Assembly (NCBI GenBank): GCA_964035545.1
Contig: OZ037772.1
Span: 3,501,538-3,565,537, forward strand
DNA from: Bugula neritina
Taxonomy: Eukaryota; Animalia; Bryozoa
Direction: 5' to 3'
Length of the DNA stretch: 64,000 nucleotides
The notes under the pieces were generated by a model that was given only the letters and a program-made list of their open reading frames with translations, had not been told where the DNA came from and made no database searches. Shown here in pieces: positions 1 through 64,000 of this stretch (positions within the stretch are counted from its first letter, which is position 1; the number at the start of each line of letters is the position of its first letter). The position numbers and the translations under genes are program-made.

Positions 1-59
1 CACATACAACATGTAGACATGTAGTGATATACATTATAAAGCATATCATGTTGGTGAAT

Positions 60-1165
60 TGCTATACAGTATATTATGTTATACATTATATTATGTTATA
101 CAGTATATTATGCTATACAGTATATTATGCTATACAGTATACTATGTTATACAGTATAATATGTTATACAGTGTATTATGTTATACAGTATACTATGTTA
201 TACAGTATATTATGTTATACAGTATACTATGTTATACAGTATAATATTTTATACAGTGTATTATGTTATACAGTATACTATGTTATACAGTATATTATGT
301 TATACAGTATACTATGTTATACAGTATACTATGTTATACAGTATAATATTTTATACAGTGTATTATGTTATACAGTATACTATGTTATACAGTATATTAT
401 GTTATACAGTATACTATGTTATACAGTATATTATGTTATACAGTATATTGTGTTATACAGTATATTATGTTATACAGTATACTATGCTATACAGTATATT
501 ATGTTATACAGTATACTATATTATACAGTATACTATGTTATACAGTATATTATGTTATACAGTATACTATGTTATACAGTATACTATGTTATACAGTATA
601 TTGTGTTATACAGTATATTGTGTTATACAGTATATTATGTCATACAGTATATGCTATGTTATACAGTATATTATGTTATACAGTAAACTATATTATACAG
701 TATACTATGTTATACAGTATACTATGTTATACAGTATACTATGTTATACAGTATACTATGTTATACAGTATACTATGTTATACAGTATATTGTGTTATAC
801 AGTATATTGTGTTATACAGTATACTGTGTTATACAGTATATTATGTTATACAGTATACTATGTTATACAGTATATTATGTTATACAGTATACTATGTTAT
901 ACAGTATACTATGTTATACAGTATACTATGTTATACAGTATATTATGTCATACAGTATATTATGTTATACAGTGTATTATGTTATACAGTATATTATGTT
1001 ATACAGTATACTATGTTATACAGTATACTATGTTATACAGTATACTATGTTATACAGTATACTATGTTATACAGTATATGCTATGTTATACAGTATATGC
1101 TATGTTATACAGTATATTATGTTATACAGTATACTATGTTTTACAGTATATTTTGTCATACAGTA
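60..1165. repeat. Minisatellite, 17-bp unit TATACAGTATA(C/T)TATGT, ~65 copies
   Basis: Direct tandem repetition. It produces the spurious YSILCYTVYYVIQ ORFs in all three frames. Confidence 0.97.
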
Positions 1166-1904
1166 TACAATCATTCACCACCATGTCAGTCAAAGAATAT
1201 AATATAAAGTATATTATGTAGCAACAGCTGGGCTGTGGTGAAACTCTACCAGTCTAAATTCTTACACGCAGACATGCATATTTAATTAATTCAAACATTT
1301 TAAAAATGAACTTAAAACTCAAGAATTTAAAATATGAAACAAAATAATGTGTCCTATAAAAATAGCACAGCTTCTTAGAAGCAAGTATTTTACACTTGAA
1401 CATGCAGAATTTGTATAGAGTATAATGGTGACATTGTTGAATTGATACACACCTCTGATTGGATGTGTTTTACATAATAAAATAATTGTTAATCACTTTT
1501 ATTATTAGTCTAAGGTTGACAATAATTTACACTGTTAGTTATTGGTTGTAAACTGATTAATTCATCATTAAGTACTTGTTTGCTGCTGCCTGGTTTATAA
1601 CTGCTTATCACGACTTTAATAACAAGGAAATTATCTTCTCTTGTTGTCTCCAGGCGCTACTGTATTTGACAGGTTTCCCTGTTAATAAAGTAATCTTAAA
1701 CTGATACTGATGACATCCACAAATACTTGTGTAGGGGAACAATTGACTCTTCTCTACAACAGGGAAAGACTTGGTATAAGACACGTACTAATAATATTGC
1801 ATAGTTTATTTTATCAATTCACTTAATTTTATTGATTAAAAGTTATTTGCATGTAGGCCATTTTATAAATTGTTCCTATAAGACTAATTTGAGTGTACCT
1901 ATAC

Positions 1905-2380
1905 AACACTAGGTTTATATGACTGTGGTATATTGCTGAGTGCACATAGGCAGTGTCAATAATATAGTTATGTTATAGACTTTGCTCACGGTAAGAATTT
2001 ACAGTCCAATTCTTCGTGATGGAAATTTTTTATCTGCAGAAGAGCTCTAGTTTAAAAACTGTTATCTAAAGTTTGTTACTTCAAATACTATACAAATATT
2101 ATTTATAGTAGCTTGACATTTCGTATCATTAAAGAGTGTTTAATATAAATATTATAATGCATGAGATAAACATTCTCATGTGATATAATGTAGCTTGAAG
2201 TTATATCACATGACTTGACTATCTCTACTAGAGTTAGGGTGGGTCACCTGACAGCCCACACATATCCATACACTATACATCACATACTGTAGGAACACTG
2301 GGCTAATCTAATAAGTATAGAATAGTTGACCCAGCAGTTAGATACTTTGTTATAGAGACTCCAACTTTCTAATATAGTAG
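1905..2380 (+). repeat. ~450-bp locally duplicated block. Other copies: ~3080-3374 continuing after 13361; partial at ~14530-14860; ~53570-54040; ~54720-55220
   Basis: Shared strings 'ggtttatatgactgtggtatattgctgag', 'aaaactgttatctaaagtttgttactt', 'ttctcatgtgatataatgta' and 'gagttagggtgggtcacc'. Confidence 0.85.
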
Positions 2381-2392
2381 TAGAAATAAAAG

Positions 2393-2750
2393 CAAGAGTG
2401 TCCAACCTTTTCAGAGCGAAGGCCACTGCATGAAAGCAATTAATACTTTATGACGAAGGCCATATTGGACACGTTAGCTTGCTCTGAGGGCCACAGCATC
2501 AGTATTTTTAAATTTACTTTATTCCAAATTCCTATAAATCGCTACACAATAAAGTTCCAATAGTTACTGTTTCATAGCATGTGTATAAATAAGACATTAG
2601 AAAGATAGCTTCTCACTCTAATCCATGTATACATGTGAAATATTGTTTTAGTTTTTTGCCTTTGAGGGCCACATATAAATGTAGGCTGGGGGCCACATAA
2701 ATGTAGGCTGGGGGCCACATCCGGCCTGGGCCGCCTGTTGAAAAGCCCTG
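2393..2750. mobile_element. Old hAT-like MITE (paralogous copy at ~54063-54395)
   Basis: Termini 'caagagtgtccaacctttt...' and '...gggccgcctgttgaaaagccctg', with GGGCCAC subterminal motifs typical of hAT/Charlie-type MITEs. No TSD can be recognised. Confidence 0.5.
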
Positions 2751-3374
2751 CTTTAAATAGTTGATATATTAGTATGCCAGTGACCTAAAATTTAATGGTC
2801 ACTCTAGTGTTACTTTACACTTAACACAATTCAAATATTGTATATAATAATCTAGTATACTATACTCCATTAGTATAGTATAGTAATTGTAACCACCTGC
2901 AGGATGGTCACATGACCGCTGCTACTTCCCAGCCAGTTTACTAAATGACAGAATGAGAAGAATGATGGCTGATCAGATGTATAATAACATAGTTCATCAG
3001 TTCACTTGAAGTCTTAATTATTTTTTATGAAATTTAGTTGCTTGCATTTTAAAACTTGTTATTAAAACTATTCTAAGTATACAATACTAGGTTTATATGA
3101 CTGTGGTATATTGCTGAGTACACATTAAATCATAGGCAGTGTCAAAAATAGTTACTGTAGACTTTGCTCTAGTGGTAAGTTGGTTGAAAGAATTTACAGT
3201 CCAGTTCTTCGTGATGGAAATTTTTATCTGCAGAAGAGCTCTAACTGAAAAACTGTTATCTAAAGTTTGTTACTTGAAGTACTATACAAATATTATTATT
3301 AGCTTGACATTTGTTATCATTAAGGGGTGTTTAACATAAATATAATACTTGAGATAAACATTCTCATGTGATAT

Positions 3375-3679
3375 TGTTATAGTTTTCAGATTTAGGGTTG
3401 ATGTGCCACCAAGAGAGTCTATTTAACACTAGAGAAACTTCACCAGTTAAGTCGAGTAGATATCGTTATATTTAATACAAGAATACATAATAAAAATCCA
3501 ATGTACAACAGTAATGATACGCACGTCTATTTAGTTTACAGCACTATCCTCAACTGAGCTAGTAGCGCGAAGCGGCTACTATTACTAATAATACAGCTTG
3601 GCTAATTGGCTAATACATTGTTCCGGGTCAATACGCAACCTCGCGTATTGTGCTGCTGGTAGCTCCACGAGCCACCACA
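3375..3679 (-). repeat. 3' LTR (305 bp)
   Basis: 'tgttatagttttcag...gagccaccaca'. Identical to 13053-13357 except A3477 versus G13155. Confidence 0.97.
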
Positions 3680-3690
3680 CTGCCCCCTCC
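3680..3690 (-). promoter_or_regulatory. Polypurine tract
   Basis: The minus strand reads GGAGGGGGCAG immediately before the 3' LTR. Confidence 0.75.
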
Positions 3691-3944
3691 AGCAGAAAGC
3701 CCACTTTCTGATAAAATAAGATTCACATAAAAAAACGTATACTTCGTTGTGGGGGGTAAGAGAACAGTATAAAAGTATATAAAAAAAAACAACAACTGGT
3801 AAAAAATATACAGGTATATAACGTGCACTAAGTAATAAGCAAGAGAAGGTCCTATCTACATATAGAGTACGTGCCACCATTACGGTAGGGAATGCCACAG
3901 AGAGGTAGGGGAATGAGTAGTAGGGAGTTGTAGATAGACTCGAG

Positions 3945-6900
3945 TTAACTGCGGGCCGCACGCTTCATGCGTTTAATAGACTCCTGTAAATATTTGAGTT
4001 CACTGGACACAGTTGGTTTAAGGTCATACTTTTCATTTTCTGGCTCTTTGCCAGGTGCTTTATGTTCTATATGAACAATGTTCCACTGATAGCTCGAACA
4101 GGTTGAATGTCACAGGAACAAAAAAAATATGAAAAGATAAAGAAACTCATGTTCTCCAATATACTTTTTTATTTTTTTCAAAAGCCAATTCATGTTTAAG
4201 TTATAGCTTGTTGAAAAACATAGTCCCCCTTCCACATTCTTTTCAATTTATACGCTCCTGACTTGTTATTGTGTCTCAATAATATGCCTTGTATTTGAGT
4301 GCTTGTTAGTCTCGCTTCACTAACTTTGCCTATACTTCACAAGTGCCAGTGCTGCTGGCTCAAAAGCTAAATGTTATAAACTGTCAGCTAAAACCCAATC
4401 TTGTATTCCTAGGTTGGTTGGCCTAAATAAAACAATAGTCAAATCATGATTTCATGTTTTAAAAATTTACTCTATTCTAACCTGCTGCCTAGCTAGTTCT
4501 CTTTTTGATGTATAATTACAAAATTTGTGATACATTTTTTTGGCAACCATGTGATTTATAAAATGCAGTAATGGTACTTATAATATTATATTATTATCAT
4601 TATAATATATTATATAGTATTATGTGTGTTTTTATTATACTGCATAATATCTATTTTATTATTGTTGTTGTGCAAACAAGTGCAATTAACCTAGTTTTCA
4701 AAATGTACCTCTAAATTATCAGAATATTAGTTTAGATATTTTCATGCTTTGTTAGGTAAACCTAAAAAAAGAGGCTGTATTCCCAAAGTAAAGGGTGTTG
4801 AACTATGAACTATATTAGATTAGCCACTCTGCTACCAAGTGCATCAGTATAATATTATATGAATAGCTCTGATGCTTTGTCTCCGGTGGCTGGCTGCGAT
4901 ATGATAACTTGGCCAACTTCCAAGAGTTTAAAATTGGCGCAATTATTCAAGAGGTTACATGCTGCACAGAGCTAGCAGTGATAGTAACCTTGCTATTGGC
5001 AGTACTTATTACAACTGCCAGCATATAAGCTGCATTGTAGAATGCCGTTGGGGTAGGCTAGTAAAACCAAATTCTGCTCTCTAATATACCTTAGACACAA
5101 TGCAGCAACATAATTGTTCATTTCAAATTACATTGCCACCCTTACATGAGCTGTGGGCTTCATAAAGATTCATATGATTAGAGATTTATGCTATAGGCTA
5201 GCTATGATGAAAATAACACACCATTGTCAAAGTTAACTTCAAGTATGTTGTTTTCCAGAAACTCAGTAATGTCCATTTATCTCTCGCATACAAATACTTA
5301 TGTAATAGCATACAGTTTAAGTTTTATTTTAGAGCACATCTGCAAACTCTACAATAAGAGCTTGCTTTACCAGTCTATTTCAGACCTGTTTTTGTAGCTA
5401 GTAATACGCAAGCTACTTATTTTTAAACTTTTGGGTTATTTGTTCAAAACCATTTGCTTTGACTGCTATCAACATGAATTGACAGCCTAATAATTATAAC
5501 CCATTTGCGCGCGAAATATTTATGTAATGATAGTGACTCAAATAGTGCACGTTTTAGAAGCATGACTGCGTGGTCCAGAGGTTAGAGGCGTCAGCGACGA
5601 GTTGGTTGGTCATGGTTCAACCCTGTTTTGTTGCAATTTTTTTTGTCAACTTATGCAAATCCTACGCATGTATAATAAATATGGCTATAATTGTAAAGTT
5701 TTTTTTTAACTTTTGTTCAACAGTAAGACAACATACATGCATAATAATTAGATACTGAACACTAGACTAAACCTTAAATTGATCTTATAGAATACAATGT
5801 ACTTAAAATAATCATATGTGAATTAGAGAAACTGAAAGTATACACCTGCTGCGCTATAGACAGACCTTTACTGACAAGACTGCAAAGTGAAGTGATTTAG
5901 CTGAAATTAACTCTGCCAAACAAACAAAGAATTATGTTGTGCTGAGGCATTTTCAATATATTATTGTAACATAGTGAGATGATTCAGCTAAGTGCTAATG
6001 TAAAACAGGGAACATTATATTGGCAGAAATCCAATAGATTGCCAATTTGTGCGAGAGGGTACTATATGTTATTGTGATAGCGCAGAGCGGCAAACGTACT
6101 AGGAATGTTATAATTAGTCACAGGAGCGTAGCTAGAACCACCATATGAAGAATTTAGAAAATTGCAGTGAAACTTGCAAAATGGTGTATGTTTTTACCAA
6201 ATTGTGAAGAGCATAAACAGAATTTCAAAAAACAAAGAAAGTATATTAGAGAAAACATATCAAGGAATGTCAAGTTTAACTTTTAGACTTTATAAAATGA
6301 ATCCCCTGTGCTACAGCAGTGGAACATGGAGGGTGTAAAATTTTACTTATTATGCAACAACTTTCTCAGAAAATTTTTTATTGAAAAATTAAAAAAGTAT
6401 ATGAAAGAGGAATGCAAGAGCTATCTTTTCATGTAAAATTTGTTAATGTGAGACAAAAACTGTTCGAGCTATCCCCTGGAAACCGTTTATATATAACATA
6501 AAGCAGTGCATGAATCTGGAAAGCAATGACCTTAAACTAACTGTGGAGGCTGCCTGTACCCGTGGGGCCAGCCTGTACACTTCTTGCTCCAAGTCATGCG
6601 CCCTAGCTTCTACCTCACGTAGGTTACGGGCCCAGGGGGACGAGCGAGAGGAAGTTGGCTGCCTGTGTCGTTTCCGCTCTGAGGATGGAAGAGGAGGAGG
6701 GAGTGTATACGCATTTGTGTCTACTCTCTGTAGTACGACACGAGGAAAGGTATGCGGCATGCGTATAGGACTGTGAGGTGGAGAGTTAGCAGACTGTGTA
6801 GGTTTATCTGTGGCTCCAGAGATGATAGGTCGCGGGGAAGGGAAGCCTTGCTCCAGGCGAGATAGCCGAGCTGAGTCAGTGATGAGTGGTTTGATGGCGT

Positions 6901-7558
6901 TGAGAAAGGCAGGATATGATGATTCGTCTACTTCATAGACATGTCCTTGATAGCACTGCATAGTACGTTGGTGCCGCAGTAGGTAATCACGATTATAGCT
7001 ATATTCTCCGCAAGGGCAGAAAGTGGTGATGTAGTGCTGCGGCAAGTGCACCTTTAGTCTGCGGTGGGTTGTGAATCGCTGCTGGCAGAGGTTGCATTCA
7101 CGATTACTCTCACCTCCTTGATGGGTCCTGATTTCTCTCTCTGTGGCAGGGGTAATCCAGTTGGAGGTTGCTTCCAACTGGGGTGGTAGTTGCCTGGTGG
7201 TAGGAGTTGTTGGGGCCGGCTCTGGGTCCCATGCCATCTCTAGAGAAGGCATGTCCGTAGAGACGGGTGCGAGTGTGTCTACAAAAGTAGAATTATTGTT
7301 AGATCGCGGTGGATCTTTACAACATAATTCTAGTGACTGTCGACCGTTGCTAGCCTGAGAGTCACAGCTTTTGGAATGCACTCGAGGAACCGATGAATCA
7401 TGTGTGGACTGACCAAGAACAGTGTCTAGCTCCAGGTCTAACAGACCGTCGGCCATTACAGTGTCTTCATCGTCATTCACATGAAACGTGGTTCCCAGTA
7501 ATTCTGATTCAATCTGTTGAATTAGTTCAGAATTTACTGGCATCGAGCCCGTTTCCAT
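3945..7558 (-). CDS. Retrotransposon ORF3: zinc-finger/coiled-coil protein, interrupted. Segments 7558-6546 and 4005-3945 give 357 aa
   Basis: Canonical C2H2 finger CNLCQQRFTTHRRLKVHLPQH and a second finger CPC-x12-H-x5-C. Removing 4008-6545 and one GA TSD continues the frame as ...RVQAASSELKYLQESIKRMKRAARS* (1074 nt). The C-terminal ~33 aa of the track ORF 6443..7558 are read-through into the inserted transposon. Confidence 0.88.
4008..6545. mobile_element. Non-autonomous TIR DNA transposon nested in the gypsy element (CACTA/EnSpm-like)
   Basis: Left end CACAGTTGGTTTAAGGTCAT versus reverse complement of right end CACAGTTAGTTTAAGGTCAT (19/20). Further inverted blocks (tgctttatgtt.tatat, gatagctcgaacag, atgaaaagata) extend over ~125 bp. 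2-bp GA TSD at 4006-4007 and 6546-6547. GC content drops abruptly and there is no transposase ORF. Confidence 0.9.
5562..5625 (+). other. tRNA-like (SINE head?) remnant inside the nested transposon
   Basis: A-box-like TGGTCCAGAGG and B-box-like GGTTCAACCC at tRNA-like spacing. No convincing cloverleaf. Confidence 0.35.
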
Positions 7559-7575
7559 GAATAGGAATACAAGAC

Positions 7576-10500
7576 TTATACTGGCTTACCTGGGAACTCG
7601 GTATTAATGTCCATACTCAACGTTCTTGGTAAGGTTGGAGCTGGTTGTGGGATACGTCTGCCTTTGGCGATGTCAGCATAAGAAAAGGCTGAGCATCGTT
7701 TCTGAGGCACGAGGTCGGAACTATTTGCTTTACGCGCATTAATTCCTCCCACTATTCCGCCCTCGCAAAAGTTGATATTTGCGTGGGGTTCACAACTCCA
7801 ACATTTTATCGTACGGTTTTCCCCTAGACTTTCATATGCGCCGCTTCTAATGCAGTCACATATGAAGTCTTTCAAATACGGTGGGGGTTTCCTCGTACGC
7901 TGTCCCCTTTCCAGGGGGGGTGAAACGCTTGCCGGTTCGTTAGTAGGGGCCTCAAATGGCGTCTCTACTTCACCGTTAGTGGTCACCTCTTCTTGTTCTC
8001 CGGATGGAGCCCCTCCCTCCGTGGGGGTTTGCACTTCCGGAACCGGCTCGGTTTCTGGACGTGATGGAATTAGACTTGGCGGTGGCGGACACGCTTCTGT
8101 TGACAAAAGCTGCCGCTCCTCTCTCACCAAGTTTTCCTCCCGCGGTATGACCACTTCGTATTCAGGTCCATGCCGCCGTCGCCCGCGCGTCGTTGTCTGC
8201 CTCCTGGGCTCTAACAACGGGGGGGCTTCTCCCACTCCGTCAGGGCTAGCCCAATACGGTTTCAAGCGAGACTCATTCTGGATAGACACCTGTCCTGAGC
8301 GCTCAATCTTGTACGTATGATTGGGCATAGCCTCGACGACCACGTAGGGGCCTACGAACTTAGGCTTCAGCTTATCAGCCTGTCCGCGGCGCCTACGGTA
8401 ATTGACCATCCACACCTTATCTCCTCTTTGATAGAGGGGTGGTTCATCGGAATCTTCGTGCCGCACCTTCCACTGCTGTTGACGCAGTATCTCGTGTGCG
8501 GCCTTCATCCGTTCCACTAGTTCACTGGCATACTCGTGGACTGAGTTATCCTGCTCTGGAACGTGATAGGTGAGAATGTCAGGGACACGAGTCTCTCTCC
8601 CGAGCATCAAGAGGTTTGGGGTCTCACCAGTACTGGTGTGTGGGGTGCTACGGTATGCACGCATGACTTGCGGCAACACCGTATCCCATTCCTCTTGACC
8701 CCGTCCAAGGAGGAGACTCCGGAGCGCATCACCTAGCATCCGGTTGTTGCGCTCCACCACCCCGTTACCTTGAGGGTGGTAGGGGGTGGTCCTGCTCTGA
8801 TTTACTCCCCAGAGGTGGCAAAGGTCGCTCATCAGTTGAGACTAGAATTGAGCGCCTTGATCAGAGTGTATCTGTTCGGGAAGCCCAAAATAACAGAATA
8901 CATGTTGGTCTAGTGCCCTGGCCACTGTTGGGGCTGATGCATCTGGGATAGCCAGAGCATCCGCCCACCTAGTAAAGTGGTCGGTTAGTACTAGGATCCA
9001 ATTATTGCCTCTGGGGGTCAGGGGCATGGGTCCGACCAGGTCTACAGCGACTACTTGCCAGGGCCTACCAGCATATAGCCTCCGCCGTCCTGCTTCACCA
9101 GGGGGGCGGCTATGCTTACTGGCCTGGCAGATCTCACACTGTTTGACTCTGAGCCAGACGTCACGCTCCATCTGCGGCCAATACCACCGGAGTCGTAATT
9201 TGGATATCACTCGCTTGACCCCTGTGTGGGCCTGCTTGTGAGTATCCCAAATCAACTCACGGCGGATGGCTGTGGGGCAGACTACCCTCTTCCTTTCCGG
9301 GTGTCTGCCGCTGGCAGCTAGAGAGATGGTTAGCAACCCATCCTGCCCGATCCGCAGCGAGTCCCAACGCTGACAGTATAGCCGGAACTCGGCGCATCCC
9401 TGTCGTATGCGTTCCTCGCTGGGTCGTCGCCCTTCCCTTTTGGCCCGGTAGATGTCTGCCACGACTCCAGGCAGCTCTTCTTGGAGCTTCTTCAGCTCTC
9501 GAACATTACCGGCCAGTACAGGGTTGGCGCGGAGGTTTTGTACATCCTCCGGGGACTCATCAACTCTTTGCCTGAGTTGACCTTGATCCCAGTCAAACGG
9601 TGCTCCGTGATGAGCCAGCGTCTCCAACTCGCATCGTGGGGGACCTCCATCCCTCCTCTCGATGTTGAGACACTGTTTGCAACCTCCGTCAGGTCGGCGA
9701 CTCAACCCATCCGCATTGCTGTGTCTCTTGCCCGGTCGGTGTTCGATCCGGTACGAGAATTCAGCTAGGATTTCGAGCCACCGGGCGACCTGACTAGAGG
9801 GCTCTGCTCTCCTGCACAACCAGATCAGCGAGGCATGATCCGTACGCAGCCGGAACTTCCTGCCATATAGGTATGGTCTGAAGTGCTTCACTGACTTGAT
9901 TACTGCCAGCAGCTCCTTGCGGGTAGTGCAGTAATTTCGTTCAGCGGGAGAGAGAGACTTGCTGTAGTAGGCTACTACTACTTCTCGGCCTTCCTGCACT
10001 TGTGACAGCACAGCGCCAACATTCTGGTCACTGGCGTCCGTGTCTAGGATGTACTCCAGAGTGGGGTCTGGGTAGGCCAAGATGGGCGCCGTTAGGAGGC
10101 AGCCCTTGAGGCGGTCGAACGCTTCTTGTTCGACTGGAGTCCACTGCCACGTCACTCCCTTTGCGGTGAGCCGGTTCAACGGCTGGGCTATGCCCGCAAA
10201 GTCTGGTATGTATTGCCTGTAATACCCTACCAGCCCCAAGAAAGCCCGGAGTCCGGTCAAGTCTTGAGGGGTGACCCAGTCTTCTACTGCCCGTACCTTT
10301 TCGGGATCCGTTGCCACGCCGTTCCGACCGACAACGTGCCCCAGGTACTTGACCTCCGGCTGCAACAGAGCGCACTTGGAAGGTTTGAGCTTATGACCGG
10401 CACCTCGGAGTCTCTCGAAAACCTCCTGCAGACGACTGACATGTGTCTCGAAGTCTGGAGAGATTACGATGACATCATCGAGGTAGACCAGCAGTGTCTT

Positions 10501-12198
10501 CCAATGGAGTCCGCTAAGGACTTGTTCCATCAGCCTCTGGAAGGTGGCTGGGGCGGAGGTTAACCCGAAGGGCAGCACCTTCCACTTCCACAAACCGTCC
10601 CGTGTGATAAACGCCGCTTTCTCTTGGGCGTCGGGACTCAGAGGAACCTGCCAATAGCCGCTTAGCAAGTCTAACGTACTGAAGTACTTGCTGCCGGCTA
10701 GGGCGTCCAATGACTCGTCAATACGAGGTAGAGGGTAGGCGTCCTGTATGGTTACGCTATTGAGTTTGCGGTAGTCCACACAGAACCGCCAACTGCCGTC
10801 TTTCTTCCGGACCAGTACGACTGGCGAGCTCCACGCACTATGGGCGGGCTCTATCAGTCCCCGGTCCAGAAGATCCCGTACTTGTCGGCTAACCTCCTTC
10901 TCTTTCTCCGGCCCCAGCCTGCGCGTGGGCTGCCGGACAGGGACTGTCCCTGCAGTCAGCGGTATTTCGTGTCTGACAATTCCAGTCAGTCCCACGTCAT
11001 TCTCTCCGCTGCTGAACACATCACCGTAGTCGCGTAGTAACTTGGCCATAGCTTGGCGTTCTCTGTTACTCGCGCAGCCGCCACTGGCTGTTTCGTATAA
11101 CTCCCGGAGATGTGTTGGGACTGCCCCTCGTCCCTGAATAGGGTGTCGAGGGGGTGCCTCCGTCGCGTCACCCAGCGACGGGCCCACGTCCTCTTCCTGG
11201 ACGGAATGGAACCGGCCCAGCATTGACCCAGCTGGGAGCTCAATGGGCTCGGTAAAGGGGTTGACGCACTGCACTAAGACCTCCCCTCGCTCAGTTAGTC
11301 GGTTTAAACTACTGGCGAGTTGGATCTTTTCGTGCGCGCTTTCAACGACCCCGAGCCTGGCTATCCGGTTGCTGTTCACTCGGCAGTGGATAGTAGCTCT
11401 GGAGCGTCCGGGTACGGTGCAGTTCCGAACTACCTGAACACCGCCCACCAGGGGACGCCCAAACTTATCCACACAGGCGAGTTCTCGCCCGCCCATCAGC
11501 ACCACCGACTTACTGAAATCTATTCGGCACTGGTGCTGCTTCAAGAAGGGCATTCCGAGGATAGCATCTTCTTCCAGTTGACCTATGATAAAGGTCTCCT
11601 GTACAGCCTGATCTCGGACACGCCCAGGGAGCTCGATAATACCATAAAAGGGGATACATGACCCGTCTGCCAGGGTGCCATGTTCTCCAGTATACGGTCG
11701 TACTCTATCCCTGTCCCGGCGGGGCAGTGCCTCAAAGACTCTACGACTGAGAAGGTTGGTAGTACAACCGGAGTCGAGCAGGAAAGTGACGGCATTGCCG
11801 GCCACCTTTCCGGGTAGGAAATAGCTCTCTCCATGTGGTTGTACTTTCACCCCCCCCCCCGCATGTGCTGTCCTGGTTTGACAGGACGGCGGGGGTTTCA
11901 CCCGTGGTTTACGGGGCTTCCGGCGGCGAGATTTGTGCCGGCGGGGTTTGGGCCTCTCCACTGGGCCTTCTGGCTCCATTTCAGTGGCGGGCTCCTCTTC
12001 CCGAGGTAACCGGTGAAACCCGTTAGCGAGTGGCAGGGAGAAGGTACTGGGCCGTTGTGCGGGCCTACTAGTCCTGCGTGGTACCTGCCACTCGGGTGGA
12101 ATGTTCCGCCGTGTCCGTACGGACAGACGACGGCGCGTTCCACCATACTCCTTTAGTTGAGGCCCGCGGGGAGGGAGTGTGTCCGCGGGCCGTGACAG
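7576..12198 (-). CDS. pol: Pol polyprotein (protease, RT, RNase H, integrase) with one in-frame TAG at 8842-8844
   Basis: Protease LLDSG. RT WRFCVDYRKLN, LPFGL, YLDD. RNase H DTDAS, RKELLA, TDHASL. Integrase HHCC zinc domain, VAVDLVGP, HSDQGAQF*SQLM, NGVVERNNR and the GPY motif. The frame is open from the slippery site at ~12198. Track ORFs 8842..11979 and 7576..8832 are in the same frame. Confidence 0.96.
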
Positions 12199-12204
12199 TT
12201 TAAC
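12147..12204 (-). promoter_or_regulatory. Programmed -1 ribosomal frameshift signal (G_UUA_AAC plus stem-loop/pseudoknot)
   Basis: Heptamer GTTAAAC (12204-12198) is in gag phase. A 6-nt spacer is followed by a perfect 9-bp stem GGCCCGCGG/CCGCGGGCC (12191-12183 and 12169-12161). Loop ACTCC is complementary to downstream GGAGT (12151-12147). Pol is in the -1 frame relative to gag. Confidence 0.8.
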
Positions 12205-13019
12205 GCCCCCTGGTATTGGGGTCGTCCTTTCTGTCCCTGGTCCTGATCAGCGCTACTCCAGCCCTGCCCCACAGATGTTGGGGGCATCCGCAAGGCCTGA
12301 CCGGGGCCAGCACCGGCCAGAATGGTTACCAATTGTCCCAGCATCTCTACCATGCGGTCCACTTCGGCTTCCAGCGGGAGGGCTTCGGAGCCTGTCGTAG
12401 CCCTGGCAGCGCTGACTCCAACTACTGGGGGGTTCCTTTGTGCTCGATGCATTTGGGTAGCCAACAGGTAAGCTTCTCCAGCCTTCAGGTCATCCTCTAT
12501 TCTGGTTATCCCTTTAGCTCGTAGGTGATGGTCTAGGCCCAGGTCGTTTAGGGACTGGACAAAGGCGTCATAGGTGTAACGCTCTTGGTGTTGTGCTGGC
12601 AGATCGCTATATGCAATCTGCGCCAGCTTCTTCACCGTCGCGGCATGTTCTTGCAGCGAGGTCCGCGGGGTGCGGCACAATCTCTCCAGCTTGGTCCTAG
12701 CGTCTATGACGGAGGTGCCAAAACGGGCCCGCAGCGCAGCCAGTATGCCGTCTACGTCCGTTCCCACTCCGTACGGCTTGGCTTGCTCCGTCACCGCCCT
12801 CCGCAATTGGATAAGGGCCACTCTATGCGGCCATTGAGCAACTTCCATTACCTCTCTAAATTCTTGTATAAATTGTTCGACATCTTCCGACCCAGTAAAG
12901 GTGGGAGCTTTCAAGTAATGTCTATAAGCTTCTTCTCCTTCACGATTCACAGGATTAACAGCATTTCTACGCTCACCTTCTACTGGGGGTGGTTGCATTC
13001 TAGCATTTTCAGTCTCCAT
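12153..13019 (-). CDS. gag: Gag, 288 aa
   Basis: First ORF after the PBS. It has the capsid-like motif KAPTFTGSEDVEQFIQEF...W and a helical core. No CCHC knuckle is visible. Confidence 0.9.
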   Translation of the reverse strand: METENARMQPPPVEGERRNAVNPVNREGEEAYRHYLKAPTFTGSEDVEQFIQEFREVMEVAQWPHRVALIQLRRAVTEQAKPYGVGTDVDGILAALRARFGTSVIDARTKLERLCRTPRTSLQEHAATVKKLAQIAYSDLPAQHQERYTYDAFVQSLNDLGLDHHLRAKGITRIEDDLKAGEAYLLATQMHRAQRNPPVVGVSAARATTGSEALPLEAEVDRMVEMLGQLVTILAGAGPGQALRMPPTSVGQGWSSADQDQGQKGRPQYQGALNCHGPRTHSLPAGLN

Positions 13020-13033
13020 CTTTGATATACACT

Positions 13034-13051
13034 ATCCCACTGCTGCCACCA
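13034..13051 (-). promoter_or_regulatory. Primer-binding site, tRNA-Leu type
   Basis: The minus strand reads TGGTGGCAGCAGTGGGAT 1 nt inside the 5' LTR. This is complementary to the ...ATCCCAC(C/T)GCTGCCACCA 3' end of animal tRNA-Leu(AAG/TAG). Confidence 0.85.
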
Positions 13052-13052
13052 C

Positions 13053-13357
13053 TGTTATAGTTTTCAGATTTAGGGTTGATGTGCCACCAAGAGAGTCTAT
13101 TTAACACTAGAGAAACTTCACCAGTTAAGTCGAGTAGATATCGTTATATTTAATGCAAGAATACATAATAAAAATCCAATGTACAACAGTAATGATACGC
13201 ACGTCTATTTAGTTTACAGCACTATCCTCAACTGAGCTAGTAGCGCGAAGCGGCTACTATTACTAATAATACAGCTTGGCTAATTGGCTAATACATTGTT
13301 CCGGGTCAATACGCAACCTCGCGTATTGTGCTGCTGGTAGCTCCACGAGCCACCACA
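13053..13357 (-). repeat. 5' LTR (305 bp)
   Basis: TG...CA termini, adjacent to the PBS, 304/305 identical to the other LTR. Confidence 0.97.
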
Positions 13358-13447
13358 ATATACTGCAACCTAAAGTTATATCATATGACTTGACTATCTC
13401 TACTAGAGTTAGGGTGGGTCACCTGACAGCCCACACATATCTACACT

Positions 13448-14479
13448 GGTGTCAGGTGATAATGGTACAATTGGCAAAATAGGTAAAACTATATAGCACA
13501 TTTTCAATATTAAGGTTTGAGGCAGGTTAAGTAGTTAAAAAGGAGTTAAGGTTTGAGAATGAAGTTCTTAGTTTGGGGTTTGGGTTTTGAGTTTGTGGTT
13601 TACCCTCCTAATTACGCTTAACGTACTGTACGCCATAACAGCAAATTTCAGCCATTCCTGGTATAAGTTGCAGCGTTAATCAAGTACTGCTTGGCTCAAA
13701 AAATCACACCAGGCAGAGTTGATATGGTACTATAAAATTTAAAAAGTCCTTTCCGCTGGTTTATTTTAATCGCTTATTGTTGATTTAATTTAATAAATTC
13801 AAAAGTTTCAAAGGATTAAAATATCTTTTTCCCCTTGCTTGAATTATATTCAGCTTAAAAATGTAGATTTCACTAATTACTAAAGTAAGCAAACCAACAA
13901 TGTAAAAGTTAATTGGACAGCTTAAATATTTTTATTATTCAAATTAGTTTGCACAATTATATATTTAATGGACACATATATTTAAAGGAGAGGTTTCTTT
14001 TTTTAAATGCTTTTATCTAGTCAATAACATTAATATCTCATTTTTTGAAAATAATTTTGCAATAATTTGTAAATAACATTCAAAGGAGTACAAGTAACCG
14101 CAGACAAGAATTAGCCTTATTATGATTGGTCATAGCTCAACGTCATGCGTTGTACTTTTCTCAGTGTGTGACGCATGTTGACCAAACGTAACAGCAGGGC
14201 AATTTTATTTTTACCGTAAGGTAAATGTGAATAAGGGGTTAGAGTTGAGGGTTTGATTTTGGAGTTTAAGAAAACTTATAAACACCAGTAAGCCATTTTT
14301 TCCTGCTAGGCTTTTTCCATTTGTGCCCTTGATACCAGAACCATTATTACCTGCGTGCCATTCTACCTGCGTGCCATTTTATTTGTGCTATTTTATACCT
14401 GTGCCATTTTACCTGTGCCATTATTACTTGTGCCATTATTACCTGTGCCATTTTCCCTCTGCCATTATTACCTAAAATC
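13448..14479. mobile_element. Non-autonomous Mutator(MULE)-like element, absent from copy B
   Basis: Imperfect TIR GGTGTCAGGTGATAATGG versus reverse complement GATTTTAGGTAATAATGG. 9-bp TSD atctacact/aactacact. Subterminal tandem 'tgtgccatt(a)ttacc' repeats at 14330-14472. Confidence 0.7.
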
Positions 14480-15424
14480 AACTACACTACATCACATGCT
14501 GTAGGAACACTATGGCACTCTAATTGCAAAAATTGTTATCTAAAGTTTGTTACTTCAAGTACTATACAAATATTATTAGTAACTTGACATTTCTTATCCC
14601 TAAGGGGTGTTTAATATAAATATAATACTTGAGATAAACATTCTCATGTGATATAATGTAACCTGAAGTTATATCACATGACTTGACTATTTCTACTAGA
14701 GTTAGGGTGGGTCACCCCACAGCCCACACATACAACTAAACTATACACCACATGCTGTAGGAACACTGGCACAGCTGAGGCTAGGCTGACTAATAGGTAT
14801 GGAATAGTTGACCCAGCAGTTATATACTTTGTTATAGAAACTCTAACTTTCTAGTATTAGAATATAAATAATTCTCTAAAGAGTTGGTATATCAGAAAGA
14901 GAGTCACTCAACACCAATTAACTTGGTTGTCTCAATCAGAGCTGGTTTCTGTGTATTTCAGTTTGTTTTAAAGGTTCTCTGAAGCTTCCCCAGTCTTTAT
15001 GAGCTCTCTTTAAATATATACAATAGTTTTAATACAATACAAAGACAATTATTGTTAACACATGTCAAGTAATAGAACAGGAATAAGGCCTCTCTGGTAG
15101 TTATTTGAATATCTACTTAAGAAGTATAACTAAATATACAATAATAACTACATATTTAGAAACATGCAGAATATTATACTAGAAGAAATCTCTTGTAACA
15201 AAGTATTGTTACATAACTGGAAGATAGAGAAACTATATTTCTCAATTCAGAACATAATCTGCAATCAGCATTCAGTACTGAAATTAAGCAAAAGCAATGA
15301 GAGTTGTTATAATTATGAATATAATAATATCATGATGTAAATAATGTAAATAATGTAAATAATATTATTATACTTATATAACAAAAATATGTCATTGCAG
15401 TTACCTAAGCCAAGCGTAACTGGT

Positions 15425-15546
15425 TATTGTATGTCACTTGACTCAACAGATACACGCCCCTTCTGCTGTAACATTATAACGTCATTGTACACAGTCATAC
15501 ACACGTTGACTGAAGAGGGCTACACATTGATAATTCGGAGGTTAGT
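15425..15546 (+). promoter_or_regulatory. Possible promoter / non-coding first exon of the TRIM gene (paralogue ~55765-55886)
   Basis: Locally CpG-richer patch with TGACTCA (GTCACGTGACTCA in copy B) and ACGTCA motifs, ending in a donor-like GAG|GTTAGT. The ATG exon is preceded by an acceptor (ttttacag, 17029), so an upstream exon is expected. Confidence 0.3.
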
Positions 15547-17052
15547 AAAACATTTAATGATTTATAGACTTAGTTTAGCAATAGTATGCAATCAGTAGAA
15601 GTATTACATTTACTACATTACTATAACTATTAGTATTAGATTTAGTGTTGCAAATAGTTTTAATACCACATCCGCTACCATCATCATCAAATTTGTTTAT
15701 AATGATAATATTAACAAGTTATACCTATGGCTATACTAATACTTATACTTATAGTTATAGTTATAGTAAGTTTATTATAACCAGTGAGTCACTTATTTTT
15801 ACTTTGTGAATTTATGATTGTAACACTGAATAAAATTATCATCAATGTGATTATAATAATAATTGAAATTTTTTTAATTCGTGTTACACTTACTCAATTT
15901 GAATATCAGAATATTTTACCACTGGCATTAGCCAGTTTTTAATCACAATGCATAGTCACTGTAGTGATCACTGCATGTGATACATTGTTATGCCCTGCGC
16001 ATTTCAATGCACTGCCCTTCTGTATTCATTGTGAATAGCATAATTATTTGGCTTATATTATTTTACAAACAAACTGCAGTATACTGCTCCGATTTATATA
16101 ACAACACTTGCTACTATCTTTACCTCTCAATTTCTGTCATTTAAAAACTGAAGTATTTACATAAAAGGTGGTGAAGTTAATGGTAAGTAATTGGAATTCG
16201 ACTACTCCATAAATTACTGAGAATATAAGGTTAGCCACATTTGAATGATGTACCATTGTTGTAAACATAAAATATGAGGTTAGTGTTATTAAATCATTTG
16301 CTAGACCCCCTGAGAGTGTAGAATAAATAATTTGCCAGAGATGAGTGTAGAAGCTGCCTACTCATGAAACAACTACACCTGACCTAACAGAAGCACAAAC
16401 TTGTTAAATTAGTGTGTTTCACACCACCATAGTTTCTATTAGATGATTAGAATAGCAAACTAGCAGTTGATGGCATTTTTCCTGACTTATGGAAGGGTGA
16501 CTCTAAGTAACATATTGGCCAATGCATCACCAACACTGCAGAAATGTTAAAATAAGTTTTGTCATTTAGATTATCAATGAAACAAGATATTTTCAACACC
16601 CAGCACAAAATATTTCATGAAACTATGTTTTCTCACACTGCTATGTTCCCCCTGTTTAGTTTCTCACTCATGCTATACACTCCTTGCTATGGAATAGTTC
16701 AAAGTACACCCTGGGAAGGAACAAAGTCTATCCTATGCTCAGTTGTAGACTCTGTCCCAGTAATGTGTCAAAATAATCAGTTAGAAACAGATTATTATTG
16801 AGAGTTCATGAAGTCTCCAGCTTACATAAGGAGCTGAGCCCAATTGTGCTGTTTGTTTATAAAATTACTCTGTAGCTCACTGGTATTCATGTTTCACTTC
16901 TCCTCTACATATTGATGGTCTGGTTATGACTTAGAACTTATTGGTCAGTCATTGGTTTGGAAGGTGAAGGACAAACCTTCACAGATGTAGTGTAGAATAT
17001 TATGCTAAGAGTATGTGTATCTTTTACAGGATTTCCTTAGCAAATACCCAAG

Positions 17053-20000
17053 ATGGCAGAATCCAGAGTAGTGAAAAAAAGACTAAACAATTCGTATCGC
17101 TGTGGGTACTGCTCGCAGTACTTCAACAAACTTGAAGATCCCAGAACTCTGCCCTGTCTGCATGTGTACTGCATGAGATGTTTGAAGACTGACATCGGTG
17201 GTAGGAAGGATCATATTAGATGTGCTTATTGTAGGTGAGTTACAGTACATAACACAATATATCATGTCATAGGCTTGCATATGATTTTCTAACTATCATC
17301 TAGGAGTTGTCTGATCTGTGTCTATGAAAAGCAAACAATACTGTATATTCTATGTGAACTCTGGTTACTAACTTGTGGAGTGTGTGGATATCTTCTCATT
17401 GGGTAGAGAAAGTATCTGTTATGTAGATTGCACCATCAGCTGTCCTTTCTTGTTGAATTGTGGTATACTGTTGGATGTCATGGGATTGGGGTTGTCTCCT
17501 CATTATATTACTTTGTTCTCATACAGTACAAGACTTGTTAGAGCAGTCATTCCCAATCTTTTTCATATCATTCCCACTTTCATACATGTTTACTATTAAT
17601 TATTCCCCCTTTAAAAAACGAAAAAATTTATGACTGACATGATGATAATATAGATTACAATGCAATATTTTTCCTATTACATTTGAATATAATATAATTA
17701 TTTCTGATAATTATATTATGCATGTATAAAACACAGAGCAGTTCAATTATTAATATTATGGCTGCAGCTGATGACATTGTGTCAGCTTGCTTTCAAACCT
17801 CCCACCCCAACCCCTAAACCCCAACCCCAATATTGAAATTAAAACACATTCATGTAGAAGTAGACTGAGATGACAGAACTGGTTAAATAGATAAGCTAAG
17901 ATGAATGCTTATAGATATACATGTACATGTAACTTGCAAGAGCTCAAAAGTCTTTACAAACTGCTTGAAATTTTCAAAATCAAAATCCAGGCTCCCCCTA
18001 AAAAGCCCAAAATTCCCTCTTATAGGGGGATTCTCCCAGGTTGGGAACCACTGTGTTGAACTGACTTGTGTTTACTATCTTCTTTCCTGCAATTATAAAC
18101 ATGTATGATGTTGTCATGGCAACAGAGTTGCTGTGGCACAAAGTACAGTTTACTAGTATGTAGTGATTGTGTAGTGAGAGTGGAGTGTCTGGTTATTGTC
18201 CATGGTTATGTGTAATCTGTAAGGAGTAGAATTATATTATTTTAATATAATGTTGAGAGAGGTACTTTTATAATGGCAGTTTGGTCAACAGCTTTAGTTC
18301 TAATGCAATAGACTCATAGCTCTGGAGTCTAGCAGCTGTTACTATTACCACTAGCTGTTCAAAATTCGGCCAACATCCGGGCTGCCAAAGCATAATAGCC
18401 ATTGACAAGGCCAAGCAGTCACTGGGAAATTATTTGACTAAAGAGCAGGTCTTATGACAATTAGACAGGAATCAGTGATTCTGTGACCTATTTAGTTAAA
18501 TCCAATGCTGACCTTTTGATTGATTATTAGATAGCCATCACAATTTTATTTGGTAGTGAGTTGTACAATATAATATTATGGGGTGTCAATCAGTGTCTAA
18601 TATAATCTGTGAATTGAGTGTCTCCTTTAGCTTTGATGAGTTGATTACTTCTTCTACCATCAGTCAGTTGTATTAAGTGTTACTTTGTACTGAGTCATGA
18701 ATAGTGTTGAAGATTTGGGCCTCTGTTATGCCAACCCACCCCCCCCCCTCTGACTTAGACTGTGACCCAACCTGCTGCACATACATAGCAGTACTACACT
18801 GAAGATAGTTAACATGTGTATGTGTCATCCTACTAGTAATGGATTACTAAGTGCAAGTTATCCTATGACTCACTCTTCTTATGCTAGCTGCACGAGATAG
18901 ACAACACTCACACGTGACACGCACTCACAGTGCACTAGCTCTTGAAACATTGCCAAGGATAATGAAATGACAGTTTCGCCCCACTCCTAGCAGTTAGAGT
19001 GGCAGGGAATAGTTGTAGTATGTTGTAGTATTGGCTCCTCAGAATTCACACTTCAGTAATTAGTTGCATTGCACAAACTTGCAACAATAGTGAATAATTA
19101 TTGACAATATGGCCTCCACTCAGTAGTTAACTAGTAATTTGTCTTGTCATTTTACTCTACAAGTTACAGTTGGAGTCTATTTGTTGAGTAGCAGTTCTTT
19201 GTCATGAGTGACTATTTTCCAGCATATTAAGTACATAATATAGTCAAGTGTGTTTGTGTGATAGCCTGTGGTCTATATAATGAATGTGTGTTGATGAGTT
19301 ATGAGTATTTGTCAAGGACATAGCTGTGTGTGTGGATGGAGTATTTCATTACTTGAGAAATACTAAACACAGCTAACACAGGTAACATACTGATTGCTAT
19401 ATATTGTAGGAAAGATCACTATGACATTACAGATCCCACAACACTACCAGTAGCTCAGCATGGAGACCCCTTAGAATACAAGTCTCCCCCCAAACCTGCA
19501 CCCATTCCCTGCGATGTGTGTAAAGTTGGAACAGAAGCTGCTGTGTTTTGTATGGAGATTAAAAAAAAACTGTGTCAGCAGCATCAAGAAGTGAGTCTTT
19601 CTTATATAATTTCTCAAGATTAGTTACTAAACCAGTTCTGGTTTGTGTGTAGAATATTATTGTAAAGAAATGTTGAGTCTGTGTGACTTTTTATACTAAA
19701 CACACAGTTTCACAGTGCAGTGAGTCAACTATGACAGAGTTGTTGGTGAAAATACAACCAACTAAACTGTTGACCTTTATTATACAGAATCACAGAGAGC
19801 TGATGGGAGATGGACATCAGTTTATTGACATTGAGGTCTACAGAGCTTCTCCCCAAAGATATACTATAACTGAATGTGAACATCATAAACAGGAACAGCT
19901 GACAGAAGTGTGTTCCAAGTGTCACCAGATATTCTGTATGAGATGTGATATGAGGACTGGCTGTAATGATAAGACAGGTATTTACTTGCTGTTTCTATTT

Positions 20001-23000
20001 CTGTAGAGAGAAACTGAGAAATGTTACAAGAACCTGTTATTTATTATTTTATTATTAAAGTGAGTTATGTAACAGTAAAAGAGGAAGTAAGTTTGTCAGC
20101 ATTAAGGTTTGTGTTAGACAGAAGTGGATAGTGCAGGAGTTTATATTCTCACTGTTATGTTGAATATTTAGTATATTTCATCATTCAAGTGTCTGTTTCC
20201 TTGATAAGATGGTATAGGCATAGCTTTAACTCAGTGGTGTCTCACCTTCTTCATACCATCCTCCTTTTTATGATTATTTTCTATTAAGTTTCCGCCTTTT
20301 TGATAAAATTGTAATTTCATTTATAAAGAAAATCTTGGACAGGTTGTTTTCCTAATAATTCATTGAGTGTAGAAAAAAGCACTTTGTGTTTGACATGAAT
20401 TAGTGTCTGCCACAACTTCAGTTTAGCTTTGAAAGCATTGATGCTGCTATTAAAAGCAATGAGTTGATAATTATACTCATTCATTTTAGGTTCAGAGTTT
20501 TTAGTACAGCAAATATGTGACCAGTCGCGACAAAACCGGGGATGTGGCGGCGTTTATAAAGTGTAGTAAATGAAGGTTTAATTTGGAAATACTTAAATTT
20601 GAAATTAATTTCCAGTTTTTAGGTTTTGAACTTTTCTAATACAAAGAAATCCAAGGATTTCAAAAATCATACTTTCGTAAGCATTTGATGATTCCTTCAG
20701 CTCTAAAATTGCATTTAAAGTTGGTAACTAAGGCATTCAATTTTTTAAATGATGAAAAAGATGCGAAGTTATCAAGTAAAGAAAGAAGACAATTTTAGTC
20801 ATTTTCATAGCATGAGATCTTGCAAATTTATTTTTCATCAAATGAATTTAGCTTACACCTCTTTCTTCGCATTGTCAGAAGCATCGTATTTAAAATCGAA
20901 GGCTAGTTTTAGTTTTTCATCGTGCTCCATCCAAAGTTAGCTTTTAAGTTACTGAGCTGTTTTGCCCTTTGGTGATAAATGCTAAACTTAATCTTTATCT
21001 TTAGCGTTCAAGCTTGAAAATCACAACAATACAGGTAATTATACTCAAAACCATAATTTACGCTACTAACTTAGAATTGTTGCTAGGATTATTTGTAGTT
21101 ATTTTCTTATTAATATTCATACTGATAATATCACTAGGAGTATGTCTATTCTATATTTATATTAGTAACTATTTAAATGACTCTCACTATGACTCACAGT
21201 TTGAGGTACGGTTACTCATAATGATAATCATAATGAATATCATTCATGATTTACTGATACTGGTATTTGGCAGTAAAACCAAATGTAGCTCATTAATATT
21301 AATACTAATAGTATAACTTAAGTAATGATTAATAATTAAATTCACTATTTGAGTCTGACTCTGAGTTTCGCCTTACTTACTTGATTTACTTGAAGATGCA
21401 ATCACGTTAGACCACTAGATTAGCGTAAGCACTTGATACTCATACTGATAGTATTATATTTATTGATTTATTCTATAGTTGATATTTAAATTTACATTGG
21501 AATTACTCTTAGTAACTTTTAGCCTCTGTCTTAGATTTTGTCAATACAGTTACTGATTACTGTTACGATTAACGGTTCCTTTTGTGATTTTTAAATTAGC
21601 TCAAAGTTTTATTTAAAATATAATGATAAAATATTTATCACATTATGCAGGCTTACAGTTACTGTCAAAGCTCAATTGATAACCCTATTTATATTGATAA
21701 AAGCATCACCTCTAACCAAATTGAAATGGTAAATGTGATTAAATGTAAATGAGTATAATGATGAAATATTAATGCGAGTTCATGGTGATTCTATAGTTGA
21801 CTGACTTAGTTCTTCAGTAAGTTACTTTTAGTCTTATTTAGTGAGTAGTAACACTAACTGAATGCATAAATAGTCTAAACTTTTTAATTTTATTATAAAG
21901 GATGAGCAAAAATTTATTCATATTTTAAAGTAATTTATTGAATTCAAATTGATTTTATAGTAAATGTCTGTAATAGATTCAGTTGCACTTAGCTAGCTTT
22001 TTTACTCAATTAAATGCTTGAGTGGTTAATAGACATTGCTTCAAAATTGCCAATTGCAGATATGCTAGATATTCAAGTGCATAATGTGTAATTTTACTGA
22101 TAATACTATGTTAATATAGAATAATCCGATATTCTGTACATTTTAGAAAGTGGACTTATGAGAGCATTAGAGTGAAGACTTATACCTACACAACTCTACT
22201 ACCTATCAATCTAACACTTCTAATGTAGACACTCTGAATTTTGGCTTGCAAGGTTATGGCTTCTGCTTATTTCATTCATAAAAAGGTTTGCAGTCTTTTA
22301 ATGATGTGCTTGAAAATTTTCAACAATTTTTTAAATTTAAATTGTTCTGTTTAATTCAATAAATTTAAATGTTGATAAAATGCAGGATGACAATTAACTG
22401 CTGCTATAGTAGTACCACAAGAGTGTTTAACCAACTAAATTTTTATAATATAACTGCGTATAGTTTCTAATCAAGCTACCGTTTTCTTTTGTTATTTAAA
22501 AAAGTCAACATTGTACTTGCAGCTCTGGAATAGACAATAGATGGGTAGATTGGCAGGATGGATGTCAAGTAGCAGCATCTGTAATTGTTAGAAAATCAGC
22601 TGATGATAGTGATGAAGCTTTTGCCACACACATGATGTTATGTGTTCATACTCCGTAAACTCATATTATGAAGACCAAGGAAGTAGAAAGATGAAAAGTG
22701 CCTTTTTTGCAAAAACCGTAGAAGCTACCTAATTTTCTTCTCTTGATTAGAGTTAATTCAAGCACAATGGTTGTATCCAGGCTGGATTTTTTACTGCATT
22801 TAATTAATTTTTTAAAATAATGTGTTTGATGTTTTAAATGTGAATATTAATGCCTAATAAAACTCAAAGTTCTAATAGCTGATTTTATGTTTATATTTTC
22901 AACATCAATTGCTAAATTTAGTTGCCGTTAGAGATTATAAAGATATTTATGAATGAATCTCGAATGATCTCATAATAGTCAAATAATTTTCTCATAAGTG

Positions 23001-26000
23001 TTCTACTCATTAAGCAATAACTATGAAACAGCACAGCTCAATAGCTGCAGTTTGATATATTACACAATATATTAGAGGAGAGGAAGATATTCAATGTATA
23101 ACAGGAAGCAGCTGCCATTTTGTTTTATATGACTTCCTGCTGACTTGGATGCCTAATTTAAATATCTCAACACACAAACTTGCTGAAACATCCTCTTCTT
23201 TGCTGGAATTGTTAAACCTTTCATTAAATAAACAAAATAAAAAGCAAATTGACAAATGAATTAGACAAAAAGTTTGGCGGCCATATTTGACCTAATTTTA
23301 AGTTGAGGCAGCATGAAATTTAGTTTAACAGAAAGCCCAAATTTACACAATTATTTTGGTACTAAATTTGTCACCATTCCTATTATACAAAGACCCGTTG
23401 CTAAGGCTTGTAAATTGTAAACAAATAATTCTCAACTTATTCTAGAGTTGCCAACTTTAAATGCGATTTTCTCGAAACAGTAATTTCGAAATTTTAAAAA
23501 CGTTAAGGTTTTTAAATATTAATATCTCGAGTTCTATTTATGCTAGAGACTTCAAATAAAGTGCAAAATGTTTGGAAAAGTCTGCTCTATCATTCCATAG
23601 TAATAACTAGGTTTTCAACATTTTATATACATCCCTTGTTTTGTGGTGCCAAGTCACATATATCTACTAGGTATGCAGTAAGTAGTTTGTGGCGATCAGT
23701 TCTACTGACTGCAAAAACTTCCTGTTGGTTTTTACTTTCAATAAACCTTTTAGCCTTCATTCGTAGTAGGAGGGGTAGCAGCTAGAGTACGGTGAATATT
23801 AGACACATGGATGTAGAAGTAAACTTAGATTGTAGAGTGTAATGTGGATAAATAAATGAACTACATAAAATGAAGGAGTTATAATTATACATATTCATGT
23901 AACCTGGAACACAAGGCAAGAGCTCAAAAAGCTGATAACAAACTCTGTGAAATTTTAGAAATGAAAACCCCTAAAAAACTCAAATTTCCTGTGAAGGGGA
24001 AATTCCCCAAGGTTGAGAGCAACTGCTTTAATTTTTTCAACTATTTCATTCCAAGTGCAGTGAATATAAATGACATCTTTCTAGTCCAAGTCCAACTGTG
24101 TAGTTATTACATAGTATGTGTGTAGTGATACATCATCAACCTGTAGTTACAGGTAGTAGGTGTAGAATAAGTACAATGTCACATCTATAATAATGTTTTT
24201 ATGAATCGTATGATTTTATGTATACAGAGGAGACAGTAGCATCCCATGACTTGACATCTTTGAGTGATTTGTCTTGTGAGTTACGAGAAAGTCTGACTGG
24301 TGGAATAGAGACTCTGTCTGAGAAAGTTGCAGAGTTGAATGACATCTCAAAGGATGCCTGGAAAGAACTGAGTAAAATAGAAGATGAAGTGAAGAAGATG
24401 GTTGCCAGAGTAAACTCTGCAGCTGACGCTCAGGTATGCTGACATGGTGATGTCATCTAATGTATTTCTGGTTGGCTGAAATTAGGTTTTGCATTTGGTT
24501 TTTGAGCTGTAAATAGAAATGAATTTCATTTGCCACTAGAATTAACTGACCATTAAAGCATTATTATTCTGTGAACAAGTAGCAGTAGTCATTCATCACA
24601 TGTTACTCAGTGCAGAGGAACCTGTCAATACAGATGACTCACTCATCCTTCTGCAACTGTCAATCACTCACACAGAGGTTGGCTGTGTGAGTGATTGACA
24701 GGTGTCAGGAGGAGGAGACTAGTCACGTGATGTACTAGCTCTCTGCTGTGTATAGAGTGTCACGTGACTGAGTCATTGTCCACTCAGTGGGTGATCTGTC
24801 ACTTTCATTTCAAGTGCAGAGGTTGTGAGGTGCAGAAGTGGTTACACTGTGTTACTATTTATTAGATAGAAGAGATTAGAAAGAGAGCTACAAACCTGAG
24901 GCTAGAAATATATGGATATTTGAAGAGCTGCACACAGATAGTGGATAATTATAGAATAGAGCTGGCCTTGAGTAAGACAATGGGCAGACAGTCTCTGCTG
25001 GACACAGTACAACATGCAGTTGATAAGTTCAATGATGCAGGGATTGTGAGAGACTACAAAGAGATGAGTGAGAAGGTGGAAAAGGCTACAGATATTGGTG
25101 TAATAGAGAAGTGTGTACTTCCAGACACCATCTTGGTACCAACATGTAGGTGGAGTCTATAAATAGTAACACTAACTATAAATAACTTTCTGCTTGTAAT
25201 CATGTGAGTTGCTTTCACTGAATGTTTTAATAGTAGAATAAGTAGATAGAGTTTATTTATTAGAGAATTGAGTTTTGTTCTACTCTCACATTATGAGACA
25301 TTTCTGCAGTGTTTCAGAGTATATGATGTATAAGTGAGCTGCTAAACTGTGTTATGCTGACTACCTGCTGTCAGTATTAACAAGATATTCTCACTTAGAC
25401 CTGTGCCTCACGCAGCAACTTGTAGTAACTACAGACTGCTTGTATTTAAAACATCTTTTTATTTTAAGTTTGAAAAGCTGTTCCCACCTCCTCAGGTGAT
25501 GAGATTCTCAAGTTATAGAATTGTTATTTTGTTGTTGCAGACAGTGAAGACAGTCTGGGACTGAAGCTGCTGCAGCCACCATCTTCTCTACAGTCTGATG
25601 GACTTCCTGTACGTGACTGGTGCGTCTCAGTAAACATCTCAGCTGATGGACATCTGATGTGTCGGACACTAGAAGGTGTAGAAGTAATAAATAGAGACAC
25701 TCTGGATACTATCAGCTCAGTGAAGGACACCAACACTACAGAGTGGAGGGAGATAATCCAACCTGAAGGAGTGATGGTTGGCAGCTGGTATAACAGAGAG
25801 GAGAAAACAGCTGAAGTCTTACTTCTTGATCCGAACTCCTTTGAGAAGACTCGCTCTCTCTACAAGCATTCAGTAGATAGACCCACTTACTATAGAATAG
25901 CTCAGCACTGCTCACTGCTCTGTATTGTAGACACGATAGAGAAACAGCTGGTAGTCTGTAACCTAGTTGACAATAAAATACAGAAGTTCCCACTTCCTGA

Positions 26001-27344
26001 GATGAAGAACCCTTTCCCTGTATGCATCCTCCCAGACTCAACTCTCCTCATAGGAGACTTCACTGCAGATGGTAAAGTGAGAAGATATAAAGTGGAAAAC
26101 ACAACTCTCACTCTGATGTGGGAGTTCCCTCGCATCTCACGACCATCTGGTATTTCCTTTGATCCAACATCTGAACTGATTCACATCTGTACATGGAGAG
26201 GACCTCTCCTCATCCTCTCACTTGAAGGTAAATACTCTGTTTATTATAGTAAGTCTAGTTATTTTATATATAATTATGTTAATAATCAACAGTAAACAAC
26301 TTCCACTCATAAGATATATTATGATATTGTTAGTATTTATCAAGTCACTGATGTTATTTTTAGCTAAAAGTTATGTAATAAAGAGTGTAACATGCTGATA
26401 GTAGATGTTATATTCTTCATCACATGACTTGTAGCTAATAATAATATTAGTGAATAATATTGCCTCCCTGCAATAAGTTTATTTCCAGCTGCAGTAACAT
26501 GCAGGATGTAAGCACAGGTAGAAGTGTATATTATACTGTATAGGTTTAATGTGTACTCTGTGTAGTGTGCAGTGAGCTCTTAGTAAACTCTCTATTCAGT
26601 CTTCCTTTCCAAGGGTTCACCTGGTAGAGTAGAGGATAGGGACTCCACACTGCTGAGTGAGTTGGTGCTGCAAGGGGTTCAAACCCACCTATCAGCATGT
26701 CTAGTTAGTATACTATGCAAGTGTTTTACAGTAATTTTAGAGGTGCTCAGTCTAACAACTGTACAGACTGCCAGCTACACATGAGTTATAAGTTGTAGTT
26801 TGACTTCAGTCTAGTGCTGCTGTTGTTTTGGTCATCAGATAATTTAAATATGAATAATTTGATACTTTCTGACTGCCATTACTGAGACTATTGTAATTTG
26901 ATGATGGCTGGTAGAGCAGTGTTTGCTGGTGGGACTCAGGTGGCTGTGGTTGGTTCTTGTCAAGTATTTAATATGTGATAATGTTGGAGTAGCTGCAGTA
27001 GTATTAGAAGTAGACATGTGGGTGTGTTCTCGCTCAGAGCCACAGGCTAAGTTTGTGGGTCAAGGTCAATACAGTTGTATAAGGAGACACTATTTTCTAT
27101 TTGAGTATTTACTTCATGCATGTAACCTGCTGAGTTCCATCTTTAAAGGCAGTCTGTCTGTTTCTCTCAATACACCAACTGATACAATATGATGCTAATA
27201 TTTACAGGTCAACTGGTGCTTACTGTTCCCAGAGAAAGTCTCGGGGTGGCTCCCGAGGTGTGGGACATTGCTGTGTATAACAGAGACACAGTGTTTTTAG
27301 CATGTGAAGATGGTGGACTGAGGAGATACACAATAAAATACTAA
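17053..27344 (+). CDS. TRIM (RBCC) E3 ubiquitin ligase-like protein with C-terminal NHL-like beta-propeller, copy A, 620 aa, intact
   Basis: Exons: 17053-17234 (C3HC4 RING CGYC..LPCLHVYCMRC..CAYC), 19410-19590 (B-box1), 19788-19977 (B-box2), 24228-24433 and 24866-25145 (coiled coil), 25541-26227 and 27208-27344 (propeller, e.g. PSGISFD). All introns are GT-AG and phases are consistent, total 1863 nt. AATAAA at 27522. Confidence 0.92.
17544..18053. mobile_element. hAT-like MITE in TRIM intron 1 (paralogue 57855-58361)
   Basis: CAGTCATTCCCAATCT ... GGTTGGGAACCACTG inverted termini. The TSD is degenerate. Confidence 0.6.
20232..24025. mobile_element. hAT-like MITE in TRIM intron 3, split by a later insertion (uninterrupted 320-bp paralogue at 60661-60980)
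   Basis: CAGTGGTGTC(T/C)CACCTT ... AAGGTTG(A/G)GAGC(A/C)ACTG termini. 8-bp TSD ctttaact/ctttaatt in A and ctttaact/ctctaact in B. Confidence 0.7.
20516..23658. mobile_element. 3.1-kb non-autonomous TIR DNA transposon, TA-flanked, family unassigned, absent from copy B
   Basis: TA|TGTGACcagtcgcgACAAAACcgGGGATGT versus reverse complement of right end TA|TGTGACttggcaccACAAAACaaGGGATGT. Inner inverted block gcatttaaagttgg at ~20710 and ~23450. Intron 3 is 4250 bp here and 900 bp in copy B. Confidence 0.8.
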
Positions 27345-28062
27345 ACTTATCAGCTACAGTTTACTAATAATCAGCTCAGTGAGGTGCTGAGAGATAAAAT
27401 GGATAATATTTGTCATCAACATAATTATATTCATTACAATTCATCAATACACACACTCTGTAATTATAGTTGGATATGAGATGTTTTACTGTATCAAATA
27501 TATGTTGCTATTTTACCATCTAATAAAGTTTATTTGTTAGCGAAAAAATAGTCTGGTTTCATGCCTCATTAGCTTTAGTTCAAGTTGAGTTTGGTTAGTA
27601 AAAATAATCTATACTGGAGCAGTAACTGTAAATGACTTGTTTGTGGGAGAATTTATTCACTGAATTGACATGCAGGTGCAAGTACCTCCAACATGACTAA
27701 GTAAATTTATTCCAACCATTCATAATAATATACATTCCATTGCTGTGTACAACAGCATTGAGTAGCCAATCAAATTGTTTCTTGTCATGCAATCAGGAAT
27801 CTGATAAATAATATATAAGGCAATCAACTAGATATAAACACTGTATTACTCTACACATGAGCTGTCTATGATACAGCTGTTTTGTAAACTGTGTGTAATT
27901 TGATGAGTTTAGTTCAATTGGTTGCAGTTTAATTATGACATGTTCCCCATTCACCTGGTAGAAATACCTTGTGTGCACAGACAAGTTGTAATGACTAACA
28001 GAAACTTTTTCAGTAGGTTCCAGTTCATCTTGAATATAGTACAGCTTGTTGTCATTTGGTCT

Positions 28063-28803
28063 CCATAGTATTGATGGTACACTACCTTGTTTGGCCTCAA
28101 TAGTATTGATAGTATACTACCTTGTTTGGCCTCAATAGTATTGATGGTAGACTACCTTGTTTAGCCTCACTAGTATTGATGGTACACTACCTTGTCTGGC
28201 CTTAATATTATAGATGGTATATTACCTTGTTTGGCTTCAATAGTATTGATGGTAGACTACGTTGTTTAGCCTCACTAGTATTGATGGTACACTACCTTGT
28301 CTGGCCTTAATATTATAGATGGTACATTACCTTGTTTGGCCTCAATAGTATTGATGGTATACTACCTTGTTTGGCCTCAATAGTATTGGTGGTAGACTAC
28401 CTTGTTTGGCCTCAATAGTATTGATGGTATACTACCTTGTTTGGCCTCAATAGTATTGATGGTATACTACTTTGTTTGGCCTCAATAGTGTTGATGGTAG
28501 ACTACCTTGTTTAGCCTCAATAGTGTTGATGGTACACTACCTTGTTTGGCCTCAATAGTATTGATGGTAGACTACCTTGTTTGGCCCTAATAGTATTGAT
28601 GGTATACTACTTTGTTTGGCCCTAATAGTATAGATGGTACATTACCTTGTTTGGCCTCAATAGTATTGGTGGTAGACTACCTTGTTTGGCCTTAATAGCA
28701 TTGATGGTATACTACCTTGTTTGGCCTCAATAGTATTGATGGTATACTACTTTGTTTGGCCTCAATAGTGTTGATGGTACACTACCTTGTTTGGCCTCAA
28801 TAG
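28063..28803. repeat. Minisatellite, 35-bp unit CTACCTTGTTTGGCCTCAATAGTATTGATGGTA(T/C/G)A, ~21 copies
   Basis: Head-to-tail units (28082, 28117, ...) with no unique spacers. Confidence 0.95.
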
Positions 28804-30552
28804 TCTTGCTAACAGCACAGCTTACAAGATTTAACTAATTTAACTTGTTGAGATTTACATGAATATAATACATATGAAATGTGAAAATAGCATTAAAAGT
28901 CAAGCAAGGAATTCACATGTTGACACAATTATATACTTTCACTTGAAGGTAAGCTTGATGAACCAATATGAACTGTTCACAGAGTTTACTGTGTAGGATT
29001 TGCACCTAGAATATTTAGTTACATCAGAGCTAAGTGAAAAATCTAACAGTTGATTTATTCTGTTGAAAGTTAATGTGTTGAGTATTGATCTTATTACCCA
29101 ACTTCACCCTTTTTACTGTAGAGTTTGTTGATGTAAGTTCACTTAATTAAACTATCCTCATGCAAGAAGTGGGGGTGGAATATTATTGTGAATTTATGCT
29201 TTACTTGTTATTATAGGGTCTATTTAGGCAAAGCTATTTCACCAGGTTTGTGATTGCTAACACTTTATTCTATTTATTTCAAGATACTAATAAAACTGTA
29301 CAACTATCAAAAACACGTTCCATAATAAGAGAGAGAATATACAAGACTTTACAATAACAATTCCAAGTGCTCTCTGCCTGCTAGTCAAATAGACCAGGGC
29401 CCACTACAAGTATTCAGCTCCGCCTACTACTAATTATTAACAGTCACTGATTGGCCATCACGATGGCACCATCACACTAGTTGATCTGCATGCTGCAAAA
29501 TGCATCATGTCCTCTAGTTAAAGTGTGTGCATGGAGTTGTCCTTTCGATATAATAACATAATGTACAAAATCTCTGCAATATGCCACCTGGGATATCTGT
29601 ATGAGAAACTTAACCAATCAACTAGCAGCATCTTCACTATTTAATGAAATTATCAAACTATATTATTTAACTGTAACATTATCCTAGTGAAACCTCTTAT
29701 CTGTTCCTCCTATTCACTAATCCTCAAATTATTCTCCTCTACCAAATCAATACATTGTGCAGACTCCATATTCAATCTCCTCTACATACAGTTTATATTC
29801 CAGCTATCAGAGTCATGATTCTACATCACATGAATGTTCTCTACTTTAACAAGAGAATAGCCAACTATAAAAACCTGCTATAGCACACAATATAGCAACC
29901 TGTTATAACATGACATACAGTACATCAATATTCATTCACTACACAAAATATCTCAATACACATAACAACTGGAGCTGCTGAAGTTCAATGGCTTATACAA
30001 GTTGAATTGAACAAAACACTACGTTGTTCTTCAGCATATCAACTAGTATGAGTAGTGTGGAGAGATCTTTTATATATATAAAAACTTGTGTTTGAAGGAA
30101 ATATTAAATTATATTATTCCTCTTAGCATCACATGTAGCATGAATATCAACTTATAGTTAGTGAGTTACTAGAAGTTTCTTTGTAACGGAAACCAGTCCG
30201 GGTTCCCCTGCAGTTCCATCTCAACGAGTCTGGCCTGAGCTGAGGTCACGGCATGATGACATCATTCACTAGGTTCTTCTTGGTGTCTGGAAATTTTCCA
30301 CCAGTTACTCCAGTGACTGAAAGTGAAGCACTAATACCAGTGACACGTCTCATACTCACTTGCTGAGTCATTGTGATTATTAGTTGATGACTTAATGTTT
30401 TAGTGAAGTTATAGTTATAGTTAACTTAAAGTCCTACTGATACTGATAGCTAATGTGCCATTCAGTCTCATCTTCATTCTCAGTAATTGTAATACTGATA
30501 TTAAGACTAACTAACGCCTAATGCTAAGTTCAACTACTAATTATTACACTTC

Positions 30553-30796
30553 TAGTAGTAGTAGTAGAAGCAGTAGTAGTACTAGTAGTAATGAGAGTAC
30601 CAGTAGTAGTACTAGTAGCGTTAGTAGTAGTAGCGGTAGTAGTAATGGGAGTACTAGTAGTAGTAATGGGAGTACTAGTAGTAGTAATGGGAGTACTAGT
30701 AGTAGTAGCAGTAGTAGTGGTAGTACTAGTAGTAGTAGCAGTAGTAGTGGCAGCAGCAGTAGCAGCAGCAGTAGCAGTAGTAGTAATGAGAGTACC

Positions 30797-30839
<43 letters not shown>

Positions 30840-31245
30840 CTAGTAGTAGTAGTGGTAGTAGTGGTAGTAGTAGTAGTAGTAGTGGTAGTAGTAGTAGTAG
30901 TAGTAGTGGCAGCAGCAGTAGCAGCAGCAGTAGTAGTAGTAGCAGTAGTAGTAATGAGAGTACCAGTAGTAGTAGTAGTAGTACTAGTAATGGTAGTACT
31001 AGTAGTTGTAGTAGTAGTAGTAGTACTAGTAGTAGTAGTGGTGGTAGTAGTGGTAGTAGTAGTAGTAGTGTAGTAGTAGTAGTGGTAGTAGTAGTAGTAG
31101 TAGTAGTGGCAGCAGCAGTAGCAGCAGCAGTAGTAGTAGTAGCAGTAGTAGTAATGAGAGTACCAGTAGTAGTAGTAGCAGCAGTAGCAGTAGTAGTAGA
31201 GGTAGTAGTAGTAGTAGTAGAGGTAGTAGTAGTAATGAGAGTACC

Positions 31246-31295
<50 letters not shown>

Positions 31296-31518
31296 CAGTA
31301 GTACTAGTAGTACTAGTAGTAGTGGTGGTAGTAGTAGTAGTGGTAGTAGTAGTAGTACCAGTAGCGGTACTAGTAGTACCAGTAGCAGTACTAGTAGTAG
31401 TACCAGTAGCAGCAGTAGCAGTAGTAGTAGTAGTAATGGTAGTAGTAGTAGTAGTAGTAGCAGCAGTAGCAGTAGTAGCAGTAGTAGCAGTAGTAGTACT
31501 AGTAATAATGAGAGTACC

Positions 31519-31550
<32 letters not shown>

Positions 31551-31603
31551 CAGTAGTACTAGTAGTACTAGTAGTAGTGGTGGTAGTAGTAGTAGTGGTA
31601 GTG

Positions 31604-31646
<43 letters not shown>

Positions 31647-31833
31647 CAGTAGTACTAGTAGTACTAGTAGTAGTGGTGGTAGTAGTAGTAGTGGTAGTGG
31701 TAGTAGTAGTAGTAGTAGCAGTACTAGTAGTAGTACCAGTAGCAGCAGTAGCAGTAGTAGTAGTAGTAATGGTAATAGCAGTAGTAGTAGTAGCAGCAGT
31801 AGCAGTAGTAGTACTAGTAGTAATGAGAGTACC

Positions 31834-31871
<38 letters not shown>

Positions 31872-32142
31872 CAGTAGTAGTAGAGGTAGTAGTAGTAGTG
31901 TAGTAGTAGTACTAGTAGTAGTAGTAGTAGCAGCAGTAGTAGTAGTAGCAGTAGTAGTACTAGTAGTAATGAGAGTACCAGTAGTAGTAGTAATAGTAGT
32001 AGTAGTAGTAGCAGTAGTAGTAGAGGTAGTAGTAGTAGTGTAGTAGTAGTACTAGTAGTAGTAGTAGTAGCAGCAGTAGTAGTAGTAGCAGTAGTAGCAG
32101 TAGTAGTACTAGTAGTAATGAGAGTACCAGTAGTAGTAGTAA

Positions 32143-32187
<45 letters not shown>

Positions 32188-32970
32188 CAGTAGTACTAGT
32201 AGTACTAGTAGTAGTGGTGGTAGTAGTAGTAGTGGTAGTGGTAGTAGTAGTAGTACCAGTAGCGGTACTAGTAGTACCAGTAGCAGTACTAGTAGTAGTA
32301 CCAGTAGCAGCAGTAGCAGTAGTAGTAGTAGTAATGGTAGTAGTAGTAGTAGTAGTAGCAGCAGTAGCAGTAGTAGTACTAGTAGTAATGAGAGTACCAG
32401 TAGTAGTAGTAGTAGTAGTAGTAGCAGTAGTAGTAGAGGTAGTAGTAGTAGTGTAGTCGTAGTACTAGTAGTAATGAGAGTACCAGTAGTAGTGGTGGTA
32501 GTAGTAGTACCAGTAGCAGTACTAGTAGTACCAGTAGCAGTACTAGTAGTAGTACCAGTAGCAGCAGTAGCAGTAGTAGTGGCAGCAGCAGTAGCAGCAG
32601 CAGTAGTAGTAGTAGCAGTAGTAGTAATGAGAGTACCAGTAGTAGTAGTAGCAGCAGTAGCAGTAGTAGTAGTAGTAGCAGTAGTAGTACTAGTAGTGGT
32701 AGTACTAGTAGTGGTAGTAGTAGTAGTAGTAGTACTAGTAGTAGTAGTGGTGGTAGTATTGGTAGTAGTAGTAGTAGTGTAGAAGTAGTAGTGGTAGTGG
32801 TAGTAGCAGTAGTAGTAGTGTAGTAGTAGTAGTAGTGTAGTGGTAGTAGTGGTAGTAGTAGTAGTAGTAGTAGTAGCAGCAGTAGTAGTAGTAGCAGTAG
32901 TAGTAATGAGAGTACCAGTAGTAGTAGTAGCAGCAGTAGCAGTAGTAGTACTAGTAGTAATGATAGTACC

Positions 32971-33008
<38 letters not shown>

Positions 33009-33073
33009 CAGTAGTACTAGTAGCAGTAGTAGTAGTAGTAGTAGTAGTACTAGTAGTGGTAGTACTAGTAGTG

Positions 33074-33140
<67 letters not shown>

Positions 33141-33155
33141 CAGTAGTAGTAGTAG
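30553..33155. repeat. 2.6-kb compound (AGT)n microsatellite with higher-order structure
   Basis: AGT triplets with AGC/GGT/ACT variants and a recurring AATGAGAGTACC marker. Source of the poly-S/V/L ORFs. Confidence 0.97.
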
Positions 33156-33604
33156 ATGGAGGTTACCAATTCTGTCACTCTTGCAGGTCAACATACAACT
33201 CTACAGGAAACTAAAGACAACAGAACGGGGCTGACAAATCAACCAATCAAATTATAAATAAAGAGGAACTCATGACTCACTCTGTCCAGATGGTGTCGGT
33301 AAATGAGGCCATTTTTGTTCACCCAAAACGTGTTGAATCCATCTTTTTTACTACAAAACAATCATGTGACCAGCATCATGTGACCAACTCCATATTATTG
33401 CAGAAAGCAGTAGAAAGTGTTAAACTTGCGAAGTACAAGTAGCCATGTTGGAGGAATTTACTAGCAGAAAGGGACTCACATGAAGTTTTTCCTCGTCTCC
33501 TCCACGAAACCGTCTTTCTTGTTGTACGTGAAGAGGTTCCACTTCCAGAACATGAGGGCTCTCCACTGGGACACGCCCCTCATTGTCCACCTGTTGGGAA
33601 GTAA

Positions 33605-34358
33605 TATATCTTCTTTATACTGTAATATATCCTCTCTATACTGTAATATATCCTCTCTATACTGTAATATATACTCTCTATACTGTAATATATCCTCTCT
33701 ATACTGTAATATATCCTCTCTACACTGTAATATATCATTTCTATACTGTAATATATCCTTTCTATACTGTAATATATACTCTCTACACTGTAATATATCA
33801 TCTCTATACTGTAATATATACTCTCTATACTGTAATATATCCTCTCTATACTGTAATATATCCTCTCTATACTGTAACATATCCTCTCTATACTGTAACA
33901 TATCCTCTCTATACTGTAATATATCATCTCTATACTGTAACATATCTTCTCTATACTGTAATATATCCTCTCTATACTGTAATATATCCTTTCTATACTG
34001 TAATATATACTCTCTACACTGTAATATATCCTCTCTCTACTGTAATATATCATCTCTATACTGTAATATATCCTCTCTATACTGTAATATATACTCTCTA
34101 TACTGTAATATATCCTTTCTATACTGTAATATATCCTCTCCATACTGTAATATATCATCTCTATACTGTAATATATACTCTCCATACTGTAATATATCAT
34201 CTCTATACTGTAACATATCTTCTCTATACTGTAATATATACTCTCTATACTGTAATATATCCTCTCTATACTGTAATATATCTTCTCTACACTGTAATAT
34301 ATATACTCTCTATACTGTAATATATACTCTCTACACTGTAATATATAATCTCTACACT
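33605..34358. repeat. Minisatellite, 21-bp unit CTCTATACTGTAATATATCCT, ~36 copies (intronic)
   Basis: Tandem repeat. It gives the 7-aa periodic ORFs (YCNISSL and others). Confidence 0.96.
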
Positions 34359-34849
34359 GATTATTATACCTGACTTTAATGGCCCCCGTCATCAGGGTGA
34401 GATGAAATGTTAATTATGTATAGATTTACGTCTGCGTACAGCAGATTGCAGAGTAACCTCAGCTTTGTGAGTTGCATCGCATACTTGGCTATTCCCCTGA
34501 AACAGTGAGTGAGAGAGTAAAGACTCAGGCTACACGTGGGAATACTGCAGACATAATATGACAGAGTTGTACATATAAAACAAGTATACATTGTATGTAC
34601 CTATAGTACAAGGCATATACATTGTATGTACCTATAGTACAAAGCACATAGTACAAGACGTAAGTACATGCAATATACACTCACTTGAAAGTCTTATTTT
34701 TGCCGGTGAAGTTGTTCTCGAACACAAGGTCTGTGGTGTAGTGATTGTAGTAGTGAACCGATGACTTGAAGAACACAGGAAACTACAGAAAGAAGAGATC
34801 AGCATCAACAGTAGCAACTACATGCCTTGACAGAGTAACTGAGTTACCA

Positions 34850-35020
34850 GAGAGAGTGAGAGGGAGGGGGAGAGGGAGGGGCAGAGGGAGGGGGAGAGAG
34901 AGAGAGGGAAGGAGAGAGAGAGAGAGGGAGAGAGAGAGAGAGAGAGGGAGAGGGAGAGAGAGAGGGAGAGAGAGAGGGAGAGGGAGAGAGAAAGGGAGAG
35001 AGAGAGAGGGAGAGAGAGGA
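34850..35020. repeat. GA-rich polypurine microsatellite (intronic)
   Basis: (GA)n/(GAGG)n mixture. Confidence 0.9.
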
Positions 35021-35286
35021 CAGATCAATAGTTACTGGCACCTCAATTTCCCCACAATTCTCACCTGTTCTGTGATCTTCACCTTGATCTCTTCCAACTT
35101 GTTATGACTTGGTAACCTGCTGTCTCCACTGTTGGAATCTGGTCTTATACCCTCACTCTCATTGGACAAGTTGCTAGCTAGTAACGTGCCAGCAGATGGT
35201 GTGTTGGTGTTTAATGCTGAGTTATTACTAGTGTTTACTGCTGACTGAGAGAGATTCGGCCTCAACTACAAAACATAACAGGATAA

Positions 35287-35985
35287 TCTACAGTACAAGG
35301 AGAGGATCTACAGTACAAGGAGAGGATCTACAGTACAAGGAGAAGATCTACAGTACAAGGAGAGGATCTGCAGTACAAGGAGAGGATCTACAGTACAAGG
35401 AGAAGATCTACAGTACAAGGAGAGGATCTACAGTACAAAGAGAAGATCTACAGTACAAGGAGAGGATCTACAGTACAAGGAGAAGATCTACAGTACAAGG
35501 AGAGGATCTACAGTACAAGGAGAAGATCTACAGTACAAGGAGAGGATCTACAGTACAAGGAGGGGATCTACAGTACAAGGAGAGAATCTACAGTACAAGG
35601 AGAGGATCTACAGTACAAGGAGAAGATCTACAGTACAAGGAGAGGATCTACAGTACAAGGAGAGGATCTACAGTACAAGGAGAAGATCTACAGTACAAGG
35701 AGAGGATCTACAGTACAAGGAGAGGATCTACAGTACAAGGAGGGGATCTACAGTACAAGGAGAGGATCTACAGTACAAGGAGAAGATCTACAGTACAAGG
35801 AGAGGATCTACAGTACAAGGAGAAGATCTACAGTACAAGGAGAGGATCTACAGTACAAGGAGAGGATCTACAGTACAAGGAGAGGATCTGCAGTACAAGG
35901 AGAGGATCTACAGTACAAGGAGGGGATCTACAGTACAAGGAGATGATCTACAGTACAAGGAGAAGATCTACAGTACAAGGAGAGG
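35287..35985. repeat. Minisatellite, 20-bp unit CTACAGTACAAGGAGA(G/A)GAT, ~35 very homogeneous copies (intronic)
   Basis: Exact 20-bp periodicity is visible in the column alignment. Confidence 0.97.
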
Positions 35986-36364
35986 GGGAATTATTTTCAA
36001 CATGAAGAGTGTAAGCAAGTTCCAATAACAAGAAGCTAAACATTTGCCAACTTTGAGTCCTCTAACAGCTGCAAGGCCATCTTAAGCTTTTACCTAAACA
36101 AATGATGCCTAAGAACTTTTTAATCCCCACCCCAGAAAGAAACCTTGTGTCCATCACCTGTAAGACACACCATGTTTCTAATGTATTCCTTAGCTACAGT
36201 TTCACAAGAGAATGGATACTCTACCAGACGTGTGTATGATATGTGAGTGGTAGATGAGCTCACCTGGTCAGTCATTGAAAGTCGAATGAGTTCACTGGAT
36301 ATCACTCCGTCTGTGTCACACAGGAAGTGCTTCTTCTGAGAGTTCTGGACCTTCGTCTTCGCTC

Positions 36365-36790
36365 CTATGGCAACAGCAGGGAGACTATTAGTTACTATAG
36401 CAACAGCAATGAAACTATTAGTTATTATAGCAACAGCAGTGAAACTATTAGTTACTATGGCAACAGCAGTGAAACTATTAGTTACTATAGCAACAGTAGA
36501 GAAACTAGTAGTTACTATGGCAACAGCAGTGACACTATTAGTTACTATAGCAACAGCAGTGTAACTAGTAGCTTAACTAACTCGTGCACAGAGCAAATAT
36601 AAACATACACAGCTATAGTATACACAGAGTATATATAAACATACACAGCTATAGTGTACACAGAGTATATATAAATATACACAGCTATATACAGAGTATA
36701 TATAAATATACACAGCTATAGTGTACACAGAGTATATATAAATATACACAGCTATAGTGTACACAGTGTAGATATAAATATACACAGCAA
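36365..36790. repeat. Two adjacent minisatellites: 30-bp GTTACTATAGCAACAGCAGTGAAACTATTA (~36365-36560) and ~36-bp TACACAGAGTATATATAAATATACACAGCTATAGTG (~36590-36790)
   Basis: Direct tandem repeats filling one intron. Confidence 0.9.
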
Positions 36791-38101
36791 CAGTAAGGGT
36801 TGACACCATAATTTAGAATGAAGGAAGATTCTGTTTTCACCTGAAGAAGGTAGAAGCTGTTGGGTGGTCCTGTGTTCAATAGATGAGAGATTATCTCGGT
36901 ATATGGTGTACGCATCATCAGATATGGGAGTGAGTCCTTGGTGGTCACATTTGAAGAGAGAGAAAGGTTCTGATACTCTGTGGGATATGTACAGTACATC
37001 AATTCAGACATGTACAGATTTGATGGATATAATGGTTTGTCTACTGTGAGCTATAGTCTATACCTATAGCCAACTATACTATGTATTGTACAGAAAGAAA
37101 CAATTTCTCTCTCGTATACAATGGCACATATTCAGATATATCTTTATTGTATACTATGGTGTTACTAACTGGTCAATATTAATACAGTCTCTGCCCCCAC
37201 TACTATAAACCATATGTAAAACTAGTAACATTTCTGTCAATATCTATTAATAACATTCTGAGAACAGCATGTATATAAATGATAACTTTTTACCAGTAAA
37301 TATTTCTACTGTAAGAACAGCTCACAGGAAAGCCACGTTGTCGACTACTGACTCATAATTATCACTAGTTGACTACTAGTAACCATGGTAACAACTAACA
37401 TCTTATTACTATCAAATGTTACTTGCTATCACCTGAATAAGTATCAGAATAAAGGTATAATGTATGAATAATGTTGGCAGACAGCAGCCTACCAGTATGT
37501 CACTCTTAGTAACTGAGTCAATATACTGAGAAGTTACAGGGAGATGATACAATCCTTATATCTAATCACTTGTACTAAACGAGGAATAAGAAAACTTGTG
37601 TTCTAGTGTGAACCAAAATCTCTACTTGACTACAAACATAGCTGATACTCTCCCCTGTTTATATAATAAAATTGTAATCTAAAGAATACAAACACACTTT
37701 TCCTTAGTGGATGTCAGGACTGGACTACTCAAAGCTCTCACCAGTTTCAACTTCTCAGGAGCATTGAGGAACACGGTCTACAAAATACACCCACACATAT
37801 CTAGAACTACCCTCTATATTCACTAAACAGAGTTCCTCAGTCTACTCGGCATGATAGGACAAACCCAGCAGGAAATAAACTCAAGGCTAAAACAGTTATC
37901 TGACTGTGAATCACACATTTTATGTTTCCACATTGCAGAACACATTTAATCAGCACACACTAGGCTAACTACAATCAGCTAGTCTCATGGTTCTCTCTCA
38001 TACTATAGAGAGCTAAGTCTATCTAACTGGTGGCCAGCTATAAAGTTCTGAGTATTTATATAGTGTGCCCATGAATTGTTAACAGGGTGGACTCAACTTC
38101 T

Positions 38102-39382
38102 TTAACCCCTTCGTCTCGAACTCTCTGTATAATACTTATATTATGGGGCGCAGTAGCTATGTATTTTTGTAAATTGAAAAAAGTATTTAAATATACTCCA
38201 GTTGCAGTTTTATAATAGATTTGGAGACAACTAGCTAATGTTTAAATGAAAACATTTAATGGCCTACACCAAGCTTGAAAATAATTAGATATAAGCCCAC
38301 CCCTTGTGCTAGTCACATATTCATATTCATAGCTTAAGTGAGCTGAAGCACACATCACAGTGGCTGATCATCACCACACACATTCTCACACTGTTCTCAT
38401 AAACTGCAGAGTCGTAAATATGTTCTCTTCACATTGGTACTTAAACTCGTACTGAAAGTGTTACTCATAACTGTTCATATTGACACTGACATTATGAAGT
38501 TAGTAGTGATATTTCATTTTCAATAGTAGGGCTTTTAGATGGTATTGATTCATCCACAATGAGAAATACTTGCAAATGTTGATAAATTATTATATGATTG
38601 AATTGGTGAGTTATAATGTGTATCATTCAAATGTGAATACTGAACATGATCTGGTCACCTTGATTACCTCATATTGATTCATCGCAATTGTCAGTATAAT
38701 TGTGCCATAGAGAATTCTATCAAGTTTGAAAATTGACATTCAGTTTCACATTGCTCATTCAGTGGTCCATGCTTAGTGTCACATTGGCCTTTAGGCTTAA
38801 AGCAACGAAATCTAACAGTAACACTATCTATAAGTATATTTATATTATTATCGAGTATTAGCATTATGACATAAAATTAAACTTAAAGCCTGTCAGTTGT
38901 AGTGTCTATGAAATTAAATTCCAAAAATAAAAAAAAAACAAAATAACAACTTTTATTCACGCTTCAACTTTCAAAACGAAGACTAGGTTCAACCCAACGA
39001 GGTAAGAGGTGATCATTTAATCAGTTAATCACAATGCCTAGTATGTTATCACATTCACGTAAGTTTTCACTGTGAATCACAATAATTATGAGTATGATTT
39101 AATGAGTATGGCAATCCCAACGACAATAAGTAGGTAAATCAAATATCCTTTAGCCCCGCCTACTTTCGCAAAATCGAGTGGCATCGATAGCCCGAGCAAA
39201 ATCTGGAAAGCGTTCAGTACAGAAAACCTGTTTAGACCTCTTTTTGATTTGCTAATAACTTTTAATATAGTTCATGCAGAGAAAATTTGAAGATATCATT
39301 GTGTAGCAGAGCCTTATATTAAACTGATTTTATGATCACGAACCCCTTCAAATCCTCTGCTCCTTGTGGTAAGGAGTGTTAA
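38102..39382. mobile_element. Possible degenerate TTAA-flanked (piggyBac-like) non-autonomous element
   Basis: TTAA|CCCCTT at the left and AAGGAGTG|TTAA at the right. The TIR match is short and imperfect. Confidence 0.25.
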
Positions 39383-40789
39383 AATATAGTAAAAATCCAT
39401 ATTTTTCAATCGATAATTTAAGTTATAATTTGTGACAGATATGTAAAATGAATATATTTTAAAACCATCTCTAAGGGTTTTCTATCAATTGAAGTATTAA
39501 TATGATGATATTATGCTTTAGCTATTTAGTTATAATGATTTAAGTCGAAGGCTATGCTCAAGACTTGTAGATTTTTGAGATAGCTATTACGCTATTGTTG
39601 CTAAACGCATGAAAATAAGTGGGTTCGCTAAAGCATTCATGGCGTGAAGATTTAATTGCTCGGGTAACTGGTTGAACGTCATAAATTTACAAGCTAATAT
39701 CTGCACTTGTAGTTGATCTTGCCTGTTGAAAGTGCATTGAAGTTCACTCAAATTTTTTTGTCTACCGATCTAACCTAAAATTAAACTGTAAAGCGTTACT
39801 TGAAAATTATCATTTGATGTACCTACAATAAGTATAACTGTGAGTGTGAGTGACTGACTGACTGAGTGTGACTGATAAGAGCCAGGCCAATGCCAGGGGC
39901 AATCGCAATCACAATCGGTATGACTGAACCACTATCAGTATAAGTATTACAATCACAAAGTCAAATGACAATGCCAATAGCACTATCAATATCATATTGA
40001 ATTGAATTTTGAATGCGAATATCAAATACTAATAGCACCCTCTTACTCTTAGTCTTACTATTACTATTAGTATTACTATTACTATTAGTATTACTTACAA
40101 CTTGCTTATGCAAGAGAATTAAATCTTTAAAGCGTAGCATCCTTTTCAAGCAAAATAAGGATAATAAGTTTCGTCAAATTGAGTTAAAAACTACAACTTA
40201 TAAGTCACAAGTATAAAGCAACTCATGCTGATGCTCAGTCATCACTAATCCTAGTGTAGTGGGTACGGCAAGCATATAGCATAATTTATTTTACAATGCG
40301 ACAAGATTATCTAGACGGTGCGCTTACGCCTCTCATTGTACTTAAGCAATATCCAATTGTATGGTTTTGTGACTTTAAAATCCGTTTTTGAGAAGCAAGG
40401 CTAGATAGAAATTAATGATCGATATTGACTCGCTAAGAGTACTCATGTAAACCCGCAAACTACAACTTTTAACTTGACCGCAAAGCTGGAAGTACGATAA
40501 GCGTCGCCGTATTGATTTCAGGCGAATTTTAGTTGATTTCTTTCAAACTGCTGAGAAGTAATATTTGCTTCCATTTTATGTCTGTATCAGCCATCAGGGC
40601 TATCGCGATACAATTATAAATGTTCTTAATTCAATCAATATTATGAAATAATTATTGTAGAAAATTCAATTTTGAGACATAGTTATAGTACATACTCATA
40701 CTCAATCCCATACTCAATCTCATACTGAGTCTGATACTCATAGTCATAGTGATAGTCTTTGCCAGATTATTGCTAGATAATTTAAGCTA

Positions 40790-40875
40790 GTACTACTACT
40801 AGTACTACTACTACTAGTACTACTACTACTAGTACTACTACTACTAGTACTACTACTACTACTACTAGTACTAAT
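40790..40875. repeat. (TAC)n microsatellite
   Basis: tactactactag runs. Confidence 0.85.
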
Positions 40876-41654
40876 AGTATTATTCACAGTACTAATAGTA
40901 ATAGTATTAGAGTAATACTAATTGTAACACTACCACTAGTAGTAGCAGTAGTGCTAGTAGTAGTAGGCTACATGATGATGATCATTATGATTATGATTAT
41001 GAAGATGGTTATTACTATAACTATTACGGTATGAGTATAACTATAACTGTATTAATATTTGATTTTATTTTGCATTGCTAATTGAAGACCATGCGTTAAA
41101 ATTAACTGTTTCTCTCTTTTCAAGTTGCACACTAATAGACATATATGCTTTCAATTTTTTTGGTCTATCTTTATGTTGTGAAACTTGACCAGTATGACTA
41201 CGACTAACTGTAACTAGAATAAAATATTGGAGGATAGAGAAGTTCCATACAGTTACACCTCCTTTGACTTGTGCTACCGTCGGTAGTGCTAAAAGAGTGG
41301 AGCCAAAGAAAAGCATAATCACAGAATTCACAGCCTGCTGGTTTGAGATTTTTGTGGTCTAGAGATTGTACTGGGTTACAGAGATCTTTTTCCCGTCTGT
41401 GAATTTTTGATCCCTGCGGTTGTTTCTGACTGTGAGTAGTTGGAGGTGTTGAGGGAGTGGGCTCACTGGGTAGGCTATATTATTGTAATCATATTAACCA
41501 ACTTGACAGTTTACTAATTCATTGTCTAACTCTGTCTGTCTTAGTCTAGTAACACTATTTATTTACTTATTAATTTATTTATTTGACTAAATCTTGTCTG
41601 TCTTTGTCTAGTAACACTATTTATTTATTTATTTACTTATTAATTTAATTAAAT

Positions 41655-42795
41655 TACTAGTTTATATTACCAAGTTATATTACTAGTTTATATTACCAAG
41701 TTATATTACTAGTTTATGTTACCAAGTTATATTAATAGTTTATATTACCAAGGTATATTACTAGTTTATATTACCGAATTATATTACTAGTTAATGTTAC
41801 TAAGTTATATTACTAGTTTATATTACCAAGTTATATTACTAGTTTATGTAACCAAGTTATATTACTAGTTTATGTTACCAGTTTATGTTACCAAGTTATA
41901 TCACTAGTTTATGTTACCAAATTAAATCACTAGTTTATATTACCAAGTTATACTACCGAGTTATATTACTAGTTTATGTTATCAAGTTATATTACTAGTT
42001 TATGTTATCAAGTTATATTACTAGTTTATTTTGCCAAGTTATATTACTAGTTTATATTACCAAGTTATATTACTAGTTTATATCACCAAGTTATATTACT
42101 AGTTTATGTTACCAAGTTATATTACTAGTTTATGTTACCAAGTTACATTACTAGTTTATATTACCAAGTTATATTACTAGTTTATATTACCAAATTAAAT
42201 CACTAGTTTATATTACCAAGTTATACTACCGAGTTATATTACTAGTTTATGTTGCGAAGTTATATTACTAGTTTATGTTATCAAGTTATATTACTAGTTT
42301 ATGTTACCAAGTTATATTACTAGTTGATATTACCAAGTTATATTACTAGTTTACGTTACCAAATTATATTACTAGTTTATTTTGCCAAGTTATATTACTA
42401 GTTTATATTACCAAGTTATATTACTAGTTTATATCACCAATTTATATTACTAGTTTATGTTACGAAGTTATATTACTAGTTTACGTTACCAAATTATATT
42501 ACTAGTTTATTTAGCCAAGTTATATTACCAGTTTATATTACCAAGTTATATTACTAGTTTATTTTGCCAAGTTATATTACTAGTTTATATTACCAAGTTA
42601 TATTACTAGTTTATATCACCAAGTTATATTACTAGTTTATGTTACCAAGTTATATTACTAGTTTATGTTACCAAGTTATATTACTAGTTTATGTTACCAA
42701 GTTATATTACTAGTTTATATCACCAAGTTATATTACTAGTTTATATCACCAAGTTATATTACTAGTTTATATTACCAAGTTATATTACTAGTTTA
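41655..42795. repeat. Minisatellite, 26-bp unit TTACTAGTTTAT(A/G)TTACCAAGTTATA, ~44 copies
   Basis: Tandem repeat that is itself a diverged 13-bp dimer. Confidence 0.96.
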
Positions 42796-43732
42796 TTTTG
42801 TTCTAAACTCTATTAGAGTTTAAAAGTGTTGCTTTCTGTTGTACTTATATCTGTGCTGGCCAGGATTTTTGAATGATTTTTGTAATGTATTTACGTAACA
42901 GAGTGTAAAATTAAAGCTGAATTTGCCTTATTTTTTATATATTTTGTTTGTGATTATCAGCATTTTTATTTGTAGAGATAAAATTTATCAAAAGAGTTTC
43001 ATACACTTGTATTTACTTAGACTCGGACTGTGTTGGTGTGTGTGGGGGGGGGGACTTTGCTCAGACACCTGCAAGTACGAGCTGTCATGCACACTAGGCA
43101 GGACGTGTCAAGGTGGCAGGTGCTTCTATCCGTGTACTGACAACACAGCCTGTCCTAGTGATGGACAGATCTGTCACCATGGTGTCTGTAAAGAGGGCTG
43201 TCAGGTGAGTAGTCACTATGACTTATACTGCGAGTTATCGATGATTTTCATACTATGAGTTATGACTACCTACTATAGTTTATACTGTGAGACCAAGTAG
43301 CTGCTGTAACTTATACTGCAAATCATGACTAACTGATATCACTCATACTGTGAGTCATGACTAACTGATATCACTTATACTGTGAGACCAAGTAGCTGCT
43401 GTAACTTATACTGTGAGTCAATTATCAAAAATAGCAAAGAAGTAGAGATATACTGTGTATTAAATTTAGTAAAGTTACCTAATTATGACTGGATGCTCTT
43501 CCTTGCATCACCAAAGGTTTTTACTGGGGCTTAAACCCATTACTTTAAGTTTACTAAGCAAACACTCTAACCCCTAGATCACTGCTGCACTTGCTAATGA
43601 TCACACTTTATGTATGATTGGTACCCAAATAGGACAGAGCAAAGATAACTAAAGCGAAGATAGAATATATTTTGACACTGCTGAAAAGAATTAAGCATAG
43701 ACCGTGTTATCTCATAAAGCCTTAATATAATT

Positions 43733-44270
43733 AAGTATAGTTACTCTGTTAGTATAGTTACTCTGTTAGTATAGTTACTCTGTTAGTACAGTTACTCTGT
43801 TAGTATAATTACTCTGTTAGTATAGTTACTCTGTTAGTATAGTTACTCTGTTAGTATAGTTCCTCTGTTAGTATAGTTACTCTGTTAGTATAGTTACTCT
43901 GTTAGTATAGTTACTCTGTTAGTATAGTTACTCTGTTAGTACAGTTACTCTGTTAGTATAGTTACTCTGTTAGTACAGTTACTCTGTTAGTATAATTACT
44001 CTGTTAGTATAGTTACTCTGTTAGTATAGTTACTCTGTTAGTATAGTTACTCTGTTAGTATAGTTACTCTGTTAGTATAGTTACTCTGTTAGTACAGTTA
44101 CTCTGTTAGTACAGTTACTCTGTTAGTACAGTTACTCTGTTAGTACAGTTACTCTGTTAGTATAGTTACTCTGTTAGTATAGTTACTCTGTTAGTATAGT
44201 TACTCTGTTAGTATAGTTACTCTGTTAGTATAGTTACTCTGTTAGTATAGTTGCTCTGTTAGTATAGTTA
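43733..44270. repeat. Minisatellite, 17-bp unit AGTATAGTTACTCTGTT, ~31 copies
   Basis: Homogeneous tandem repeat. Confidence 0.97.
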
Positions 44271-44519
44271 CAGTAACAGTTTGCTAGTCATAATAACTTG
44301 CACTGTTAGTTGCTTAACAAGTTATTCTACATCTCTTGTAGCCACAACCAAAATGGTGTCTATATATCCTGCTAGTGACTTGAGTAATGACTCATATGTC
44401 TCCTACAGTACGAGTGGTCAGCTTGCGGCAGTGTTGGAAGAGAGTGGAGACAACTTGGATCAGAGGTATAGGTATTGCTTAGTATAAGTTATACCATTAC
44501 CATATATTAGCAGAATGAC

Positions 44520-44635
44520 AGATGAACTGACTGACAGACTGACTGATTGACTGACAAACTGACTGACTGACTGACTGACAAACTGACTGACTGACTGACT
44601 GGACAGACAGACTGACTGACTGACTGACTGACTGA

Positions 44636-44666
<31 letters not shown>

Positions 44667-44705
44667 ACTGACTGACTGACTGACTGACTGGACAGACAGA
44701 CAGAT
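44520..44705. repeat. (GACT)n/(GGCT)n/(GACA)n tetranucleotide microsatellite
   Basis: Direct observation. Confidence 0.9.
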
Positions 44706-45593
44706 AAACAGATAGGTAAATATCGATCAGATATATAGTGAAGCTACCAACTGAGACCCAGACTGTGTTTTGATACTGGTATATAATATCTTTCTACAAT
44801 GTGTTTACAGTTTACTGTACAAAGTATAGTTCCATCAGATGGACTCACTCTACTCATGTGTAAGACTCATCTAGAATGTCTACCCAATCTGATCTGTGTT
44901 AGCGAGGTGTGCACACTGACGTGTAAAAGTGACTCCGAGTGTGCATCTAACCAGGTTAGATACTACATACATGTCTCTATCCTAGCAGGTATTTCACAAA
45001 CTATTCTGAAACCCATACTTTTATTGTTCATTGTCTATGTATTCTCCACCATATTTTTACTAGAAGTAAACTTTATTTCAGTAATGAGTTTAAAATAAAT
45101 TATTGTTTCGCATTGTACAGTTTATTATTGCCTGAATCTTGTAATAAGAATATTGACAATATTAGAGCAGCTATGTGATTGGCTTAACAATACCAGAGCA
45201 GGGATTTGATTGGCTTAACAATATCAGTGCAGCGATGTGATTAGTTTTACAATATCAGAGCAGGAATGTTATTGGCTACTCTGTTCTGTTCTGCAGGGCT
45301 TCAGAGGAAATTGAGGGGAAATGGGATTGCCCTGTGCTGTAGGGGATTGCCCTGGAAAACCCGGACATCAATGTCCAATGGGAGAGAGCCGGTCGACTGG
45401 GCTCAAGAGATTCCTCGGACCAGTCGGTGCTCCTGGTTATCCTGACCTGCAAGAACCGAGGTTGGTGAATAGTATCTTTGTGGGGCTCACTGCTTATGTG
45501 GGAGTCGTCTCCTCTGAAATATTTGGAAATATAGCTTGAGTTCCTTGCCCTGTATTATCAGTTAGCCACGCCCAGGTGTTTCACAGTTTATTA

Positions 45594-46098
45594 CAGGGTT
45601 GGGGTAATTGTAATTTGTAATTGTAATTTGTTGTATTTAATTACATTTTTTCAAGTATTGAATGTAATTTGTAATTGATGTATAAAAATGTAATTGTAAT
45701 TGTAATTAATTACATATCTAATGTAATTGATTTTTACAATTACATCTCAATTACTTCAAACTTTTAAATCTTAAAAAATTCATTCTTTTTTAACATGCCT
45801 ACTGTTAAATAACAAGTTCAGGTTAAGTCAATGTAGTATAGTATCAGTGTTGAGAACAAAGGAGGTTCACCACTGTCAAAATTGCCCCTGCTAGTTGGAT
45901 CCTAGAAAGGAAATTGCATAACTTCTATTTGTCCTTTGTGAGAACAAAAGTAATTGTAATTGTACTTAATTGCTTTACAATGTAATTTTGTAATGTAATT
46001 AATTACATTTATTTCAACTGTAATTATAATTGTAATTGACAAATTCTCATGTAATTGTAATTAATTACATTCACATGTAATTGACCCCAACAACCCTG
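45594..46098. mobile_element. hAT-like MITE, 505 bp
   Basis: CAGGGTTG...CAACCCTG termini, perfect 8-bp TSD GTTTATTA, and TGTAAT subterminal repeats. Confidence 0.9.
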
Positions 46099-46714
46099 GT
46101 TTATTATGGAGCTCATACTTTTATTGTTCAAGGTCTAGATGTATTCTCCACCATGTTTTTTTACTAGAAGTAAACTTTAATTCAGTAATAAGTTTAAAAT
46201 AAATTGTTTTTTCATATTTTGCTGTTTATTATTGCCTGAGTATTGTAATGAAAATATTGGCTTCACAATATCAGTGCAGCGATGTGATTGGTTTGACAAT
46301 ATCAATGCAGCGATGTGATTGGCTACTCTGTTCTGTTCTGCAGGGCCATGCCTACTTGTATTATGTGTTAATCTTGTTTTGCAGTGAACAGAAAAGGAAA
46401 ATGGGTCCCAAAAGACACCCGCGATCTTACAGAACTGATGGAGAGGGAGGGTTCGCCCGATGTTGATGGCCTGCCTGGTATATCCGGCAATCCTGGAGAT
46501 GCAGGAGAAAGGAGACCACCTTGTTTCTCAGGAGATACCGGAGTTCTTGGAGAACCAGGTGATGTTTATGCTCAATTGAGTTTAATCTGTCAAGTTTCGT
46601 TGGGATCTTTTTCGTTTTCGTTATTTTATGTTTGTTACGTGGAAAAAGGAAAAAACTCTGTCTTGGAGCATTTTGGTTTTTTCAGAGAGCTTTAGATTAT
46701 TTTATTATGGTCTA

Positions 46715-46900
46715 CACAGGGGTGTAGACAGACTAAACTAGACAGGGGTGTAGACAGACTAAACTAGACAGGGCTGTAAACAGACTAAACTACACTGGGG
46801 TGTAGACAGACTAAGCTTGACAGGGGCGTAGACAGACTAAACTACATAGGGGTGTAGACAGAATAAACTACACAGGGCTGTAGACAGACTAGACTAACCA
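46715..46900. repeat. Minisatellite, 30-bp unit ACAGGGGTGTAGACAGACTAAACTA.., ~6 copies
   Basis: Tandem repeat in a collagen intron. Confidence 0.85.
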
Positions 46901-47239
46901 GTGGTCTAGATGGACTAAACCTACTACGAACTTACAATTACCTTGCGTCATGACGTCTCTATTCTCTCCTATAATTTGACCTTTATTTAGGGAGCAGATT
47001 TCTAGTAGGCTATACTATAGTGACCAGTCACACTGTTTATTATAGCAACATAGAAATCAAGTTGAAAACTAGTTGCACCTGTTGTGATGCTATCAATGGG
47101 TGCTTACAGGTAGAGATGGAGTACCTGGAACTGTTCAGATCGGATATCGGGGTAAACAAGGAGATCAAGGTCCTACAGCTAAGAATGAGGAGTTACTCAC
47201 CCTTGCTTGTGTATTTCTGTTCTTTTTAGGTATTCTATA

Positions 47240-47473
47240 ATATGCTGGGGTTTCCCTCACAGCTATTATATATGCTGGAATTTCCCTCACACCTATGATA
47301 TATGCCGGGGTTTCCCTCACAGCTATGCTGTATGCTAGGGTTTCCCTCACAGCTATTATATATGCTGGAATTCCCCTCACACCTATGCTATATGCTGGGG
47401 TTTCCCTCACAGATATTCTATATGCTGGGGTTTCCCTCACAGATATGCTGTATGCTGGGGTTCTCCTCACAGC
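47240..47473. repeat. Minisatellite, 30-bp unit TATGCTGGGGTTTCCCTCACAGCTATTATA, ~8 copies
   Basis: Tandem repeat giving 10-aa periodic ORFs. Confidence 0.92.
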
Positions 47474-50400
47474 TAGTCTGCACTAAGGCAGGGAGTAGGC
47501 TAAGTAATCATATTGAATCCCAGCAGTGCTTGTTACTTCAACTGGCAGGATTACTGTGTATGATAGTTACTCTGACTGGTTTTCATGGATCATTTTTACC
47601 ATATTGTTTGCCACATGATGCATTGTCTTAGTAAAAACAAGAAAACAAAGAAATATACCAGAAATGTTGAGAAATGTCGTGTTCCAGAATTAATAAATGA
47701 CCACTTGTAATGCATACTGGTGCTGCTTGGTTCATAGGACCTGTCGAACAAGCTGGAGAACCTGGTCTGGATGGCAGAAATGGAAAGACAGGAGAAACTG
47801 CACGAACTGGTATGCCTGGTCCAACCGGCTCAAGGGGGGTCACTGGAGAACCCGGATCTGATGGAAGGTATTTTTTGTGCTTTACTCTACCCTCTTCAGC
47901 TACTTGGAACTTTTTATTTGATTTAGTTTTTATAATTTGTTGTCAATTTTTTCAGAGACGGTTTACCTGGAGTACTGGGTGCTGATGGTAGACCTGGGGA
48001 GCAGGGTGATCAAGGACCTCCTGGCTCCATGGGTCCAGTGGGAATCCCCGGTAACCAGGGACCTGAAGGTGCTCAAGGAGACAAGGGTGATAAGGCAGGA
48101 ACATTCTTTATTCAGTTTTCTATTTATTTCAGTTCTCTGGTTTTCCACTAGTCAATCATGTAGTTGTTTATTTGTTTTAGTTTATTTATGTTAATACTAA
48201 AGTTGCTTCAGTGACATCACATGATGTAATATATTACACAACAATGCAGTATAATACACCATAATATAATATGTTATACAATACAATAATATTACAGAAA
48301 ATATAATTCACTAATATCTCACAGCTAAGGTGTGTCTCCTAAATATATTCATTACTATAGGGACCAGCTGGGCCACAGGGTGCTTCTGGACCAACTGGAT
48401 TGTCTGGGCCAACTGGTCCTCAGGGACCCCACGGAGCTTCCGGGAATTCCCGGCGAACAAGGACCTAAAGGTATGAATTAAGTTGAACCAATCTTTGTCC
48501 TTAGTTATTGGCCATCAACAGAATCTTGACTCTAAGAGTTATCCTTCCTAGTAAGAAGGTAAGGCAATTCCTAACTCATGATAATATGAATATCATCTGC
48601 TGTTGTAAGACCCACTGGTTTCCAGGGACCTCAGGGATTCCTCGGAGCTCCCGGTATTGATGGTAAAAGAGGAGATGTCGGATAACTTGGTATTGCTGGA
48701 CCACCCGGGCTACTGGGTGCTGATGGCAAAGAAGGAATTACTGGTTCTTCTGGTGCTATGGGTGCTATGGGACCACCTGGACCTGATGGTGCTAAGGTAA
48801 ACACTTGCACTGTTAACAGGTTATTGTTATTCATCTTGTTAGTTTAGTGGTAATAAACCAATAGTCTGTATTTCTAGGGTGAACAAGGGAGAGATGGGGA
48901 AATGGGTAGTCCCGGTAGACCTGGACCTCCTGGACCACCTGGTGAAGCCCCAGTATTTGGTTAGTTATTAGCAAAACCAAGTTATTGTCCATTACTTGTA
49001 TCTTTTTCATTTTCTTTCAACTGTTTATTGGTAATATTTTGGGAATTTCATCCATAGCCTGTGATTGAAGCTTTTATTTTATTCTACCATGGGTTATGTT
49101 AGGTGCGCCCCCTATGATGATGAGTGCAATGATGTCCAACAGTAAAGTTGTACAAGCAGATGATGTAGGCGCCAACAATGAGCTCTATAATATGTACCTC
49201 AGTGAGTAATGGCCATGATGTGCTTTGATGTTGCCTGCTTTGTAGTGGAAAGGCCTTTTTGAATGCTGTTTTGGAACTCAAATGACAGACTCGTTTCAAA
49301 TTGTTTATGTTTTTGCAGACAAACAATTTTATAATTAACTGCTAGAAACTATTGTAATAAAAATATAGACAGCTGTTGTAATGTATTTCTCCTCCTAGCA
49401 TTGATGATTGACATTCTTTCTTGATGAGTCACCTATTTAGTTCGCTTCTTCAGTCAAATGTTGCTACATTCTGACATATTATATAATGCTGATTTTCTTG
49501 CTGTTAGCTTACATCACTACTTTCACCTTATTTCTCTAGAAATGTAAGTAAGGGACGGGTCCAAAGACAGCCCTGTTATAGAGACTGTAGAGAACTCTTC
49601 ACTGAAAACCAAGAGTTTAAGAGTGGAACTTATTGGGTGAGAGAAGATGCTGATATGTTTCTATTTTCTCTGCTCAGAGGAAATCTGTATCCAAGTCTGA
49701 TGACTGAAATTCTGTGAACATGTTTTATATTCTACAATTACTACTCCTGAGGTGTCAATATCATGTCATGTGAAGTTTCCACAGATATTTAATGTTTAAG
49801 AATAAGAGTTTTCCCATGAGTTGCCTGTATTATATAATTCTGTATATTTAACAGCTGAACAGGTTTTAGAAGTTTTATGTGATGTTTGTATTGTGTTAGT
49901 GTGAAATGGAGAAGTTGTATTCTCTATTGTTTGTTGTCAGGTGGATACAGATGGTGGCTCCATAGCTAATGCTATCCAGGCTTACTGTCGCAAGGAAATG
50001 AAGAGCACTTGTATCAATGTCAAGACCTCTGAGTTCGCCACCAAATCGTACGTCACCCAGCAGCTAGATAATCAGCCATTTGTTGCTTTAAACACATGGG
50101 AACAGCACTCGTAAGTGTTTATCTTGTATCAACCATGACTTTCTCAGTATTATTTTAGAATATCAAAAAGTTTTTTTGTTGAGAATTGTTGCTATAGTAA
50201 CATATTGGTTCCCTGTATGGATGTTGATAAGTGTTGCAATAGTAACATGTTGGTTTCCTGTATGGATTGTAGTTTGAGTATCTGGCAGAGTTTTCCCAAC
50301 TCAACTTTCTTCAAATTCACTCTGAGAGAGCAAACCCAGACTGACAGGCAATAGTCACTGCCAACAGTTTATCAAATAGTCACTAGCTGCTAGTCACCAG

Positions 50401-51339
50401 ATACTAGTCCTCTACTATGTTGCTAGTCACTTGATAATCTGAACAATCACTGGCTTCTTCTTAAGCTGAGCAAGTTGTTGGTATGATTATTCCATTTGCT
50501 GATTGTAGATGTATAAACTCAGTGGCAGTAGAAGACGCATATGGTAGGAAGAATAAGTCAGTCATTTTATATACAGCTGGTGATAAAGAATACACAGCAA
50601 CAGATAGCAGGTTCCAATATTCTGTGCTGCAGGATGATTGCAAGGTATGTAAATCTGACCTATATACTGCAAATCTGACCTATAAAGTGTAAATCTAATT
50701 TATATGGTGCAATTTTGATCTGCACTTGAACATGATTGCGATAGTTGCATCTTTTTTCTGTTAATATGCAATATAGCTTGCCTTTGAGTCTTTTTAATAA
50801 TTACTTATGACTTCAACCCAAAAGCCACTTTGAGTGCTGTACGAGTTTAGAGTTTTGAGTTTGCCTTCTGCCATTTTGTAGTATGCCAAATACTATCAGA
50901 AGCTCAGACAGAGATTGACACCAAGACCCCCACCCACTTGCCTATTATTGACATTGCTCCTGGTGACATCGGGACCACCCACAAAGAGTTTCGGGTTCAG
51001 CTAGGGAGGGTGTTATGCCCCTCCCTGTGACTTTATATATTTAGAAACTGTTGTTAATTTAGTAATTCTGTTGGTGCATTTAACAGACGCTAGTTAGACA
51101 TTCTAGCATAGCAATACATAAATAATGTAAATTTCATAACAAAATCACTCAGCCATACGCAACTATCTGATGCGCATAGCTTGCACTACGTGAAACAATA
51201 TTGTAGTCAATAAAATGAATATATAAGTTTATTATTATATCCGAAATTGTATCAGTACCAAATATAAATACTCTACTTTTCAAAATATTGAGTCCTTTTG
51301 ATTAATTTTTTAATCGTAGAAACTAAACATATATATATA

Positions 51340-51374
<35 letters not shown>

Positions 51375-51679
51375 GCCCAGCTGCATATATATATGCAGCC
51401 CTTATGCAGCCCAGAGAGAAACTCAGTCATCATGAACTTCAATGTAAATAATTTTAATATAAAATAATACATATTATGATATAATATAATATTATATTAC
51501 TCTTTCGGGATAATTATTCTATTTATACTAACACCTGTTTATTTGAAGTACTTTAATAAGTTTTGCTGTAAATTTATTTCTCAAACCAGCATGTCAGTTA
51601 AATATAAAAGTACAATCACACATACAACATGTAGACATGTAGTGATATACATTATAAAGCATATTATATTGGTGAATTG

Positions 51680-52825
51680 CTATACTGTATATTATGTTAT
51701 ACATTATATTATGTTATACAGTATATTATGTTATACAGTATTTTATGTTATACAGTATATTATGTTATACAGTATATTATGTTATACAGTATATTATGTT
51801 ATACAGTATTTTATGTTATACAGTATACTATGTTATACAGTATACTATGTTATACAGTATACTATGTTATACAGTATACTATGTTATACAGTATACTATG
51901 TTATATACAGTATATTATGTCATACAGTATATTATGTTATACAGTATATTATGTTATACAGTATACTATGTTATACAGTATATGCTATGTTATACAGTAT
52001 ATGCTATGTTATGCAGTATATTATGTTATACAGTATATTATGTTATACAGTATATTATGTTATACATTATATTATGTTATACAGTATACTATGTTATACA
52101 GTATATGCTATGTTATACAGTATATTATGTTATACAGTATATTATGTTAGACAGTATACTATGTTAGACAGTATACTATGTTATACAGTATGCTATGTTA
52201 TGCAGTATATTATGTTATACAGTATATTATGTTATACAGTATATTATGTTATACAGTATATTATGTTATACAGTATACTATGTTAGACAGTATACTATGT
52301 TATACAGTATGCTATGTTATGCAGTATATTATGTTATACAGTATATTATGTTATACAGTATATTATGTTATACAGTATATTATGTTATACAGTATACTAT
52401 GTTATACAGTATATTATGTTATACAGTATACTATGTTATACAGTATATTATGTCATACAGTATATTATGTTATACAGTATACTATGTTATACAGTATATT
52501 ATGTTATACAGTATACTATAGTATGCAGTATATTATGTTATACAGTATATTATGTTATACAGTATATTATGTTATACAGTATACTATGTTATACAGTATA
52601 TTATGTTATACAGTATACTATGTTATACAGTATATTATGTCATACAGTATATTATGTTATACAGTATACTATGTTATACAGTATATTATGTTATACAGTA
52701 TACTATGTTATACAGTATATGCTATGTTATACAGTATATGCTATGTTATACAGTATATTATGTTATACAGTATATTATGTTATACAGTATACTATGTTTT
52801 ACAGTATATTTTGTCATACAGTATA
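51680..52825. repeat. 17-bp minisatellite, paralogue of 60-1165
   Basis: Same unit and same flanks. Confidence 0.97.
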
Positions 52826-55800
52826 CAATCATTCACCAGTACCATGTCAGTCAAATAATATAATATAAAGTATATTATGTAGCAACAGCTGGGCTGTGGT
52901 GAAACTCTACCAGTCTAAATTCTTACATGCAGACATGCATATTTAATTAATTCAAACATTTTAAAAATGAACTTAAAACTCAAGAATTTAAAATATGAAA
53001 CAAAATAATGTGTCCTATAAAAATAGCACAGCTTCTTAGAAGCAAGTATTTTACACTTGAACACGCAGAATTTGTACAGCTTATAATGATGACATTGTTG
53101 AATTGATACACACCTCTGATTGGATGAGTTTTACATAATAAAACAATTGTTCATCACTTTTATTATTAGTCTAAGGTTGACAATAATTTACACTGTTATA
53201 GTTATTGGTTGTAAACTGATTAATTCATCATTAAGTACTTGTTTGCTGCTGCCTGGTTTATCACTGCTCATCATGATTTTAATAACAAGGAAATTATCTT
53301 CTCCTGTTGTCTCCAGGTGCTACTGTATTTGACAGGTTTCCCTGTTAATAAAGTAATTTTATACTGTTACTGATCACATCCACAAATACTTGTGTAGGGA
53401 AACAATTGACCTTTTTCTACAACAGGAAAAGAATTGGTAAGACACGTACTAATAATATTACATACTTTATTTCATCAATTCACATATCCTTAATCTAATT
53501 GATTAAAAGTTATTTGCATGTAGGCTGTTTTATAAATTGTTCCTATAAAACTAATTTGAGTGTACCTATACAATACTAGGTTTATATGACTGTAGTATAT
53601 TGCTGAGTGCACATAGACAGTGTCAATAATCGTTACTGTAGACTTTGCTTTTGATGAGTTGGTTGGAAGAATTTACAGTCCAGTTCTTCGTGATGGAAAA
53701 TTTTTATTTGCAGATCAACTCTAGTAGAAAAACTGTTATCTAAAGTTTGTTACTTAAAGTACTATACAAATATTATTAGCAGCTTGACATTTGTTATCAT
53801 TAAGGGGTGTTTAACATAAATATAATACTTGAGATAAACATTCTCATGTGATATAATGTAACCTGAAGTTATATCATATGACTTGACTATTTCTACTAGA
53901 GTTAGGGTGGGTCACCTGACAGCCCACACATATCCATACACTACATTACATACTGTAGGAACACAGGGCTAATCTAATAAGTAAAGAATAGTTGACCCAG
54001 CAGTTAGATACTTTGTTATAGAGACTCTAACTTTCTAATATAGTAGTATATAGAAATAAAAGCAAGAGTGTCCAACCTTTTCAGAGCGAGGGCCACTGCA
54101 TGAAAGCAATTAATACTTCATGTCGAAGGCCATATTGGACATGTTAGCTTTGCTCTGAGGGCCACAGCATCAGTATTTTTAAATTTACTTTATTCCAAAT
54201 TCCTATAAATCACTACACAATAAAGTCCCAATAGTTACTGCAGGCAGTATGTTTTATAGCATGTGTATAAATAGAAAATTAAAAAGATAATCCATGTATA
54301 CATGTGAAAAACAACTTCAGGTTTTTGCCTTTGAGGGCCACATAAATGTAGGCTGGAGGCCACATCCGGCCTGGGCCGCCTGTTGAAAAGCCCTGCTTTA
54401 AACAGTTGGTATATTAGTATGCCAGTGACCTAAAATGTAATGGTCACTCTAGTGTTACTTTACATTTAACACAATACAAATATTGTATATAATAATCTAC
54501 TATACTCCATTAGTATAGTATAGTAATTGTAACCACCTGCAGGATGGTCACATGACCACTGCTACTTCTCAGACAGTTTACTAAATGACAGAATAAGAAG
54601 AATGATGGCTGATCAGATGTATAATAACATAGTTTATCAGTTCACTTGAAGTCTTAAATTATTTTTGTTGAAAGTTAGTTGCTTGCATTTTAAAACTTGT
54701 TATTAAAACTATTATAACTATACAATACAAGGTTTATATGACTGTGGTATATTGCTGAGTACACATTAAATCATAGGCAGTGTCAAAAATAGTTACTGTA
54801 GACTTTGCTCTTGGTGAGTTTGTTGAAAAAATTTACAGTCCAGTTCTTCATGATGGAAAATTTTTATCTACAGATCAACTCTAACTGAAAAACTGTTATC
54901 TAAAGTTTGTTACTTCAAGTACTATACAAATATTATTAGTAACTTGACATTTCTTATCATTAAGGGGTGTTTAATATAAATATAATACTTGAGATAAACA
55001 TTCTCATGTGATATAATGTAGCCTGAAGTTATATCACATGACTTGGCTATTTCTACTAGAGTTAGGGTGGGTCACCCCACAGCCCACACATACAACTACA
55101 ATATACATCCCATGCTGTAGGAACACTGGCACAGCTGAGGCTAGGCTGACTAATAGGTATGGAATAGTTGACCCAGCAGTTATATACTTTGTTATAGAAA
55201 CTCTAACTTTCTAGTATTAGAATATAAATATTACTCTAAAGATTTGGTATATCAGAAAGAGAGTCACTCAACACCAATTAACTTGGTTGTCTCAATCAGA
55301 GCTGCTCTCTGTGTAGTTCAGTTTGTTTTAAAGGTTCTCTGAAGCTTCCCCAGTCTTTATGAGCTCTCTTTAGATATATACAATAGTTTTAATACAATAC
55401 AAAGACAATTATTGTTAACACATGTCAAGTAATAGAACAGGAATAAGGCCTCTCTGGTAGTTATTTGAATATCTACTTAAGAAGTATAACTAAATATACA
55501 ATAATAACTACATATCTAGAAACATGCAGAATATTATACTTGAAGAAATCTCTTGTAACAAAGTATTGTCACATAACTGGAAGATAGAGAAACTATATTT
55601 CTCAATTCAGAACACAATCTGCAATCATCATTCAGTGCTGAAATTAAGCAAAAGCGATGACAGTTGTTATATGAATATAATAATATCATGATGTAAATAA
55701 TGATAATGATATTATATTCATATACCAAATGTCATTGCAGTTCCCTAAGCCAAGCGTAACTGGTTATTGTATGTCACGTGACTCAACAAATACACGCCCC

Positions 55801-57365
55801 TTCCGTTGTAACATTATAACGTCATTGAACACAGTCATTCACACGTTGACTGAAGAGGACTACACATTGATAACTCGGAGGTTAGTAAAACATTTATAGA
55901 CTTAGTTTATCAATAGTCGGCAATCAGTATAAGTGTTACATTTACTACATTGCTATAACTATTAGAATTAGATTCAGTGTTGCAATCAGTTTTAATACCA
56001 CGCTCGCTACCATCATCATTAAATTTATTTAAAATGATTATCTTAACAAGTTGAAGTTATACTTATAGTAGGTTTATTAATATTATTATTTATAACCAGT
56101 GAGTCACTTATCTTTACTTTGTGAATTTATGATTGTAACACTGAATTGCATTATCATCATTATAATTATAATAATAATTATAATTATAATTGCAAGTTTT
56201 TAAATTAATGTTACACTTACTCGATTTGAATATCAGAATATCTTACCACTGGCACTAGTCAGTTATTAATGACAGTGCATAGTGATCACTGCATGTGAGA
56301 CATTGTCATACCCTGCACATTCCAATGCACTGCCCTTCTGTATTGATTGTGAATAGCAAATTTAGTTGGCTTATATTCTTTTACTCAGCTTTGATTATAC
56401 AACTAACATGTACTGCACTGCTCTAATTTATGTAACAACACTAGTTGCTGCTATCTTTACCTCTAAATTTATATCATTTAAAAAACTAACATATTTACAT
56501 GATAGGTATTAAAATTAAAGTTACATAATTGGAATTGACTATTCTATAGATTACTGAGAATATAAGGTTAGCCGCATTTATATGATGTTGTAGACATAAA
56601 ATATGAGGTTAGTGTTAATAAATCATTTGCTAGGTAAGAGTGTAAAATAAATAATTGGCTAGAGGTGAGTGTAGAAGCTGCCAACTCATGAAACAACTAC
56701 ACCTGACCTAACAGAAGCACAAACATGTTAAATTAGTTTGTTTCACACCACCATAGTTTCTATTAGATGATTAGAATAGCAAACTAGCAATTGATGGCAT
56801 GTTTCCTGACAGATGGAAGGGTGACTCTAAGTAACATATTAAATCATGCATCACCAACACTGCAGAAATGTTAAAATGAGTTTTGTCATGTCGATTATCA
56901 AGGAAACAAAGAATTTCCAACACCCAGCACAAAATATTTCATAGAACTATGTTTTCTCACACTGCTATGTTCCCCCTGTTAAGTTTCTCACTCATGCTAT
57001 ACACTCCTTGCTATGTAATAGTTCAAAGTACACCCTGGGAAGGAACAAAGTCTATCCTATGCTCAGGTGTAGACTCTGTCCCAGTAGTGTGTCAAAATAC
57101 TCAGTTAGAAACACATTATTATTGGGAGTTCATGAAATATCCAGCTTATATAAGCAGCTGAGTCAAATTCTGCTGTTTGTTCATAAAAGTAATACATAAC
57201 TCACTGGTATTCATGTTTCACTTCTCCTCTACATTTTGATGGTCTGGTTATGACTTAGAACTTAATAGGCCAGTCTTTGGTTGGGAAACCTTCACAGATG
57301 TAGTGTAAAATATTATGCTAAGAGTATGTGTATCTTTTACAGGATTTCCTTATCATATAACCAAG

Positions 57366-60300
57366 ATGGCAGAATCCAGAGTCGTGAAAAAGAGACTAAA
57401 CAATTCGTATCGCTGTGGGTACTGCTCGCAGTACTTCAACAAACTTGAAGATCCCAGAACTCTGCCCTGTCTCCATGTGTACTGCATGAGATGTTTGAAG
57501 ACTGACATCGGTGGTAGGAAGGATCATATTAGATGTGCTTATTGTAGGTGAGTTACAGTACATAACACAATATATCATATCATAGGCTTGCATATGATTT
57601 TCTCACTATCATCTAGGAGTTGTCTGATCTGTGTATATGAAAAGCAAACAATACTGTATATTCTATGTGAACTCTGGTTACCAACTTGTGGAGTGTGTGG
57701 ATATCTTTTCATTAGGTAGAGAAAGTAACTGTTATGTAGATTACATCATCGGCGGTCCTCTCTTGTTGAATTGTGGTACTGTTGGATATCATGGGATTGG
57801 GGTTGTCTCCTCTTTATATTATTTTGTTCTCATACAGTACAATACTTGTTAGAGCAGTCATTCCCAATCTTTTTCATACCATTCCCACTTTCATACATGT
57901 TTACTGTTGATTCCCCTCCCTTTTGACAATCGGAAATTTTTATGAGTGACAAAATGATAATATAGATTACAATGCAATATTTTTCCATTACATTTAAAGA
58001 CAATATAGTTATTTCTGATAATTATATTATGCATGTGTAAAACACAGAGCAGTTCAATTAATGATATTATGGCTGCAGCTGATGACATTGTACCAGCTTG
58101 CTTTCAAACCTCCCACCCCAACCCTTAAACCCCAACCCCAATATTGTAATTAAAACACATTCATGTAGAAGTAGACTGAGATGGCAGAATTGGTTAAATA
58201 GATAAGCTAAGATGAAGGCTTATAGATATACAGGTACATGTAACTTGCTAGGGCTCAAAAGTCTTCAACAAACTGCTTGAAATTTTTGAAATCAAAATCT
58301 CAGCTCCCCCTAAAAAGCCCAAATTCCCTCTTAGAAGATTCTCCCAAGTTGGGAATCACTGCGTTGGATTGACTTGTGTTTACTATCTTCTTTCCTGTGA
58401 TTATAAACATGTATGATGTTGTCATGACAACAGAGTTGCTGTGGCACAAAGTACAGTTTACTAGTATGTAGTGATTGTGTAGTGAGAGTGGAGTGTCTGG
58501 ATATTGTCCATGGTTATGTGTAATCTGTAAGGAGTAGAATTATATTATTTTAATATAATGTTGAGGTACTTCTATAATGGCAGTTTGCTCAATAGCTTTA
58601 GTTCTAATGCGATAGACTCATAGCTCTGGAGTCTAGCAGCTGCTACTATTACCACTAGCTGTTCAAAATTCGGCCAACATCCGGGCTGCCAAAGTGTAAT
58701 AGCCATTGACAAGGCCAAGCAGTCACTGGGAAATTATTTGACTAAAGAGCAGGTCTTATGACTATTAGTAGTGAGTCCCTTAGACAGGAATCAGTGATTC
58801 TGTGACCTATTTAGTTAAATCCAATGCTGACCTTTTGATTGATTATTAGATAGCCATCACAATTGTATTTGGTACAATATAATATTATTATGGGGTGTCA
58901 ATCAGTGTCTAATATAATCTGTGAATTGAGTGTTTCCTTTAGTTGGTTACTTCTTCTACCATCAGTCAGTTGTATTGAGTGTCTACTTTAGCTTTGATGA
59001 GTTGATTACTTTTTCTACTATCAATTAGTTGTATAATTAGGTGTTACTTTGTATTGAGTGATGAATAGTGTTGAGAATTTAGGCCTATATTATGCCAACC
59101 CCCCCCCCCTCTGACTTAGACTGTGACCCAACCTGCTGCACATACATAGTAGTACTACACTGAAGATAGTCAACATGTGTATATATCATATACATATATA
59201 TATAACATAATTATATATATACATGCATATATCATCCTACTAGTAATGGATTACTAAGTACAAGTTATCCTATGACTCACTCTTCTTATGCTAGCTGCAC
59301 GAGATAGACAACACTCACACGTGACACGCACTCACAGTGCACTAGCTCTTGACACATTGCCAAGGATGATGAAATGACAGTTTCGCGCCACTCCTAGCAG
59401 TTAGAGTGGCAGGGAATAGTTGTAGTATGTTGTAGTATTGGCTCCTCAGAATTCACTCCTCAGTAATTAGTTGCATTGCACAAACTTGCAACAAAAGTGA
59501 ATAATTATTGACAATATGGCCTCCACTCAGTAGTTTAAACTGGTAATTTATCTTATCATTTTACTCTACAAGTTACAGTTGAGTCTGTTTGTTGAGTAGC
59601 AGTTCTTTGTCATGAGTGACTATTTTCCAGCATATTAGGTACATAATATAGTCAAGTGTGTTTGTGTGATAGCCTGTGGTCTATAATATAATGAATGTGT
59701 GTTGATGAGTGATGAGTATTTATTTGAGTATTTGTCAAGGACATAGCTGTGGCCTGTGTGTGTGGATGGAGTATTTCATTACTTGAGATATACTAAACAC
59801 AGCTAACACAGGTAACACACTGATTTCTAATTTTGTAGGAAAGATCACTATGACATAACAGATCCCACTACACTACCAGTAGCTCAGCATGGAGACCCCT
59901 TAGAATACAAGTCTCCACCCAAACCTGCACCCATTCCCTGCGATGTGTGTAAAGGTGGAACACAAGCTGCTGTGTTTTGTATGGAGAGCCAAAAGAAATT
60001 ATGTCAGCAGCATCAAGAAGTGAGTCTTTCTTATGTCATTTCTCAAGATTAGTTAGTAAACCAGTTCTGGTTTGTGTGTAGAATATTATTGAAAAGAAAT
60101 GTTGAGTCTGTGTGACTTTTTATACTAAACGCACAGTTTCACAGTGCAGTGAGTCAACTATGACAGACTTGTTGGTGAAAATACAACCAACTAAACTGTT
60201 GACCTTTATTATACAGAATCACAGAGAGCTGATGGGAGATAGACATCAGTTTATTGACATTGAGGTCTACAGAGCTTCTCCTCAAAGATATACTATAGCT

Positions 60301-63300
60301 GAATGTGAACATCATAAAGAGGAACAGCTGACAGAAGTGTGTTCCAAGTGTCACCAGATATTCTGTATGAGATGTGATATGAGGACTGGCTGTAAGGATA
60401 AGACAGGTATTTACTTGCTGTTTCTATTTCTGTAGAAAGAAGCTGAGAATTATTACAAGAACCTGTTATTTATTATTTTATTATTAAAGTGAGTTATGTA
60501 ACAGTAAAAGAGGAAGTAAGTTTGTCAGCATTAAGGTTTGTGTGAGACAGAAGTGGATAGTGCAGGAGTTTATATTCTCACTGTTATGTTGAATATTTAG
60601 TATATTTCATCCTTCAAGTGTCTGTTCCCTTGATAAGATGGTATAGGCATAGCTTTAACTCAGTGGTGTCCCACCTTTTTCATACCCTCCCTCTTTTTAT
60701 AAATGTTTTCTATTAAGTTTCCCCCCTTTTGAGAAACACTGTAACTTATATTCATAAAGAAAATCAGGGTACAGATTTTTTCCAGAAAAGGCCAGTGTGT
60801 TTGACATGGACCAGTGTCTGCCACAACTTCAGTTTAGTTATAGTTATACATATACATGTAACCTGGAAAACAAGGCAAGAGCTCAAAGAGCTGGTAAACT
60901 GTGTGAACTTTTGAGAAATGAAACCCCTGAAAAGCCCGAATTCCCTGCAAGGGTAATTCTCCCAAGGTTGGGAGCCACTGCTCTAACTTTTTCAATTATA
61001 TTATTCCAAGTGCAGTGATTAATGAGCTAACCTGTGAAATATTTCTAGTCCAACCAACTGTCTAGTAATTACATAGTATGTGTGTAGTGATACATCATCA
61101 ACCTGTAGTTAGAAGTATAGTGATTATTGAGCTAACCAGTGAATATAAATGACATCTTTCTAGTCCAAGTCCAACTGTCTAGTTATTACATAGTATGTGT
61201 GTAGTGATACATCATCAACCTGTAGGTACAGGTAGTAGGTGTAGAATAAGTACAATATCATATCTATAATAATGCTTTTATAAATAGTGTGATTTTATGT
61301 ATACAGAGGAGACAGTAGCATTCCATGACCTGGCATCTTTGAGTGATTTGTCTTGTGAGTTACGAGAAAGTCTGACTGGTGGAATAGAGACTCTGTCTGA
61401 GAAAGTTGCAGAGTTGAATGACATCTCAAAGGATGCCTGGAAAGAACTGAGTAAAATAGAAGATGAAGTGAAGAAGATGGTTGCCAGAGTAAACGCTAAA
61501 GCTGACGCTCAGGTATGCTGACATGGTGATGTCATTTAGTGTATTTCTGTTTGTCTGAAATTGGAATTTGCATTTGGTTTTTGAGTTGTAAATAGAAATG
61601 AATTTCATTTACCACTAGAATTAACTGGCCATTGAAGTATTATCATTTTGTGTACAAGTAGCAGTAGTCATTCATCACATGTTACTCAGTGCAGAGGAAC
61701 CTGTCAATACAGATGACTCACTCATCCTTTTGCAACTGTCAATCACTCACACAGGGAGGTTGGCTGTGTGAGTGATTGACAGGTGTCAGGAGGAGGAGAC
61801 TAGTCACGTGATGTACTAGCTCTCTGCTGTGTATGGAGTGTCACGTGACTGAGTCATTGTCCACTCAGTGGGTGATCTGTTATTTTCATTTCCAGTGTAG
61901 AGGTTGTGAGGTGCAGATGTGGTTACACTGTGTTACTATTTATTAGATAGAAGAGATTAGAAAGAGAGCTACAAACCTGAGGCTAGAAATATATGGATAT
62001 TTGAAGAGCTGCACACAGATAGTGGATAATTATAGAATAGAGCTGGCCTTGAGTAAGACAATGGGCAGACAGTCTCTGCTGGACACAGTACAACATGCAG
62101 TTGACAAGTTCAATGATGCAGAGATTGTGAGAGACTACAAAGAGCTGAGTGAGAAGATGGAAAAGGCTACAGATATTGGTGTAATAGAGAAGTGTGTACT
62201 TCCAGACAGCATCTTGGTACCAACATGTAGGTGGAGTCTATAAATAGTAACACTAACTATAAATAACTTTCTGCTTGTAATCATGTGAGTTGCTTTCACT
62301 GAATATTTAAATAGTAGAATAAGTAGATAGAGTTTATTTATTAGAGAATTGAGTTTTGTTCTACTCTCACATTATGAGACATTTCTGCAGTGTTTCAGAG
62401 TTTATGATGTATAAGTGAGCTGCTAAACTGTGTTATGCTGACTACCTGCTGTCATTATTGACAAGATATTCTCACTTAGACTTGTGCATCACGTAACAAC
62501 TTGTAGTAACTACAGACTGATTGTACTTAAAACATCTTTTAGTTTTAAGTTTGAAAAGCTGTTCCCACCTCCTCAGGTGATGAGATTCTCAAGTTATAGA
62601 ATTGTTATTTTGTTGTTGCAGACAGTGAAGACAGTCTGGGACTGAAGCTGCTGCAGCCACCATCTTCTCTCCAGTCTGATGGACTTCCTGTACGTGACTG
62701 GTGTATCACAGTAAACATCTCAGCTGATGGACATCTTATGTGTGGGACACTAGAAGGTATAGAAGTAATAAATAGAGACACTCTGGATACTATCAGCTCA
62801 GTGAAGGACACCAACACTACAGAGTGGAGGGAGATAATCCAACCTGAAGGGGTGATGGTTGGCAGCTCGTATAACGAAGAGGAGGAAACAGCTGAAGTCT
62901 CACTTCTTGATCCGAACTCCTTTGAGAAGACTCGCTCTCTCTACAAGCAGCCATTAGATGTACTCACTTACTATAGAATAGCTCAGCACGACTCACTGCT
63001 CTATATTGTAGACTACAGAGAGAAGCAGCTGGTAGTCTGTAACCTAGTTGACAATAAAATACAGAAGTTCCCACTTCCTGAGATGAAGAACCCTGTACCT
63101 GTATGCATCCTCCCAGACTCATCTCTCCTCATAGGAGACTGCACTGCAGATGGTAAAGTGAGAAGATATAAAGTGGAGAACACAACTCTCACTCTAATGT
63201 GGGAGTTTCTTCACATCTCAGTACCATCTGGTATTTCCTTTGATCCAACATCTGAACTGATTCACATCTGTACATGGGAAGGACCTCTCCTCATCCTCTC

Positions 63301-63308
63301 ACTTGAAG
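57366..63308 (+). CDS. TRIM/NHL-like protein, copy B (exons 1-6; last exon outside the window)
   Basis: Exons 57366-57547, 59839-60019, 60217-60406, 61307-61512, 61947-62226 and 62622-63308. Lengths and phases are the same as copy A and there are no stops. Confidence 0.92.
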
Positions 63309-64000
63309 GTAAATACTCTGTTTATTATAGTAAGTTTAGTTATTTTATATATAATTATGTTGTAGTAAATAATATATTTTAATAATTAACAGTAAACAAC
63401 TTCCACTCATGAGATATATTATGTTATTGTTAGTACTTATCAAGTCACTGATGTTATTTTTAGCTAAAAGTTATGTAATAAAGACTGTAACATGCTGATA
63501 GTAGATGTTATATTCTTCATCACATGACTTGTAGTTAATAATAATATTAGTGAATAATACTGCCTCCCTGCAATGAGTTTATTTCCAGCTGCAGTAACAT
63601 GCAGGATGTAAGCACAGGTTAAAGTGTGTATTATATTGTATAGGTTTAAGGTGTACTCTGTGTAGTGTGCAGTGAGCTCTTAGTAAACTCTCTATTCAGT
63701 CTTCCTTTCCAAGGGTTCACCTGGTAGTGTAGAGGATAGGGACTCCACACTGCTAAGTGAGTTGGTGCTGCAAGGGGTTCAAACCCACCTATCAGCATGT
63801 CTAGTTAATATACTATGCAAGTGTTTTACAGTAATTTTAGAGGTGCTCAGTCTAACAACTGTACAGAATGCCAGCTACACATGAGTTATAAGTTGTAGTT
63901 TGACTTCAGTCTAGTGCTGCTGTTGTTTTGGTCATCAGATAATTTAAATATAAATAATTTGATACTTTTGACTGCCATTACTGAGACTATATAATTTAAT

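Follow-up and report, generated by a model that had tools for sequence, protein, structure and literature searches.

A tandem family of TRIM-type E3 genes in Bugula neritina with a constant ligase half and a diversifying propeller, a putative non-self repertoire

Why should two TRIM-type genes of the bryozoan Bugula neritina encode the same RING finger and such different C-terminal propellers? The window, the whole 64,000-nucleotide stretch that we analysed, carries both genes, hereafter A and B. Direct comparison confirmed the differences that the initial annotation had counted by hand: the RING exons differ at 3 positions, all silent, with 0 amino-acid changes, and the propeller exons (687 nt) differ at 40 nucleotides, giving 24 amino-acid and 8 silent codon differences. 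All six multi-nucleotide codon swaps that it had listed are present, namely AGA>GAA (R85E and R219E), AGA>GTA (R113V), CGA>GTA (R200V), TGC>GAC (C123D) and ACGATA>TACAGA (T131Y/I132R), as is the loss in B of seven basic residues of A (R41G, R85E, K88E, R113V, R197H, R200V and R219E). Over the whole propeller exon, NG86 counting of A against B gave dN 0.061 and dS 0.060. This ratio of 1.01 alone is no proof of selection, and the evidence for selection is therefore that of the family. The annotation had called the two genes TRIM paralogues; they are indeed related copies, and the label proved too small for an array of about 100 genes.

RNA contigs gave a model of a six-exon gene encoding a predicted 582-aa RING/B-box/coiled-coil/propeller protein. 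All exons of A and B lie on the forward strand. The RING exon of gene A (17053..17234) begins with an ATG at 17053, ends at the donor AG/GTGAGT and encodes a C3HC4 RING with 8/8 zinc ligands, which can be read from the translation (C17, C20, C35, H37, C40, C43, C57 and C60). It matched the Pfam families zf-RING_UBOX (31.6 bits, cut-off 25.2) and zf-C3HC4 (23 bits, cut-off 21). From a splice acceptor ~25 nt 5' of the ATG, one more exon, non-coding, is expected at the 5' end. The B-box exon (19721..19977; phase 2 in, phase 1 out) is spliced to 24228, as judged from loose ends of RNA contigs. It scored 22.2 bits against Pfam zf-B_box (E = 1.5e-4, cut-off 24.1), the motif being split over exons 2 and 3, each searched apart; the Cys/His pattern C-x2-H-x8-C-x2-C-x4-C-x2-C is visible in the translation. 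Coiled-coil exon 1 (24228..24433) is defined by the RNA joint 24433->24866 and the exon depth profile, and coiled-coil exon 2 (24866..25145) by that joint and 25145->25541; both gave only weak Pfam matches, to the coiled-coil families DUF1664, SlyX, CENP-F_leu_zip and Prefoldin_2. The propeller exon (25541..26227), bounded by cag and gt in agreement with the contig joints 25145->25541 and 26227->27208, encodes a linker and blades 1-5 of a predicted six-bladed NHL-type propeller. The last exon (27208..27344), placed by the second of these joints, supplies the predicted blade 6 and the stop codon at 27342-27344.

The exons of gene B were placed by comparison with A. They comprise the RING exon (57366..57547, with ag/gt bounds), the B-box exon (60150..60406, with 6 nucleotide and 5 amino-acid differences from A), coiled-coil exons 1 (61307..61512) and 2 (61947..62226) and the propeller exon (62622..63308). 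Its last exon, intact in locus L010, lies just past the window end (about window-equivalent 64315-64451). Coiled-coil exon 2 is spliced straight to the propeller exon, with ~25 linker residues before blade 1 and no filamin/IG-FLMN domain between them. The predicted domain order is RING, B-box, coiled coil and six-bladed NHL-type propeller, without filamin. No signal peptide or membrane segment was found in any exon read. Exon depth far above intron depth and GT..AG joints in three studies of Bugula neritina showed that the family is transcribed and spliced, a family-level result, as RNA contigs are not assignable to single copies such as A or B. A and B are both intact in all exons; the decay of one copy, which the annotation had named as a refuting outcome, is not seen.

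The genome-wide count of full-length propeller exons is at least 96; of these, 63 lie in a 4.7-Mb array (C8:0-4.7 Mb) and just 3 contain a stop codon. In the 70 copies that form our nucleotide set, which leaves aside 20 more divergent ones, all exons keep AG/GT, lengths range from 675 to 705 nt and are all multiples of 3, and every indel is in frame. The RING protein is 100% identical in 53 other copies and 93-98% identical in 22 more, and the B-box exon shows 92-98% identity across the core array; these family-wide values are protein identities from search tables, the nucleotide data for both exons being those of A vs B. Coiled-coil exon 2 is 96-99% identical at the nucleotide level (30 copies), and family dN/dS is 0.48 for coiled-coil exon 1 and 0.66 for exon 2. 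Purifying selection acts on the catalytic and dimerising half, whose RING protein is identical in most copies. Near-identical pairs also occur, some of them between blocks separated by 1.384 Mb; if such blocks are uncollapsed haplotypes, as they may be, the comparisons would be allelic rather than paralogous.

The propeller exon behaves differently. In a codon site model, 56 of 290 propeller sites had P(dN>dS)>0.9 on both trees, vs 1-3 of 161 in the coiled-coil control; the mixture 2dlnL was 931 vs 3, and global omega 1.49 vs 0.53. Significant purifying selection was detected at 41 propeller sites beside the 56-58 positive ones, with a dN/dS of 0.62 for the framework and of 1.11 for the whole exon across the family. 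All four gametes were present at 28-35% of site pairs at every distance, indicating pervasive recombination. As recombination may inflate tree-based site tests, the tree-free tests carry the weight. When 23 hypervariable codons were set on half of the genes, the other half gave dN 0.75 and dS 0.27 at these codons, against reference divergences of 0.079 (framework dS), 0.086 (dS of directly adjacent codons) and 0.085 (intron K). In 11 disjoint closest pairs, propeller pN was 0.048 vs 0.014 for introns (Fisher p = 2e-51), with pN/pS 1.37 (p = 0.007), and the five closest pairs differ by 60 non-synonymous vs 7 synonymous changes. The introns of L011 and L014 are 0.3% different, yet the propeller exon accounts for 36 of the 49 differences between the two genes, these 36 falling at hypervariable codons; some gene pairs have introns 99.7% identical and 70% of hypervariable residues different. 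Site model, cross-validation and close pairs all revealed many sites with dN>dS, as the annotation's reading required, and there is good support for diversifying selection acting on a surface for recognition.

With the selected positions under strong diversifying selection, nearly every gene has its own combination: 65 hypervariable haplotypes are distinct among 66 genes. R, W, G, Y and H are over-represented at the hypervariable sites, and the net charge of the variable sites differs from copy to copy, between -5 and +6. The strongest hypervariable codons of gene A are W26, V28, R41, L43, E67, R69, R113, T131, N156, F158, F173, A175, R200, W218 and R219 (residue n of the propeller exon begins at 25543+3(n-1)). 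Two more patches of hypervariability, both with in-frame indels, lie in its last exon (27249-27263 and 27306-27311; 30-copy alignment, site model). The clustering of A/B changes in short patches, first noticed in the annotation, is not due to chance: the columns positively selected family-wide make up 20% of the total but hold 19 of the 24 amino-acid differences (binomial p = 6e-10).

Which surface do these residues form? An AF2 model of the propeller exon (pLDDT 89.7) has 19 strands, or ~4.75 blades; it covers the 228-aa exon alone, 5/6 blades, and the sixth blade is deduced from the repeat motif in the last exon. The best VIA matches were the NHL domains of Thin, TRIM2, Mei-P26, TRIM71, Lin41 and Brat (Z 18.6-19.1 over 200-210 residues). 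Nearly all of the top 15 VIA matches are TRIM-NHL proteins, with other six-bladed propellers close (YWTD 18.8, Pizza 18.0). As single sequences, the propeller exons of A and B matched no Pfam family, including the NHL repeat (PF01436), at E <= 1. A profile of 48 family members matched Pizza6, an idealised NHL (E = 1e-25), and the NHL repeats of PknD (2e-11), TRIM2 (1e-6) and Brat (4e-6), as well as NHL-2, TRIM71, TRIM3 and Thin; the nearest Atlas clusters carry PF01436. A word-index protein search with the propeller exon returned only metagenome ORFs of exon length, and an exhaustive one (phmmer) gave 30 matches, the remote ones being NHL-repeat proteins with PF01436. Pfam detected no SPRY match, and the C-terminal domain is a propeller. 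Fold matches and family profile thus agree with the suggestion that an NHL-type propeller takes the place of B30.2 (PRY-SPRY).

Along the sequence, the variable sites come at the beginning of each fourth strand and directly after the strand that follows. In each blade they flank the conserved P/C/W opening strand a and occupy the two or three residues after strand b. In TRIM-NHL proteins, the b-c and d-a loops make the top face of the propeller, around a central groove (PMC4015489), and this face binds the ligand, RNA (PMC4015489). The C-terminus of the TRIM2 NHL domain lies on the bottom face (PMC9634614), which fixes strand parity. In every blade, the variable residues therefore probably belong to the d-a and b-c loops, on the top, ligand-binding face, an assignment made from strand order and published conventions rather than measured geometry. 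On the same footing, they are neither scattered nor buried, in keeping with the single face foreseen in the annotation, and some 25-55 residues on that face are likely driven to differ between copies.

Collectively, we consider it probable that A and B are intact members of a tandem TRIM-type E3 family of ~100 genes, in which a constant ligase half is joined to a diversifying propeller top face and which constitutes a putative non-self repertoire. Each paralogue would bind a different target, protein or RNA, via its top face, and the bound target would be ubiquitinated, or a signal passed, through the constant RING. The family would then form a repertoire, encoded in the germline, directed at rapidly changing non-self targets, for example viruses, mobile elements or intracellular parasites of other kinds. 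By analogy, it may act as a set of immune receptors or restriction factors, with a function similar to that of TRIM5/finTRIM B30.2 proteins and the expanded F-box/MATH-BTB adapters of nematodes.

Bryozoans are colonial and able to fuse, and a diversifying repertoire could be aimed at something other than pathogens: colony self/non-self, gamete or maternal-zygotic conflict, control of a vertically transmitted bacterial symbiont, or recognition of transposon RNA. Any arms race or balancing-selection system would leave the same evolutionary signature, the region is rich in young retrotransposons, and Bugula neritina appears in "symbiont metagenome" samples. The NHL top face of Brat binds RNA (PMC4015489). 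We nevertheless regard a non-pathogen target as rather unlikely. With neither signal peptide nor membrane segment in the exons read, direct cell-surface allorecognition is unlikely, and known allorecognition systems use few highly polymorphic loci, not 100 paralogues; none of our observations ties these genes to either symbionts or transposons.

It could also be argued that concerted evolution produced the pattern as a by-product, conversion homogenising introns and framework while missing the patches or leaving them old, with no adaptive diversification. Four-gamete violations are pervasive, paralogues share patch variants, introns are very similar among copies, and close pairs show a modest excess of synonymous differences in the propeller exon (0.035 vs 0.014 for introns). 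Conversion tracts, however, cannot skip single codons: codons adjacent to the hypervariable ones are ordinary in synonymous divergence (0.086 vs 0.075), whereas the hypervariable codons themselves reach dN 0.75. Moreover, the excess is specifically non-synonymous, as the 60 vs 7 changes in the five closest pairs illustrate, all indels are in frame, the sites occupy structurally equivalent positions of every blade, and the coiled-coil control, with the same history, is without such sites. We therefore reject a pure gene-conversion artefact on the codon-specific, blade-periodic non-synonymous excess, and rate the wider by-product explanation as very unlikely.

Conversion appears to have a different role under the diversifying-repertoire reading. 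Patch variants are partly common to several paralogues, and together with the recombination signals this suggests that short-tract gene conversion, with point mutation, supplies and shuffles the variation, the differences being retained by selection. The excess of synonymous differences in close pairs indicates templated micro-conversion, and multi-nucleotide codon changes that are partly counted as "synonymous", rather than point mutation alone. Among pairs with the same amino acid, the codon differs slightly more often at hypervariable codons than elsewhere (7.0% vs 5.1%). Local hypermutation was ruled out, as synonymous divergence beside hypervariable codons is normal. Going further, we tentatively suggest a germline "cassette" repertoire, in which about a dozen short top-face patches would be reshuffled among ~100 genes by micro gene conversion; this bryozoan might thereby possess intracellular, ubiquitin-coupled recognition with nearly as many specificities as genes, possibly reading non-self RNA rather than protein.

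The domain order and fold also fit TRIM-NHL RNA regulators of the ordinary developmental type (Brat/LIN-41/TRIM71) that had merely been amplified. Such genes number 3-5 in flies, worms and mammals (PMC4015489) and belong to the slowly evolving group of TRIMs (PMC2533329), as opposed to ~100 copies here. The RNA/ligand face is the fastest-evolving part of the Bugula neritina proteins, which lack a filamin domain, and in a search of 1.84 billion representative proteins their relatives with E < 1e-10 were confined to 14 short metagenome ORFs, of which at least one came from Bugula-labelled samples. Simple amplification of a developmental regulator is accordingly hard to credit. Relaxed constraint, under which redundant copies decay neutrally, would explain whole-exon ratios near 1 (1.01 for A/B, 1.11 for the family) and is the least credible account, pseudogene decay being contradicted by 93 of at least 96 full-length copies with open frames, intact splice sites with 70/70 lengths in frame, site-heterogeneous dN/dS (41 purifying sites beside 56-58 positive ones, framework 0.62) and a family that is transcribed and spliced.

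A possible regulatory element lies ~10 kb upstream of the RING exon of gene B, where a tandem 30-bp repeat (47247..47466, forward strand) carries in each unit a kappaB-like decamer (GGGGTTTCCC and variants). Within the array, we counted at least 40 occurrences of the 1.6-kb block around this repeat; most of the copies checked have a RING exon 8-11 kb (range ~8-17 kb) downstream, in the same orientation. The repeat may be regulatory, possibly for gene B, and is weak evidence for inducibility.

Rapidly diversifying TRIM ligases are a textbook part of vertebrate antiviral immunity and have been thought tied to B30.2; TRIMs of the NHL type are viewed as a small set of conserved RNA regulators in development. 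In the present array of ~100 genes, an NHL propeller has apparently been co-opted as a hypervariable module for recognition. Its selected sites form an unusually clean, blade-periodic set and outline a paratope-like surface that is directly testable, and the array is a natural experiment in which single-codon diversity is kept while gene conversion homogenises its surroundings. A literature search retrieved nothing relevant on hypervariable or positively selected NHL TRIMs, oyster TRIM expansions, or Bugula or bryozoan TRIMs. To our knowledge, almost no immunogenetics has been described in Bryozoa, and in this phylum the family is the first tangible candidate for a diversified set of immune or non-self receptors. 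If true, a cassette repertoire would represent an equivalent of TRIM5/finTRIM in an invertebrate, using a fold for which conserved developmental RNA regulators are the only precedent so far.

How does the array compare with known systems? In TRIM5alpha, finTRIMs and group-2 TRIMs, too, a C-terminal recognition domain with positive selection in surface loops follows a constant RBCC ligase scaffold, and these are likewise cytosolic proteins of lineage-specific tandem duplicate families. The hallmark of that type, site-specific positive selection in the recognition domain beside a conserved RBCC half, is present here. In contrast, their recognition domain is B30.2/SPRY and ours an NHL-type beta-propeller; their variation lies in three or four long variable loops and ours in single residues, blade by blade; and they are antiviral factors, a role that is hypothetical for the Bugula neritina array. 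The resemblance is thus evolutionary, and the array stands outside that class. finTRIMs likewise number dozens to >80 genes (PMC3137616), and fast-evolving group-2 TRIMs were reported absent from invertebrates (PMC2533329). Canonical TRIM-NHL proteins (Brat, Mei-P26, LIN-41/TRIM71, TRIM2, TRIM3, TRIM32 and NHL-2) share the domain order and give the best structural matches and profile similarity. They are encoded, however, by conserved single-copy genes under strong constraint, most with a filamin domain before NHL, whereas the Bugula neritina family is without filamin and hypervariable on the top face. Finally, Thomas in 2006 reportedly described hundreds of paralogues of F-box and MATH-BTB adapters in nematodes and plants, with a conserved docking domain and a substrate-binding domain under site-specific positive selection, and is said to have proposed innate recognition of pathogen proteins. 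Those are adapters of cullin ligases and these self-contained RING ligases, and folds and phyla differ; both, however, are expansions of an E3 component into many paralogues with a conserved ligase side and a selected substrate side.

The family to which the two neighbouring TRIM-type genes, A and B, belong is transcribed and spliced. Logan contigs from four RNA runs of four studies, three of them labelled with the organism, formed four blocks of high depth when aligned on 23900-27900, with little between the blocks, and displayed GT..AG joints at 24433 to 24866, 25145 to 25541 and 26227 to 27208. Gene A comprises 582 codons over six coding exons. The RING exon (ATG, 17053-17234) was placed by its reading frame, and the B-box exon (19721-19977) by its reading frame and loose RNA-contig ends, which match the B-box exon end of a paralogue. 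RNA joints and reading frames define the coiled-coil exons (24228-24433 and 24866-25145); the propeller exon (25541-26227) is bounded by joints on both sides, and the last exon (27208-27344) by the joint from 26227 and its reading frame. Gene B has the same five exons inside the window and an intact last exon just beyond its end; neither gene is a decaying copy of the kind considered in the initial annotation. The RNA contigs are collapsed over paralogues, so the expression evidence applies to the family and not to A or B individually. At two hypervariable patches of the last exon (27248-27306) the contigs stop or fork precisely, carrying on with patch sequences found in other paralogues. Breaks of this kind are expected when several paralogues are expressed, and they indicate co-expression of several family members within the same samples.

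With the propeller exon translation as query, six-frame searching of the assembly that contains the window (216 Mb) recovered at least 96 full-length copies, such counts being lower bounds. Sixty-three lie at 0.004-4.7 Mb of the contig carrying the window (C8), 10 on contig C3 (15.6-16.3 Mb) and 8 on contig C2, with the others scattered; just 3 of these copies contain a stop codon. Seventy copies were extracted with 1.5-kb flanks. All 70 propeller exons retain AG and GT, their lengths (675, 684, 687, 690, 693, 696 and 705) are all multiples of three, and a stop codon is present in three. Inside the window, the whole unit is segmentally duplicated (1-26899 versus 51619-63997, 90-95% identity), copy A having two insertions. 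Fifty-three copies encode a RING exon protein 100% identical to that of A, and another 22 encode one that is 93-98% identical; these include genes whose propeller exon is only 82-84% identical. The B-box exon is 92-98% identical across the core array. Outside the window, a second large TRIM-like cluster occupies C8:6.63-7.22 Mb; its propeller exons (at least 30), RING exons and B-box exons are 22-27%, 34-40% and 31-42% identical to those of the A/B family, respectively, indicating that the genome holds more than one expanded TRIM-propeller family.

Database searches and folding were performed exon by exon, with exons never joined; only for the site model were codon alignments concatenated (the two propeller exons; the two coiled-coil exons). 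Pfam detected no NHL repeat in the single propeller sequence, and an exhaustive phmmer search against 1.84 billion representatives gave just 30 matches, of which 14 were below 1e-10, all short metagenome ORFs. Close protein relatives came from JGI metagenomes only, and the remote matches were NHL-repeat proteins. A profile of 48 family members matched Pizza6, an idealised NHL propeller (1e-25), PknD (2e-11), TRIM2-NHL (1e-6) and Brat-NHL (4e-6). The exon fell among NHL clusters, molluscan for the most part, in a language-model atlas. For the propeller exon, AlphaFold2 with the family alignment predicted 19 strands (pLDDT 89.7, pTM 0.84). Following VIA re-alignment of the Foldseek list, the top matches were the NHL domains of Thin, TRIM2, Mei-P26, TRIM71, Lin41, TRIM3 and Brat (Z 18.6-19.1, rmsd 2.5-3.3 Å over 199-210 residues), other six-bladed propellers scoring only slightly below. 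In alignment, the exon covers residues 468-699 of TRIM2, whose domain extends to 744, and so accounts for five blades; the 44-residue last exon gives the sixth.

The propeller exon of A is preceded by a polypyrimidine tract and cag and followed by gt, and that of B (62622-63308) has the same bounds. The two exons differ at 40 of 684 compared nucleotides, with 24 amino-acid differences and 8 silent codons, and the RING exons (57366-57547 in B) differ by three silent changes and no amino-acid change. The counts in the initial annotation were exact for both exons, and every multi-nucleotide codon swap that it listed, as well as all seven replacements of basic residues from A to B, is present in the alignment. 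The 'charge reversal' that it proposed is seen in the net charge at variable sites (A +1, B -2) and is one case of a family-wide spread from -5 to +6. Nei-Gojobori estimates for the propeller exon were dN 0.061 and dS 0.060, and intron divergence was 4.4%. The A/B pair by itself is compatible with neutrality, and the case for selection must rest on other evidence.

Across the family, mean pairwise NG86 dN/dS was 1.11 in the propeller exon, as against 0.48 and 0.66 in the two coiled-coil exons and 0.78 over the ungapped portion of the last exon; intron divergence K was 0.085. In the amino-acid alignment, isolated columns with 7-15 residue types adjoin invariant ones; variable columns often occupy positions i and i+2, flanking a conserved P, C or W. 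The last exon contains two patches with in-frame indels amid otherwise nearly identical DNA, including introns. Site-wise rates were estimated with our own FUBAR-like model (GY-type codon model, F3x4 frequencies, grid of 7 alpha x 15 beta, EM weights) on FastTree branch lengths rescaled by maximum likelihood. The propeller data set (66 genes, 290 codons) gave a global omega of 1.49, 58 sites with P(beta>alpha)>0.9 (32-40 above 0.99) and 41 purifying sites, and 2dlnL between the unrestricted and beta<=alpha models was 931. The coiled-coil control gave 0.53, 1-3 of 161 sites, 28-29 purifying sites and 3 (22 with the locus tree), respectively. For 56 propeller sites, P(beta>alpha) was above 0.9 whether the exon or the whole-locus tree was used, and 19 of the 24 A/B differences fall on these sites (p = 6e-10). 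Overall, the analysis shows that the RING/B-box/coiled-coil scaffold is under purifying selection and that the putative ligand face of the NHL-type propeller is under strong diversifying selection, bearing out the diversifying propeller first suggested from A and B.

Whatever the distance between the sites, 28-35% of informative site pairs showed all four gametes, making trees unreliable here, and tests without trees were therefore used. Eleven disjoint gene pairs whose introns diverge by no more than 3% had a propeller pN of 0.048 and pS of 0.035 (pN/pS 1.37, p = 0.007), compared with 0.014 in introns (pN versus intron, p = 2e-51) and a coiled-coil pN of 0.0055. Loci L011 and L014 differ at seven intronic positions and at none in the two coiled-coil exons over ~2,600 aligned intron and coiled-coil bases; their propeller exons (687 nt) show 36 differences, grouped in clusters of 2-6 nucleotides at hypervariable codons. 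Differences at hypervariable residues average 76% whatever the intron distance (Spearman 0.13, versus 0.70 for the framework), and 65 of 66 genes carry a unique hypervariable combination. Many patch variants also occur in one to six other paralogues while some are unique, and propeller synonymous differences in the close pairs likewise exceed the intron level. Much of the patch variation probably stems from templated micro-conversion between paralogues; this would provide the variants, and selection would determine which remain.

For cross-validation, 23 hypervariable codons were chosen by entropy on every second gene and measured in the remaining genes, giving dN 0.75 and dS 0.27, versus 0.049 and 0.079 for framework codons. 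Framework codons immediately beside hypervariable ones had an ordinary dS of 0.086, and pairs sharing the amino acid at a hypervariable codon differed in codon in 7.0% of cases, versus 5.1% elsewhere; the excess is thus confined to single codons and non-synonymous. An old segment escaping homogenisation was rejected on the single-codon, non-synonymous character of the excess and the adjoining dS, and a mutational hot spot on that dS and the same-amino-acid comparison.

The strongest variable sites of the propeller exon are W26/V28, R41/L43, E67/R69, R113, T131, N156/F158, F173/A175, R200 and W218/R219, followed in the last exon by A-P-E, W18 and E33/D34. Such sites repeat at the beginnings of strands 1, 5, 9, 13, 17 and 21 and immediately following strands 2, 6, 10, 14, 18 and 22. 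In any one blade, the beginning of a strand and the end of the strand that follows share a face. Aligned to Pizza, the variable positions match the x-P-x within the N-T-P-x-G motif and the D-x-x loop that follows the V-Y-V-T-D strand. The protein chain terminates with the strand after the last variable loop, and the C-terminus of TRIM2-NHL is on the bottom face (PMC9634614); combined with strand parity, this places the variable loops on the predicted top face, which is defined by the b-c and d-a loops and forms the RNA-binding platform of Brat (PMC4015489). The assignment draws on topology and published convention and, with the periodicity by blade, agrees with the expectation of one variable face. 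Variable sites are enriched in Arg (16.6% versus 4.1% in the framework) and Trp (11.4% versus 1.1%), and also in Gly, Tyr and His.

The motif GGGRNWYYCC occurs 20 times in the window (1.65 expected). Most of these sites belong to a tandem array of 30-bp units at 47247-47466, situated ~10 kb upstream of gene B, and nearly every unit carries a kappaB-like decamer (GGGGTTTCCC, GGAATTTCCC, GGAATTCCCC). At least 40 copies of the surrounding 1.6-kb block (47000-48600) are present in the gene array, and most of those checked sit 8-11 kb (range about 8-17 kb) upstream of a RING exon and share its strand. The block may act as a family promoter or enhancer, or may simply belong to the duplicated unit; as a minisatellite within a minisatellite-rich region, the repeat is suggestive only. 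Two gene pairs, L006/L008 and L017/L012 (C8:0.64-0.69 versus 2.03-2.07 Mb), lie ~1.384 Mb apart with introns 99.8-99.9% identical, and still differ at up to 30% of hypervariable residues. The kappaB block repeats this offset (720945/2105248 and 625488/2010442). The pairs represent either a block of at least 100 kb that was duplicated very recently or an uncollapsed haplotype in the assembly.

Minisatellites with periods of 17, 35, 9-12, 21, 20, 13 and 17 bp crowd the space between the two genes; minisatellite tracts lie at 1-1800, 28055-28950, 30433-33000, 33475-34400, 35146-36050, 41519-42800, 43598-44400 and 51619-52792, and G strongly outnumbers C in the array at 30-33 kb (skew 0.28-0.48). 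Upstream of gene A is a young LTR retrotransposon (3375-13357) with 305-bp direct repeats (3375-3679 and 13053-13357, 99.7% identical) and a GC-rich body (46-58%). It encloses the Gypsy element at 3945-7558 noted in the initial annotation; the homologous site upstream of gene B lacks the retrotransposon. Compared with gene B, gene A carries ~3.5 kb of additional sequence in intron 2 (20352-23877): A 18825-20352 corresponds to B 59232-60783, and A 23877 to B 60836. Neighbouring copies thus differ in intron length.

Collectively, diversification on one propeller face is well supported; an immune function is putative. Each protein would be an E3 ligase whose top face sets its specificity, and the family would form an inherited repertoire directed at rapidly changing targets. 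Candidate targets are proteins or RNAs of viruses or other parasites, mobile elements, symbiont factors and conspecific molecules. In full-text literature searches, neither bryozoan TRIMs nor a hypervariable family of NHL TRIMs was found described. Canonical TRIM-NHL proteins number 3-5 per genome (PMC4015489) and belong to the conserved TRIM group, the fast-evolving group being reported absent from invertebrates (PMC2533329). The A/B family resembles TRIM5 and the fish finTRIMs in its evolutionary behaviour but lacks their defining B30.2 domain; its fold and domain order are those of canonical TRIM-NHL proteins, although, unlike most of these, it has no filamin domain.
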